Of a stretch of DNA of 64,000 bases, positions 1 through 64,000 are shown piece after piece (the first letter of the stretch is position 1; the number at the start of each line of letters is the position of its first letter). The position numbers were made by a program, and so were the translations under genes. Origin of the DNA: Vermamoeba vermiformis. Its lineage: Eukaryota. A model generated the notes under the pieces. It was not told the origin of the DNA and ran no database searches. It was given only the letters and a program-made list of their open reading frames with translations. The stretch is taken from NCBI GenBank assembly GCA_045837725.1, contig JBEWZL010000013.1, positions 496,001 through 560,000 on the forward strand, in the 5' to 3' direction.

Positions 1-2374
1 TGACGTTGAGCATGCTTGTATGTTTGGTGACTTGACAGGAACAGCGCTGTTCATCAATTCGAGCACCATTGACTGCGCTGCTCCACTGTATCTCAGTGAT
101 GACACGACACTTTCGATCACTGCGTATGGTCAGCCTTACACGAATGCAATTGACATTCTTGTCTCCGGTATGTTTGATCGATCACTTGACAACACTCAAC
201 TGATGGTGATGAGTTGTAGGCTGTCAGAACATCAATGGCTCATCGTCATGCTCATCACAATGTACTGAACAAGAGCACTGTGGCTGGTGTGTTGCATCGA
301 GCACGTGCTCAACACAAGGGTTCTGTTCACCCTCACAAGTACTGTTGGATGAGTGCATAGATATTTCCGTCAGTCCGAGCATCTTTGGAGTGAATTTGGA
401 CACGACGGCAACAATCACAGTGTCACCTCGAGTGCCACAAGTATGGTACTCGGCCAAAAGAACATCGATTGCAATAGCCGGTCTCTATTGCTTCCTATCG
501 ACGGGCAGTTCGGTTCCTGTACTCATCACTAGCGCAACGACTCTTACTTGCGATCTGCCTAAATTGACCAATCCAAGCAGCGAGCCAGTCTCTCTGACAA
601 TCAAGTTTCAGAATCAAACACTAGCTGGTCCAGTCGTGCTTGAAACGATCGACTGTTCTTCTTACGGAGTGTGTGAAGAATGCCCGTATGTACCAGGTCA
701 TATTCGAATGTATCAGCGCTAACCAAAGTAATATTTGCAGGTCAGCTTGTGTTTGGTGCTGCAGTAGTGGATGTCAATGTGCGATACCTTATAGTTGCGA
801 GTATTCTTATGATTGTGGCAGTCCATCAGCTCCTGCTTTGCATCCCGAAATAGTGTTCCCTGCCTCGATTATTCCACCAGTAGTTGTTGCAGTAGGAATA
901 GCAGTTCTCGTTGTTTTACTGAAGCGTCGCAATCGAAGAAGAAAAGCAATGAAAAATCAAGAACTCACCAATTACACGTCAATTGACTCCGTGCAAGGCA
1001 AACACAAGAAAAAGACGACGAAAGTTCTGAGTAAGTCCAGCATTGTCTATAATTATCGGACCCTTCTCACGCTATCCAGACACGATCAATCAGAAGATGG
1101 AAATTCCATTTGCATCGCTCGAGATGAAGAAAGAAATAGGCTCAGGAAGCTACGGCAAGGTCTATTTAGGGTAAGTAATTCATCACAAGTCTCACGTCGT
1201 TCGAATTTAACTTTGGTAGACAATGGCAAGGAGCAAAAGTTGCAATCAAAGTGTGTGCATCGATTGCAAACATTGACGGATTCTTTGACGAAGCAACACT
1301 CACAATGTAAGTCAAATCGCACTGAATGAATGAATCATACTGACTTATCTCGCTTTAGTGCACTCCCTCCGCACCCGAATGTTGTGCAAACATTTGGCAT
1401 CAGTGTTGACGGAGCATTGCCGTGCATCGTGCTGGAATACTGTGGCGGTGGCAGTCTCGACAAGAAGATATTCAACAGAGATGCATCGTACTCGTCTGAA
1501 GATCAAGTTCGATTGATCAAAGGCATTGCTCGTGGACTGTTGCACCTTCACACAAACAACATTGTTCATCGTGATCTTGCTGCACGAAACATATTGGTAC
1601 GTACATATCATGATACTTTACATCAATCATGTTGTTAACGAATAATGTGTTTTTACAGCTGACACGTGGAGGCAAACCTAAAATCTCTGTAAGTGTCAAA
1701 GTGTCCACACATTTGATATGATTGGCTAACATGAGTTTCATTTAGGACTTTGGCATGTCTCGACTTCTCAAAGAAGAGTCACAAAAAGGTCAAACAAAGT
1801 CAACTGTTGGTCCGTTGAAGTGGATGGTAAAATTCATTTTGATCAGAGACACCTTTGAGTCAAGTGCAGTGAATGACAATACCATTATCTCATCATGTCT
1901 ATCATAGGCTCCAGAAAGTATTCGAGACAACAGCTACAGCACGAAGAGTGACGTGTGGACATTTGGCATATTGAGTAAGTGTCGACAATAGATACTTTCT
2001 AGAACGGATTTTAACGATCGTAGTGTACGAAATTCTAAGCGGTAGTGAGCCTCATGCGAGTATGGACGTGATTGACGTTGCGGCAAAGATCAAGTTAGTA
2101 AATCGCACAAATGACATATTTTTAATTTTATGTTAGGAACGAGTATTATCATCCTGAAATACCAGACGAATGGAACGATCATTTTAAGTCCATTATACTC
2201 TCGTGTTGGCATTCAAATCCAGATCAACGTCCCGTATCCTTAGAAATGATATGATTACACTTAGTCATGATTACGGAGCGAGTATTTCCCTTAATCAAGA
2301 TACGCTAGGATATAGGTGAAATATTTGAACAATTGCGAGCAGGATTCACAGAAGACGAATTAGAATCGTCATAG
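1..2374 (+). CDS. Receptor tyrosine-kinase-like protein (IPT/TIG + PSI Cys-rich ectodomain, TM, kinase); 5' end lies outside the window; multi-exon
   Basis: Spliced exons give PSI-like Cys clusters (CGWC), IPT-like beta segments, TM VVVAVGIAVLVVLL followed by KRRNRRRK, then GSGSYGKVY, VAIK, HRDLAARN, DFG and GPLKWMAPE. Stop TAG at 2372-2374. Confidence 0.9.
2234..2308 (+). other. U12-type (minor spliceosome) GT-AG intron
   Basis: Donor GTATCCTT; branch-like TTTCCCTTAAT about 14 nt before the AG with no pyrimidine tract. Removal gives in-frame DQRP|DIGEIFEQL. Confidence 0.8.
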
Positions 2375-2586
2375 CAGTTCAGTGAACGAATTCACAATTT
2401 ATCTCCCTGCGTGATTGAGAATTAAATCAATCCACCCAGCGGAATTTTTGTGCAAGCGAAAGCACAAACTTGCACGTGGTAGGAAATCTCCTCAATAACC
2501 GCTCGACGATTGGCTGGTTAGCTCCGTTTTGTGATCGATTTACTACTTAGTGATCACAAAAGGGACATGGTTATTCCGCTGCAAGC

Positions 2587-2593
2587 TATAAAA
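2587..2593 (+). promoter_or_regulatory. TATA box of the 154-aa gene
   Basis: TATAAAA 50 nt upstream of ATG 2637; AATAAA at 3143-3148 follows the stop. Confidence 0.5.
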
Positions 2594-2636
2594 CTCGTCA
2601 GCTTTTGAGCATCTAAATTATAAGTATATCTTTACA

Positions 2637-3101
2637 ATGGCAGACGAACAGAACATTGTCAAGTTAGACGAGCACCCCTTGGCTCAACGCTTTTCTGAGA
2701 TGAAACTTGTCGAGATCAAGCCTGCACAAGAACTCGAGGATTACTTAATTCAAGAGCTTCTTGGAAAAGGCGTTCAAAAGAGGCTCGTCATCGTATACAG
2801 ACCTTTGGGCGGAAACCAGTTATTCTTCTACAATGAACAACTGTTGCCCATCATTGATCCGCACAGCCTGTATCATTCTCAAACTATCTACTTCACGAAT
2901 CAAGTAAGGCTTCCCGGAGAACCCCTATTTGGTGCCATTAAAATGGATCGTAATGTCGAAGTCCATGGCAAACCGTCCTTGACGAACAAGCTCAAGCTTA
3001 TTTACCCCGGTGGAAGCTACATTTTCCGTGATGAATACTCGCTTTTGTCTTGGAGCGGCAATACCGATGCTTTGCAGAGCGCTGAAGCGCACATCCAGTA
3101 A
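2637..3101 (+). CDS. Intronless hypothetical protein, 154 aa
   Basis: Clean ORF with ACAATGG start context, upstream TATA box and downstream poly(A) signal; no family recognised. Confidence 0.75.
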   Translation: MADEQNIVKLDEHPLAQRFSEMKLVEIKPAQELEDYLIQELLGKGVQKRLVIVYRPLGGNQLFFYNEQLLPIIDPHSLYHSQTIYFTNQVRLPGEPLFGAIKMDRNVEVHGKPSLTNKLKLIYPGGSYIFRDEYSLLSWSGNTDALQSAEAHIQ

Positions 3102-3270
3102 CTGCGCTGCATCAACTTTGTATCTTTTGTCCCCGGTTCATGAATAAAGGGTTTTGGTACTACCTGAGTGTGCGCACTTTACAAAAAACCGATGAACGAT
3201 GTTGCAGAGGCTTGACGACAATGATAAGAGTATGAAATAGTACGATTAACAACAATAATGTACAAGTGGT

Positions 3271-5493
3271 TTATTCGAGAACTACATTCGGAATATTGTT
3301 ATTACGCAGAAATTCTTCCAGATCCTTTTTTGATTTAAATCCGATTTTAGTAAAATTCTGCTTGAGGAACACTTCGCATATACTACGCAGACTAGGGGGA
3401 TTGTATCTCTCGTAATTTTTGAATATTATCGGCATGTATTCTAACGCCTTTGGTGTTTTGAACCATTGATAACAAAATAAATGATCTGTCATATTAAACT
3501 TCGCTATAACCGCCCTATTATGATCTATAATAATATAATCGTTAATATTAAAAATAAATGTAACAAAAAGCGGACCCGAAAATTTGAAGTGGATCCGGTT
3601 ACAAAAATGACGGAATTAGTTTAAATTATATAATTACCTAAATAACTAAGAGCAGCTAATGCAAATAGACTTAACGACTCTAATTCTGGTATTCCTGAGT
3701 CTCCCCATTTGAAAAAATGTTCAACGAACGACCACACGATTCCTTTTTCTTTCTCTTCTGCGCGAATGCTCTCTGTTTGTACTTTGTTTAAAAATCGTTC
3801 AATTACTTGTAACGCTCCTTTGTCAATTAACGGCTGTGTAAACCTCGCTGAAAATAAAATTAATAAAATGAAGTGGATTGATTACAAGGAGATAATACTT
3901 ACAATCGACGAGTAAATTGGCCAATATGATAATTCCGAACCATACTGATAGTAATTCAAATGAGTTTTCTACGTCAGCAACTTTCAAAACTGCATCCGCT
4001 CCATGGTCGAATACAACTTTTCGACAATTAGCTGTAAACAGTAAATTAGGGTCAAATAAGCTTATACATGAGAATAAAACGACGATAAAGCAATTAATTA
4101 AGCGTAATTGTAAGTATTTTCGAAATTGTGGATTTGACGAATTTGTACCGGCTTATTGAGCTGTTATTAGATAATCTACAAGAATTATAAATATATATAC
4201 CGTTAGTAGAGCTGCATTGTAGACAACCAAAGCATCGATATCTTTCCGAAGTAGCATACATGTCCATATTCAACGCATCCACCGACAAACTCACTAATTT
4301 CTCCATAATTCCATCTTTAACAGCGGTCTCTTGTATGACCTCGTATTCCATCATGCCCCATATAGCTCCCACACCTGTATATTGCAGCTTTGTGCTATTA
4401 CTGTACAAAAACATTTTGATCGGCTCGAGTGCTCCTGATTCGTATAGAATATGCAGCGTTTCATCTGTAAAAAAGTATTAAAATATGAAACTATATGTAT
4501 AATATATATCTTAAATAAGAATGATACTCGTTGTGGCCTTAAATCGAATCGCTAGATCCGGTATAAAATTTCGTTCTTTCAATTATCATGTATAGATACA
4601 TATTATGGCATAACCGATTATAATGGTAATACGTGAACATTAACTTACAATTTTCGCCAAAATTCCAGACAACTGAACCAATAACCATTTGTAGATCCGG
4701 ATCTGTCACCGTTTTCATCAATTTTATCAGATGATCCACGCCTCCTCGCTCCGCAAAATACAGCTTGTTAACGACTATATTAAATGAAGTATTAGCTATC
4801 GCTCGCAACGCGTTGGATCTTAACACCTCTTTGATAAACTGTCAAAAATCAAACAATCAAAGTAATAAATTAAGATTATGATAGAATTTGCGGTAATATT
4901 ATGGCGTTATATTATAATGTTGATATAAGGCTGAAATTGAACTCCATCGTGTTTCGGACTTTCGGAATAAATGTTTTGGATTTCATCCAGTATCTTCTGT
5001 GGTACCCAATCACTTACAGTTCTGCTTATTGAGCCATGGAATAAAATAAAAATCTGATAATTTGATAGCTGCGCGTAGAATTAAGTCTCGATCTGAAGAC
5101 TTGAGTTGCTCGATCAGTTCGTCAATTTTTTCTCGTTGTGGTTCTGCTTCTATAATCGAAAAAATATTAATATTTATTTTATTTAAAACAATTACTGTAA
5201 GTTTAAGTGGTTTATAAGCGCTAGTAAATTGTGAAGAAATTTGGATGGAATTGGCAGTTACGAAACGTGCGCATTGATTTACAAAAAAAAATCAAATCCT
5301 TCACGCATAATATTTGCATTAATATTAAATAATAATATAATCGCCGTGAATGGTTCTGAATTAGTCAATAAAAAATTTATTTACCTTTCTGAGTCAATAC
5401 TTGATCCGGAATTAATAGCGGTGCTTCCCGCGCTCCTATTACTTCGTCATACATCATTAAAAATGTCTGATCATTCATATGATCAGGTTCCAT
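3271..5493 (-). CDS. Armadillo-repeat protein with a C-terminal BC-box/SOCS-like motif; multi-exon
   Basis: Exons encode ARM-like helices (KIDELIEQLKSSDRDLILRAAIKL; NALRAIANTS...GGVDHLIKLM; GVGAIWGM). The last exon has PPSLRSICEVFL. The start codon is inferred. Confidence 0.65.
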
Positions 5494-5798
5494 TTTCACC
5501 GGTGGTAGTTGTTCCGGTTCAAAAAAATTTTGTCTTGTAAACTGTTGTTGACCGCTAAACACTGAACCCACCGCCAGTCCCTATTTAACATACACACGTC
5601 GCGGAGTTGCGGCCAATATTAAACCTTGCTAAGAAAACGGATGTCGTTCTGATCTGATCCATCCGGATTAAGCTTTTGTAACCACTTTAGAGATGGAATG
5701 GAGTATTACGTGTTTATTCAATTTTTTGCAAATAAGAGCGATGGACGTACGTAATATTGATGTATTTAATGCTATAGTACAACAGAACAAGCAGCTTC

Positions 5799-8700
5799 TT
5801 AAAGCTTGACTTTAATCTTTTTCTCGCGCTCTTCCTTGGATGAAGACGTCGAATTCGAATTGATATTAACTTGCGTAGTGCCTGAACGTCTTCGACCAGA
5901 TCCGGCACCTGGCGATCCAGATGGCGAACGTCTGTCCTTGTCGTCTTCAGATTGTTCCCTAATGAGTCGTATTAGTACGAACATTATGGTGTGATATGAT
6001 GCGGGTGGAACTTACAATCGTTGGCTAGATCGTTTGGTGGTTTTGGGTGAGACTTTGATACCTTCACTGTTGCTGCGACCAGGCTTGACTTTGAAAATTG
6101 AATTGATAGGGCTCTCAGGAATAGACTTCAACAGCTTATTTAGGGACACCTCGACTCTATAGACAATAATATATGAGCTATTGTTCGATAAAACTACTAT
6201 GAGGGTAACACTTACTTCGTGAACGAGGGTCTCTTCGCTGATTTGCCGCTCCAGCAGGTCTTCATCAACTTGCCATATTCTTTCGGGCAATTATCAGGGA
6301 TCACAGGGCGATGTCCCTATAGTGATATTTAGTACTTAATCTCCGGTTTATACTAACAAAAAGTCGCATCAACTTACGCGAATGACCGCCAATGGAATTT
6401 CAAATGTGCTCTCATCTTCAAAGGGAATTCTTCGCGTCCAAAGCTCCCAAAGCACAATGCCGAATGAATATACGTCTGCCTTCTCCGTATAATGTTCTTG
6501 TTGGAAAATTTCGGGTGCGATCCACGAGACCGTGCTAGTCACATTGATTAGTAACTGACCGCTATTTATTGGCTTGAAATTTCACTTACCCGACGTTGCC
6601 GGTCATATTTCGTTCACGATCGATCAATCGCGACAATCCAAAGTCACAAACTTTCACGTTCAAATCGTTATCGACCTGTATTTGACTTAATCAGTACTCA
6701 TCGTCCTATTTAATATACTATAGTATTATACTTACCAATAAGTTGACGCTCTTCAAGTCGCGATGAATTAAATTGCACGCATGCAAATATTCCATGCCAC
6801 GGCAGACCTACACATTGCCACGTTAGTTGTTACAATACAATAGTATTATTAGCCCTACTTGTATCGCCATCTTATAGACATGGTAGGGCTCTAGCTTCAC
6901 ATCCTGCTTGCTCAACAAATTGAACAAATTGTCTTCCATTAACTCGCTCAAAATAGCGTAGTTGTCGTTCTTAGTTTGACCTCCGTAGCAACGCACCAAA
7001 TTGGGATGATTGACGAGACTAAGGTATTATAGGTTAGATCAAGTCGAATACTATATTTAGCACAGCTACTATGTACCTCATAATCGAGATTTCTCGAATA
7101 AAATCGTCGTGGTTAGGAATGCCCTTGAATTTTTTGAGCGCGCATAATTTGCCATTCCAACGGACTAATACAACGTTATTAATTAACTACCATTAAATAA
7201 CAATTGAATTCTATTAGTTACCTTTGTGGACGACTGCTTCAGTTCCTTCGCCGATCCGCTCAATAATCTCGTAGCTATTTGGAGGAATCTCACGATGCAA
7301 TTGGACCTAAAAAATTCGTATTATTAATTAATAATAAGTAGCTATAATATTGGTGCTCGTAGTTAGCCTCAGGAGTCTTAAAATCGAGGTAATGAAAATT
7401 ACTAATATTGTCTTAATTGAATGTCGTTCTTATGACGATATAATGCATACTTATGTTATATAAACCTATAAACTAATTTTTGCAAATATTTTAAGTGCGT
7501 TCTTACCGAGCCAGCAATCGCAAGCGACAGCAGGTATTGAAGCCCAGTTTTAGCCTGTGCCACAGCACTGCAAATAGTTTCTCTGGCAACTGTAAACTCC
7601 GATCTATGAAGCCATATTAATAGGTATTCATCACGTGTGCTAGTGAGTGTGGCATCCGGATTTGGATGGGCAGAAAAATTTAGGATCCTACTTACGGTGA
7701 TTCATTTAGATATCCTGCTATAGTCTGAGCAGCCATAATACGCAACTCGCCCTCTTCTTGCAACAAATCGACTAATATCGATAATTCTTCGTCGGAGTAA
7801 ATGCCGCGAGAGCCTGCATCCCGAAAAGCGGTACGTTAATTTTTGCCAAACAAGTTATTATGCGCTACGTATTTAACTTACGTAATTCACCAGTCTTAAG
7901 CATGCTAATAATTTCGTTTCTTTTTTCTGTCTTTGTCTTGGTCGTTTGTTCGAAGAGCAAGTAGTTTAACAAAGCGACGTCTTTCTCCGCAGGTATTTTT
8001 TGTGAGGGATAAAATATATTCTTATATGCCATGCTCATATGGCGAATAACTTGCCTAAAAACTGTTGTTAGTTTCAAGATCGAGATCCGCTACATTTTTC
8101 GAATTTTACCGCTTTTGCTCGTCTGTGGCTTTTGAGGCTACAAATGGCATTACTGCTACTGTTTCTATCTTAGTCTCAGGGAATAGGGCATCTTTCTGTT
8201 CGCTTTCGCTTTTAACTCGATTGTTGTGATCCCGGATGGCAAACATTAATCCTCGCATAGCGTTGTAGGCATAGTCTTGAGACATTAAATGAGGCGATCT
8301 ACTTAAACATAAAAACGCCACGTATTTGTATTTTCGAGAGACTTCTTTGACGGAGTTTCGTACGACAATAGCAGATGCGACCGGCTAAAGAGATTTTTTA
8401 AATTAAAAATGCTTTAAATAATTTAATTTATTGATCTAATCTTACCTGTTCGCCACAGTATTGATTTTGAATTACATTTAAGATCCGTTGAAGAGTTGTA
8501 CCAAGATCACTACAAATAAATACTTATCAGCAACTCACTTAAATAGATGATATAGAAAAGCAACAATTAATATTCCGACGCAATAAATAAAATATACTTG
8601 AATTTCAATTTGACTGATAATTTAGAAATTAAACAAATTTGGATGAACCAGCCAAAAGCTTACTTTGCATATTTATCTACATATTCGCCACTTCGACCAA

Positions 8701-8860
8701 AGCTAGACGTGCAAGGCAGTACTAAACAATCTACACTCCCCAATTGGTCTACCGAGTCTTTGCTGATCTGGCAGTTCGGAAAGCTTCTGAAAAATTCAGC
8801 GTACATAGGGCCAAGGGCATCATCACCCTCAGTCAATAGGACCAAAGATGTGTTTTGCAT
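5799..8860 (-). CDS. TKL-type Ser/Thr kinase with an N-terminal degenerate macrodomain-like region; multi-exon
   Basis: Kinase exons: IGEGTEAVVHK, HRDLKSVNLL, CDFGLSR, WIAPE, ADVYSFGIVLWE. Upstream exons: DCLVLPCTSSFG, YCGEQPVASAIV, YNAMRGLMFAIRDHN, IETVAVMPF, MSMAY. Intron phases are compatible across the whole span. The kinase part is confident; the fusion is inferred. Confidence 0.7.
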
Positions 8861-9219
8861 GGCTATGTGGTGCCTAATTTTAACGACAAAAAAAATGGAA
8901 AAGTAAATTTCCGTCAACAAAATTAATTTTCTATCGGCAGCGCCTTTTTCGGAAATATTAAATTTTAGTCTCAATGCCCAAGAGTGCTATTAAACAGCAT
9001 CTGGACTAGCGTGCATTCACAAGTTAAAGCGAGGTATATATTAAGTAAATTTGTACCAGAACCTTGGGAATTAATCCTCCTGATATACTCGATTGTTAAA
9101 TTTCTTAATTTGATTAGTGCTTAAAGCTCACTAACAATTATGTGCACGGTTAAGCAACTTAACGATATAAAGCAGTTTTGTAGCGGATCTAATTTTTTTC
9201 GGAACCGAAAATATTTACA

Positions 9220-12200
9220 TTACGAATCAGAGTCCTCATCGGAGACGAAGTGATCTTGTAGCTGCTTATTAATTTCTTTCATCGTCTGATTAAATGTTGG
9301 TCAAGGAAAACAACCGTTAGTAACAAAAATAAGTAAAAAATTATAAATCGTTAGGATACGGGTCGCTGTTCGGGATCTGGGTGCCAACATGAGAGCATAA
9401 TATTCTTTAGACAAAAATGCCAATCATCGAATATTTCGGGATGATAATTATCGTTCCTAACATTTTTGGTTAATCCAGATCTTAGTCGTTGCTATTAACC
9501 GATACTTACTTGATCTTCACTCCCACGTCTATATTATCCATTCCAGCGTGAGGCTCATGTCCACTCAGAATTTCGTAAACTGAATGCAAGATCGTTAACA
9601 AAACTTTCGCTGCAGCGGATCGTGCCACTTACTTAATATGCCAAATGTCCACACGTCACTCTTCGTGCTGTAGCTAGTGTCTCGAATACTTTCTGGAGCC
9701 TATGATAGATAAGTAGATGGTCATTCACTGCACTCGACTCAAAGGTGTCGCTGATCAAAATGAACTTTACCATCCACTTCAACGGACCAACAGTTGACTT
9801 TGTTTGACCTTTTTGTGACTCTTCTTTCAGCAGTCGAGACATGCCAAAGTCCTAAATGAAACGAACGTTAGCCAATCAAGTCGAACTTGTGTGTAAGTTA
9901 CACTTACAGAAATCTTCGGTTTGCCTCCACGTGTCAGCTGTAAAGACAATATTACGTTAATTACATGATCGATGTAAATTATAATGATAGTGACGTACCA
10001 ATATGTTTCGTGCAGCAAGATCACGATGAATTATGTTGTTTGTGTGAAGATGCAACAGTCCACGAGCGATGCCTTTGATCAATCGAACTTGATCTTCAGA
10101 CGAGTACGATGCGTCTCTATTGAATATCTTCTTGTCGAGACTGCCACCGCCACAGTATTCCAGCACGATGCACGGCAATGCTCCGTCAACACTGATGCCA
10201 AATGTTTGCACAACATTCGGGTGCGGAGGGAGTGCACTTATGCGAGACAAGTCAGCATTGTTCATTCATTCAGTGCGATTTGACTTACATGGTGAGTGTT
10301 GCTTCGTCAAAGAATCCGTCAATGTTTGCAATCGATGCACACACTTTGATTGCAACTTTTGCTCCTTGCCATTGTCTACGAAGAGTTAAATATTCGAACG
10401 ACATAAGACACGCAGTGATGGCACTTACCCTAAATAGACCTTGCCGTAGCTTCCTGAGCCTATTTCTTTCTTCATTTCGAGCGACGCAAATGGAATTTCC
10501 ATCTTCTGATTGATCGTATCTGGATAGCGTGAGAAGGGTCCGATAATTATAGACAATACTGAACTTACTCAGAACTTTCGTCTTTTTCTTGTGTTTGCCT
10601 TGCATGGAGTCAATTGAGGTGTAATTGGTGAGTTCTTGATTTTTCATTGCTTTTCTTCTTCGCTTGCGGCGCTTCAGTAAAACAACGAGGACTGCTATTC
10701 CTACTGCAGCAACTACTGTAGGAACAATGAAAGCTGGAAGAACGACGCTGGGGTCCCAAGGAGCCGCTCCCTCTGGAAACGAACAATCGCGCACGAAACT
10801 ACAATTGTACGCGATCACGTATCCAGCAGGGCACCAATTGCATGCACTTGCCGACCTACAACCTCATTGTTAGTAGCTGACAAACTAGCAACAATTACAT
10901 GTGGTGCGTACAAACAGGTCTCGCAACTTGTGAACGGCGAGCAATCGAATGACTGGAGTTCAATGGGGTCAACAAGTGTCTGGTTCTGGAACTTGATGGT
11001 CATTATTACAGGATCGGCAGTGATCAACTTTGGCAAGTCACACGTCAGCGTTGTTTCGTTGGTGATAATTGCAGGAATTGAGTCACCAGTAGATAAGTAG
11101 CAATTAAGACCATCGATTGTGACCGCAGTTCGCTTTGCCGAGTACCATACTTGTGGCACTCGAGGTGACACTGTGATTGTTGCTGTCGTGTCAAACTTTG
11201 AATCGAAGGTACTGGGACTGACGGATATCTCCAAGCATTCCTCCAACAGTACTTGCGAGGGTGCACAGAACGCTTGTGTTGAGCACGTGCTCGATGCAAC
11301 ACACCAGCCACAGTGTTCTTGTTCAGTACATTGTGACGAGCACGAAGACGAGCCATTGGTGTTCTGACAGCCTAAAACTCATCAGCATCAGTTGAGTGTT
11401 GTCAAATGATCGATCAAACATACCGGAGACATCAATGTCAATTGCATTCGTGTAAGATTGACCATACGCTGTGATCGAAAGTGTCGTGTCATCACTGAGA
11501 TACAGTGGAGCAGTGCAGTCAATGGTGCTCGAATTGATGAACAACGCTGTTCCTGTCAAGTCATCAAAAAGACAAGCATGCTCAACGTCATCATAGAACG
11601 GTCCTCCAGTCACTCTGATTACTTGTTGTGCATCGCTATTCGCTCGAATGAACGATGGAGTGATTGAAGTGATTGTCGGACACACATTCAGTTCGTGACT
11701 TGCGCCATCACAGCTTGTCGCACAATGAGTGATGCACCATCGACAGCTCTGTGAGGCACTCAAACATTCGCCACATGAGCTAGTGATGTTCGCACAATCT
11801 GACGAGGCATTAGCGAACTAGTCAACGGTTGTTGCAGCAGTACTCACCAAACCAAGAGAATGGAAGTGAGTTGGTCCATGGCTCTGTGTTGCCAAGTGCT
11901 GTCAAGTGCACGCTACCGATGACGGGACGAGATACAGTTGGTGATAAACATTGCACGCTGTTCGTTGTGACAAGTGATGCAAGTATCACATCAGAGGAGG
12001 TTCCGTCGTGAGTCCAAACACAACTCACATTGCTTGGATCATCGAGCACACTTGCATTCAATGACCCATTCAATGCGATTGTTATTCCTCCCGTCAGTGG
12101 TGAGCTGTTTGGCATCGCTGAGTTTATCGCTAATGCACTCATGTTAGTTCGTGAGTGATGACAAGTCAAACACGTACTTGGACAAGATGACAACGATGTG

Positions 12201-13944
12201 AGCTTTGTTGATGAGCACGATGATGACGAGTGGTCACATGAAGCTGTGCTGGTGCAATAGACGCATTCAGGACGTGTGCCATCGAGACATGTTGTGCATG
12301 ACTTGGTCTCACAATCTGACGAGCACTACGTTAGCCCTCAGCGTTCAACGATATTGAAACACTCACCGTAGATGTTGAAATCGAAGTTGGGTACCACTCG
12401 TGCAAAACTACCCGCCACTGAGTTGTACAACCAAAGAGATATTGAATGTGCACCAACACTCAAACTCTTTGGAATGTCACATGTGAGTGATGATGCATTC
12501 TGATAGATGCCTTCTGAGCTCGTGCTCATCGAGTCACCAACTGAGTCGAAGGCACAAACAAATGATTGGCCGTTGAACTGTGCAAAACTGACTCCTGAGA
12601 CTGAACGCGTGATTGGTGTTAGATCCTCGTCAAATCACTCATTCAAAGTACGTACCAGTCATGGTTTGACCTGATTGCACTGTTGAGATGAACACTGTTG
12701 CTGGTGATACTGATGTGATCGATGTGCAAGTGCCTGTTGTGGCACAGCTGACATTGCTGTAACGACACGATTGAGAATCGAAACAGAATGCACACGCACC
12801 ATTCGTACGAGCACTATTGCATGACTCGCAGTCTTGTCCATACGTATCGCAATCTAATCATCATTATCAATGTAAGCAAAGAGTACTGCATTCAGTGAAT
12901 GGCATTACCAAATAAGGAAATCGATGATGATTTCGAAGCGAACTGAACAGAAGAGTCCACTGTGATGACGAGATCTGCCACCACTTCTCTGTTTGTTCCA
13001 CGAGTTGAGGTCCAATCGTTGTTTGTCACCATTGGAGGTGCGCAAGTGAGTGAGTGAGATGAGATCACTGTTGCGAGTGTTGCACTGTTCGTGATTGATG
13101 TGCCGTAACTGCATTCGTAACTCATCGTTTGAGGAATGGAAGTGTCAAATGTCACTGTCAAGTTCATGCCTTGTGTTGCGATTAGCTCTTGCATCAGATA
13201 ACTTTGATCGACTTACCACCATTAATGGAAGCTGTATTTGGTGATATGGAAGTTATTGTTGGACATTTTGAGACAAATCCACTCGAGCACGATGTCAGTG
13301 ATGCGCATTGCATTGTTGGAATGCAAATACCGCACAACGGCAACGAAAGACAATCGGTGCATGGAGCTGCGCTGGATAAAGCGGAACAACCTTCGCAATA
13401 ACGTGTTATTTAATGATCGCGATATTCTTTTAATAGTAATTTCTTTGTACTTACTGTAAAAGGTGAAAGTGAGGGTCGTGTTCGACCATTGTTCGTTGTT
13501 CGCCAAAACTTTGAAACTTGTCTTGCCAATAGAGAATGACGGAGCTGTGCACGTGATCGTTCTTGCATTGACGATCACTGCATTGACGAGTGATGCTCCA
13601 AATTGACAAGTGATTCCATTTGTGAGCACTTGGCCCTGTGCATCCACGAATAAACCATTCGCTGTCACTGCAAAACCTCCATCGTTCGGTCCTGCACTCG
13701 GAAATATACTTGATAACTCTAAATTGAAATATATCTGAATTAATAATAATTCAAAAATATCAAAAAATAAACCGAATCTGGGATCCCAAAAGTAACGTAA
13801 TTTTACCTGGAATAACTGCGCCATTTACGCCAAAACTTATCCAATTTTTTATTGCAGCAATAGCCTGAAGACAAAAATTAGCAAAATGGATCGAGCAGTT
13901 GCCGCGCTTACCAAGGCGATCAGGATCCAACGCCAAGTTCCCAT
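9220..13944 (-). CDS. Receptor tyrosine-kinase-like protein with signal peptide, repeated IPT/TIG + PSI modules, TM and kinase; multi-exon
   Basis: MGTWRWILIAL signal exon; IPT motif FPSAGPNDGGFAVTANG; several CxxC...CxWC/CVYC PSI exons; TM; HRDLAARN; GPLKWMAPE; stop at 9220. Confidence 0.9.
9286..9359 (-). other. U12-type GT-AG intron
   Basis: Minus-strand donor GTATCCTAA; branch TTTTCCTTGAC ending 14 nt before the 3' splice site; joins EQRP|TMKEINKQL. Confidence 0.85.
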
Positions 13945-14255
13945 TGAACGCTATGGCAGACAGTGCCTTGGCTAGTGTATTCTATTCGCTGTAAAAAGGC
14001 AACAATTCCAAAACAATCTCTCTCGTGTCTCCAATGTCATGTGTCAGTTGTGATACCAATTATCTCGTAGGATCTGATTCTCGATCACTTTAGTAATTAC
14101 CTTCCACAAAAAGGCAATAACTAACCTCAATCCTCCATACTAACCACTTGCGAGCAAAGATTTGGCCCTCTCTCAAAGTTAATTTGCTATTTACTGTTTA
14201 CAAGTTCTTCTCGTGCAATGGGCCTGTTCAAGTTCAGATCCGGTGAATACTGGTG

Positions 14256-17200
14256 CTAATCTGAGTGCTCGTCATCCGTGAAGTATTGCTGCAACTTTTT
14301 CGCGATCTCCTGCATTGTCTACGAGAGCGTTAAGGAAACAAGGGCGATGAGAAAGAGTGATAAAAATCGATTTAAAAGGTAATTGAAAAGTAAGAAAGAA
14401 TATAGGATACGGGACGTTGATCCGGATCTGGGTGCCAACACGAGAGCATAATAGACTTCAAATGATCGTTCCATTTGTCTGGTATTTCAGGATGATAATA
14501 CTCGTTCCTAATTCAATTAGTACCACTGTTTTTTTCATAATTACAATACACGTACTTGATTTTCATTGCTACATCGATCACGTCCATCTTCGTGTGAGGC
14601 TCATTCTCGCTCAGAATTTCGTACACTAAATACGGAGTCAATTTACAACGGACATCGAGACGGTAGCCTTACTCAATATGCCAAATGTCCACACATCACT
14701 CTTCGTGCTGTAAGTCATGTCAACAATACTTTCCGGAGCCTACAATTGCCAAATTAGAACTTTACATTGAATGTTCCGAGCTTACCATCCATCGTAGCGG
14801 ACCAACAGTTGACTTTGTTTGACCTTTTTGTGACTCTTCTTTGAGCAATCGAGACATACCAAAGTCCTAAACGAAACGAACGTTAGCCAATCAAATAGAA
14901 CTCGTGTCCAAGTTTGCACTCACAGATATCTTTGGTTTGCCTCCACGTGTCAGCTGTAAAACACAATATTACGTTAAGAACATGATCGATGTAAGTATCA
15001 TGATATGTACGTACCAATATGTTTCGTGCAGCAAGATCACGATGAATTATGTTGTTTGTGTGAAGATGCAACAGTCCACGAGCGATGCCTTTGATTAGTC
15101 CAACCTTGCCTTCAAAAGTAAATGCGTTTGATTCATCGAACAGTTTCTTGTCGAGACTGCCACCGCCACAGTATTCCAGCACAATGCATGGCAATGCTCC
15201 GTCAACACTGATGCCAAATGTTTGCACAACATTCGGGTGCGGAGGCAAACCACTTTAACGATTTTAGACAAGCATAGCAATTGAAGGTACGTACATTGTT
15301 AGCACTGCTTCGTCAAAGAATCCATCAACATTGGCTACCGAAGCACATACTTTGATCGCGACCTTTGCGCCTTGCCAGGTCCTTCAGTCAACATTAGCTT
15401 ACTGCTGCTATGACGAGCGCAAAACATACCCTAGATAGACTTTTCCGTAACTTCCAGCGCCTATCTCGCGCTTCCGTTCAAGGGATTCATACGGAATTTT
15501 CATCTTTGCGTTAATAGACGATACAATAAAAGTTAATTTTTTGAACACGGAATTCCTTTTATATTGTTTTACCTATACCGCTCGAGCTCTTCTTATCAAA
15601 AGGAATAGATTTATAGTGAGTGTTGCTACTCGGTTTGTTTGCAAGCTGTTGAACGCTTGAAGAAGAAGATTCGGGTTCGGGTGCTTGTGCAGCAAGGTTG
15701 CCTTGGGTACTTTGTGGTTTCGTGTCCGCCTTTTGTCGGCGCTTGTCTTCAAGGCGATGGTCTTCTTCGGCTTCATCCCTTTTACTTTGCTTTGCCTGCC
15801 TTTTCTTTTCTGCCAGTCGCTCTTTTTCCTCCTTTCGTCTATTCTTTTTCGCTTGATATTTAGTTGCCTCGATTTTTCTCAACTCTTCGTTATTTTGCAG
15901 TTTCTTTCGTTTGTGGCGCTGAAGCAGCACAACCAAAAGTACAGCTCCTGCAGCCAGAACAACGGTCGGAATCAGTACTGCCGGAATAACTATTTGCGCT
16001 AAAGTAGTACACTCTTGCTTTTGTGAGCAGCGATGACTAATGACGCATGAATCACCACACCAGACACATTGACTTGGTCTACAATAGATCGTCAACGAAA
16101 GAAAATAATTGATCCTGAACTTACACGCATTGATCGCAGGTGTTGTACGCAGCACAGTAGAATGTCTCGAGTGTCGTTGGAGCGATCAGAGTGCTGTTTA
16201 GATACTTCACCGTCAAGGTAACCGGTTGATTGGTACTGCTCAATTTCGGCAAGTCACACGTCAAGGTCCAATTACTCGTTACGACTGCAACTATTGAATC
16301 TCCCGTAGACAGCTCACAGTACACGTCGTTTGTTGACAGCGCCGCCCTCTTTGTCGAGTACAATAACTCGGGCAAACTAGGAGCTACGGATATTGTGACA
16401 GTTTCGTCAAAGGATGGATCGAAGATGCTTGGACTAAGAGAAATTTCCAAACATTCGTCCAAGAATATCGCTTTATGAGAACAAATTACTTGGGCAGAAC
16501 ATCTTCCCGACGCAACGCACCAACCACAGTGCTTTTGTTGGTGACACTCCGAAGAACACATGGTAGTGTTCGTGTGGCACTCTGAAGGGTATTAGCATAT
16601 TATTATTACAAAACTGTAACGTACCAAATACTTCGACATCGATTGAATTCGTGTACGGCTGACCAAACGCCATAATTGTCAACTTGGCGTTTTTCAGCAA
16701 GAAGACAGGCACGTCACAATAGACCACGCTGTCGTTGAAAAATGTTGCCTGAGCCGGAATGTCGTCAAACATGCAAACATAAGTAACGTCATTGTAGAAG
16801 TAGCCCCCGTATGCCATGATCGTTTGTTGAGCGTCACTATTAGCAAGGACGTATGACGGAGTTATTGACATGATAGCAGGGCATACGGATAACTGATAAG
16901 GACTTGTGTCACATGATCTCGCACAATGTGTCACACACCACGTGCACCACCTTGGCGTCGATGCACTGATGCACTCGTTACACGAGCCAGTAATGTTTTC
17001 GCAAGCTGAAAGGGTGTTAACAATGACTTATTGACGTAATAATAACTTGCCTATCCAAGAGAATGGCAAAGCGTTGGTCCAAGGCTCCGCACTGCCTAAC
17101 ACTGACAAATGTAACTCGCCTTTTGTTGGATTTGCTACAGCGGGAGAAGTACATCGCACCTCATTTTTCGACGAAGAAGATGCATAGACGACAGCTGATT

Positions 17201-19204
17201 CGTTGTCGTGGTTCCAAACACAGCTCACATTTGCTGGATCAGCAAGAAGACTCACGTCTAAAGTTCCGTTGATAATCACTGGTCTGCCTCCAAGCGCCAG
17301 TACAATACTCGGAGATACTCCGTATATTACTACCCTCATTGTTAGTGACACCTTTTCCAGGTCATGTTTGAAATTATGGAAGTGTACCTGGACAAGAAGT
17401 GGGCGAGGAGTACTTTGTAGACGAACACGAAGCTGACTGATGGATACAAGACGCTGTGTTGCTGCAATAGACGCACTCCGGACGCGTTCCGTCGAGGCAT
17501 TTTGTGCAAGACTGCGTTTCACAATCTACCAGAAGCGTTAGAATTATGCTGTAGAATGGTCTAAGACTTACCAAAGATATTGAAAGCATAGCTCGCAACT
17601 ATTTGGCTATATGATCCTACTGCACTGCTATATAACCAGATCGAAACAGTATGTGTCCCGACGTTAAAATAAGTCGGGATTTGACAAGTTATGCCAAAAG
17701 CGTTCCCACCCGCTGTCGTTGTGTTTCCCATGATTTCGCCGATAGAATCGAATGCGCACCAAACACTTGACCATTCAGATATGCAAATTGCCCTGAAACT
17801 ATAGATTCGTTGTTATTAGATATCACTTTGTTGAATTTCATACGTACGAGTCAGCGTTTGTCCGTCTTGCACTGCCGAAATGAACACATTTGACGGAGAC
17901 ACGGAAGATATCGCTACATCACATAGAAAGTTAAAACGAGACATAACCCTAAATTAGGTCTTACTTGGGCACGTGCCAGAGTCTGCGCACGATGTTGAGC
18001 CTTTGTAGCGACACTGTTGCGTGTCAAAACAGAATGTACACTGGTTTCGGGTCGCTGGACTCGTGCACGAATCACAAGTCTGTCCAAAAGTGTCGCAATC
18101 TCGATTAAACATTAACTTACTATATTATTTGGATATATAATAAAGTCTTACCAAATAAGTAAATTGCTTGAGGCAGAGAGAATACAGCAGATCCAGCTTT
18201 GATCAGGAAATCTACCATCAGTTCACGATTGTATCCACGAGCAATCGTCCAATCAGCTGTTGTTACTGTAGGTGCCTCACATGTGAGGGCAACCGAGGCA
18301 ATTAACACCGCTTGTGTCGCCGTGCTTGTCACTGAACTGCCGTATAAGCACTGATATTCCATATTGGGAATAGGATTCTCAAAAATTACAGTGTAATTGC
18401 CTAAGAATAATATTAGTTTGATTGTTAAATGACTTTTGGACTTACCGCCACCGAGACCTGCTATGGATGCAGTGGTCGGAGATACTTCCGTAATGAGCGG
18501 GTATGCCGGGCTGAAGCCACCCGGGCATCCAATTTTTGAAGAACATTGATTTGTAGGAAGGCACAAGCCGCACATTGGCAGTCCAAAACAGACGGTGCAC
18601 GGATCTCCTGATCCTGTCAAAGCGGAACAACCTAAATTGCAATCATTAGCAATAATTCGCTAGTTTTGATTTCAGTTGTTTTTTCTTCGTTATCAGTAAA
18701 TATTACCACTTACTATAATATTCAAACGCTAAAGTGGTGTTAGACCATTGCGTGCCGTTAACCAGAACTTGAAAAGTTGTATTTCCTGTGGATGCGGCTG
18801 GTGCGTTGCAACGTAGCGTCCTGGTTAACCGTGTTGTTAAATGGCAAGTGGCTCCGTTAGTCAAGATTTGTCCTTGCGAATCTACAAACAAACCGCGTAC
18901 AGTCACGCTAAATCCTCCGTCTGTCGGTCCACTAGCTGGAAATATAGTATAGATCTCTAGTCAAATATAAATACGGTTAAAAAAATTGATTATTAATCAA
19001 AATACTAATTGGGCATTTAAAAAAATCAGATCGCAAGTAAAAAAATTGTGTTTACCTGGGACAAGTGCATGCACTTCAAATTTTAAATGATTTATTTCAG
19101 CAATAACCTGAATTGGTACCGTTAGCAAACTACAATACGAAACAACGAAGATATTTTACCAAAACGCAGAAGATCCAACGTAGAGTTTGCCTGAAACGCC
19201 CCAT
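14256..19204 (-). CDS. Receptor tyrosine-kinase-like IPT/PSI paralogue with a longer charged juxtamembrane region; 1-nt frameshift near 17762
   Basis: Same exon architecture as 9220-13944; MGRFRQTLRWIFCVL signal exon; TM; HRDLAARN; GPLRWMAPE. Confidence 0.85.
14319..14410 (-). other. U12-type GT-AG intron
   Basis: Donor GTATCCTAT; consensus branch TTTCCTTAAC ending 10 nt before the 3' splice site; joins DQRP|TMQEIAKKL. Confidence 0.9.
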
Positions 19205-19303
19205 CAGTTGCTGAATTCAGTTCGCCTGTTGAATAAAATCAAAAATGATTCTTTTTGTCGGACTTTTCCCGCTCAGTCAAGTGTGTCAGGAATTGTGAGT
19301 CAA

Positions 19304-21411
19304 TCACTTGAAATGCTTTTCCGTATATTCGTAGTCCGCCAGCTGCCACTCGCCATCAACTAGCTCTTCTTTGATAATTATTGCGTTATCAGTGATTTTA
19401 GAAGGAGGAGTGTCGTACGGAATAAGCGAGAAATCTTCTATCGACACAGCACCAAACCTTCGAATTAACGTCAGACACGAACACCTACAATATGTTCACC
19501 ACACTTACATATGCGCATCTATTCCTGGAATGACATCATTGCGTTTTCTTCTATTGTACAACTTGGTTGCGAGTTCGTTTACAGTGCCACGCTGATCCGA
19601 GCGACTTGTGATCATCGAAAGCCTATTGATTAAATTTATAATTAATACCGTTTGAATATGACACTGCAATATTTACCTAACGGTCGATGTCTCCCAAATT
19701 CTGCGGGCACGGATCTGGGGTTTTCTGATCTTCTCTTTTGCCAGCTTCATCAACCGACAAGCACTCGTTTTAACTGACTCGTACGTTCCATCAGTATTCA
19801 GTACTACAACAGCTCTTTTGACGAGCATATGCTGCGACTCAAAGTCTATCACTTTAACGCTCGTGTCGTCGCAGATAACTAAACGACCTGGGCTGAACTA
19901 TTAACACAACCTTTATTAAGGTTGCCAAAAGGAGTAAAAAGAATTGATACTTACGCAACTGAACATTGGAGAGAACCTGTCAAATCTACCATGAATCAAA
20001 AAGCTGAAGTCTAACAGCAACCGAAGCGCACAAAGTTCCTTCTTTTTTAGCGCGTCAATGAAGTGAAGGTGACCAGTTTGTGTGCTCCCAATGACGATAA
20101 GATCATCGGCCAAAATAGCTGCTAAGAAACAAGGCGTACTTGCGACAGATCCAGGTTCGGTCGGCCAATTAGCCTCATTCACGACGTTACCTTTGAAATC
20201 CACCAGCTTCCATCCAATACCACCAATCAGCTGCGCGGTGTATAAAATCTGCAAGGATTGATGTCAGCCAGTATGACGAAAATAAGCTTTAAGTAACTTA
20301 CCCGATTGTCACCAAGAGCAAATAATGTTTCATTATATTCATATCTCGGCAATGATGCGACAGTGATGTTTGTCTCTGTGTCAATAACTTCGATTCTGTG
20401 GGGATGTGTAGGAAGAGCAAAGTATTTGCCGTGGAGTTGAAGCAAATTGTCCAAGTACTCCATTGACATGCTCCGCTCGGGGCTGACAACTCTTTCTTTC
20501 AAATTAATTACACATACTAGTTGCTTGTGTTCACTACAAACGAAATTGTGTGAATTCGAATGCAAAATCGAACGCCGGACATACTCTATTCGAATTATTG
20601 ATGGATAGTTAACATCGTTGTTTGGCAAATATCTTGTGCTGTAGATAAGATTGCCTATTGTCTGGAGTCTTGGAGGCAGTTCAATATTGAAAGTTGCGCC
20701 AGTTGTTTCGTCTAACACCGACACAGTTTCACCGCTCTGACAGGAATTAGTACTTCAATAAAATATTTCATTACCGTAGACTCGACGTACAGAATCAAGA
20801 ATCTGATAACCGTGCGTTATAGATTTTACAAAAGTAGCGTCACTTTTGTGCGATGACAGATTTATCAGACGCCTAATGTCGTATCGTTAGTTTCTTCTAA
20901 CAAGTTAGAGGAAGTGTTACCTATTCTGCAAACGAGAGGTTACGTGGACTTTGTTATTTCCTAGAGTAAAAGAGCATCCGTGGTTGTCAGGAACGTTAAA
21001 GAGCTCATAAACAACGCATCTGAAGAACAAATTTCAAAAAATATTCTTTAAATCCAAATCGTGGTCTTACCGTTCTTTTTTCATATTTAAGCGAGCTCTT
21101 ACAAAGGATTTCACACGTTTAGACCACTGTTGGTTTTCAAGTGAGCAGTAGGACAACTGAGAAGGAGATAAAATCTTCTATTTAATTATAAATAATTAGA
21201 TAAATGAAATGCATTCGATTTAATGCCCTAGTTATTTATTTTATTTTTGCATCAATAATTAAATTATTACCTTCCACATCTCCTCGGAAAAGTACTCGCT
21301 CCACCGTTTGCATACACGCTCGAGCAAAATTGCCCGCTTAGCTGAACAATTTTGCAATATCATGCAAAATATCTCCGGTGGAAGAGCTATCCAGCCAGCT
21401 TCGTCCTCCAT
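19304..21411 (-). CDS. F-box protein with a probable beta-rich/propeller-like C-terminal region; multi-exon
   Basis: First exon MEDEAGWIALPPEIFCMILQNCSAKRAILLERVCKRW matches the F-box consensus. Downstream exons are beta-strand rich (IVIGSTQTGHLHFIDA). Confidence 0.75.
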
Positions 21412-21741
21412 AACTTTTTGGTGCTTGATCTGACCAGCTTTATCCTTCTAAGGGCTCGATAATTGCTTTGTTCGCGAACATGGCAATAAACACCCCGACC
21501 GAATATTTGTGCCTGTAAGATCTTACAATTTTCTGGAAACAAATGCCCAAATTGTAGAAGATCGGAAATAAATATTGTGTTCGAACGCAACCTCATCAAG
21601 CTACGGTGCTGCATTGGACAATTCAACCCATATAATACGTTAACACCTACGCTGAAGATAGAGGCAGCGAAAGATAAAGGTTTAAAATCTGGCGCGAAGT
21701 TGAAATTTTGTGCCAATAATTTTGATTATAATACCATTTAT

Positions 21742-24013
21742 TTACTGTGTTGTATCCTCTGCAGGATTATTTTCGCTATTATTTAACTTTTCATGCGCGT
21801 CGTCTTTCTTGCAAACAATTCCTTCGCAAAATGGAGTACCACAAGAACAATCTAATTTCATCTTCTTATTCTTATTGTCGTTGACTTCAATGCCCATCCA
21901 ATCCGACACAAATTGACTAAATCGTTTTTTCTTCTTTTCTAGCCATTCTCTGCCGCGTGAATAAAAATCATCATTTTCTGAGATCAATGCGCCAACTGCG
22001 CCCAAGTAACCTTCGTGTGTCAAAAAATGCGCTTTCATTTCTCCTTTCGACCAAAAATTAATTGCGAATGACATTTTGGCCATTGTGTACGGATGTCCAC
22101 GGATGAAAAATCCTCCGAAATAAATTCTCTTCAGGCCCAATCTCAACGCGTTCAAATAAGCGACTTGACCAATATTGTTCGAAATCATTCGTAGTAAACT
22201 GAGGCAAATATCTTCTTTTCTAAAAAAATGAACGACAAGTCAGATCCAGATCTCGGGAACGCATAAAATTTTCTGAGTAAGTACGTACTTTAAATCGAGA
22301 CTACCGCCCTTCTGTATCGAATACATAATTTTACCAAAACTACTCGCAATAACATCTGACGCGAGACCAATTCGTGAATAATCTGTGCCATAAATATCAC
22401 CGACTAACAAATCGACCCTGCAATAATAATACTGTTAGTAACAGACTCATCGTAACCTCGCTCAGTGAAAATTCAACGTACTTTGTGTTATCGCCTTTCT
22501 CGCTCAATTGTAGCATGTCGTCAAAGTCCGTGAGACCAGTCAACAAGTTGCACAGACCCCAAAAAGTACCTCCTCCCAAACTCGTACCACCGATACGTTC
22601 AAACGATGATTCGGAGTCGACACGAATGATGCTCACACCAGAACCAATATTTACAAGCAAATAAGGGAATGGATTTGCCTGATAAATTGAACTCGTTAGA
22701 GCTTGGATTTGCGAACTCGATTTGTTTAAGGAGATCGGTCCCGATTATATCAATAACTTACAGATGGTGCAGCAAATGTCTTTGGGTTCGGATGATTGAT
22801 GTCTTGAGAGAAAGTAAAGGCCTCACTACAATCATCAAGTTAGCTTGATATATTACGGCAAGTTTAATTAATACTCACTTTGGCACGTTCTTGAGCAAAA
22901 AGTTCAATCCAACGATCAATGTGCGCATTTCATCTTCTTTCTCGAGCTTGACGCCCAATTTATCTTGAAACAAGTTCGCGTACTTGTGCGCACCTCCACC
23001 GGTCACCTTAAGAATGCCAGTCTGATGCAAATTGTTCTCTGTTAAATGTAATAATATTATTAATATCATTATAATAACAACCGTAACATAAGATAGAAAA
23101 TTCTAGAAGAGTCTAAAGTAAGATCTAGAACCGCTTTGATATTGCGTCGGGATATTGTTCTATATATAGATCGTAACGCACCTTGCATAAATTGCAATAA
23201 TTCATCGAGTTTTGTAGCGACTTCAAACTTGATAAAGTGTAACGAACCACCGGCAATTTCTTCTTGATCGTCCTCGCCAGGAGTAGAAGGGACAACAGGT
23301 CTGTTCGGTTCAAAATAAACTAATTTGGCAAGGGAACCACCTATAATATTGAAATTAATACGTTGCTATTTGAAATCGAATAAACGGTGCCGCGCAACGA
23401 ACTGAAAATTGTGAATTCAAATTTCCGCGGTAAACTACGGAGAAAAGATTCCGCTCCGCTAAGATAGGATCAATTTGAATTGTTATTGCATGATTAAAGC
23501 GATTGTTAGGGCTATTGGTGCAATTTAAATTGTTTCGCTTTTCGGTTACAAAAAATTTTGACGTCAAAGCAAGAAATAAATGTTGAACCAATATTTAAAA
23601 ATAGCAAATAGCATGTTAATTAAAGATATGATGGCATTCTTAAATTACATCGCTGTCATAAATAATTTATTTTCAAATCCAATAACTAAAAATTGCAACA
23701 GGTCTTATTTTCTGTTTGCACCGATGCTTCGATAATCGGATAATCACATCTTATTTATTATATTTTTTGAGCACTTACCGATATCAAGACCGACACGTTT
23801 TACTGGATTCTTCTGATTTGGCATAAGGATGCAGACGGGGCAGCTGTCTTTCTTGTGAGACTTGCACTTTATTGATCCTTCGCTGCCTTTGTTGATTAAT
23901 GAAGCGTCGATGAAGTTCCACAGTCGATCCATCTTCGGAACGACGAACCTGGATACGAACCAGCGTCCGACGACCACAAATATAACTGACGGTATTATAA
24001 GCCAAATCCACAT
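21742..24013 (-). CDS. PANK: Type II (eukaryotic/fumble) pantothenate kinase
   Basis: [62 protein letters not shown] and [10 protein letters not shown] motifs. Confidence 0.95.
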
Positions 24014-24108
24014 TTAATATATTTTCATATTAAACGTGCTGTTGTTTCAATTTGAAAGGTTAAAAAAGGTGGATCGAAGAACTTTCCATAATCTTTTGTT
24101 TCAAACTG

Positions 24109-26116
24109 ATGCACACGTCAGCAATGTATTACTTATCATCTCTGATATTTGTCCTGTTAGCTTTGCTGTCGAATCATATCCACAATGCAGTCGCTGTGCA
24201 GATCGTGCCTCAACCAGTCAACGTGCAATCTGGATCTTTCCAGCTTCAATTAAATCCAGAACAATTTCAGATCCACTCGAACTCTGATTCAGGAATATTG
24301 AATCGTGCCATTCAACGAGCCCAGCAACAATCACTTTTCCCGTTTAAAGCGTCAGATGGCCGTCAATACCAAGTGAAAATATCTGTAAAATCCAGCAACG
24401 AGGATTTGTACTTAGGAGTTGATGAATCATACACTTTATCCTTGCAAATTGGTCAAGGTAATTTTTTTGGATATTTATTCTGTAATTAATAATTATTTCG
24501 GCTTGGTATTAATTAGTATTGCACATTTAGGTACCATTGATGCAAATACCATTTGGGGAGCAATGTGGGGTCTTGAGACGCTTTCTCAAACAATTACATA
24601 TAATGGTTCATATTGGTTTACTGAATTGCCGATCTCTATTTCGGACAGACCCCGATATCCTTGGCGGTAAATACGTTCATATCATAAATTAAATGTCCAA
24701 ATACTAATTCTATACTGCGAAGCGGTCTTTTGATCGATACATCGCGACATTTTTTGGAGGTTGATGCAATTTACAGACAGATCGACGCGTTGAGCCATAC
24801 AAAGGTACGACTAATGTTATTAATGCTCAATATGAAGTGTTAATATAGCGGTCATGATAGATGAACGTCCTCCATTGGCACGCTGTCGATGCTCAATCCT
24901 TCCCAATTCAGTCAAAGACAAACCCTTCATTAACACTTGGTGCTTATGCTCCTGATGCAATCTACGAGTACGTGCATATCACCACTTCCTTTTAATAGTA
25001 CTCTATGTTAATATGTTTCGAATAGTCACGAGACAATTCGCTCGATTGTTCGTTACGCCAAAGACCGCGGAGTGCGTGTGGTGGCTGAATTTGACACACC
25101 GGGCCACGCAGCCAGTTGGGGTGTAGGCGATCCCTCTTTGACAGTCACATGTCCTAGATACTCAGCAAATGTCAACAACATCCCGTTGAACCCTGCACAC
25201 GAGCACACATTTAACGTAGTGCAAAGTCTGTTTGGTGAAATGGTTGGACTGTTCCCCGATCAATTTTTCCATATTGGCGGTGATGAAGTCGTGTTCGGAT
25301 GCTGGTACAACAACACGGATGTGGTTAATTGGATGCAGCGAATGGGATTCACCAATGGCGTGCAAGTCGAAGGGTACTTCATCGATCGCATTCAAAAGTT
25401 CTTGGAGAGCTTGAATAGAACTACAATCGTGTGGGAAGATCTCTTTGACGAGGGCGTGACCTTGGATTCCTCCACAATCATTCACGTATGGAAAGATCAA
25501 GGCGTTTTGAATCAAGTATGTTACGCGTACTATTTCCTTAACAGTTCCAATCTTAATTACCTTTTAAGGCTATTTCACAAGGTTACAAAGGACTGATCTC
25601 CGCTGGCTGGTACCTCGGTGTCCAAGTCCCTAAAGAAGGCACAATTCACGGCCTGTATTATGACACGTGGCAAGACTTTTATCAAAACGACCCACTTAAT
25701 GGTGTCACTGCTCCAAAGCATAAGCAAGATCTTATTCTTGGAGGCGAGGCCGCGTATGTATTCTCGAATCTGTTACTCGTTTCACTTTGCTAACAAGTCT
25801 TAGAATGTGGGGCGAACAATGCGATAGCGAGACTTTGGATCAACAAGTCTGGCCAAGAACTGCCGCTACTGGTACGATGAATACTTACTAATATGTAATT
25901 AAATATATCTTGACGTATCATGTGTAGGCGAACGCCTCTGGAGTCCTCAAAGCGTGACAGATCTGGTCAGCGCAAAAATTAGACTGAATTCATTCAGCTG
26001 CCACTTGAAGTAAGTACTAACCTAACTTTTATTACCGATACTAATAGTACTACAGGCAACGAGGAATCAAATCAACCCCGTTGATGCCTGATTATTGCCG
26101 CTTGCCTAAGAAATAA
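24109..26116 (+). CDS. Lysosomal beta-N-acetylhexosaminidase (GH20)
   Basis: Signal peptide; DESYTL; PRYPWRGLLIDTSRHF; MNVLHWH; EFDTPGH; catalytic HIGGDEV; GGEAAMWGE; ERLWS. Confidence 0.95.
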
Positions 26117-26187
26117 AATAGATCCTGCTTTTGAATTAGCTCCGCGTTTATTGTCGTGATTCATAAATAAGGGTATTAATAATAACT

Positions 26188-27252
<1,065 letters not shown>

Positions 27253-27281
27253 TGTAGTAGCTATATTATTGTTCATAACAC

Positions 27282-28193
27282 ATGGGAGTTTTTTGTCTCC
27301 TCGGTTAGTAGTCGTTCGTGGTGGCCTTTTGGTTTGGTTTTTTGGTCTTCTTGCGTCTGTTGGTGTGTGTTTCGTGTTTTTGCTTTTTTTCCTGCTCCTG
27401 CGCAGCTCCTGCGTGTTTTGTGTGTTCGGTTTCGGTTGTTTCGTCTCTCTTTTGAGTTGTTTTTGGCCGTAGACTTTGTTTTCTTGTCTTGTCTGGGGTT
27501 TGGTTTTGTTTTGTGGTTCGCTGACGTCGAGTGTGGTTTCTTGGGTGTTTTGAGCGGTCTTGTTGTTTTGGGCTGTTGGGCGTTGTTGGTGTGGCTTTTG
27601 TTTGTTGTCTGTCGTTTTGGGCGTTGTTTTGTGTTCGCTGCCCTTCTGTTTGGTGTGGGGGTTTTTTCTGTGCGGCCGTGTGTTTCGTGGTGTGCGGTCC
27701 CCTTTGTTGTTTCTGGGTTGGCTGCGCGTCGTCTTTCCTTGGCTGGGGTGTGCCGCTTGTTGTGGGGGGGGTGTGGTTTGGGTTTGTTGTTGGGTGTTGT
27801 TTGTTGCTGTTGTGGGGTGTTTTTTTTTTGGTTTTTTTTTTTTTTGTGTTTTTTGTGGTTTTTTTTTTTTTTGTTTTGCTTTGTTTGTTTGTTTTGCTTT
27901 TTTGTTTTTTGTTGTTTGTTGGCGGTTTTTTGTTTTGTTTTTTTGCGTTTTTTTTTTTTTTGTTGGTTTTGGTTTTGCTGTTGTTTGTGTTGTGTGTTGT
28001 TTTTGTGCGTGGTTTTTTTTTTTGTTTTTGTTTTTTTTTTTTTTGTTTGTGTTTTGTTTTTTTTTGGGTGTTTTTTGTGCTTGCGTGCTCTGTTTGTTTT
28101 GGCGTGCTTGTTTTTGTTTTCTGTTTCTTGAGGTGTGTTGTTGCTTCGGTTTTTTTTTTGTTCTTTTCTTCTTCTTATTTTCGTTCATAACAC
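27282..28193. repeat. G/T-rich low-complexity block, probable long-read artefact
   Basis: Almost no A on the plus strand, long T runs and no periodic unit; bounded by GTTCATAACAC at 27271-27281 and 28183-28193. Confidence 0.75.
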
Positions 28194-29767
28194 TGATATT
28201 GTCAGACTTTTGGAGTTGTTCTTTTCTGGGCCGGATTCTTTCGGAACATGCAACACGAAGGTGTTTCTTTGCTTTTTGGCATTCTGTAAATTCACAAACA
28301 CATTATCACCACGCCGCTTAACAATATAGTATAAACGTAATGTGCTGTAATACTTTATACAATACTGTTGGCGCTCGTGGACTCAAATCTGTTCTAACAC
28401 GATAAATTCTAATTGCTTTACATCTGTAGCTTAGTTGGTTTATTTTTCATTTTTAAATACTATTTTTCTACCGCGTGAGGCTTCGAAGTGGAATAGAAAC
28501 TCATGATACCAGCTGCTTTAACTTGAGGCAGTTCTCATTCTCTCCCATTAATTAGGAGCAAATCTTATAGTAAAGGATTACGTACCGTTAATTAGTACTA
28601 TCAACAATCAAAACCAGACGTGCGTTGAATAGATGAGGCGTCACTGACGCCCATCGATGTGTTTAGGCCTTTTTCATGTTCGCTCGCGGTTCTAACTTAC
28701 CTTAGTCGAATACAATGGCGATATTACTCGCGGAAGAGCGGCATTCCCGTAGCTATTACGGTCGCACGGACGGATGAGAGCATCTCAAACCAAAAAACAG
28801 CAAAAAAATTTAATTCATTAGCCCAAGCAGTCACAAATGCAGTTTATGTTATTACACAACGTGGATAATCAATTGCTGATTTTTTGGAATTTTTAGTAGC
28901 GGATTAAGCGTGAAGATCTTGCAAAAGCGTTAATTTTTTTACATACAGCAGAGATACACTGGCGCTTCAGCGAACACAGAGCTAATACGGGGCAATATTT
29001 TTATAAGGGAAGGAGCTATTTGAGATCGCAATTCGATCATATGCGAGACTACCAAGTAACCGCTACCACATCTGAACCCTTCGATCTTATTATTCAGCCT
29101 CATGCGTCTACACCCTCAAAATCAGCCCTCGCTCGTGCGTAACGGGAATAGGCATTGAAAATTTTCTACCAGCGCTAGTCCCACAAACAAAATCGCTCTC
29201 AGTTGCCATAAAAAAACAATTTCAGCGCTCTGTTCTTTCATCCACTTCGAGGCCAAACGCAGAGCGAATTTGAAAATCGCCTTTTACTATTTTCAACCGT
29301 GCGTCTGGTCTGACAACGAAGGTTGTCAAATTTTTGCGGATCCACTTCGTGTGGATTCCTTCCAAAACTATAAAATAATAAAACGGGGTTTGGGGTTGGT
29401 TATGGGTTGGGATAAGGATGATAAGGGTTGAACTTACCGTTATTCTTTCGGGAAAAGATCTGATCGGCGTAAACTTAAAGATCTTTCCCTTTAAAATTGC
29501 ACATTCAGTGCATCCAGTGCGTTTGCTTGGTAGCACCGAATCTTAACGATTAATTTGCACAATATTCCGCCTAGTTACAAGTTTCGTCGAGTTGGGTTGT
29601 GCGAGAATTTCACCCAAAATCACGCCGTGTTGTTTTTGTCCCTTTGCTGTGTTTCTATGATTAACTTTTGCTAAGCATGTAACGCACAACAAGACCGTGC
29701 ATTATTTTTGTATTTTTGTAAATAGCTTGTAATATAGTTACTGTGTTATACCTGTATTTATTGCGCC

Positions 29768-31188
29768 ATGGATGAGCAATCGAATATTAGCTTGGAACGA
29801 AAGCGAAGCCATCCTCGATTAGAGAGATTATTAGATGACTTGTGCAGGTATACAAAAACCTATTCCTAATATTATTAGAATTTTTGTGGCGTTTTTTGAA
29901 TTATTTTTCTAATCTGGTCTTTTTAGCCGTTTTATTATTAACTGCCCACCCGAAGAGCTTGAATCATTCGAAAGAATATTATTTCAGATCGAGCAAGCAC
30001 ACTGGTTCTATGAAGACTTTTATAGAGAGAATGATAAGACATTACCTAACTTGACATTGAAAGAGTTCGCTATCTTAAGTAAGTCTTAGCCATCGCTTGT
30101 GCGCCATTTATTAAGACCATATTAGTGTTTGACCATGCACCGATATTGCGTCCGTTTAGCGATCAGCTCGATGAGATCTTCAAAAACTTTATGAACTACA
30201 AGATCACGATTCCCGTGTACGGAGGCATTATCCTCAACAAGACCCTCGATAAGGTAATTTCAATAGGTACTTTTTAGATTACATCTTGCTAATGAAGCTT
30301 TGAAATGCAAGTGTTTGCTGGTGAAGGGATTCAACACTCGCAGTTGGGGTTTCCCGAAGGGAAAAATTAACAAAGATGAACCTGAAATTGATTGCGCGGC
30401 ACGTGAAGTCTACGAAGAAACGGGATTCGATATTAGATCCGTTGAACTCAGCCTTGACGACTACATCGTGGTTATCGTACGCGAACAGCAAATCAAGTTG
30501 TACATTGTTCCGTTTGTAGGCGAGGACACCTACTTCGAGCCCAAGACACGGAAGGAGATCGAGGTAATTATTAACTGAGATTTTGATATTGGAAGTACGG
30601 GTCCGCTTTTACATCCAAATATCGTTAGATGTAATTGTTTCGTTATGATAGCAAGCTATTAACATACAATTCTTGCAGAAAATCGAATGGATTCCCGTGT
30701 GGGAGCTGCCAGTGTCGTACCAAGAGGCCAAAGAGAAAGGCACAGTCAACGCAGGTCCGAATCAACCAGCGATCAACGCGAACAGCTTCTTCACAGTCAT
30801 TCCGTTCGTGAAGAAGTTGCGCAAGTGGATTCGAATGAAAAAACGTGAGCTTGAAGCTGAAGGCAAAACCTTGACGCAACCAACGACGACTGAGAAGCGA
30901 CCACGCAGCAGCAGTTACAACTATCATAAGAACGGCAAGACCTCATCGCCCGTGAAGCAAGTCAGTGCTATTAACGGCAACACGCCGAGTGGCAGTTCTG
31001 AGTTCAAGCCCGTGTACAAAACGATCCACAGCATCGAAACCGAAATGTTAAGCAGATCAAGCAGCAACATTCAAAGCAATGGTGTCAATGGTAACGATGT
31101 TAACGGTGAGAGAAAGAACCCCTTTTTAAGTTTTAAAATTGACATGGTACCGTTGATGAAATGTTTTGATACACAAAAAGTCAAGTAA
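29768..31188 (+). CDS. DCP2: mRNA decapping enzyme catalytic subunit (Nudix)
   Basis: Box A [37 protein letters not shown]; Nudix box WGFPKGKINKDEPEIDCAAREVYEETG; FEPKTRKEI. Confidence 0.95.
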
Positions 31189-31351
31189 AATCAAATCCTA
31201 ATCAAGATCAAATAAATATCCTTCGATTTAATTAATGGTAGTTTATTTACAAATGCATACAATTATAATGGTACACTGTTGGATTCGATGCACAGAAATT
31301 TGGGTGGAAGTTCGTTGATAATTTTTAGAGAAGCAGATCCCTTTCAATAGT

Positions 31352-31997
31352 TTAACCGGATATGGCGTTCGACCAAACGGGATGTACGACTATATCTGCT
31401 TCTTGTAGATGCTCAATCTCTAACGTTATGGACAAGCTTCGGTCTCCATCCTTGGATTCTTTCCACTTCAGACCAGAGCGTAATATGAATTCATAATTCT
31501 CTTGCTTGCCAGAATTCCATTTAATATCTTCGTGGCATACATCTGATCCTTTGTGCTTGGATAATAATTTGACGCGAGTTTTACCTTCGATCGTGACGGA
31601 TCCTGTTTTCTGGCTTAGCTGAGCAAATGGGTATTTGTTGGCGACATGCATCGACACCATCAAATCAATATGTTCTATGTTTTTGGTCGAAGAAATTGCT
31701 TTGACCTTCCAGTCAATGAAATTGATGACCGGATCGATGAACGTCAACCTTTTCTCCACGCCTTGCTCGAGTTGCTGGAATCCTTCCAATGAAGCGATTA
31801 CTTTGAATCTATTTGTCGTCATTTGTGGTTAATGAAAGATGTATGAGTGCAAAGTGGGAACAACTATTTGTCGCCAGCGAAAGGAACAGGTCCTGAACAA
31901 TTTCACGTAAAATTCGTTTGTTGCTCAAGCCTTCTACGTGAACAAAGGAGGAACACATATGTAACCAGCCTGACCAAACCTGGCGGAGACGTTCCAT
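31352..31997 (-). CDS. Hypothetical protein seen as two overlapping ORFs, possibly one frameshifted gene
   Basis: 156-aa ORF 31352-31822 overlaps a 62-aa ORF 31809-31997 in another frame; no family recognised. Confidence 0.45.
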
Positions 31998-32362
31998 TTG
32001 CCTGCAACAATCATTATGGTTGATAATTATTGATTATTGGTACTTATAAATTTATTTCTTCAGTCTAAAATTAATTTGCATTAATTTAAGTAGGTTTCTA
32101 TCCTCGCTTGATTACTTTTTGAGAGAATAATTTATTGCCGGCATTATTTAAAATCAGATCATCCAACCAATTTATTTGAAGTAAATTTTGTAATCAAACA
32201 TCTCTGAAAATACAGGGCATGAAGCCTCAGCCGCAAAATTATGAAGGATAAAATTTATAAAATGGAGGTCGCTAATTTTAGCTCAGGAGCTCGTAGACCC
32301 GCAGGGAGTAACTTCTGATCCTAAATTATTTCACAAATCGATCACAACCACAAGCTATCGGC

Positions 32363-35300
32363 ATGGTACGTTATATGCAATTAAAGTCCCTTGCTAACCA
32401 TGGCAAAGCTGTCAAGATGTCGACCATCGAACGAACTTTTTACTAACGAGATTTATTTCCAGATCCGTAATATTGCAGATGTTTTATCGTTGTGCTTTGT
32501 ACTCTCATTAGTAGTAGTACCTAGTATGAGTCAGCTTAATGCGGATCAATGGCAGTTTTTGAACGATTGGGCCAACATTTCGCCTGTTTTGGCAAACAAA
32601 ATAGCGCTGGAGAACGACACGATATGTTCTACACTATTCGCTTGCAATAATGGATCCATTACCAAGATGTAAGTCGGCAAGCACAATTTATTTATCGATC
32701 AATGACTAAAAAACCTAAACTTGTCACTCTAGAATTTTGAAAGACCTGCCTATTATGTCAAGCATACCGAGCCTCGATTAGCTTATTAACGGAGTTACGT
32801 TACTTGTACGTTGAATTTTCTGTTGACTATTATTTATTTAATTTCGTGAGCGATTCACAGATCTCTACAATCCTGCGAAATTACGGGAAGCATCCCAAAC
32901 CTTGGCGCACAAACTAATTTGATAAATATGTAAGTTTGCAAATGAAATTACGTGATCTGACCACATCTGCTCGCAGCGACTTGTCATCCAACAAACTAAG
33001 CGGCACTATTCCGGACTCCATTTCGGGTTTAACAAATCTAACGACGATGTAAGAACAGGAGTTATCGATATTATGCTAACATAATACAGAGTGTTGCAGA
33101 GAAACTTCCTAACCGGGTCGATTCCGATAAATTTATTGGCATTGCCAAAGTTACTCCTCTTGTACGTAGATCTTGCGTTCAAAATTACATTACTAATCAT
33201 TAATATGATAGAAATTTACAAAATAACAAGTTGACTGGAACTATACCGTCTAACATAACTTCAAGCTTGAGAACAATGTAAGATCCGGAACTCCTAGCGG
33301 TGTACATCAGCTTTTTAACTACTGTTTTGTACTAGATATCTAGGGTACAACTCATTGAGCGGCACAATCCCGCGTGACCTTATTCAGAATACCATAGATG
33401 CAATGTAAGTGAGATTGAATTACACATCTCATTTTCTAATCACCGGTCATACAGCTATCTCAGCTATAATCAATTGAGCGGATCAATTCCCGATTCATTA
33501 AGCAGTGCAACGGCAACTGAAATGTATGTATAGTCATACACTATGCCTTACTAACTTTATTCGTTAGTTACATGGAGTTCAATGCGTTAACTGGTACAAT
33601 TCCACCAGTCTCACCGAATATTTGGGTTTTGTGAGTAATAATATACGAGCAATATTGAAACGCGACTAATACATTATTTAGGTATTTGTCCGGAAATAAA
33701 TTAACGGGCAACTTTCCAGTGTATTTGGATCGAGTTAGCCGGATCGCCTATCTGTACGGAGTAAATCAACCTCGATATTCAATAGATCTAATATACTTAT
33801 CTTAGGAGCGTCGCATCGAATCTGCTGTCTGGCACGATTCCGCCAAACTTTGGTGTTAATGCTAGCGTTAATATAGACAATATGTAATCTAATAACATAC
33901 TGGTTATCTAGTTTTATCGAGACAACTATTCTAACGTAAATTCAGGGATTTATCGAACAATCAATTTGAAGGGACTATTCCGTACTTGGATCCGCTGCTC
34001 TCGATCCAGTTCCTGTACGTAAAATTTACTACTGCTACGACCACATAGTTAAAATTAACAACGTTTTTGAATAGAGATATTAGTTTGAATCGATTTAATG
34101 GCACTTTTCAATCCCTTGAGCCGATGACATCTCTAATGACTCTGTAAGCGCGAATTATTCGAGCATTAACAAAATTTTACTAACCTTAGCACAGCCTTGC
34201 ATTTTCAAATTCATTCACAGGTTCATTCAACTTGACTAATTGGAAGAATATGATGACATTGTAAGCACTTCTACATCTTCATTCAACAATGACCATGCTA
34301 ATTGAATTGACGAATAGGGACGTCCATTCAAATCAATTAAGTGGCGGTTTTCCGGATCTCGGTGGCGTGTCACATTCAACACTTAGAGATTTGTAAGCAG
34401 TGGTCTAAGTGATTTCATAAGACTAACTTTGAATGTCATATTAGGGATATTTCGTTCAATAACTTCAGTGGGCCTCTTCCGAGCTCAGATATTTGGTCGT
34501 CGTTAAATTCATTGTTCTCGTTGTAAGTTAAAAAAACTAACTGCTGAGAATTTTTAACATAATTTCGTCCGTAGTAAAATTCAAGGAAACCAATTCTCGG
34601 GACAGATTCCAGATGCGATCGGCTCATTGCTTTCAAACACTATGTAAGTGCTAAGACTCATTACGATCTTATTTTTCACGTACTGATTATTTATTTAATA
34701 GTAACTTGGAGTCAAATAGATTTGAAGGCACTATTCCGGAGTCGTTGTTAAAAATTGCAGCACTTAATTCATTGTACGTATTTAATTTTGGCTCCAAAAA
34801 ACTTCACTGCTAAAATTTGTATTGTTCACAGGTCTTTAGCGAACAATCAGTTAAACGGAACGCTGCCTGATGTGTTCAATTCTTTGCGCGAGTTATACGA
34901 GCTGTATGTGCATTACTTTAGTTAAGTTTGTAATGACTGAATTCTGTTACAGAGATTTGCAGTTTAACGAGCTGACGGGCACCTTGCCTCAGTCAATCAC
35001 CTCGCTCAAGTTATTGAAGACGCTGTAAGTTACATTTTTTTGCTGGCTATGACCTGGTAGCGATCACTAATAACACCTACACAGCAATCTGAACTCGAAT
35101 CAGTTTGAAGGGTTTATTCCTCCTTTATCATCTTTAACGTCGTTAGAAGTCTTGTAAGTTTTTTTATTACGCAAGCATTGAACTTGCTGACACCTGAAAA
35201 ATTAGGACTTTGGACAACAATAAGTTAACCGGAACTATTCCGCAAGACTTGGGAATGCTGTCACTGTTATCCGAGCTGTAAGTACATGACTATATGAATC

Positions 35301-37170
35301 TAGTGTTATTCTTATTGTGTTACAGATCTTTGGACAACAATCAACTTATCGGAACCGTGCCTGACAGTTTTAACGAATTGGCGAATTTGAAGACTTTGTA
35401 CGTATTTTTATTACGATAGTTAATTTTGTCTAATGAATTGTACAGGACCTTGCAAAATAATGACTTGAGTGGCACTGTGCCAAACTCTTTGGATTCGTTA
35501 CGTAATCTTCGGCGGATGTAAGTCAGGTTGAATTTAAAATTATAATTATTCGCTAACGTTAGAGAACAGGAATATTGCAAACAATAACTTGCTCGGATAT
35601 TTTTCTCCTACAATGCCGCTGATTGAGTGTGACCTTGCCGGCAATAACTTTTGTTGCGGAGAAGGTATCGCTAGTGCTTGTTCTTTATCGCTGCCCTGTA
35701 CGTCAATCTCGAAAAAATGGTTCGTAATCATCGTATTGATTTTCAATAATTAGGTTCGCTAGAAAGAAAACAAGTGATGCAGAATGAAACAATCGATGCA
35801 ACTTTGCAATATCAATGTACGTATAAGGCAAGTTGTAGGTCATATGACACTGACGCCTATTATAGATTTCGACGTTGCCGAGGGCGTAACATTGGTCTTG
35901 GGCTTGAGTGCCTCGATCACAACTCAGTGCCTTAACATCAGAGGAAATATCGTAGCAACTGTTCCTGCTACTGGCGCGGTCACGAACGACCTCTTAGTCA
36001 CGCCATTAACATTCTCGTTCTCGTATCAATCGCTCACGAATCAAACTGTCACTGTTTATGAAACGGAAAAGTGCCGCGATTATTCGGCGGATTTGACGGC
36101 GTTTCCTCCGACTGAAATCTCCCAGGGCCGTATCAACTTGCTGATTACAAGTTCAGATATACTTAATTGCTCCGATCTCGACCAATCGACAGTATTTATT
36201 CTGGCGTTTGTTCTTGGTCTCGGTTTGCCACTCGTAATTGCACTAGTCGTAGTGGTTATCTTATGGCGCAAAGGAAGATTACGACGAAATGTCCGCACTA
36301 AAATATCAACGGAAATCTTGGCGACACTGGCAGACAAGTCATTCTTAACGCCAATCTCATCAATCAAGTTCGAGCGGGAACTTGGATCCGGCAGTTTCGG
36401 TAAAGTTTTCATCGGAAGATGGCGCCAGACAACAGTCGCATTGAAGGTGTGCAATGTACCCAGCAAGATGGAAGACTTTTTGCAAGAAGCAGCGCTAATG
36501 ATGAAGTTGACGCCGCACCCCAATGTCGTACAACTGTTGGCTATCAGCATTGACGGACCTGAGCCCGTCATCGTGCTCGAATACTGCGAAGAAGGATCAC
36601 TGGACACGCTCTTATTCGACACTAATGCATCATTAACGGACGACATGAAGATCAAATTTGCTTCTGGCATTGCTCGTGGCATGCTACACTTGCACACGAA
36701 CAATTTGGTACATCGGGATCTGGCTGCTCGAAACGTATTGTTACAACGAGGTGTGCCAAAAGTATCGGACTTTGGCATGTCGAGATTACTTCAAACAGAA
36801 GTGGCAACAAAGACTTACTCGAACATTGGACCGATCCGTTGGATGGCACCTGAGTCCCTCAAAAACCGTACTTATAGCACAAAAAGCGTAAGTTTAGTAT
36901 TAATTTCATTATATTTTCCCTAATGTGTCTGCGTAGGACGTTTGGATGTTCGGTATAGTGCTCACCGAGATTGCATCTCAATCTGAGCCTCATGTTGACA
37001 AAGACCCCTTGGACATTGGTGCGCAGATCAGAGACAAGGGCGTCAGACCACAAGTACCCGACCTCATGCCTCCATTGCTGAAGGGTTTGATTGACATGTG
37101 CTTGCAATATGATCCAAACGACAGGCCGGATTTTGATGCTATTTGTCAGTATATTGATTCCCATAAATAG
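32363..37170 (+). CDS. LRR receptor tyrosine-kinase-like protein with 23 single-LRR exons; apparent +1 frameshift in the first LRR exon
   Basis: Inferred first exon ATG|gtacgt; signal peptide; LxxNxLxGxIP repeats; TM FILAFVLGLGLPLVIALVVVVILW; GSGSFG, HRDLAARN and GPIRWMAPE. Confidence 0.9.
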
Positions 37171-37289
37171 TCCGAGTTCAGGAAGAACTCATGTAAGATA
37201 TTGCTGATTTGGTTGGTACCCGCTTTTTGCAAAAATCTAAAAAAAACGATAAACTCGCGAATTGTCCTGGCTCAAATGAATTGATCCCA

Positions 37290-38345
37290 CGAACGGGAAG
37301 CCCGGCGCCCAGCCCCCCCGGTTCTGCGCGCTTGGAGATAGGGAACGAGAGGTGTGAGGGTGTCTTCACCCGGTGGAGTTGTACATGCGTGTGGAGAGCG
37401 GGGGGCGGGCGGGGAGTGTCGCAGGATGTTGTTGAGGGGGGAGGAGAGTGGGGGGGGAATGGAGAGGTGGTAGTGGGGGGGGGGGGGGGGGGGGGGAGAG
37501 AGCCAGGGGGCAGCGGCCTGTGCGGGGGGTGCGGGGGAGGGCGAGGGGGAGGAGGAGGGGAGGAAGGGGGGAGAGGAGGAGGGGATGGGGGGGGGGGGAG
37601 GGGGAGGGGTGTGGATGAAGGAGAGGGGGGGGGGAGTGGGGGGGGGGAGAGGGGGGGAGAGGGTGGGAGGGGGGGAGGGGAGGAGGGGAGGGGGGGGGAG
37701 AGGAGAGGGGGGCGAGAGAGGAGTGGAAGGAGATGAAGGGGGAAAGTGAGGAGATGGGGCAGATGGTGGGTAGATTAGAAAGAGGAGGTGGAGTGAGATC
37801 TACTGGTTATGAAAGGCACGAAAGGAGGGAGTTGTGAATGAGAGAGGGAGGAGATGAGGAGTTTGGGGGGGGGAGGTAAGAGAGAGGTGATGTGTACTAA
37901 GGAGGGGAGAACGGCGATAGACGTAAATAAGGGGGAGTGAAAAGTAGTGGATGTTGAGTGCGTAGCCGTGCCCAGTAAGAAGAAGTAGTTAGAGTGAGCA
38001 GAGAGTGTCGAACCAGCAGAGAAAGAAGGGAAAGTAAAGTATAGTGGGGTGAGAGGGAGGAGGGAGGAGGAGCTAGCGAGTGGGAGATAGACTACCATGT
38101 AATGAAGAGTAGAGAAAGGAGAGAGAAAAAGAGAGAGGAGCAAGTAGCGAAGAGGGAGAGGGGGAGGAGAGCGATTTGTATGAGTGTAAGAAAGAAAGAA
38201 GATGGAGAGGGAGTAGCATGGGGGGTGTATAGGCGGATAGGAGTGAGTAGTGATCTTGTGGGAGGAAGGAGGAGGTTGGGGGGAGAGAGGGAGGGGGGGA
38301 GTGGGGAAAGAATTGAGAAGAGATGCTCCAGAGGTGCGAGACAAG
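37290..38345. repeat. G/A-rich low-complexity block, probable long-read artefact
   Basis: Extreme purine skew with poly-G runs, aperiodic, and unlike the AT-rich intergenic DNA elsewhere in the window. Confidence 0.7.
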
Positions 38346-38764
38346 GGCCGTACGGTTACAGCCTTGATCTTCAGATTTTTTAATAATAGCAACAGAAATT
38401 GTGCCTTGCGTCATAGCTAAAATAGTGACAGAATATTGCTAGCGCTATGTTAGTAGTACTAATAAATATATTAACATAATGTCGCCCGTGTATTATTAAA
38501 TCGTTGCGAAAGTGGTGAAATTTACTAATAAATTAATAATAATAATTAGTAAATTAAACACATTTGGGGTGTCACAACGAAAATAATAACCGCCCAATAG
38601 TGTTTTAGCATTTCGTATCTGAACGGCCGAAAATGGAAATATTTAAATTGCATATTTTCGTAGTGATACCACGAACAAGTGTCGGATCTGACACTATCAC
38701 ACGAAGCCGATATCGTTATTGGCATATTAAACTGACAATAATATTTCATTAAAGGAGAGTACCT

Positions 38765-40342
38765 TTATTTCTGGAGTGCTTTCTGCACGGCAATCATTGT
38801 TTCAATGGCAGATCCGCATTCACGAATGAACGAGCACAGCTGCTTGCTCTTCTCCAAGTCATCAGTAGTCTCCAACTTGGCACTTGCGTCCTCCAATCGC
38901 GTCAACAGTCGCTTAACGGTGACATCCACTGTCTTTCTGCTGTGCACATCCTCGCTCGATTCATATCGTGGTTGTTTGTTCGACACGAAAGATGACTCCT
39001 CGCTGGATCTCGAATGACTCTATTAAGGAGAAGCTACGTTAATATTGATAGACTTATACTAGTATTAATGCAACTAGTCGATTAATTAACGCAATTTTGA
39101 AAAACGTTCGAACGAAATGACTATTGCAAATGTAATATTAAGCTTCAAATTGTCCAATGAAGTAACACGCACTGCTTCAAATCGTGACAAAATGATATCG
39201 TCTTGCTTTCTAGCAACGTTCGCGGATTTTTGTTGAGACTGAGTCTGCTGTGCTTGTTGCGAGGTACTATTGCCAGTTGAAGTCGTCGTGGTGTTGGTCT
39301 TGTTGTTCGTGACAGGTGCTGCAGGAGTATCTTGCAATTGGTCCTTATTAACAGCACTGTGAATCTTCGGATCAAACTCGGCTTGATCAACGACTAATGT
39401 GTCACATGCCACGCAAAACAGTTGCTTTTGTTTGTTGCGCATTAACGGTGTCTAAAATGTTCAACATTAAAAGCACTAAAGACCAAATATAAATATATTT
39501 AACTTACGTAACATGCGGGGCATACAATATCCACCCTAATTAAAATCACGTTATTATTACAGAAAATTATGGCTACTTGTTTGTCGAATAGAAAATTAGT
39601 AGATATGACCACTTACATTGCCCAGCCTTGCAATAATTTTTGTGATAATTTTACACTAATTTCATCGTTGCGTTTTCTTGCAGCTTCAATTTCTTTCAGC
39701 TCTTCTTCGGTTGGTGGCACCCAATCATCGTCATCATCGTAATAATCATCTGTATACTGGCTCGTTTGTGTATTTTGCTTTGCGTCTTTTCCTTCTTTAA
39801 TAGGTACATTTTCTTTAGTACTTGAGATCTGTTTTTGTGGTTCGGTGGATCCAGATGCAACCTGGAACTTTCCTTCTTGTACATCCTTTTCGCGTACATA
39901 TTGTTTGTTGCAATTAACGCACAACATTACACCTGCATTTCTTTTTTTATCCTCGACTAAGGGAACCTAAAATTATGAAGACGATCAGCAAGTTGTTGAT
40001 CGCACGATCCAGTTGGACACTTACGTTGCACTCGGGGCAAGACTCGCCCTAAAAATATTAAAATTATAATTAGCATTATAACGACTAATTGGCTTCAGGT
40101 AACAAAGACCGAATATCAAAATATTATATTATTGTTTTAATTGTTATGCCAAATTCTAGAATTCGGTCGCTTTTTAGCTTTTTAGCATTAATAAATAATA
40201 ATATATTATGAATATTAGGCAAAATAATTTAATGGTTCATTATTCGTTTGTGGATCGTAACCGATCTTACCAATAATGTCCAACCCTTCAACAAATAGAC
40301 GCCAATCTCCTTTGCGGGATCTTTCTTGCCAGTAGTACTCAT
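38765..40342 (-). CDS. SSSCA1/ZNRD2-like protein with two Auto_anti-p27 zinc ribbons
   Basis: IGVYLLKGWTLLGESCPECNVPL...LCVNC and LSQKLLQGWAMVDIVCPACYTPLMRNKQKQLFCVAC; C-terminal helix LCSFIRECGSAI. Confidence 0.8.
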
Positions 40343-40503
40343 TGTTATATTTAAAGTGACAAACGTGGTGTTCAAGTCAAAGTTAACAACAAAACTGCAT
40401 CCCAATTGTTTTCGGTCCAGCCGTGAGAACTCCGTCGTTCTTGATCGTATAGTCACTTACTACATTTATTAAATTTGTACAAAGGTTGTGCAAAATAAAC
40501 ATT

Positions 40504-43002
40504 TTAAAAGTTGGGTTTGAAGATTGAAAGCGGATGTGCCTCAGTGTTGAACACGTACTTGTCGAGAGGAATGTACTTGTCAGGCGAGAACAACAAATAC
40601 AAGTACTTAAGAGTCTCGGCCAAGAAGAAGCTCTGTTGCATGTCGTCCTTGATCGGGTGGCTAATAGTGACGTCTCTTAGGCCCGTGTACCCTTCGCTCG
40701 CCTTGCAATGTTTTTCAATGGCCTCGAAGATCTCCCAGCCCCAGTCACGGTACTTTTGTTCTCCCGTGAATCTCCACATATAGAACAATGTTTCAACGGT
40801 CTCGGGACGCATGATATAAGCACGTGCATCGCCCATTGGCGGGTTGAGCGCTTCAGATTCCACGTCAACATTGACGTACTCAGGCGATAGACCGCTAGCC
40901 ATGCCGTGATACATCTCATAGCAGAACTTGGCGATACCAGCACCAGCTTCCATGTGCGTCTTTCTGCAAGATTTTTCGAAGATTAGTACACGATGACAAG
41001 TAGCACGTGATCATAGACGTACCTAATCTCGGGGTTGTCAGAGTGAAGAGCACCTAAGGCCAACATACCACCAGTGAAACAAGCCAAGTGATCGTGTTTG
41101 TGCATCTTTCGGCCGTTGTTGTACTCAGCGACGTAGAACATATCTTTGCGCGGCAACTTTTGACCCATGATTTTGTAAATAGCATCAGCGGACTCGTAGT
41201 ACATGTCACGGTAAAGCGGCTTAGTCTTGCCAAATAGCAACCACAACTTCAACAAGTACTCGTAGAAACTGTCGCCCATAGCTCCAAGTGAGACATCTGA
41301 AGGCCGTTAATCAATAAATACTCATTAAAATGTTTTAACGTTCATCGGTACTTACGTCCACCTCTGAATTTAGCGGAGGGAGCGACCTCGACGTACATGG
41401 GGTACAGTGAGTCAGAAGGTTTGATTTTGTGCAACACGTCCATGACCTTCAAGGCAGTTTCAGCATAGATGCTGTTGTTCACATACTGCGACAAGTACGC
41501 GAACTCCATTTGCATCGTGCCGACCTCGGCCAAGATGGCAGCACCACCAGTCCAAGTAGGCAAAGAAGTGGCGCCAGTGTGCAAGTTGACACTCGCTTTA
41601 GGCAAGCCACTTGGTGTATTGAAAGCGGGCATGAGCTTCTTAGCACACTCTTCAGCTTTGCGCAAGAAAAGTTCGTCGCCAGTGAAATCGTACACGGTCA
41701 ACAAACCACCGACCATACGAATGTTGGTCTCGAAAACTGACACACTAACGTCCTTTAATCACGCGAGTTAGTATTCACGTATGTCAAGCTGAATTAGTGC
41801 TTACTCTATCGAAATCCAATTTGTCACGAACCCAATCACGAGCACGAGAGAAACGGTCTTCAAGGCCCATAATCAACATGGTGTCAAGACTGTCAACAAT
41901 AGTCAAGCCCATATTCAACCAGTTAGCACCTAGTACAAGCTATTAGACTACCGTATTATTGAATAGCAATGGCACGTACATTGCTTGGATGAAGGACGGA
42001 ACTCGTCTTGACCAAAGCAGTGGTTTTCGTAACCATCATACGCGTGCACAAAAGCCTGAAGACCATCGTGTTAACTCGAAGTGGAACAATAAAATGAACG
42101 AAATAAAGAATAGCGAACGAAAATTGAATGAATGAAACCGTTAAGGACCGTACCTTCTTTACGGCCTCGCGACGCATGATGTTTTCTTTGTCTTCACCGA
42201 GCTCAGGCTCAACAACAACATCGTGTCGCTTAACAAACTTGTACTTGTTGTGATTAGTGTTAGTATTGTGATTGTCTCCCTTGGTCTTGTGCTCGTCTTT
42301 CTTTGGATCTGTTTCGGTCTTGTATGGATCCACGTACTCGTTTTGTTTTTTGTCCTCGTTTTTATCTTTATAGGGATCCTCTCCAACACCATCGTTATTG
42401 TTCTTTTTGTCGTCTGTGTTGTGCTGGTTCGCCTTAGGCTTGTTTTTGGTTTGCTCACGTAGCGCGTCTTCGTCGACAGAAATGTCCTTAATGATGGCCG
42501 TAATTTCTAAAAACGATTTTCAATGTTAGATAAATATTAACAGCGGTTTTATTTCAAATTGAATGATCTGGAGGAATAATTCCAGCCAACAAATATTTAT
42601 AATAATATTTTGCCATCTATAATTTTTTTGTTGCTACTAGTTGCAAGAGCTTACATTAAATAAGAAAAAAAATCGTAATTGTTAAAAAAATAGTTTGAAT
42701 CTGTTGAAGAAGATTCTTGTAGTCAATTAATTATTACAATATGCGCGATATTACACTAAATATTATTAAGGATAACTTTGCACAATAAATACCTCAAAAT
42801 ACAATAATTATTTAAAATTGCAGATTTACTTACTGTCGTCATTAATCGGGTTATCAATGCTCGTTATAACAACCAACGATAGCAAACTAATCAAAAATAA
42901 AGTCACCAGAGATAAAAGAACTTTATGTCCAGTGATCCTTCGCCAAGCGGATCTCCCTTGTCTCGCAGGAGGCCGCGGTTGATTCATCGTAGTAGGCAAC
43001 AT
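40504..43002 (-). CDS. Class I alpha-1,2-mannosidase (GH47), type II membrane protein
   Basis: N-terminal TM; TIVDSLDT; SVFETNIRMVGGLL; DSFYEYLLK; HLACFTGG; RPETVETLFY; QSFFLAETLKYLYLLF; FNTEAHP. Confidence 0.95.
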
Positions 43003-43164
43003 GATGAATACAAGCTTTTGCTAATTGTATGAATGGGGCGATACAACTGGCAAAAAGTTAAACTTGCTGACTACGTCATCCGTCAAAACGGCGAGTGACC
43101 AAAAAAGGTCAATGGATGCCAAAAAAAAGGGATAATCCTATGAACTACAATCGACTGTCTTTAT

Positions 43165-46100
43165 TTATGCCACCATCGTCTGTTGACTATTTGTTTCTGC
43201 TAATACAGGAAGTTTGATAGCGGTCCAGCCATTTTCTGCATTACTTCCTTCAAAGAATTGCAAGTCGTCTCGATCTCGTGTAATAGTTCTCTCTTCCCTA
43301 AACTCTTCGTCGGATAATTTGTTGCAAAGGTCCGAAGCCAACAATTTCATACGCGAGATCCTTATGAAAACTGGTTAGAAATGCAATTGATTGTATATTA
43401 TTATTATAATTATAATGGCGGTATCGAATACTATCAAAAACAATATTAGAAATCAATTCCAGATTGCATGGCAATTTTCACAGTGATATAAAAGGAAAGT
43501 CTGTTTAAAAATAGTCCGATACAGATGAATCCGATCAAAAATAAATACGAGTAGCACAATAATATAACATACCAAGGCAAGCCAAGACCGAAGCACTCTA
43601 TGAACTCGAAGTTATGTTGCAGCTCTTCATCCTTGTGTTTTGAAAAGACAAGCCGTAAACTCGTGTAAAACGATGCTTCTTTTTGATATTCTTCGAGTAT
43701 CTGCTGGAACGCTAACGCGCCATTCACCATAATCATGTCATCTATTCGACCTGTCAAGATCTGAAAAATGGCAGAGCAGTACTTCGACCAGAGGACACAA
43801 AATGGGGTCAAGTCTGCTATCTCGTCGATCTCTTTGGTAAATTCGGAGGTAACACCAATAAATTTGTCGAGAAAGTTGGAATCCAACGCCAAACGGACTG
43901 GATCCGGAAGTGCATCTTGTTCTATTATGGTCAAAAACTCCAATCCTTTTCTTTTTAAAGCCAGCCTTCTCTCCGTGGTATTTTTGAGCTCTTCTATATA
44001 CGACTTGAGCGAGACACGAGACTTGTCCATTGTTTGCAATAAAATTCTCCTAATGCAGTAAGTAATTGTTAATTTGATTACAAAAATAGGCAAATAATTT
44101 TCTAGGCAATAATTAGTAAATTACTTCCTTTTTTAGGTGGCACAATCTAAAATAATATTTTTGTATTATAACGAAGACAGGTCAATCACGATTCAAATTA
44201 GATTCTATTGCCGTTTAAATTATAATTTGCGTGTATTCTTATATTAGTACTAACACAATAGGTTTTTCGTTACCTGTTAGTAAGCTGTTGTGGTGTCAAG
44301 CATCCAAAAATGTTGCAAATCCAATAGCCTCGAATGTCGAAACCAATGTTTCCTCTCATTTCGGTTGGTAGCACCATATAAATAATATTTACACGGATTC
44401 CAAACGCGGCTCGATCCATCCACAAGCGCAAAACTACCAAGAGTATCACTCCAGTAGGCACTACTTCTTGCTCTTGCGCAAAAATTTCGTCTTCAGCTTT
44501 GTCGATTCATCAATAAAATCAAATGCGGGTCCTTTTTCTGGCTTTTTGTGCTCTTGATTCATCCAGACGCGGATTTTCGCTTCGAAGTCGCCCCATCCGG
44601 TAGCCTTCGCGGTTCCGTTTATCCATTGGCTGACCATCGTTTCACTAGCATAATGACGTGTTATAGACATTCAATTCAACGCATTAAACTCATTTAATTA
44701 CCTGCAGCCAACATCCAAGGCAAGAGACTTCTGGTTCAATTCGTATTGCTTTAGCACGTCCTTGACCATCTCGGTCAACTCTAATTCAACAAATTTGAGT
44801 ATTTAGCTAATTAGCGAGACACAATCCAATAAAACTTACGAGGATCCGGTAATTTCTCGGCTTTGTTCTTCCCTAAAATTACGTTAGTAACTCCGACGTC
44901 GCTAATCACGATAGACTTACTCCGGGTGCGCTTTTTGCGATTAAAATCAAACGTTTCGTTGATAAATTTGGTCGTAGGGATGACGGATGGTCTGGTGCGC
45001 TCTTGGTTGTTTGACCGAGAGTGCTGCGAGGTATTCGAATTAGAATGGTCTGACTCGGGTGGTGAAGGCGAGCCACTCAATAATTCTTGAACTTGCATTG
45101 TGTTGTTATTAGAGATGGCAATATTTTTTTCATCTGCTATTTTTGGAGGATTTTGGATGTGCTGCAGCATGACCGGAGGAGGGTGGATGCCCCATCCGAA
45201 TGACATGGTCGGTTGCATAAATTGCGGCATATGCTGATATTGCTCATATTCTCTTGGTTTACTATAATTTGGGAAATTTGTCTGTTGTGGTTGCTCTGAA
45301 GGCGGATTGAAATTGGGATGAGAGTATGACATGATGCGATCCACCTGAAAAAACAGATCCGTTAGCGATAATTGCAATTACGATGATTTTAATTCAAAAA
45401 TTCAAAATTAATCCACTTGGCGATTTCAAGAATCCAGCATTAATTTGCATTCCGTAGCGCTTGGATTGAGCGATAGGTCAATTACCAATTTTATCAAAAA
45501 TTTCGTTGTTTATTGTTATTGGAGTTATTGTGTTCAGTCTGGCGCGCGCTTGAAAAATAAGACAGATGGCGCCATTTTAATTTTACACCCCAACATGTTG
45601 TGGTACCACTAATAATTTCTATCTATTGCGATCCAGACAACTATAATGTTTATCTGTAATCATGGTAATTTCAAGATTGCTGGATGTGACCCAGCAAGAC
45701 ACGTGGAGTGCGCTATAAAGACAGGACGGAACAAAAATCCGAGTACCAATCCAATTCTTTATGATGCTCTTCCAAGGAACGATGTCCTGCCTACTTTTCG
45801 AGCCGAATTTTTGAAACTAAGCTCTTTTGCGGGCGAAATCCGGTATTTAAATAACATTTAAAGCCAGCACATCCAGATTTCTAGCGCTAACGTAACCATC
45901 CAATTATAACCGAATAAAAAAAGTTTTAGTACATAATTTTAATGGCAACAGTAATAGCGGGATTGGTTTCAGAATGATTTCAAAAAAACGGAATGGTAAT
46001 TTAGGAATTTGAGAAAGTAATTGAGACCTTGCTGTAATTAGTTTAACCATCTTACCATTTGAGGGGAAGGATGCGACACGAATTGCTGCTGTGGTTGCTC

Positions 46101-46334
46101 TAAAATCAGACTTCTTGGGGTATCCGAATCTGTCCTTTGGTTTAGTCCAGACAGATTGACGCTGAAAAAAAAAAATGGTTAGATCAATCCTTATGTCATC
46201 ATAAATATTCTTAAAAATAGGTAGGTTTTGGTAGGGATCTTTTCATTGCATCAAATGAAATTATACCAGTTTACGAGCTTGTCATAAGCGGACGTCCCAC
46301 CATCCTGAAGATAATCCTCGGATGTATTATGCAT
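43165..46334 (-). CDS. Putative transcription regulator (Q/P-rich N-terminus, NLS, Cro/C1-XRE-like helix-turn-helix, helical C-terminal domain); frameshift near 44485
   Basis: Phase-compatible exons run from ATG 46334. RKKRTR is NLS-like. Spliced LKQYELNQKSLALDVGCSETMVSQWING fits an HTH. Confidence 0.6.
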
Positions 46335-46758
46335 CAACGATGAGGGACGTCATTGGGTCTTGTGGTTAATAACAGAGATGGAAGGCAGTCGAATGGCAAT
46401 GACCAAGATGGATTTCAAAAATCCAACCTGCCCATTAATGGTCTGTGTTACTTTGGGGTACCTGACATGGTGTTTACAGGCAAGCAACGGGTTTTCTATT
46501 CTTGTCGACTTTATCGGTAATGCTTGTATTGTGCTGACATAACAATACTGTTTCAAAAAGTGGTTGGATTAACGAATCTGACGAACAAGCATGTTTCGGG
46601 GTTCGTTTTTACGGTAAAAATCATACTCTTCCTTTCTATGAAGGCTCTGTTCGGGGTAAATGTTGCTTTTTGTGGTTGTGACACTGCTCGATCAACGAAA
46701 GCAGATACGATATCTCAACTCATTTTTTATTAAAACCAAAAATTGCGTCCATAATACT

Positions 46759-49700
46759 TTAATTTAGGAAAGGATTGTATGTAGAAGGCTGCTGAGTCGG
46801 TTTTTGAGGGGATGTCACAGCGACTTGCGTGGTTGCACCTGTTCCTTGCACTAAAAATGGGTTGCTTGAAGAAGTAGGCACTGGATTCATTGTAGGTGTC
46901 GATCCAACAGTGGGGAAGAAGAGATTGCCATTCGAGGTCGCACTGGGGACCGTTGGACCAACGCTCAATCTTTGTTGGCTAGTACCAGCATTCAAGTTCA
47001 ATTGCGAGTTGAAGTTGTTGGTCAACACATCAAAAGTAGGTTGTGGGGTAGTCACGCCTAACGGACCAGTCTGTACGGGTGCAGGATTTGTTGCAGGAGC
47101 AACGAACGGATTCATGTTGGGTTGCGATTTGGCGGTGCTCTACATAGGCAATATTAACTCTCAAGGTATTCATAACATAATATAATCATTTGGGGACTTA
47201 CGAAAAACTCATCTACACTGGTGTTGTTGGTATTCTTGGAGTACTACAGTAACAAAAGTCGTTAGAACACGTGTGCACAACGAACATTAACGTACGTTAT
47301 TTTGAACTGGCGGGCTGAAAATAGTGGGCTGTTGGTTGTTTCCTGCAAACCCCCAATCGAGCGAAGGCTAAGTAAATATAAGTAAGCACTAAGAAGCCTG
47401 AGTTAAGAATGCGGATGTGGACGTACGTTGGATGCGGCAGTGGCAGAAAAGACTTTAGTCTCGAATGGTGCCTTATTCTTAGGTGAAGTGTTGCCCGATG
47501 CTCCGCCAGTCGAGTTCTTTCTCCAGTCGCCAGAGCTGTTCAACTACAATGAACGGAGAATTAATTTTCCAATTTTGGATCGTAATCGTAACTTCGGAAC
47601 GGACGATATTAATGGTGTACTGTTACGCACTCGCTTCTATAACGCCATAATGCACGTTGTTATTGACTATCATGTACTTACGTTCTTACGAGGCATAGCA
47701 GGACTTTCTCCGCCATGAGACAACTGCTTTGTAAGTGGCTTTGGTCGGCCAGCAGGCAATGAATCGCGCAAGTCATAGCCCTTCATGATATCGTCATCGA
47801 CCTGCAACAAATATCATGTTACGTATCCGTTCAAATAACGAGCAGAATGAGAGATCAAGAACTTACCTCACCAGAAGACTCCGAAGCTGACGAATCCTGA
47901 TAATAATAATATCAGTCCGATATTCATAATAATAAGTCGATTAACTGATTGGCTCAAAATGCTTTGCGTGGATTTACAATTGCCGAATTTGGATGCGGTG
48001 CTGCAAGCACTATATACGTACACTATCACCACCAGGGAATGCGTCCTTCAAGTCATAAGGCGCTGGCTCAGCGTCAGGAATGTACTCGTCGAACGAAACG
48101 GATTCGCTCGGGTTAGTCGAAGTGTGGCTAGCAGGGCCATCTTCCATCGGCAAAGTAGCAATATGCTTAGTGAATGTATCGATAAGATGAGTAGCGACCT
48201 ATAGTAGAGCAGATCCGTTAGCAAAACAGTTTACCAATAAAATTTAACTAAACTTGACAAACCGGATGCAGTTTGATTAAATTTGGAAATAGAGTTCTAT
48301 AATAAGCATTTACCTTATTAATCTCGGGCAAGTTACGAGCAAACGAGCGACCGACTTCGTACATAGCAATCAACGCATCTGTCTCGCGCACGAACAACTT
48401 GTAGATCTCCAAGACCTTTTCAGCTTCGCTTCTTCGGAGTTTGGTAAACACATCTGGAAATAATATCGTAAGATCGTAATACCAAGCGGAGTTTGATCCG
48501 GAAGAAAAGGCAAACAATAAAGAAAACAGAAAATGTAGCTGTTTTCTCGGGTCAATAATATTACGAGCAATAGAGCTACTATCAGTCATGCGTAAATAAG
48601 TTCTCCGCTGCAAAAGAAGAACTCGTGCAATAAAAAGCATGGCACGGCATCGAGAATTCGCGCTTTGCTTGCTTTCTTCTTCGCAATTAACTTTCAGAAT
48701 AATGTATACGCAAGCAAATAGCCGCAATTTGTATGTTAATATATAATGTTGCTATCGATTTGAGAATACATAATTATCAAATTTCCAAAAAAAAAGTTCC
48801 TCTCTACTTTTGAAGCGGATACTCGAACGTTCGCATGATAATAAGAATGCGACATTATGACTGTATTATGTATATATGACCAGGTGCGCAGTACTTACTA
48901 ATGAGAGCGAGCACGCCAGAATTGAGCATTGGATAGACCGTCAAACTGTCGCGCAACATCATCATCAGCGCTGCAATAACCAACGTGTTGCCTCCAATAT
49001 ATTGAGCACGAAGCTATAAATGACATTAATATGAGTAAGATATCTTTAATAATAACATTGCCGATGCAAGTAATTTCTCGAGATATGCGTAAAATTGATA
49101 TTGCAAGTCTTTTCGTGTGAAACGGCAGAAATTTATACCACGCAACCGAAAATCTTATTTAAGTGCGATATGAATAATAAATTACAATTCAAACTCAAAA
49201 TTTTGCTCGGACAAGCAAAATATTGTTTTGGATCACTAAAAATTGTACCGAGCGAATTAGCAACTCGATTACACTTATAAAACGCAATTATAGACATCGT
49301 ATTATATATAAACCATAATGAGCTACTTACTCTGCAATTGAGCAAAGCGTTGAATTGTGATTGTAACTTGGGCACCTGTTTGATCAATGCATCGACTGAG
49401 GCGTTCTTAAATGCGTCGTGGTTCTTTTCAAACTGCAAATTTAACAAGCGGAACACGCTCACTTTTTCATCGAGGTACTTGGCGTATTTGCGAACGAATA
49501 TGACGTACACGTTATCTAAAAAAAATAAGAATATCGATTAGTATCTTATAAATAATATTATCAAGATCGTAAATATTATATAAAAATCGACTATAAAGGT
49601 GATTGATCTTGACTAATAATTTTGCAAGTTGAGTACCGTTACGAAATTTTTTTGCTCGATCGGAACAATCAAACAATCAAAAAAGCTTCCTTTTGTGAGC

Positions 49701-50375
49701 ATCATAATTGTAATATATTATATTAATGAAATTGATGATAAAGAAGGAATTCCGTTCAAGATCCGCTCGAAAAATTTCGAAAGATTACAGCGCCTTTGTA
49801 GTACGTACTAGGATTGCCTGTAAAATTGCGTAACGCAAATAAAGCGTGGGCCTTATTTTTCAAACTCTCCATAAAGAACTGATCTCCTTCGCGCATGATC
49901 TTATGGAATACCATCAGCGTTTTGAGAATAACCTACAACGAGATTAACCGATTAGACATCGATAATAAATATTGTCATAATATTTAATGATATATTTGCT
50001 ATAATACGACGTTATTAATCATTACTAAACTAGTTTTCGTGATAATAACACTACAATCCGGAAAAATAACTATTTGAGACCTACCACCCAATTATTCTTC
50101 ATAAATCGTCTGTGTAATTGAGAAATAATATCTTCGATGCTCTCTCGAGCGAAGGTAGCCAAAACGAGTCCTTATAATTGATAATTAATTATTTTTCAAT
50201 TTAGATGGAATTAATAAATAACGGTTAGTTGGTATTTGGTTCTTTACTGCTGTATTATTAATATGGTAATTTAATACGCACTCTTGACATGCTTCTCCTT
50301 TGGAGGACTCCAACTAGTTCTCGTAGCCTTCTTGACGGCGCTCTTGATAGATTTGCGTGAGGATTTGGACGACAT
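46759..50375 (-). CDS. ANTH-domain clathrin assembly protein (AP180/CALM-like)
   Basis: AVKKATRTSWSPPKEKHV; LKTLMVFHKIMREG; FVRKYAKYLDEKV; ANTH helical exons; disordered tail with NPF motifs ending YNPFLN. Confidence 0.9.
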
Positions 50376-50549
50376 TCTGATAAATCACGCCTTAAGTACA
50401 CGTCAATTGCTTATCAAGTGATTTTAAAAATGTAATCAAATTCCGTCGCTGCGCATTTTTTTCTTTCGTAAAGTTGATAAAATTTTACCGTGCGGATCTC
50501 GAGTTGCGTTTCACCTTTTTTACGCACGAAAGTAATTAATACACCAAAT

Positions 50550-51051
50550 ATGAGTCGAAGAAACCAAGCATATGAAAATAAGCCTTCACAATTGGCTTTG
50601 GACGTCGAACAAGAGTTGATCGAGAACAACAACTCGGATGTGTTCAATGCAATGATGCAAAAGGCCTCGTCAAATTGTTTTTTGGCGTGCACTAATCCTA
50701 CTTCGGGCAAATTGTTGAGCGGCACTGAGAAGAACTGCCTTACAAAGTGTTTGAAAAGTTATATTGAAGCTCAAGGCATTGTTGGCGATACTTATTACAA
50801 AAATATTCAAGAAAAGACTAACGTAAGTAATACTACGATTATTGTATATTTTTTAGCAATTTTTGTTCCGTTTACAAACAGATCCGTGCAAATTAATTTT
50901 GTAAATAATTCTAGCATGAACTCACGTCATAACATCAGGCCTATTTCATAATTATATGATTCATTATACTATTTAATAATGCTAATAATTTATTTTGTAG
51001 AAAACACTGGCTAGAATTGATAAATACACGGATGACGTCTTTTCTCAATAA
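50550..51051 (+). CDS. Small Tim mitochondrial intermembrane-space chaperone (twin CX3C)
   Basis: FNAMMQKASSNCFLAC...LSGTEKNCLTKCLKSY; second exon starts at 51001. Confidence 0.85.
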
Positions 51052-51508
51052 GACAGCACTCCTTCACTTGTGTTTTTGCGAATAAATGCGATAATGTACA
51101 GTTTATATCACTAAATAGCGAACTTCATCCATATGGCACGAGGACAAACGCAGATTAAGCTCGTTACGTTTGAAGTTCGACAACCAAGCTGGAAAGCATT
51201 CACTAGCTGCAGCTTCCACTTACCTGATTTAATACACGAGTGAGAATATCATGCTAGTGTAACCATCGCTAAGGTAAGTGCAGCAACGCACATCTGGAAT
51301 ACCACGAAGAAATCTGGCTTCAAACCGACCAAATCAAAGCCGTTACAATAATAGTGCAATGTACTACATATGTATAGCCTTGAGAAGTGGTATTCAAATA
51401 AGAATCGTTCGGCTAACAGAGGCTTGCGAAGGAAATTTTGGCTTGATTTTTTTTGCTCGGTTGAACAATTATTCAAATCAATTTTATTATAAGAGAGACA
51501 ACCACAAT

Positions 51509-53518
51509 ATGCCTCTTTCTGAATACACCGTCCCACCGGTGCAAGAATTGCACGTTCCTAAGACGGACGGCGTTCCACGCGATAAAATATGCACCGTAAC
51601 GAATCAAGCCTCGATGGCTGGCATCTTGACTCAAATCACGTTAATCACGTCTTATGCTAATGAAATGTTTGGAAATTTGGTCAAGGAAGCAACGGAGACC
51701 TATTCAAAGATTAAAGACCTCTCTCAACGCACCCAAAAATTGCGCCATGGTCTTCCCGAGATGGAGCAATTTTTTTCTGCCAGCGACATTATTTCTCAAA
51801 TGAGCTCGGCTAAGCGTTCTGCTTATGTCTCCAAGAACGACGAGAAGTCCAATTTGTTCGATAGAGAATCAATTCCTCACGCTTTGCAAACGATTTACGA
51901 TGCCAAATGTAAACCGCCTCCAAAGCTCCACTTGCTCGATCCTTATGCTGACGATGGCAAGCCTGTGCTCACCAAGTACACCTATCCTCAGTTCTTCTTG
52001 GACGAATGGATTGCTGAACAGCAAAAGCAAGTCGAAATCTTGAAGGCTGAAAGAAGACAACGTCGTAAGGATCGTGCTGCTCGTCGTCGTGAGAAGGCGG
52101 GCAAGGAAGGACCTGATCCATTGAAGCCTCAAGTGCGTAAATTGAGAAAAGTACGCTATGACCCTCAAACTGGTGAGCGTATCATTGAAGAGGAAGATGC
52201 GACCGGTAAGTGACTTACAACACGCTCCTTTTGATTTTATTACAATATTTCATGCTTTAAAAAATACCACTTGCAACATATTACGATAATAAGCCTTAAA
52301 GAAGTAGTTTTAAATATCTTTTTTGCTCCATCTGAAATTCCATCTCGTCTCAATTTAGTTTTCTAACGTTATTTTTACTCATAGTTGCCCCTACTCCTCG
52401 AACTTTGGCTACCCAGCCATCCAGTGCTGGCGAGGACCGCAAGGACAAGCGCACCAGTGTTCGCAAGCAAGGCCGCACTGACATGACCACATCCGCACCC
52501 GCGCAACAACCGACCACGCCTCGCACTCCTAGAGGTGATCCTAACGCGCAAACTGGTGCACCGTTGCCTCCTAGCGTGCCTCCACCACCTTTGCCTAATA
52601 TCGCTCCTCCTCCACCAATTTCTCAGCCGCGTAAGTCCTTGCAACTACTACATCCAAATCTGAAAATTATCATCTCCTTCGAGTTTAGCCATATTAATAC
52701 TATGATATAATACAACAATAACACGTGTATTAATATATATATTCGCAGCTCCATTGCCGCAAGACAGCTACGTGCCACCGCCGCTCAACATTCCTCCGCC
52801 ACTACCCTCGAACATGCCCGCCCCGCTGTTGATGGAAGAGGACATGGGCAGTGCACCACCACCACCGCCACCTCCACTCAACATCAGCATGCCGTCCATC
52901 AGCGAAGAGATTGTTGACTACGATGCACCACCACCTCCTCCAGTCCCCGCGCTCAACACCAATAGTCCGAGTAAGTCCTATTACATATTGTTATTATATA
53001 GACCTACGCACTAGCGAGGTGAAGACGTGGTCCGATTGAAAGAGCGCATTGACTGACCGTGAAAAATTGTAGTGAGACAGCCTGGTTTGAGCGTGTCAGG
53101 TGCAGTCCCGCCACCACCTCCGCCACCCATGATGCTCGACGACGGTGCTCCCACGCCCTCATTCGGTGTGCCAGTGCCACCTCCTCCACCAATGGCCAGT
53201 TCTGACACGAGCGGCAGCAGTGGTGACTTGATGTCGCAAATTCAAAACGCCAAGTTGAGATCCGCAGCTGCCAATGCTGACGCTCCCAAGAAAGAGAAGC
53301 CGCAAGATATGCGCAGTAATTTGTTGGAAAGCATTCGTCAAGGCATGGCGTTGAAGTCGGCCAATGAGCGCAAAGTCCCCGAGAAAGAAGCTGACAAGCC
53401 CCAAGAGACTGCCAACATGAGTGTCGCGCAGATCTTGGCTCGTCGTATTGCTATCATTGGAGGCGATTCTGACTCTGAATCTGAAGGTGAAGACAACAAC
53501 GACGAGTGGTCCGATTAA
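51509..53518 (+). CDS. scrA: SCAR/WAVE Arp2/3 activator
   Basis: SHD (ANEMFGNL, PPPKLHLLDPY...YTYPQFFLDEW), basic region, polyproline, WH2 (RSNLLESIRQGMALK), C helix VAQILARRIAI and acidic DEWSD end. Confidence 0.95.
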
Positions 53519-53732
53519 GCGGATGTACCTGTCCATGTCACGCTTGGATCTTGGTCAATTTATATCTTGTTGATGTGTCTCCGACGTGAACATCAATCAG
53601 ACGTTTATATCGTTGAGCTGCTTTAAGAATAAATCCAATTCTAGCGTTGTTTTTCACCCTTGTTGCCCAAGTTTTTTTTTGGAAAAAAAGGAGGGGGCAA
53701 ACAAAAGTAATTTCAGACCAAATTAGACCCAA

Positions 53733-55576
53733 CTAGTCCATCGCGTATTTCAGCGACGACCTTACGAACAGTTTACTTAACAAATAAGGCAATTCTTTCA
53801 TTGCGTAAGTGTTCTTCGATGAACTTGGCTCGGTTGGTGTCACCGCGTCGATTTTTCGTTTGTTGTTACTATTTACAGTTTCTTTCTCTGGCTCTTTGTC
53901 GATACCGGTAGACTCTTCTTTAGGGGTGGTATTATTGTGAGATTCGGTAGTATGATTAGTCGTCTCGTCAAATGCAGGTACGTGCCAGCCAATAAAAATT
54001 TCCTTAATTTTTCGTTCTTCGCCGGCGAGTTTGTCTTTCTTATTTTTCTTGCGCTTTTTGAACGATTCTTCTTCCACTGCTTCAAAATGAAGTCCTGCAC
54101 GTGTCATAACGGCTTCTATCGCCACTCTGTTTGGTTCATAACTAGCTATGCGGTAATTGACTAGGAATGTTTCCAATAATAAGCACTCGAATTCAATGAT
54201 TGATAGATAATCTTTGTTCGCCGTTTGCATTCGTTCGTTCTTCAGTCGTTTTTTCAACGCCCAATGTGAAATTTCATCCATTTGTCGCTGCTCTTCGTTT
54301 GTAATGGATAAAATGCTGTTGATAAGGTTGTCTATTATAGCTCTACTATCTTGTGATTCTTCGGCCAACAAATTTTTGACAAATGTAGCGCGATATTCAT
54401 CCGTCAATCCGTTGTATAATAAAATCTCTTCTAGTGTTGGTAATTGCGTTAAATAAGCTTGTAACAGTTTCGGAGAATTCTTCGGAGAAATTAAATCTTT
54501 GATCATTTGCAACAGCTGTTCGTCGTTCAGTGAATGAAAAGAATTCTTGCAAACACTCTCAAATGAGAAGTCGTCCATCCACGAGTCTATAATCACCTTC
54601 AATTCTTTTCTTAATTCTTCGCTTCTTTCTCCGTTTAAAATCTTCGTCAACTCATTGACAAAATAGTCGCTGTCAAGTACTTTCAAGAATTCTCCGTTCG
54701 ACAAACTTTCTTCGAGTTCACTTGACGTCCAAAATTCTTCACGCGGATCATCCAATAAACTAAAAAAGGAAATGGTTAGCCATGCGCAAATAAAATTCAG
54801 TGAATATTTGCAGAGTTACTTTTTTACAGTGGCGACTATATCGAGCTGCATCATCAACCAGGGCTGCACGACTGCAATGACAGGTGTCACTGATCGTTTG
54901 GCACTCCACACCAGAAATCTGTCCCAAACATCGTTTCTGTTCTTGAACGCGAATGATTGCAAAGCTGCTGCACCATATTTGGTATTGACATGTTCGTACG
55001 CGAACCAATCAAACCATTTTCTAAATTTATTGTATCGTTAGTACGATATATATATAGTGCTATTGTTCGTACTTGATTCGTGATTCAGTGTCGCCGGACT
55101 GAAAATATTTTTTGAAAATTTTGTGGTCGGATCTGAAGAGCTTTGCGATCGCGCTAGGCTTATCTGTTACTATTATCTAATAAAAATATTAATTTCAAAG
55201 TTAATTTAAATAATTTTTGAGGCAGCCTACCTTCAGAATAGATCTTTCAAACTCGTAGTTTCTGTTCTCTCTTTCATAAAATAGAGCGCGTATTTTTTTT
55301 GACTTAGTTCTATTATCAATCTATATATTTGAGTGTTAGATTAACAATCGGTACCAATATAATTAAATTTAATTTCGATATTTAATTCAAAATTACCTGT
55401 AAATTCCCCAAGGCTTGCAATAGCCATATTTTCAATTCGCTCTTATTATTCTTAACAAAGGTATTCAATAAATAATATTTTAAGTGGAGTAAAAAGTTCT
55501 TCCTATTCTCTGCGTTTTCGATCGCATCCGCGCTCGGCTCAATTTCTTTCTGATAAACATTGAGCCAGTTTGCCAT
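53733..55576 (-). CDS. Conserved hypothetical helical protein; multi-exon
   Basis: Phase-consistent exons and a long last exon; motifs KYGAAALQSFAFKNRNDVW, LDIVATV and EFWTSSELEESLSNGEFL. Confidence 0.75.
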
Positions 55577-55743
55577 ACCTCAATTATATATACTAGGTAT
55601 GGTTCTGTTATTTACAAAGCAAACAATAGTCATAGAAACAAGCCGTTACGCGAAGGCGAAAACTCAGAAATAAAATTGATAAAATGTGCAAGGTTTACTA
55701 GCCGTGCTACTTAAATACTGTACATTACAAAAAGGTCTTTAAT

Positions 55744-58693
55744 CTAGTGCGTTCGAATAAAGTTGGCAATCTCTTCCATAGTCTATAGAAAAGGGCGGTT
55801 AGATCAGCATCTGACCAAAAAAAAACTTCGGCGTGTACTTACAGGTCGTTCAGCAGGGTCCATCTTCCAACACTTCCTCATTACTTTACGTAGCGTTGGA
55901 TCGCAGTTCTCAGGTATCGCCGGGTGATACGCTTCATCACGAATTCTAACAGCGACGTACAACTGATCTTCGTCTTCGTGCGGCTCTTTGCCTGCCACTA
56001 ACTCCCAGACTAACACATGAAACCGTTAGAATAATACATAATACTAATATAGCCGTCGAGTATATAACTGATTTTCAAGCTGAGATAAAGTGCTGAATTT
56101 TCAACAGACTGACACGTGTCAGAACTACCTGGTTCGCATGATTCTTACCTAAAATGCCGTACGACCACACATCCGATTTGACACTGTATGTTTTGTCTCG
56201 CAAGCTTTCAGGGGCCTTTAGAGGGATAAGTTATTATAATGCGTTGTAAGCGCATGTTTACACGTACCATCCATCGCAAGGGACCAACATTCGTCTTTGT
56301 TTTGCCTTTTGCATCTTCGTCTTGAATGACACGTGACATGCCAAAGTCTGACACTTTTGGCTGACCATCTTCTGATAGCTATAAAAGAGATGAGAAAAGA
56401 TCACTAAACGTGAAGAATGTGGCTGATATTCGTACCAAGATATTTCTCACGGCCAAGTCACGATGCACAATGTTATTATTGTGAAGATGGATCAGTCCAT
56501 ATGCAATCTTCAACGCAATTTCCTTGCGCTTGGCATCAGTGACAGTGCTGGCATTGCTGAAGACCAGCTTATCAAGACTTCCACCACCGCAGAACTCGAG
56601 CACAATGCACGGGTAAGATCCGTCAAGACTGACTCCATATGTTCGTACGAGGTTCGGGTGCGGCGTAATGCCAAGTGTCAATTTGGCTTCAGCAATAAAT
56701 CCATCAACATCAGTGACTGTATTGTTCACTTTGATAGCTGCTTGTGCTCCTTGCCACTCGCTGAAAACGAGTACGTTAGAATGCTTTTTAAACTAGCAGA
56801 TGTCTGATAATGACACGTGTCATCAAAACATGACACCGGACACTGGTATTAAATCAGGTCAGAGTGTCTGTACGTAATAGGTTATCGAGGTATAGCACGT
56901 GGTGAATCACGTGATTAGTTACAAAGTCAAATTTAACGAGACTCGTGTCAAAAAGTTACTTTGGATGTCATACAGTGACACTTACCCCAAGAATACTTTG
57001 CCGTAGCTGCCAGCACCAATCTCCTTCAAGAAGACAAGACTCTTGTACGGAATGTGCATTCTGGCTTCAATCTCGTTGGGTTTGATGCCGTTGGGATCAA
57101 TCCTCTGCACTGCGTTGTTTTCTTGTTCGTTCGGCATATTTCGATACACTCTGCCGTCACCTCCTGTCGAAGGAACATCGGCGTAAGCAGTTGGCGTGAG
57201 TTGTGCCATGGGCTGTTTATCATCGCTATCGTCTTTCTTGCTGTCACCCTTGTTCTTTTTGCGCTTGTTCACGAAGAACACGATGAGGAAGATCGAGACG
57301 CCCATCGCCGCGCAGACGGGCACGACAATCGCAGGGACGATCACTTCGATTTTAGGTCCTGGAGGGGTCGCTGTAATATCGGAGGTGTTCTGGGCCACGG
57401 GAGCTACCGGATCTGCGACAGGAGGGCTGATAGGTGCGTCGACGGGTGGTGCAACTGGCACGAGAACAGCTATTGTGACACAGATTTAATTTTTTGTTTC
57501 TTGAATCACGTGCAACTGAATTTTGCTATTTTTGACTTACTGCAGTTATAACCATCGCCTTCATACCCCGGGAGACAGGTGCAGTTCGCGGTGTTTAATC
57601 CAATCGGAGTACACTGCGCATTGACGGAACAACCTCCGTTCCCGAGTTGGCATACTAAATATGGCGTTGTCAAAAAAGAAAAAGATTCTAATACTGTCCG
57701 GACTTACGGTTCAGTGAAGTAACGTCCCACGAATAGACGCGAAGTTGCGCAACGTCGCCTCCCGTGGATGCAGTGAAACCAAAATAATATTCGCTGTTGA
57801 CAATTGGAGTTGTTCTTGAAGGCATTATAAAGTTAACAGTAGTGACGGCAGCATTGTCCAATGAGATCTGAAATAAATAATTAAATAAATAAAGAATTAA
57901 ATTATTATTTTTACCGTCCAGTTCCAATTTGAGCTGCCCGGGATCGGATAGGCTTTTATTGCAACATTGTGGAAGCCAAGGTCCACTTTAAAAGCGCTCT
58001 TTAGCTTACAATATGAGGAATCCCAAAAACCACCGCCTGCTGGTCGTTGTGGGAATGAATCATTGGTGGATCTAAAATGTCAGTAATGTTATTTTTAGCT
58101 TCAATTACGAGTTACGAAAGTTTAACTAGACATACGTTTGACACAAAAGCAAAGTATTAGTGTCCATATCCATAACTACTGCAGCGAAGTTGGTCAAGCC
58201 AGTTAACATCATACTTCCTCCCGTGTCTGCTGGAACACTCAGAAAGGTGGTGGGATCCAAGCCAGTAAAAATAAATACGATTCTAAAATAGTCAAGTTAG
58301 TGGCAATTGGATAAGAATAGTTTTTTATTTAAAACGGATTTAGATGCGATTTTTAAATTTTTGGGTCATTATTTTGGTTGATTTATCAGGCTTATATTAG
58401 CACGAATATTCTTACCCGTCACCGTAAGGGAGGATAGTAGCGTTGACAGATATATAATAATTTGCTTGAAATCCGACAGGTATGTCGAGCGTTGAATTGT
58501 ATAAGGCTCTTGCACCAGCACCACCAGCATCTATTGGGGTCAGTTGCATAAAAGAACTCGGTTCGATCCACGCGCTGCCTGTCAAAAAGTAGGCATCCGT
58601 TATCACAGTTTCGTCAATATTGCCAGTCACCAAAGAGGCCAGCGCTCCTAAGATTACCACCAAATAGGTGATAATGAGTTGTGGCGACTTCAT
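55744..58693 (-). CDS. Receptor tyrosine-kinase-like protein: L-type lectin, EGF, Pro-rich stalk, TM, kinase (copy A)
   Basis: Signal peptide; lectin motifs QLTP and YYFGFTASTGG; EGF exon NGGCSVNAQC...CTCLPGYEGDGYNC; TM; HRDLAVRN; GPLRWMAPE. Confidence 0.88.
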
Positions 58694-58901
58694 GGCATCA
58701 AAAAATTAAAATTAATGCCAACAAAATAGAATGTCGGGAGTAAATGGAGGGAGGTTTGTTTTTTTTTCCCCGATTCCGAGATCCATTTTGAGTCGTGTAA
58801 GGTTCTACAATAATCATATTTTAAAGTTAATATGTTGTGCGACTATTCGTTTTAATGTACATAATGATTTAATAAATAGTTCAAGTTCGCTTTGGCTTTT
58901 T

Positions 58902-61706
58902 TTAGTGTTTGCGCAAGTACTTCGCGACTTCCTCCATCGTCTAGACAATTGAAATATCATTATTCATACTTCCGAAAGAACATGTTAAACTTACCGGTCG
59001 ATCAGCGGGATCTTTCTTCCAGCACATTTCCATCACCTCTCGAAGAACTGGATCGCAGTTGTCGGGAATTGGCGGGTGGAATGCTTCATCCCTAATCTTC
59101 ACTCCAACGAACAGTTGGTCTTCATCAGCATGTGGTTCTTTGCCCGCAACAATCTCCCAAACTGATACAAGAGTGTCAGATCTGTTGACTTTGGTCGTGT
59201 GACACGTGTAGTTCTTACCTAAAATGCCATAAGACCACACATCCGATTTGACACTGTATGACTTGTCTTTCAAGCTCTCGGGGGACTAAAGTCATATGAT
59301 AAGTATGAGTACGAATAGTTATTCTAGCACGCCGTACCATCCATCGCAAAGGACCAACATTCGTCTTCGTTTTGCCTTTGGCTTCTTCATCTTGAATGAC
59401 ACGTGACATGCCAAAGTCTGATATCTTTGGCTGACCTTCTGTGCTCAGCTATTTGATATCTTAAGTGAGTATACTACGTTTGGATCGATTCACCGTTGCC
59501 TTACCAAAATGTTTCGTGCAGCCAAGTCACGATGCACGATGTTATTGTTGTGAAGGTGGATCAGTCCATATGCAATCTTCAGTGCGAACTCTTTTCGTTT
59601 GGCATCGGTTACCGTGCTGGCATTGCTGAATACAAGCTTATCGAGACTTCCACCACCGCAAAACTCAAGCACAATGCACGGATATGCACCATCGAGACTG
59701 ACTCCGAATGTTTGGACCAAGTTCGGATGAGGAGCAATGCCAAGTGTCAGTTTTGCTTCAGCAAGGAATCCTTCCATGTCAGTCACCGTGTTGTTCACTT
59801 TGATTGCGACTTCTGCTCCTCGCCATTCACTGAAAATCGAACGTTAGATCAATTGCGATCCAGGTAAGAAGCACTTTCATACCCCAAGAATACTTTGCCG
59901 TAACTTCCAGCACCAATTTCTTTTGTGAAAACAAGACTCTTGTAAGGGATGTGCATTCGTTTGTCGACTTCAGCGGGGTTAATGCCCGTAGGATTAATCT
60001 CGGACACCGCTCCCACATCGGAGCTATTGCTATTAGTATCACTTTCACTGTTAGGAATACTGTTGTATTGACCACTCGCTCTGTTCCTTGCTGGAACTGT
60101 CGCGTAATTTGATGGCGCAATTCCTGTAGCATTCGAGGCTGACCGCGTGCCCGTCGCGTTTGAAGCTGACGTCATCGCCACAGCACCATCGCCGTCCTCA
60201 ACATCGTCACTTGACTTGTGCTCTTTCTTCTTGGCTTGTGCTTTCTTCCCAAAGTAGATGCCAAAGAAGAGCGCTGCTGCAACTCCGACAACAGGAATGA
60301 CGATCGCTGGAACGAGCACTTCAGGACCAGGTGCTTTGGGAGCGTTGACGATGGCGTTAGTTGGTGGGTCAACTGGAGGTGCAACGGGCACGTCAACTGG
60401 TGGATTGATAGGTGTGTCTACGGGAGGGTCAACTGGTGCCACTGGAACTGGCGGAATAACGGCTACGAGAGTTAGTGTCATCCATTTAACTACAGACAAG
60501 CATTAGTTTTACTTACTGCACGTGACTCCATCGCCCTCAAAACCAGCGAGACAGGTGCAATTAACTTGACCGCCGCCAAGGTACGAGCACGTGGCATTTG
60601 CGGAGCAGCCTCCGTTGTTCGTGATGCAAGCTAAAATTCGAAACATTAACCAGCGTTCCACACGTGAATTAGTTAATACAATTGCACTGATTGACGTATG
60701 ATTTGACATGTAGTATCAAGTTACGTACGCTCGGTGATAGTAGCGATCCAGCCAGTGAGATTTCTTTCAGAGTAAACGCCGCCAGTTGATGCGGCAAATC
60801 CAAAATAGTACTCATTTGGCGTGACTGGATCGATGGGTAAAGGGCCTGGATTGAACGTAACGTCTGGCTCGCTGTCGATGTTAACCTGATTGAACCATTG
60901 TTATTTTGCCAAAGTCAAACGCGAATGAGATAGCGTTGCAACGTACCGTCCATGTCGCGTTGTTGCCATTAGGATCGTAGATGATATTCAAGGTATGATT
61001 GCCTACATTCGGGACCGTGTATTGTTGGAAAGTACATTCATTAGTAGCCAAATACATCTGCGGCAGTGTAGCGGTATTGTTACTAAAATAATAGCGATAT
61101 TATCAATAAAGATGTAAACGTGCGTGTTTCAAGACTTACATTTGGCAAAAATAAACTCGATTGAATATCATATTCAGAGTTATTGCGGCCATGTTGGATA
61201 AGAACGCGATGTTATAATCACCGCCGTTCGTTTGTTGAGCGTTTAAAAATGAGTTCTTATCGCCAGTGAGTACGAGACTAAGCCTGTCAGGGTTGATTCA
61301 TTTAGCAAAACCAGTTCCGTAACGGTAAAATATTATTTTAATTAATAACAATAATAATAATAACTGAATTGAAGTCTATTCAAAGAAAAATAGCCAATAT
61401 TTACTTATATTTAGATTGTCTTTGTCAAACTTACGCTTCTCCGTAACCGTTTACTCCAGATCCTGACACTTCGTAGTGGATCGTTATCGAGAAACCTAGC
61501 GCAACATCGTGTGGAATATTGTATAGAACTCGCGACATTTTGGCTGAGGCATCAGGAGTCAGTTGAATTTGGTCCGATCCCTGAACAAAGTCACCAATTC
61601 CAGTGTAATTTAACGAAAGTGATGTCTCATCGATAACGAGACAGTTGGCGGTAGATATTAGTCCTATCACCAAGACGGTGAGAAGGAACTGTGGCAGTCT
61701 TTTCAT
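58902..61706 (-). CDS. Lectin-EGF receptor tyrosine-kinase-like protein (copy B)
   Basis: IQLTPD; YYFGFAASTGG; NGGCSANATC...CLAGFEGDGVTC; TM; HRDLAARN; GPLRWMSPE. Confidence 0.9.
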
Positions 61707-62281
61707 CAGCGCTTTGAATAAATAAATGAATTAAATTTCCGTTTTTTTGGTAGGATCCCAGGCGTTGTCGCACAAAGACCGAGTAAAGACTGAAAGTTAA
61801 ACAACCAATACTCAATGATGCGAATTAATTATATGGCTTTAATTTATCAAGTTTTGATTGGCGAAGTCAGTGAATCAATGCCAGATCTCGACTGTCGCGC
61901 TAACTCGCTTCTATTATGGAAGTGACAAAGTATACTTGTATATAGGTGCTAGGGTTGATTTAGTTCAAAAAGGTTGAGTAATAAAATAAGTTCCCTTGAC
62001 ACCGAATCAATCGAGATTAACGTCCTGACTTTTGCCAAATGCGGAATCAATTAAATTAATATTAAATTAAATGAATTGCTGTCCCTCGTAGTAGCACTCT
62101 TCAACGATAATATCATCGCGATTAAATAACCGGCATCAAATTTAAAATAAAGCGACCCGGAAAGTGAATGCAATATTATTATAAAATCGATGTATTATTG
62201 TACGTTATTAATATACATTATAAATAATTGTTGTATTACGTAAACTCTTACGCGAGGTGGGCCAATTTGAATTCAAGTTTT

Positions 62282-64000
62282 CTAGTTCTTGCGCAGGTAC
62301 TTGGCGATCTCCTCCATCGTCTGAATGAGTGAGATTTTAATGTATGGGGCTTGCAATTATTAATTTGTGCAACATACCGGTCTATCAGCGGGGTCTCTCT
62401 TCCAGCACATTTCCATCACTTCTCGAAGAACTGGATCGCAGTTGTCAGGGATCGCAGGATGGAATGCTTCATCTCGAATCTTCACTCCAACGAACAGTTG
62501 GTCTTCATCAGCATGTGGTTCTTTGCCCGCAACAATCTCCCAAACTGATACAAGAGTGTCAGAGCTGTTGACTTTGATCGTGTGACACGTGTTGTTCTTA
62601 CCTAAAATGCCATAAGACCACACATCTGATTTGACACTGTATGACTTGTCTTTCAAGCTCTCGGGGGACTACGGTTAAATGGTAAGTATGAGTACGAATA
62701 GTTATTCTAGCACGCCGTACCATCCATCGCAAGGGACCAACATTCGTCTTCGTCTTTCCTCTTGCTTCTTCGTCTTGAATGATGCGAGACATGCCAAAGT
62801 CGGACACTTTTGGCTGACCTTCTGTGCTAAGCTATATATTAAGGTTAGTAAGATCGATCAGGTTTTATGCTAACGTACCAAAATGTTTCGTGCAGCCAAA
62901 TCACGATGCACGATGTTATTATTGTGGAGGTGGATCAGTCCATATGCAATCTTCAATGCAAACTCTTTCCTTTTAGCGTCTGTGACGGCGCTCGCATTGT
63001 CAAAGACAAGTTTATCAAGACTTCCACCACCGCAAAACTCGAGCACAATGCACGGATATGCACCGTCGAGACTGACACCGAATGTTTGGACCAAGTTCGG
63101 ATGAGGAGCAATGCCAAGTGTCAGTTTTGCTTCAGCAAGGAATCCTTCCATGTCAGTCACTGTGTTGTTCACTTTGATTGCGACTTCTGCTCCTCGCCAT
63201 TCACTGAAAATCGAGGGTTAAAAATGACGATAAATCAGGGCGGTTAGATCGTGCTTACCCCAAGAATACTTTGCCGTAGCTTCCAGCACCAATCTCTTTT
63301 GTGAAAACAAGACTCTTGTAAGGGATGTGCATTCGCTTATCAATCTCCGACGGGTTGATTCCAGTTGGATTGATCTCCGATGCTCCAATGTCAGAGGTCT
63401 CAGTGCCACCTTCAGGAATGCTGTTGTATTGGCCACTCGCTCGACTCATTGCCGGGACGGTCGCGTACGCTGACGGTGCAATGCCTGTAGCGCTAGAAGT
63501 CGTTGTCATCGCAACGGCATCATCGCCGTCCTCAACATCGTCACTTGACTTGTGTTCTTTCTTCTTGGCTTGTGCTTTCTTGCCAAAGTAGATGCCAAAA
63601 AAGAGCGCTGCTGCAACTCCGACAACAGGGATGACAATCGCTGGAACGAGCACTTCAGGACCTGGTGATTTGGGAGCGTTGACAATGGCGTCAGTTGGTG
63701 GGTCTACTGGAGGTGCAACGGGCGCGTCTACTGGTGGATTGATCGGTGTGTCTACGGGAGGGTCAATGGGGGCGTTGATTGGAGAATTGACCGGTGGAGC
63801 TATGGGCGCAGTAGGAGGGATAGCAGCTATTTACGAATATCATTAATACTTATTTACCCACCTACTTGTTAATGCATTCGTTTTACTTACTGCACGTGAC
63901 TCCATCGCCCTCAAAACCAGCGAGGCAGGTGCAATTAACTTGACCGCCGCCAAGGTACGTGCAACTCGCGTCTGCGGAGCAGCCTCCGTTGTTCGTTACA
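62282..64000 (-). CDS. EGF receptor tyrosine-kinase-like protein (copy C); 5' end lies outside the window
   Basis: EGF exon, VDPP stalk, TM and kinase are nearly identical to copy B. Any lectin exons would lie beyond 64000. Confidence 0.9.

Follow-up and report, generated by a model that had tools for sequence, protein, structure and literature searches.

The last introns of three IPT/TIG-PSI receptor-kinase genes in the window (the whole 64-kb stretch of DNA that was analysed) are, with a probability that we put at about 0.85, genuine GT-AG U12-type introns that descend from one ancestral intron, were multiplied by tandem duplication and are held to type by selection on their motifs, in a kinase family in which the intron type has switched. 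The ancestral gene of the tandem trio would have carried one U12-type intron, which gene duplication then copied, and selection on the two recognition motifs would have kept the copies U12-type. Pairing of U11 and U12 with such donor and branch motifs is established for the U12 intron class, and in the present introns GTATCCT would be the partner of U11 and TCCTTRAC that of U12. Removal by U11/U12 would mean that the host still runs a minor spliceosome and that the minor snRNAs are present, and we infer such a functional minor spliceosome from the intron sequences. The only snRNA in the window itself is U5, which is common to both spliceosomes.

Donor and branch motifs of the last introns

As the first-pass annotation had read directly from the sequence, all three introns start with GTATCCT; they end in AG and lie in phase 0 directly behind ..QRP codons, among the codons of kinase subdomain XI (after ..CW..P..RP), and 3' of the site follow the last nine kinase-domain profile positions and an acidic tail (Table 1). 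The U12 consensus given in a preprint (10.1101/2020.10.12.336362) is [G/A]TATCCTT for the 5' splice site and TTCCTT[G/A]AC for the branch site. The branch motifs of genes 2 and 3 agree with the latter at 9/9 positions, and that of gene 1 is imperfect, with 7/9 to TTCCTTAAC. The gap from motif to AG is 11, 12 and 8 nt in genes 1, 2 and 3 (14, 15 and 11 nt when counted from the branch A to the end of the intron), which makes the 10-14 nt first reported roughly right. The gene 2 intron, alone of the three, also contains a perfect TACTAAC about 32 nt from the AG.

Table 1. Receptor-kinase genes, last introns and homologous intron sites in the window, with intron types as assigned in this analysis
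Feature	Position	Strand	Description
Gene 1 (K1), IPT/PSI-type receptor kinase	1..2374	+	Pfam kinase match, tblastn exon chain
Gene 1 last intron	2234..2308	+	75 nt, GT-AG, phase 0, U12-type
Gene 1 intron donor GTATCCTT	2234-2241	+	8/8 to [G/A]TATCCTT
Gene 1 intron branch motif TCCCTTAAT	2287-2295	+	A at 2294, 14 nt from intron end
Gene 1 last exon, DIGEIFEQLRAGFTEDELESS then stop	2309-2374	+	
K2 (diverged kinase), U2-type intron GTAAGT	6157..6215	-	14 nt downstream of homologous site, after ..KRPSFT, phase 2
Gene 2 (K3), IPT/TIG, PSI-like cysteine motif, transmembrane segment, PK_Tyr_Ser-Thr kinase	9220..13824	-	Pfam, exon chain; 5' limit approximate
Gene 2 last exon, TMKEINKQLQDHFVSDEDSDS then stop	9285-9220	-	
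Gene 2 last intron	9286..9359	-	74 nt, GT-AG, phase 0, U12-type
Gene 2 intron branch motif TTCCTTGAC	9308-9300	-	A at 9301, 15 nt from intron end
Gene 2 intron donor GTATCCTA	9359-9352	-	7/8 to [G/A]TATCCTT
Gene 3 (K4), IPT/TIG repeats and kinase	14256..18960	-	Pfam, exon chain; 5' limit provisional
Gene 3 last exon, TMQEIAKKLQQYFTDDEHSD then stop	14318-14256	-	
Gene 3 last intron	14319..14410	-	92 nt, GT-AG, phase 0, U12-type
Gene 3 intron branch motif TTCCTTAAC	14337-14329	-	A at 14330, 11 nt from intron end
Gene 3 intron donor GTATCCTA	14410-14403	-	7/8 to [G/A]TATCCTT
K5 kinase, intron absent at homologous site	36279..37170	+	..NDRPDFDAICQY.. continuous
K6 U2-type intron GTAAGT..TATAG	55783..55842	-	Homologous codon ..AERP / TMEEIA.., phase 0
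K7 U2-type intron GTAAGT..TCTAG	58941..58994	-	Homologous codon ..ADRP / TMEEVA..
K8 U2-type intron GTATGT..TTCAG	62321..62377	-	Homologous codon ..ADRP / TMEEIA..

The combination of motifs is rare by chance. The heptamer [AG]TATCCT occurs eight times on both strands of the 64-kb window, and is followed by a branch motif and AG in these three introns only. A strict pattern (GTATCCT, a branch motif no more than 150 nt on, and AG 8-21 nt past the A) is matched three times in the window versus a mean of 0.027 in 1000 first-order Markov simulations, with 27 of the 1000 simulated windows containing at least one match. The absence of a pyrimidine tract, which had been taken as a further U12 sign, is a feature that host introns share generally and has no discriminating power: over positions -20..-4, pyrimidines account for a fraction of 0.53, 0.59 and 0.76 in these introns versus 0.41-0.76 in 15 U2-type introns listed alongside (three of them read 1-2 bases off register). 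The local U2 introns, generally without a tract, also have a strong branch site that is CTAAC-like and 13-20 nt away from the AG. Since neither branch distance nor tract discriminates, it is the donor and the extended branch motif that carry the case.

It could be argued that the major (U2) spliceosome removes all three introns, with the U12-like motifs an ancestral leftover and the minor spliceosome perhaps absent. In keeping with this, the introns at the homologous site in K6-K8 and in relatives are all U2-type, the TTAAC within the U12 motif is also compatible with a loosely defined U2 branch consensus, the distance to the AG is as short at local U2 branch sites, the gene 2 intron has its perfect TACTAAC, and no U12-like intron was found beyond the three in the 64-kb window or at all in 79 kb of relatives' contigs. 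Against it, the three donors have C at both +5 and +6, whereas +5 is G in 33, A in 2 and C in 0 of the 35 other introns, ordinary donors as had been claimed for them. With a home-made U2 donor PWM (built from these 35 window introns and scored leave-one-out, not intronIC), the donors of genes 1, 2 and 3 score -0.8, -1.8 and -2.9 versus a local minimum of 2.8 and median of 8.6, ranking under every one of the 35; the proposed U12 signature fits the donor and branch consensus and is an extreme outlier to the local U2 profile. Moreover, the intron interiors have diverged, as had been noted, to the level of chance (identities of 0.59, 0.49 and 0.53 versus 0.57, 0.48 and 0.54 when shuffled), while positions +1..+7 do not vary at all and every one of the three retains its branch motif. 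Shuffled-level identity characterizes the interiors of the paralogues' last three introns, and the adjoining saturated U2 introns of the same genes vary in their donors (GTAAGT/GTAAGT/GTAAGG and GTTAGT/GTAAGT/GTACGT). Because the interiors are saturated while both motifs persist, donor and branch motif appear to be under selection; a functionless leftover should have decayed alike, and the persistence of the motifs argues for recognition by the minor spliceosome, leaving removal by the major one quite improbable.

The receptor-kinase genes and their transcripts

Genes 1-3, as predicted from their exon chains, fit an IPT/TIG-PSI single-pass receptor kinase with a PK_Tyr_Ser-Thr domain, although the 5' part of gene 1, including the ectodomain, is lost at the window start. 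In Pfam searches the kinase matches reach E ~1e-21 per exon and the TIG matches in genes 2 and 3 range from E 1.6e-11 to 6e-4, with a weak PSI match (E 0.0024, under the gathering score), and gene 2 has a transmembrane segment with the basic stop-transfer sequence KRRKRRRK. The three genes form one clade, (K1,K3),K4, with SH-aLRT supports of 97 and 97 in one tree and 96 and 97 in another, from which it follows that the last intron was copied by gene duplication; the proposed spread by receptor duplication is in this respect upheld.

Of the 15 joints listed (of 40) from the X4 contigs, 10 are GT..AG joints in genes 1-3, with at least one in gene 1 (spliced joint 685>741), at least six in gene 2 and at least three in gene 3; the genes are transcribed and their upstream introns are spliced. 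None of these 15 listed joints (of 40) is a junction of the three last introns, the raw RNA runs under the same species label contributed only 4, 6 and 7 aligned reads, and a search for a protein spanning the last-intron junction of genes 1-3 found none. The missing junctions, together with a rather diverged last exon in gene 1 (nucleotide identity 0.59-0.63 to the other two), would suit genes in decay, or a last intron that is normally retained, with the protein ending soon after ..RP and the downstream exon non-coding. This we regard as highly improbable. All exons from the chain are open, the HRDLAARN, DFG and APE motifs are intact, upstream splicing proceeds, and the last exons keep both frame and the pattern [ST]M.E[IV]..L..F..DE that is common to transcript-derived relatives. 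Those relatives are continuous across the site (P0001 ..ASRPSMEQVNAVLNANFVDEDSL, P0002 ..ERPSMTDVVQRLNN.., P0004 ..NRPSMEQICTKLNS..), and splicing at the predicted sites restores the conserved C-terminus of genes 1-3. Without splicing, the reading frame runs into a stop 6 codons on in gene 1 and 12 codons on in gene 3, and in P0001, in which kinase profile positions 1-256 correspond to residues 448-695 with RP at 687-688, the mapping indicates that retention would cost the kinase domain its last nine profile positions.

The homologous site and the direction of the switch

The first-pass annotation had the U12 intron carried by every member of the family, which holds for the three IPT/PSI genes but not beyond them: within 64 kb, three genes have a U12-type intron at the one site, three (K6-K8) a U2-type intron and one (K5) none, while the intron of K2 is shifted by 14 nt. 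The nearest relative of K5 is P0054, an LRR-kinase. In relatives' metagenome contigs a U2-type intron lies at the same codon in nine distinct genes (L004a/b, L005, L006, L008, L009, L011, L013, L033), and in these relatives the homologous site was never U12-type, only U2-type or empty. On sequence comparison, the intron site predates the IPT/PSI clade and is common to other receptor-kinase subfamilies, in which it is U2-type or lost. As the site is shared but the type differs, an intron-type switch occurred within the kinase family.

We favour an ancestrally U12 intron that turned U2-type in other lineages as the probable direction. Taken at face value, the outgroup-rooted ML tree suggests the opposite, in that it nests the U12 clade, with the intron-less L002/P0004 group as nearest sister (97), the U2-bearing K6-K8/L008 group next (99), and further U2-bearing sisters outside (L005/L006, L033, L013, L004/L011). 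A U2-type intron at the old site would then have undergone a single conversion in the IPT/PSI ancestor, and parsimony counts five events with one U2-to-U12 change versus nine if U12-to-U2 is irreversible, one change being enough for intron type alone. The K8 donor, GTATGTT, is two substitutions away from GTATCCT, the CTAAC of local U2 branch sites, 13-20 nt before the AG, resembles CTTAAC in place and sequence, and one U2-to-U12 conversion is on record, in Drosophila (PMC2831892). The backbone supports of this quick tree search are only 80-91, however, and a topology in which all other ingroup kinases together form the sister group of the IPT/PSI clade survives the AU test (p 0.265, delta lnL 11). 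With that root a single U12-to-U2 change is enough, and 19 of 156 rootings reach the minimum cost of 6. The U2-bearing outgroups, K6-K8 excepted, come from other organisms and may have undergone genome-wide minor-to-major conversion of the kind reported for Pelomyxa schiedti. Conversion is, moreover, described as going almost exclusively from minor to major, because the minor motifs hold more information. A derived U12 state is on balance unlikely. If it did arise so, a U2-to-U12 conversion then multiplied by tandem duplication would be a natural case of a direction widely regarded as near-forbidden, a tentative reading, and host U2 introns, with their strict CTAAC branch site already 13-20 nt from the AG, may have eased it.

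Whichever way the type changed, the locus offers a natural experiment, with one site in its U12, U2 and absent states within 64 kb and many related loci with the site, and with a full genome and a rooted kinase tree the family could reveal the frequency and direction of type switching. The suggestion that slow splicing before the last exon limits receptor output belongs to an idea whose generality is debated (PMC4066798), and the U2 twins K6-K8 provide a comparison for it, via retention in the same RNA samples. If the host genome confirms minor snRNAs, it would be one more protist lineage that keeps minor splicing.

Comparison with known U12 introns

The three introns share with canonical GT-AG U12 introns (of animals, plants, some fungi and amoebozoans) the extended donor and the branch site near the 3' end, and are similarly rare, with 3 in the 64-kb window versus 35 other introns. 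Many known minor introns lie in paralogous gene families, as do these, and earlier work has already described U12 introns multiplying in gene families. Two features differ: all three introns are in phase 0, counter to a class that the preprint describes as biased away from it (10.1101/2020.10.12.336362), and the genes that carry them belong to a receptor-kinase family that is lineage-specific and diversifying fast, not to the widely conserved housekeeping genes, so that U12 introns would not be confined to ancient genes of that kind.

Same-site U12/U2 pairs are reported in paralogues and orthologues (Burge et al. as cited in PMC2831892; PMC10639083), and GT-AG U12 introns are described as the subtype most prone to type switching; the switch proposed here is neat yet not unprecedented. 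It differs from the known pairs in that both states lie inside 64 kb of one genome and in that, where those pairs are usually minor-to-major, the rooted tree here suggests that U12 may be derived. Should that be so, the precedent is the twintron of Drosophila dURP (CG3294), the one reported U2-to-U12 conversion, in which the ancestral U2 sites stay active and flank cryptic U12 sites (PMC2831892). Here, unlike in dURP, neither a second GT donor nor a second AG acceptor compatible with the frame was noted next to the U12 sites.

Physarum polycephalum, with 20,899 U12-type introns, is described as a transformed system (10.1101/2020.10.12.336362). Like the present host it is a protist, and its paralogues too conserve the U12-type character of their introns. 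According to the same preprint, its introns mostly have, in place of the classic branch site, TTTGA 9-12 nt from the 3' splice site, together with a co-evolved U12 snRNA. Unlike those of Physarum, the introns described here carry the classic TTCCTTRAC, and U12-like introns are rare, with only these three in the window.

Last introns of the IPT/TIG receptor-kinase genes

The window is eukaryotic DNA of ~41% G+C, and genes 1, 2 and 3 within it (kinases K1, K3 and K4) encode proteins with IPT/TIG domains and a PK_Tyr_Ser-Thr kinase domain, together with a weak PSI match, by Pfam. The proteins are predicted to be single-pass, with a transmembrane segment followed by KRRKRRRK, and their kinase domains are interrupted by many very short introns. 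The first-pass annotation had placed the last intron of each gene exactly, and on reading the sequence all three start with GTATCCT and end in AG. They lie in phase 0 directly after the codons ..CW(H)..P(D/E)QRP, and removing them gives the C-termini DIGEIFEQL.., TMKEINKQL.. and TMQEIAKKL.., all of which continue into an acidic tail before the stop codon; if the introns are left unspliced, a stop is reached within a few codons. The junctions can be assigned to exactly these nucleotides because three transcript-derived relatives are continuous across the site, namely P0001 (..ASRPSMEQVNAVL..), P0002 (..ERPSMTDVVQRL..) and P0004 (..NRPSMEQICTKL..). In P0001, positions 1-256 of the Pfam kinase profile correspond to residues 448-695 and the RP dipeptide to residues 687-688, and therefore the last exon encodes the final ~nine profile positions and the tail.

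Coordinates of genes, introns and other features in the window
Feature	Position	Strand	Description
Gene 1	1-2374	+	receptor kinase; 5' part truncated at window start
Gene 1, last intron	2234-2308	+	branch motif TCCCTTAAT; branch A 14 nt from intron end
Gene 2	~9220-13824	-	receptor kinase
Gene 2, last intron	9286-9359	-	branch motif TTCCTTGAC; branch A 15 nt from intron end
Gene 3	14256 to at least 18960	-	receptor kinase
Gene 3, last intron	14319-14410	-	branch motif TTCCTTAAC; branch A 11 nt from intron end
K6, same-site intron	55783-55842	-	same codon and phase (..RP / TMEE..); U2-type donor GTAAGT
K7, same-site intron	58941-58994	-	same codon and phase (..RP / TMEE..); U2-type donor GTAAGT
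K8, same-site intron	62321-62377	-	same codon and phase (..RP / TMEE..); U2-type donor GTATGT
K5			no intron at homologous site; coding continuous
K2			GTAAGT intron 14 nt downstream of homologous site
K6-K8 array	55600-63830	-	second tandem receptor-kinase array
U5 snRNA gene	29244-29358	+	match to the full-length Rfam model RF00020 (68.9 bits)
Pantothenate kinase (Fumble)	21745-23365	-	housekeeping, between kinase arrays
GH20 hexosaminidase	24064-25593	+	housekeeping, between kinase arrays
GH47 mannosidase	40507-41758	-	housekeeping, between kinase arrays
ANTH-domain protein	49136-49537	-	housekeeping, between kinase arrays
Tim10/DDP	50481-50948	+	housekeeping, between kinase arrays
T/G-rich tract	27817-28079		low complexity
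G/A-rich purine tract	37524-37732		low complexity; just downstream of K5

Contigs of a set presumed to derive from RNA (X4) lack the kinase-domain introns, and among the best 15 of their 40 joints 12 have GT..AG on the gene strand, 10 of these being in genes 1-3, which shows that these genes undergo transcription and splicing. The three U12 junctions are absent from the same 15 of 40 joints, and three raw RNA runs with the species label of the best-matching DNA data set (X14-X16) gave just 4, 6 and 7 reads on positions 1-20000, at 95-99% likeness, with none in the last introns of genes 1-3; these runs are uninformative on expression and junctions. A 46-residue query running from the penultimate exon of gene 3 into its intron had five word-sharing protein candidates, none with E <= 0.001.

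Conserved motifs on a saturated background

The motif [AG]TATCCT occurs eight times on the two strands of the window and is followed by a branch motif and AG in only three cases, which are the three last introns. The strict pattern, with GTATCCT as donor, occurs three times, against a mean of 0.027 in 1000 Markov simulations, and 27 of the 1000 simulated windows contained at least one. With a relaxed pattern ([AG]TATC[CT]T, distances up to 600 nt) there are six donor sites against 4.1 expected, and its additional sites at 2626, 25905 and 50128, all AT..AG, are regarded as chance matches. The occurrence of ATATCCTT at 24655 is within coding sequence, for DRPRYPWRG of the GH20 gene. No U12-like intron was found by pattern in the interspersed housekeeping genes of the window. 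For one of these genes, an exon of GH47 has its best match in a EukProt transcriptome, at 95%, and its matches in named organisms, at 44-61%, are scattered over oomycetes, Naegleria, animals and amoebozoans. The two low-complexity tracts account for the skew peaks and for two regions, 27127-28318 and 37181-37806, where ORFs are open in several frames.

As the first-pass annotation had noted, the intron interiors have diverged: pairwise identities of the last introns are 0.59, 0.49 and 0.53, compared with 0.57, 0.48 and 0.54 after shuffling, and the interiors of all of the last three introns of genes 1-3 are at shuffled-level identity among the paralogues. Blastn alignments among the three genes all end 7 nt inside the last intron, where positions +1 to +7 are invariant and the branch motif is retained, and in the adjacent, also saturated U2-type (major spliceosomal) introns the donors differ among the genes. 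Motifs kept against a saturated background are the strongest argument here for a machinery that requires them. The three introns are most likely real U12-type (minor spliceosomal) introns that were spread by tandem gene duplication, and from the conservation of their motifs, which supports it, we infer a working minor spliceosome in the organism. U5 is common to both spliceosomes, so the U5 gene in the window is uninformative on minor splicing.

Genes 1 and 2 share 86% nucleotide identity over exons and upstream U2 introns (868-2240, + strand, and 10728-9353, - strand), and their HRD exon is 99% identical at the protein level, with the last three introns and last exon saturated or diverged. 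It looks as if gene conversion has homogenised the kinase domain of these two genes in its 5' part, and one X4 contig connects position 1169 to 10376.

For comparison with the local U2-type introns, 37 other intron coordinates were gathered: 24 through homology chains in which the residue counts were exact, others from RNA-supported joints, and the three same-site introns of K6-K8. Two that did not start with GT and end with AG were removed. The remaining 35 have ordinary donors (GTAAGT, GTACGT, GTATGT, GTGAGT and similar), with G at +5 in 33, A in two and C in none. On a donor profile built from this set they score 2.8 to 11.1 (leave-one-out; median 8.6), compared with -0.8, -1.8 and -2.9 for the GTATCC donors of the three last introns. 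The U2-type introns have a median length of 55 nt, many being 42-62 nt, compared with 74-92 nt for the three U12-type introns. Of the criteria in the first-pass annotation, the absence of a pyrimidine tract and the proximity of the branch site to the AG do not discriminate, since U2-type introns throughout the window have no clear pyrimidine tract and carry a strong yeast-like branch site (CTAAC, CTGAC or CTAAT), usually 13-20 nt from the AG.

The same site in related kinases and the direction of the switch

Five further kinase genes of the same family were found in the window by tblastn with P0001 and P0004. The proposal that every member of the family carries the U12-type intron holds for the three IPT/PSI genes and fails beyond them, the intron being U2-type in K6-K8, absent in K5 and displaced in K2. 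A scan of metagenome contigs gave 80 loci, ~22 of them close relatives from other organisms, some being duplicates of each other. The site has a U2-type donor in L004a, L004b, L005, L006 (= L007), L008 (= L010), L009, L011 (= L058), L013 and L033, the intron is absent from L002 (= L003), L014, L016, L017, L019 and L045, and none of the related loci compared has a U12-type intron; a scan of 22 related loci (78,988 nt) for a branch motif preceded by GTATCCT or ATATCCT also found none. The contig of L001, which at 82% is closest to the K4-type exon, stops short of the site. In L002 (3738-4932 of its metagenome contig), a P0004-type kinase of a relative, seven kinase-domain intron positions are common with genes 1-3 and only the last, at the U12 site, is missing, which fits precise loss of the last intron in the sister subfamily.

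The transcript-derived relatives P0001-P0063 combine one conserved kinase domain with varied ectodomains (IPT/PSI-like, legume lectin plus EGF, LRR, Kelch repeats and the P-domain of proprotein convertases), and together they represent a large radiation of receptor kinases by domain shuffling in a protist lineage. P0019, the nearest such relative of K6-K8, has a legume-lectin and EGF ectodomain; the kinase domains of K7 and K8 are nearly identical (branch lengths ~0.005).

Two trees were built, one of 79 kinase domains, of which the window contributed 8, the metagenome loci 14 and transcript-derived proteins 57, and a second from which the long or gappy K2, L016 and L019 were removed and to which 10 outgroup rows were added, two of the 12 outgroups tried having been excluded for want of an HRD match. 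Both contain the clade (K1,K3),K4, with support of 97 and 97 in the first and 96 and 97 in the second. In both, its sister is P0001 plus P0002 (98-99), followed outward by the intron-less L002/P0004 group (96-97), the U2-bearing K6-K8/L008 group (99) and the remaining U2-bearing lineages.

On intron type alone, parsimony requires one change on the tree. We favor an old U12-type intron that was kept in the IPT/PSI clade alone, with a probability of about 0.65, over conversion from U2-type to U12-type, which is a live alternative but an unlikely one. The latter is cheaper on the outgroup-rooted tree, at five events with one U2-to-U12 change allowed versus nine if U12-to-U2 change is irreversible, and when the first tree is rooted in every possible way the irreversible cost is 6 to 12, with 6 in 19 of 156 rootings. 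The U2-bearing outgroups are, K6-K8 excepted, all from other organisms. Against a U2-to-U12 conversion stands the view, in the portions available of PMC2831892 and PMC10639083, that conversion goes almost solely from minor to major, with one exception in Drosophila; the latter source also describes massive conversion in some lineages, such as Pelomyxa schiedti, where, of the human minor-intron positions that were aligned, 69% are major-type. In an AU test (delta lnL 11, p 0.265), a tree with the IPT/PSI clade as sister to the rest of the ingroup kinases was not rejected. The series of U12-type, U2-type and absent introns at the same site in one window makes the direction of the intron-type switch testable given the genome.

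Comparison with known systems

Among the literature matches listed, none ties U12-type introns to protist receptor kinases in the text available, and supplementary intron tables may include related organisms; the accessible part of PMC10463195 makes no mention of IPT, TIG, plexin or intron. On the suggestion of the first-pass annotation that slow splicing could limit receptor output, the available part of PMC4066798 states that slower splicing was demonstrated in a subset of U12-type introns and questions how general the effect is. The conversion model was founded on same-site U12/U2 pairs, according to the sections available of PMC2831892. The three introns differ from the transformed system of Physarum, with its TTTGA branch sites and 20,899 U12 introns, and their motifs instead match the classic U12 consensus, both as quoted in the excerpted text of 10.1101/2020.10.12.336362.

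Follow-up and report, generated by a model that had tools for sequence, protein, structure and literature searches.

Within a single 64-kb stretch of amoebozoan DNA (hereafter the window), an intron at one position in the kinase domain of receptor kinases carries U12-type splice signals in three IPT/TIG kinases (IPT1-3), carries U2-type signals in three lectin kinases (LecA-C), and is missing from an LRR receptor kinase. The sequences are best read as a single inherited intron position at which the class has switched. A first-pass annotation of this DNA, which had placed the U12, U2, and absent states together within these 64 kb, had suggested such a switch, and its inference is supported here: the site is homologous, each of the three states is recovered, and no tree points to independent gains. 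Class conversion is presumed to offer a further path to the loss of minor introns and is generally taken to be unidirectional; this gene cluster brings a U12-type, a U2-type, and a deleted version of one intron together in a single genome. Conversion of intron class between homologues has been published before, in passages of PMC2831892 and PMC10639083, and the intron described here contributes an added example rather than a new principle.

The lectin kinases lie on the minus strand. LecA (55744..58693) encodes a legume-lectin-like ectodomain, an EGF domain, a transmembrane segment, and a kinase; LecB, as a spliced model, spans 58902..61706; and LecC occupies 62282..64000, its 5' part extending past the window end. 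IPT1 lies on the plus strand (1..2374), with its 5' part before the window start and its kinase part from 1082, and the kinase parts of IPT2 (9220..10517) and IPT3 (14256..15518) are on the minus strand, with IPT/TIG exons upstream to about 13824 and 17525, respectively. The legume-lectin receptor kinase architecture of the Lec genes (Lectin_legB, EGF, transmembrane, kinase) was recognized through P0001, a close relative 78% identical to LecA, which matches Lectin_legB at 28.6 bits (cut-off 26.3), EGF_3, and a kinase domain. The first LecA exon aligns to the lectin part of P0001 with 42% identity over 72 residues (E 7e-14); searched alone, the lectin exons in the window gave no Pfam matches. 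The receptor-kinase family is large, with many sampled relatives, and the nearest named relatives are Vermamoeba transcripts.

The intron of interest follows directly on a pair of codons for RP, in kinase subdomain XI in LecA-C. Fifty-five kinase-domain introns from ten DNA-verified genes were mapped to nine alignment positions, and at one of these, column 254 in phase 0, an intron is present in eight of the ten genes: IPT1-3, LecA-C, and the metagenome relatives L006a and L006b, which add two further U2-type introns at the RP site. The flanks of column 254 (CW..P..RP before the intron, xM.E/D.. after it) align well and without gaps. All five intron positions of the lectin kinases coincide with five of the eight IPT-kinase positions, the other four being columns 29 (phase 2), 138 (phase 0, after NIL), 175 (phase 0, after WM), and 197 (phase 1). 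By our own arithmetic, the chance that five random introns would all fall on eight given sites among some 790 nt is about 1e-11. Because column and phase are equal, the surrounding stretch is conserved and ungapped, and four further positions are held in common, the RP-site positions are regarded as homologous, and we infer that the RP intron has descended from a common ancestor.

Two kinds of gene lack the intron. The LRR kinase reads straight through its RP codons (37123..37128, plus strand), and its sole kinase-domain intron, at 36888-36936, lies elsewhere. L004, a metagenome sister of the IPT genes, has the seven other IPT intron positions but is likewise empty at the RP site. In L001, an IPT orthologue, the contig ends before the site. 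The identical position in both kinase families, the common introns after NIL and WM, and the intron-less LRR kinase had all been noted in the first-pass annotation and are reproduced by the alignment, which adds columns 29 and 197 and shows the contrary of non-homologous positions, one of the two outcomes that the annotation had named as fatal to the idea.

The last introns of LecA (55783..55842, 60 nt), LecB (58941..58994, 54 nt), and LecC (62321..62377, 57 nt), all on the minus strand at column 254, phase 0, are U2-type. Read on the minus strand and in the spliced models, LecA has the donor GTAAGT, a CTAAC branch, and the 3' end TATAG; LecB has GTAAGT and TCTAG; and LecC has GTATGT and TTCAG. 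Thus each has a GTRAGT-like donor with G at +5, a YAG acceptor (TAG, TAG, and CAG, respectively), and neither a U12 donor nor a U12 branch; none of the eight TCCTTRAC matches found window-wide falls inside them. The LecC donor differs from GTATCC at +5 and +6 only. On the 3' side of the RP intron, LecA-C share a conserved last exon of 12 residues that starts TMEE. The coordinates, the phase, the RP/TMEE site, the GTAAGT or GTATGT donors, and the missing TCCTTRAC branch are identical to those first reported for these genes. Predicted splicing at the RP site is supported by its agreement with the proteins that close relatives encode on intron-less contigs: there RP runs on into T/SME without a break (examples being P0001, and P0022, a Vermamoeba transcript of the IPT clade).

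The corresponding introns of the IPT kinases, also at column 254 in phase 0, bear U12-type signals. That of IPT1 (2234..2308, plus strand, 75 nt) has the donor GTATCCTT and a degenerate branch, CCCTTAAT, which matches at six of eight bases and lies 14 nt before the AG. Those of IPT2 (9286..9359, minus strand, 74 nt) and IPT3 (14319..14410, minus strand, 92 nt) have GTATCCT donors (GTATCCTA) and exact branches, TTCCTTGAC at 15 nt and TTCCTTAAC at 11 nt before the AG. All three conform to the 5' splice site motif [G/A]TATCCTT, as defined in a portion of preprint 10.1101/2020.10.12.336362, and to a branch motif TTCCTT[G/A]AC near the 3' splice site, with TTRA-to-AG distances of 14, 15, and 11 nt. 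The first seven donor bases are invariant in all three, and apart from this donor and the branch motif the introns have diverged from one another. A C at +5 and +6 (GTATCC) occurs in these three of the 55 mapped introns only; in the remaining 52, position +5 is G in 50 and A in 2. Judged by their signals alone, we infer that the last introns of IPT1-3 are U12-type, of the GT-AG subtype. An Rfam search of the window returned a U5 gene only. Three RNA-seq runs labelled with the same species as the best DNA match to the stretch placed just 4, 6, and 7 reads (95-99% alike) on positions 1-16000 of the window, with none on the kinase introns, and no RNA records were among the listed matches to the stretch.

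No further U12-type intron was found in the 64-kb window. A window-wide scan for a relaxed donor and branch found the branch motif within 100 nt for two of eight listed donor-like sites, those of IPT2 and IPT3. Two matches to ATATCCTT, at 24655 and 31216, were rejected as U12 donors, one being coding sequence and the other lying after a stop codon. TATCCT...TCCTTRA pairs at a spacing of 25-86 nt were absent from 30 fetched loci. A U12 system of the Physarum type was also discarded, the branch sites here being classical rather than TTTGA. Elsewhere in the window, a GH20 intron combines a GTATGT donor with a perfect TTTCCTTAAC. The IPT introns indicate that a tubulinean-like amoeba has candidate minor-type introns; in the literature searched, there was no report of such introns for tubulinean-like amoebae and none joining Vermamoeba and U12.

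The account that we favor, with moderate confidence, is that one inherited RP intron is now served by two spliceosomes, having switched from U12-type to U2-type and having been deleted in the LRR kinase. Under this account, a large family of amoebozoan receptor kinases would have inherited the phase-0 RP intron as a single position, and the copies of the intron in the window would be removed by two different machineries, each intron being assigned to its presumed spliceosome. In IPT1-3, the GTATCCT donor would pair with U11 and U6atac, and the TCCTTRAC branch, 11-15 nt from the AG, with U12. LecA-C, whose donors are GTAAGT or GTATGT and whose branch resembles CTAAC, would present their introns to the major spliceosome. 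The most probable course of the switch would be point mutation of donor positions +4 to +6 in the one or more lineages from which the U2-bearing genes arose. U12-to-U2 is the usual direction of conversion, is commoner in the GT-AG subtype, and can be brought about by no more than a C-to-G change at +5, according to passages of PMC2831892; conversion is treated as unidirectional in the relevant part of PMC10639083.

The direction of the switch, on which the first-pass annotation was silent, is where the evidence divides. An ancestral intron of unspecified class is far likelier to have been U2-type, which weighs against a U12 ancestor. In both free trees the IPT clade is nested inside U2-bearing clades, the branching outward from IPT being the L004 clade (no intron), the lectin clade (U2), followed by the LRR-type and L006 groups, and this nesting has support of 99/96, 91/86, and 81/82 in the first free tree and 97, 98, and 89 (SH-aLRT) in the second. 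Mapped on these trees, a U12 ancestor entails several independent conversions (three or more), as against one change from a U2 ancestor. However, placing the U12-bearing IPT+L004 clade next to the outgroup, whose rows are intron-less contigs, yields a p-AU of 0.571, so that early branching is unrejected, and with an early-branching U12 clade a single conversion is enough. The constrained tree scores 4.55 log-likelihood units above the quick free search; because it is the likelier tree and the free search was suboptimal, the nested topology is given little weight.

It is possible, though on balance doubtful, that the U12-type state is instead derived, a U2-type intron or an emptied site having become classical U12-type on the IPT/TIG kinase stem of a Vermamoeba-like amoeba. 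The first of these variants, in which an ancestral U2-type intron gained a U12 donor and branch a single time along the IPT-clade stem and then passed to the minor spliceosome, is in our judgment unlikely. It needs the fewest changes on the free trees, and it accords with the spread of U2-type or otherwise non-U12 donors at the site over the lectin clade (LecA-C, P0003, P0010), the L006 pair, an LRR-related clade (P0011, P0070), and the Kelch-type clade (P0062). Among gene calls on genomic contigs from other clades, the residues read through after RP are VR in three, VST in one, and VSE in one, tails that exclude a GTATCCT donor there. The U2 branch consensus of these genes, CTAAC, is only a few changes from TCCTTAAC, GTATGT donors are present, and the GH20 intron already joins GTATGT to a perfect TTTCCTTAAC; one natural U2-to-U12 precedent, in Diptera, is described in PMC2831892. 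Against this origin, U12 signals are far more information-rich than U2 signals, and their gain is very rare outside Physarum, as far as the pertinent sections of PMC2831892 and PMC10639083 indicate. Early branching of IPT+L004 is unrejected by the AU test, with the constrained tree the likelier, and VSF tails in P0039 and P0068, from a distant clade, could hide more U12 donors, as at the protein level GTATCC cannot be told from GTAAGT.

The second variant, which we consider quite improbable, has the ancestor of IPT and L004 losing the intron and an unrelated U12-type intron later inserting at the same codon boundary on the IPT stem. The L004 sister group, with transcripts P0024-P0028, is indeed intron-less at the site while keeping the seven other IPT positions, and the number of events on the free trees is as low as for a U2-to-U12 change. 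Yet a rare U12 gain would have had to strike the exact nucleotide and phase of the lost intron, whereas descent explains every other position common to the family, and the IPT introns show no evident terminal repeats resembling those of transposons, such as part of preprint 10.1101/2020.10.12.336362 proposes for Physarum. Were the U12-type state derived, by either course, it would, within the literature searched, be only the second natural switch from major to minor on record, the dipteran one being the first, and no earlier example with canonical signals would be known from a protist. Least credible of all is that minor splicing has been lost from this organism and that the IPT introns, U12-like in appearance only, are handled by the major spliceosome: as paralogous copies the three count as one origin, and other U12-type introns were unseen in the 64 kb or the 30 loci, but a 7-base donor and a branch at canonical distance have been kept in three otherwise diverged introns, C at +5/+6 occurs in 0 of the 52 others, and several Amoebozoa are known to splice minor introns, according to a portion of PMC10639083.

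A switch from U12-type to U2-type at the RP site would resemble known cases in several respects. Such conversion between homologous genes was proposed by Burge and colleagues in 1998, as cited in PMC2831892, and is surveyed in sections of that paper and of PMC10639083. As in those cases, homologues with an intron of equal position and phase differ in its class, some having the U12-type and others the U2-type; the U12 copies belong to the GT-AG subtype, reportedly the most frequent to convert, and still other homologues have lost the intron. Unlike the animal and plant orthologues described in these sources, the three states here occur in tandem paralogues of one 64-kb amoebozoan stretch; the U12 copies are, moreover, nested in the free trees. 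If the IPT introns instead derive from U2-type introns, the dipteran dURP twintron, in which cryptic U12 sites were activated (a passage of PMC2831892), would provide the precedent, although no second, U2-type pair of splice sites was identified around the IPT introns. Physarum polycephalum, as portrayed in part of preprint 10.1101/2020.10.12.336362, is likewise an amoebozoan with U12-type introns common to paralogues; it has TTTGA branches, GTATCYTT donors, transposon-like ends, and thousands of such introns, whereas the window has classical TTCCTTRAC branches and one paralogous U12-type set only. A further parallel is with the massive minor-to-major conversion in Pelomyxa schiedti, another amoebozoan, in which ancestral minor introns are now major at unchanged positions (part of PMC10639083); that pattern is genome-wide and seen at the level of orthologues, whereas here both classes coexist in the paralogues of one genome.

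The three lectin-type receptor kinases (LecA-C) and the three receptor kinases with IPT/TIG exons (IPT1-3) each carry a phase 0 intron directly after the RP codons of kinase subdomain XI (alignment column 254, the RP site), and this intron bears the signals of a different spliceosomal class in the two families. The window is eukaryotic in character (G+C about 40%), and its introns are short, roughly 45-140 nt. A tblastn search with one spliced kinase domain as query located the IPT1 kinase gene (about 1-2374, + strand), the kinase parts of IPT2 (9220-10517, -) and IPT3 (14256-15518, -), the kinase domain of a seventh gene, the LRR kinase (36351-37149, +), and kinase matches for LecA (55843-57071, -), LecB (58995-59968, -) and LecC (62378-63344, -). 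Weak kinase-like matches at 6221-6807 (-), which share 25-27% identity with the IPT1 kinase (E about 1e-11), may represent either another, divergent kinase or the remains of one. IPT/TIG exons lie upstream of the IPT1-3 kinase parts, with Pfam TIG matches at 11326-11817, 13225-13824 and 16476-17027. The LRR receptor kinase gene spans 32.4-37.2 kb, and its near-identical relative, database protein P0067, matches LRR_1, LRR_8 and LRR_4; P0001, a close LecA relative (kinase 78% identical), has Lectin_legB, EGF_3 and kinase domains, its lectin part aligning with the first LecA exon. To set the splice sites, GT..AG pairs that preserve the reading frame from one open segment to the next were enumerated, and all six IPT and lectin kinase domains are colinear and open in the translated spliced models. 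The kinase exon protein of IPT1 (1082-2374) is identical to that of IPT2 (9220-10517) to about residue 180 and divergent beyond, and the two genes have dissimilar last introns and last exons, a pattern suggestive of partial gene conversion between the tandem copies.

The spliced models bear out the lectin-kinase introns at the coordinates of the first-pass annotation: 55842..55783 in LecA, 58994..58941 in LecB and 62377..62321 in LecC, all on the minus strand, with donors GTAAGT, GTAAGT and GTATGT. Each is followed by a conserved last exon of 12 residues; without splicing, all three frames enter unrelated tails. As that annotation had held, these introns lack the TCCTTRAC branch, none of its eight matches in the window falling inside them. 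Proteins of relatives, from intron-less contigs and transcriptomes, join RP directly to the last-exon peptide (for example P0001 and P0004-P0009 in the lectin clade, P0022 in the IPT clade), which is indirect evidence for splicing of the RP-site introns. Three RNA-seq runs labelled with the species that gave the best DNA match yielded 4-7 reads over window positions 1-16000, each matching at only 95-99%. The window contains 31 copies of the palindrome CACGTG where 12.6 would be expected, and 0 of 100 shuffles reached 31; 13 copies lie within the lectin-kinase cluster (56111-63898, mainly LecA-C introns), several being intronic. The 10-mer GACACGTGTC has two copies, at 56111 and 56812, both within LecA introns.

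The IPT1-3 introns at column 254 begin with GTATCCTT or GTATCCTA. A branch motif, TTCCTTGAC, lies 15 nt before the AG in IPT2, and TTCCTTAAC lies 11 nt before it in IPT3; that of IPT1, CCCTTAAT, is degenerate and sits at a distance of 14 nt from the AG. These signals fit the minor-intron definition given in a preprint (10.1101/2020.10.12.336362), and the branch motif is of the classical kind and differs from the Physarum TTTGA. In the other 52 of the 55 mapped introns the +5 base is G (50) or A (2), and none has C at +5/+6. When the whole window was scanned for [AG]TATC[CT]T with a branch-like motif downstream, eight donor-like sites were returned, with a motif within 100 nt only for IPT2 and IPT3; ATATCTT strings account for the remaining six, which lie 201-509 nt from any branch motif. 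Two ATATCCTT matches were rejected as donors, one lying in GH20 coding sequence and the other past a stop codon. Because the three IPT introns have diverged from one another outside the donor and branch signals, these signals look conserved by selection.

Seven window kinases and three metagenome genes (L004, L006a and L006b) were placed on one alignment, on which 55 kinase-domain introns fall at nine positions. All five lectin-kinase positions match five of the eight IPT positions in column and phase (column 29, phase 2; 138, phase 0; 175, phase 0; 197, phase 1; 254, phase 0), in agreement with the proposal that the families share the RP position and others. The LRR kinase, said to lack the RP intron, indeed has none at column 254; its single intron is at column 189, a position that it shares with no other gene.

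The metagenome scan returned 30 loci, with 15 kinase RP sites representing 13 distinct sequences; L002/L003 and L004/L005 are the same contig sequences from two public collections, each pair counted once. Only the two tandem L006 genes (245-1599 and 3298-4473 of one contig; kinase domains 86% identical) have an RP-site intron, U2-type in both (donors GTACGT and GTAAGT). They possess IPT positions 2, 3, 5 and 8 and lack 1, 4, 6 and 7, a pattern that points to mosaic intron loss in the family. L004 keeps positions 1-7 and lacks the RP-site intron, as do L002 and L003, which resemble orthologues of the LRR kinase; the contig of L001 (69% identical to IPT3) stops before the RP site. Tails were inspected in 63 of 92 database proteins, the motif-search matches, and in P0011, spotted by eye among the 29 unmatched. 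In seven, a valine after RP represents unspliced GT: the tails VR (P0003, P0010, P0011), VST (P0062) and VSE (P0070) cannot encode GTATCCT, and VSF (P0039, P0068) is ambiguous. These introns and tails indicate that the RP position is old, that it occurs widely in the family, and that its introns of assignable class are mostly U2-type. Among named organisms, Vermamoeba vermiformis transcripts (EukProt) are closest to the IPT-clade and L004-clade kinases, with a Cavostelium sequence more distant; near-identical relatives of the lectin and LRR kinases occur on JGI contigs. Judged by protein similarity, the source of the window would be an amoebozoan, probably one near Vermamoeba.

We somewhat favor a U12-to-U2 switch at the RP intron, after setting the published direction against what parsimony indicates and against the low prior probability of a U12 ancestor. 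PMC2831892 gives U12-to-U2 as the normal direction in surveys, favored in the GT-AG subtype, where a +5 C-to-G change may suffice, and reports a single U2-to-U12 case, in Diptera; Larue and Roy (PMC10639083) take conversion as unidirectional. The opposite, U2-to-U12 switch, against which these surveys stand, is rather unlikely, although a U2 ancestor needs one change on both trees and a U12 ancestor, whose prior is low, three or more conversions. In a carefully built tree with 31 kinase domains, L004 groups with IPT (99/96), and this pair is joined by the lectin clade (91/86), then an LRR-type clade (81/82) and then L006; the quick tree, with 80 rows, has the same order (SH-aLRT 97, 98, 89). 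Database proteins entered with at least 215 domain residues covered and residue 250 reached (more than 180 residues in one selection), and L009, a long branch, was removed. The tree with intron class that the first-pass annotation envisaged nests IPT among U2-bearing clades, but it also allows a basal IPT+L004: with the 63 other ingroup rows constrained to one clade and IPT+L004 beside the outgroup, the AU test did not reject the constraint (p-AU 0.571), and the constrained likelihood was higher than that of the free quick tree by 4.55. On that arrangement a single U12-to-U2 conversion is enough; the outgroup rows come from intron-less contigs and are uninformative on the ancestral state. Loss and then re-gain of an intron at the RP site is very improbable, and that the IPT introns are U12-like only, given their paired donor and branch signals, is hardly to be expected.

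Class conversion at homologous intron positions, paralogues included, is already established (PMC2831892 cites Burge and colleagues for it), and the RP-site intron is a new, tidy instance of it. A literature search found no report combining Vermamoeba and U12; in a search on U2-to-U12 switches, PMC2831892 alone was relevant among the matches listed. A major-to-minor switch, if true, could raise the value of the case. A GH20 hexosaminidase intron (25517-25569, +) combines a GTATGT donor with a perfect TTTCCTTAAC that lies some 30 nt upstream of the AG; this U12-like branch within a U2-type intron may be either left over from a minor intron that was converted or a chance match. The one family returned by an Rfam search of the window is the U5 spliceosomal snRNA, a full-length gene at 29244-29358 (+; RF00020, 68.9 bits).
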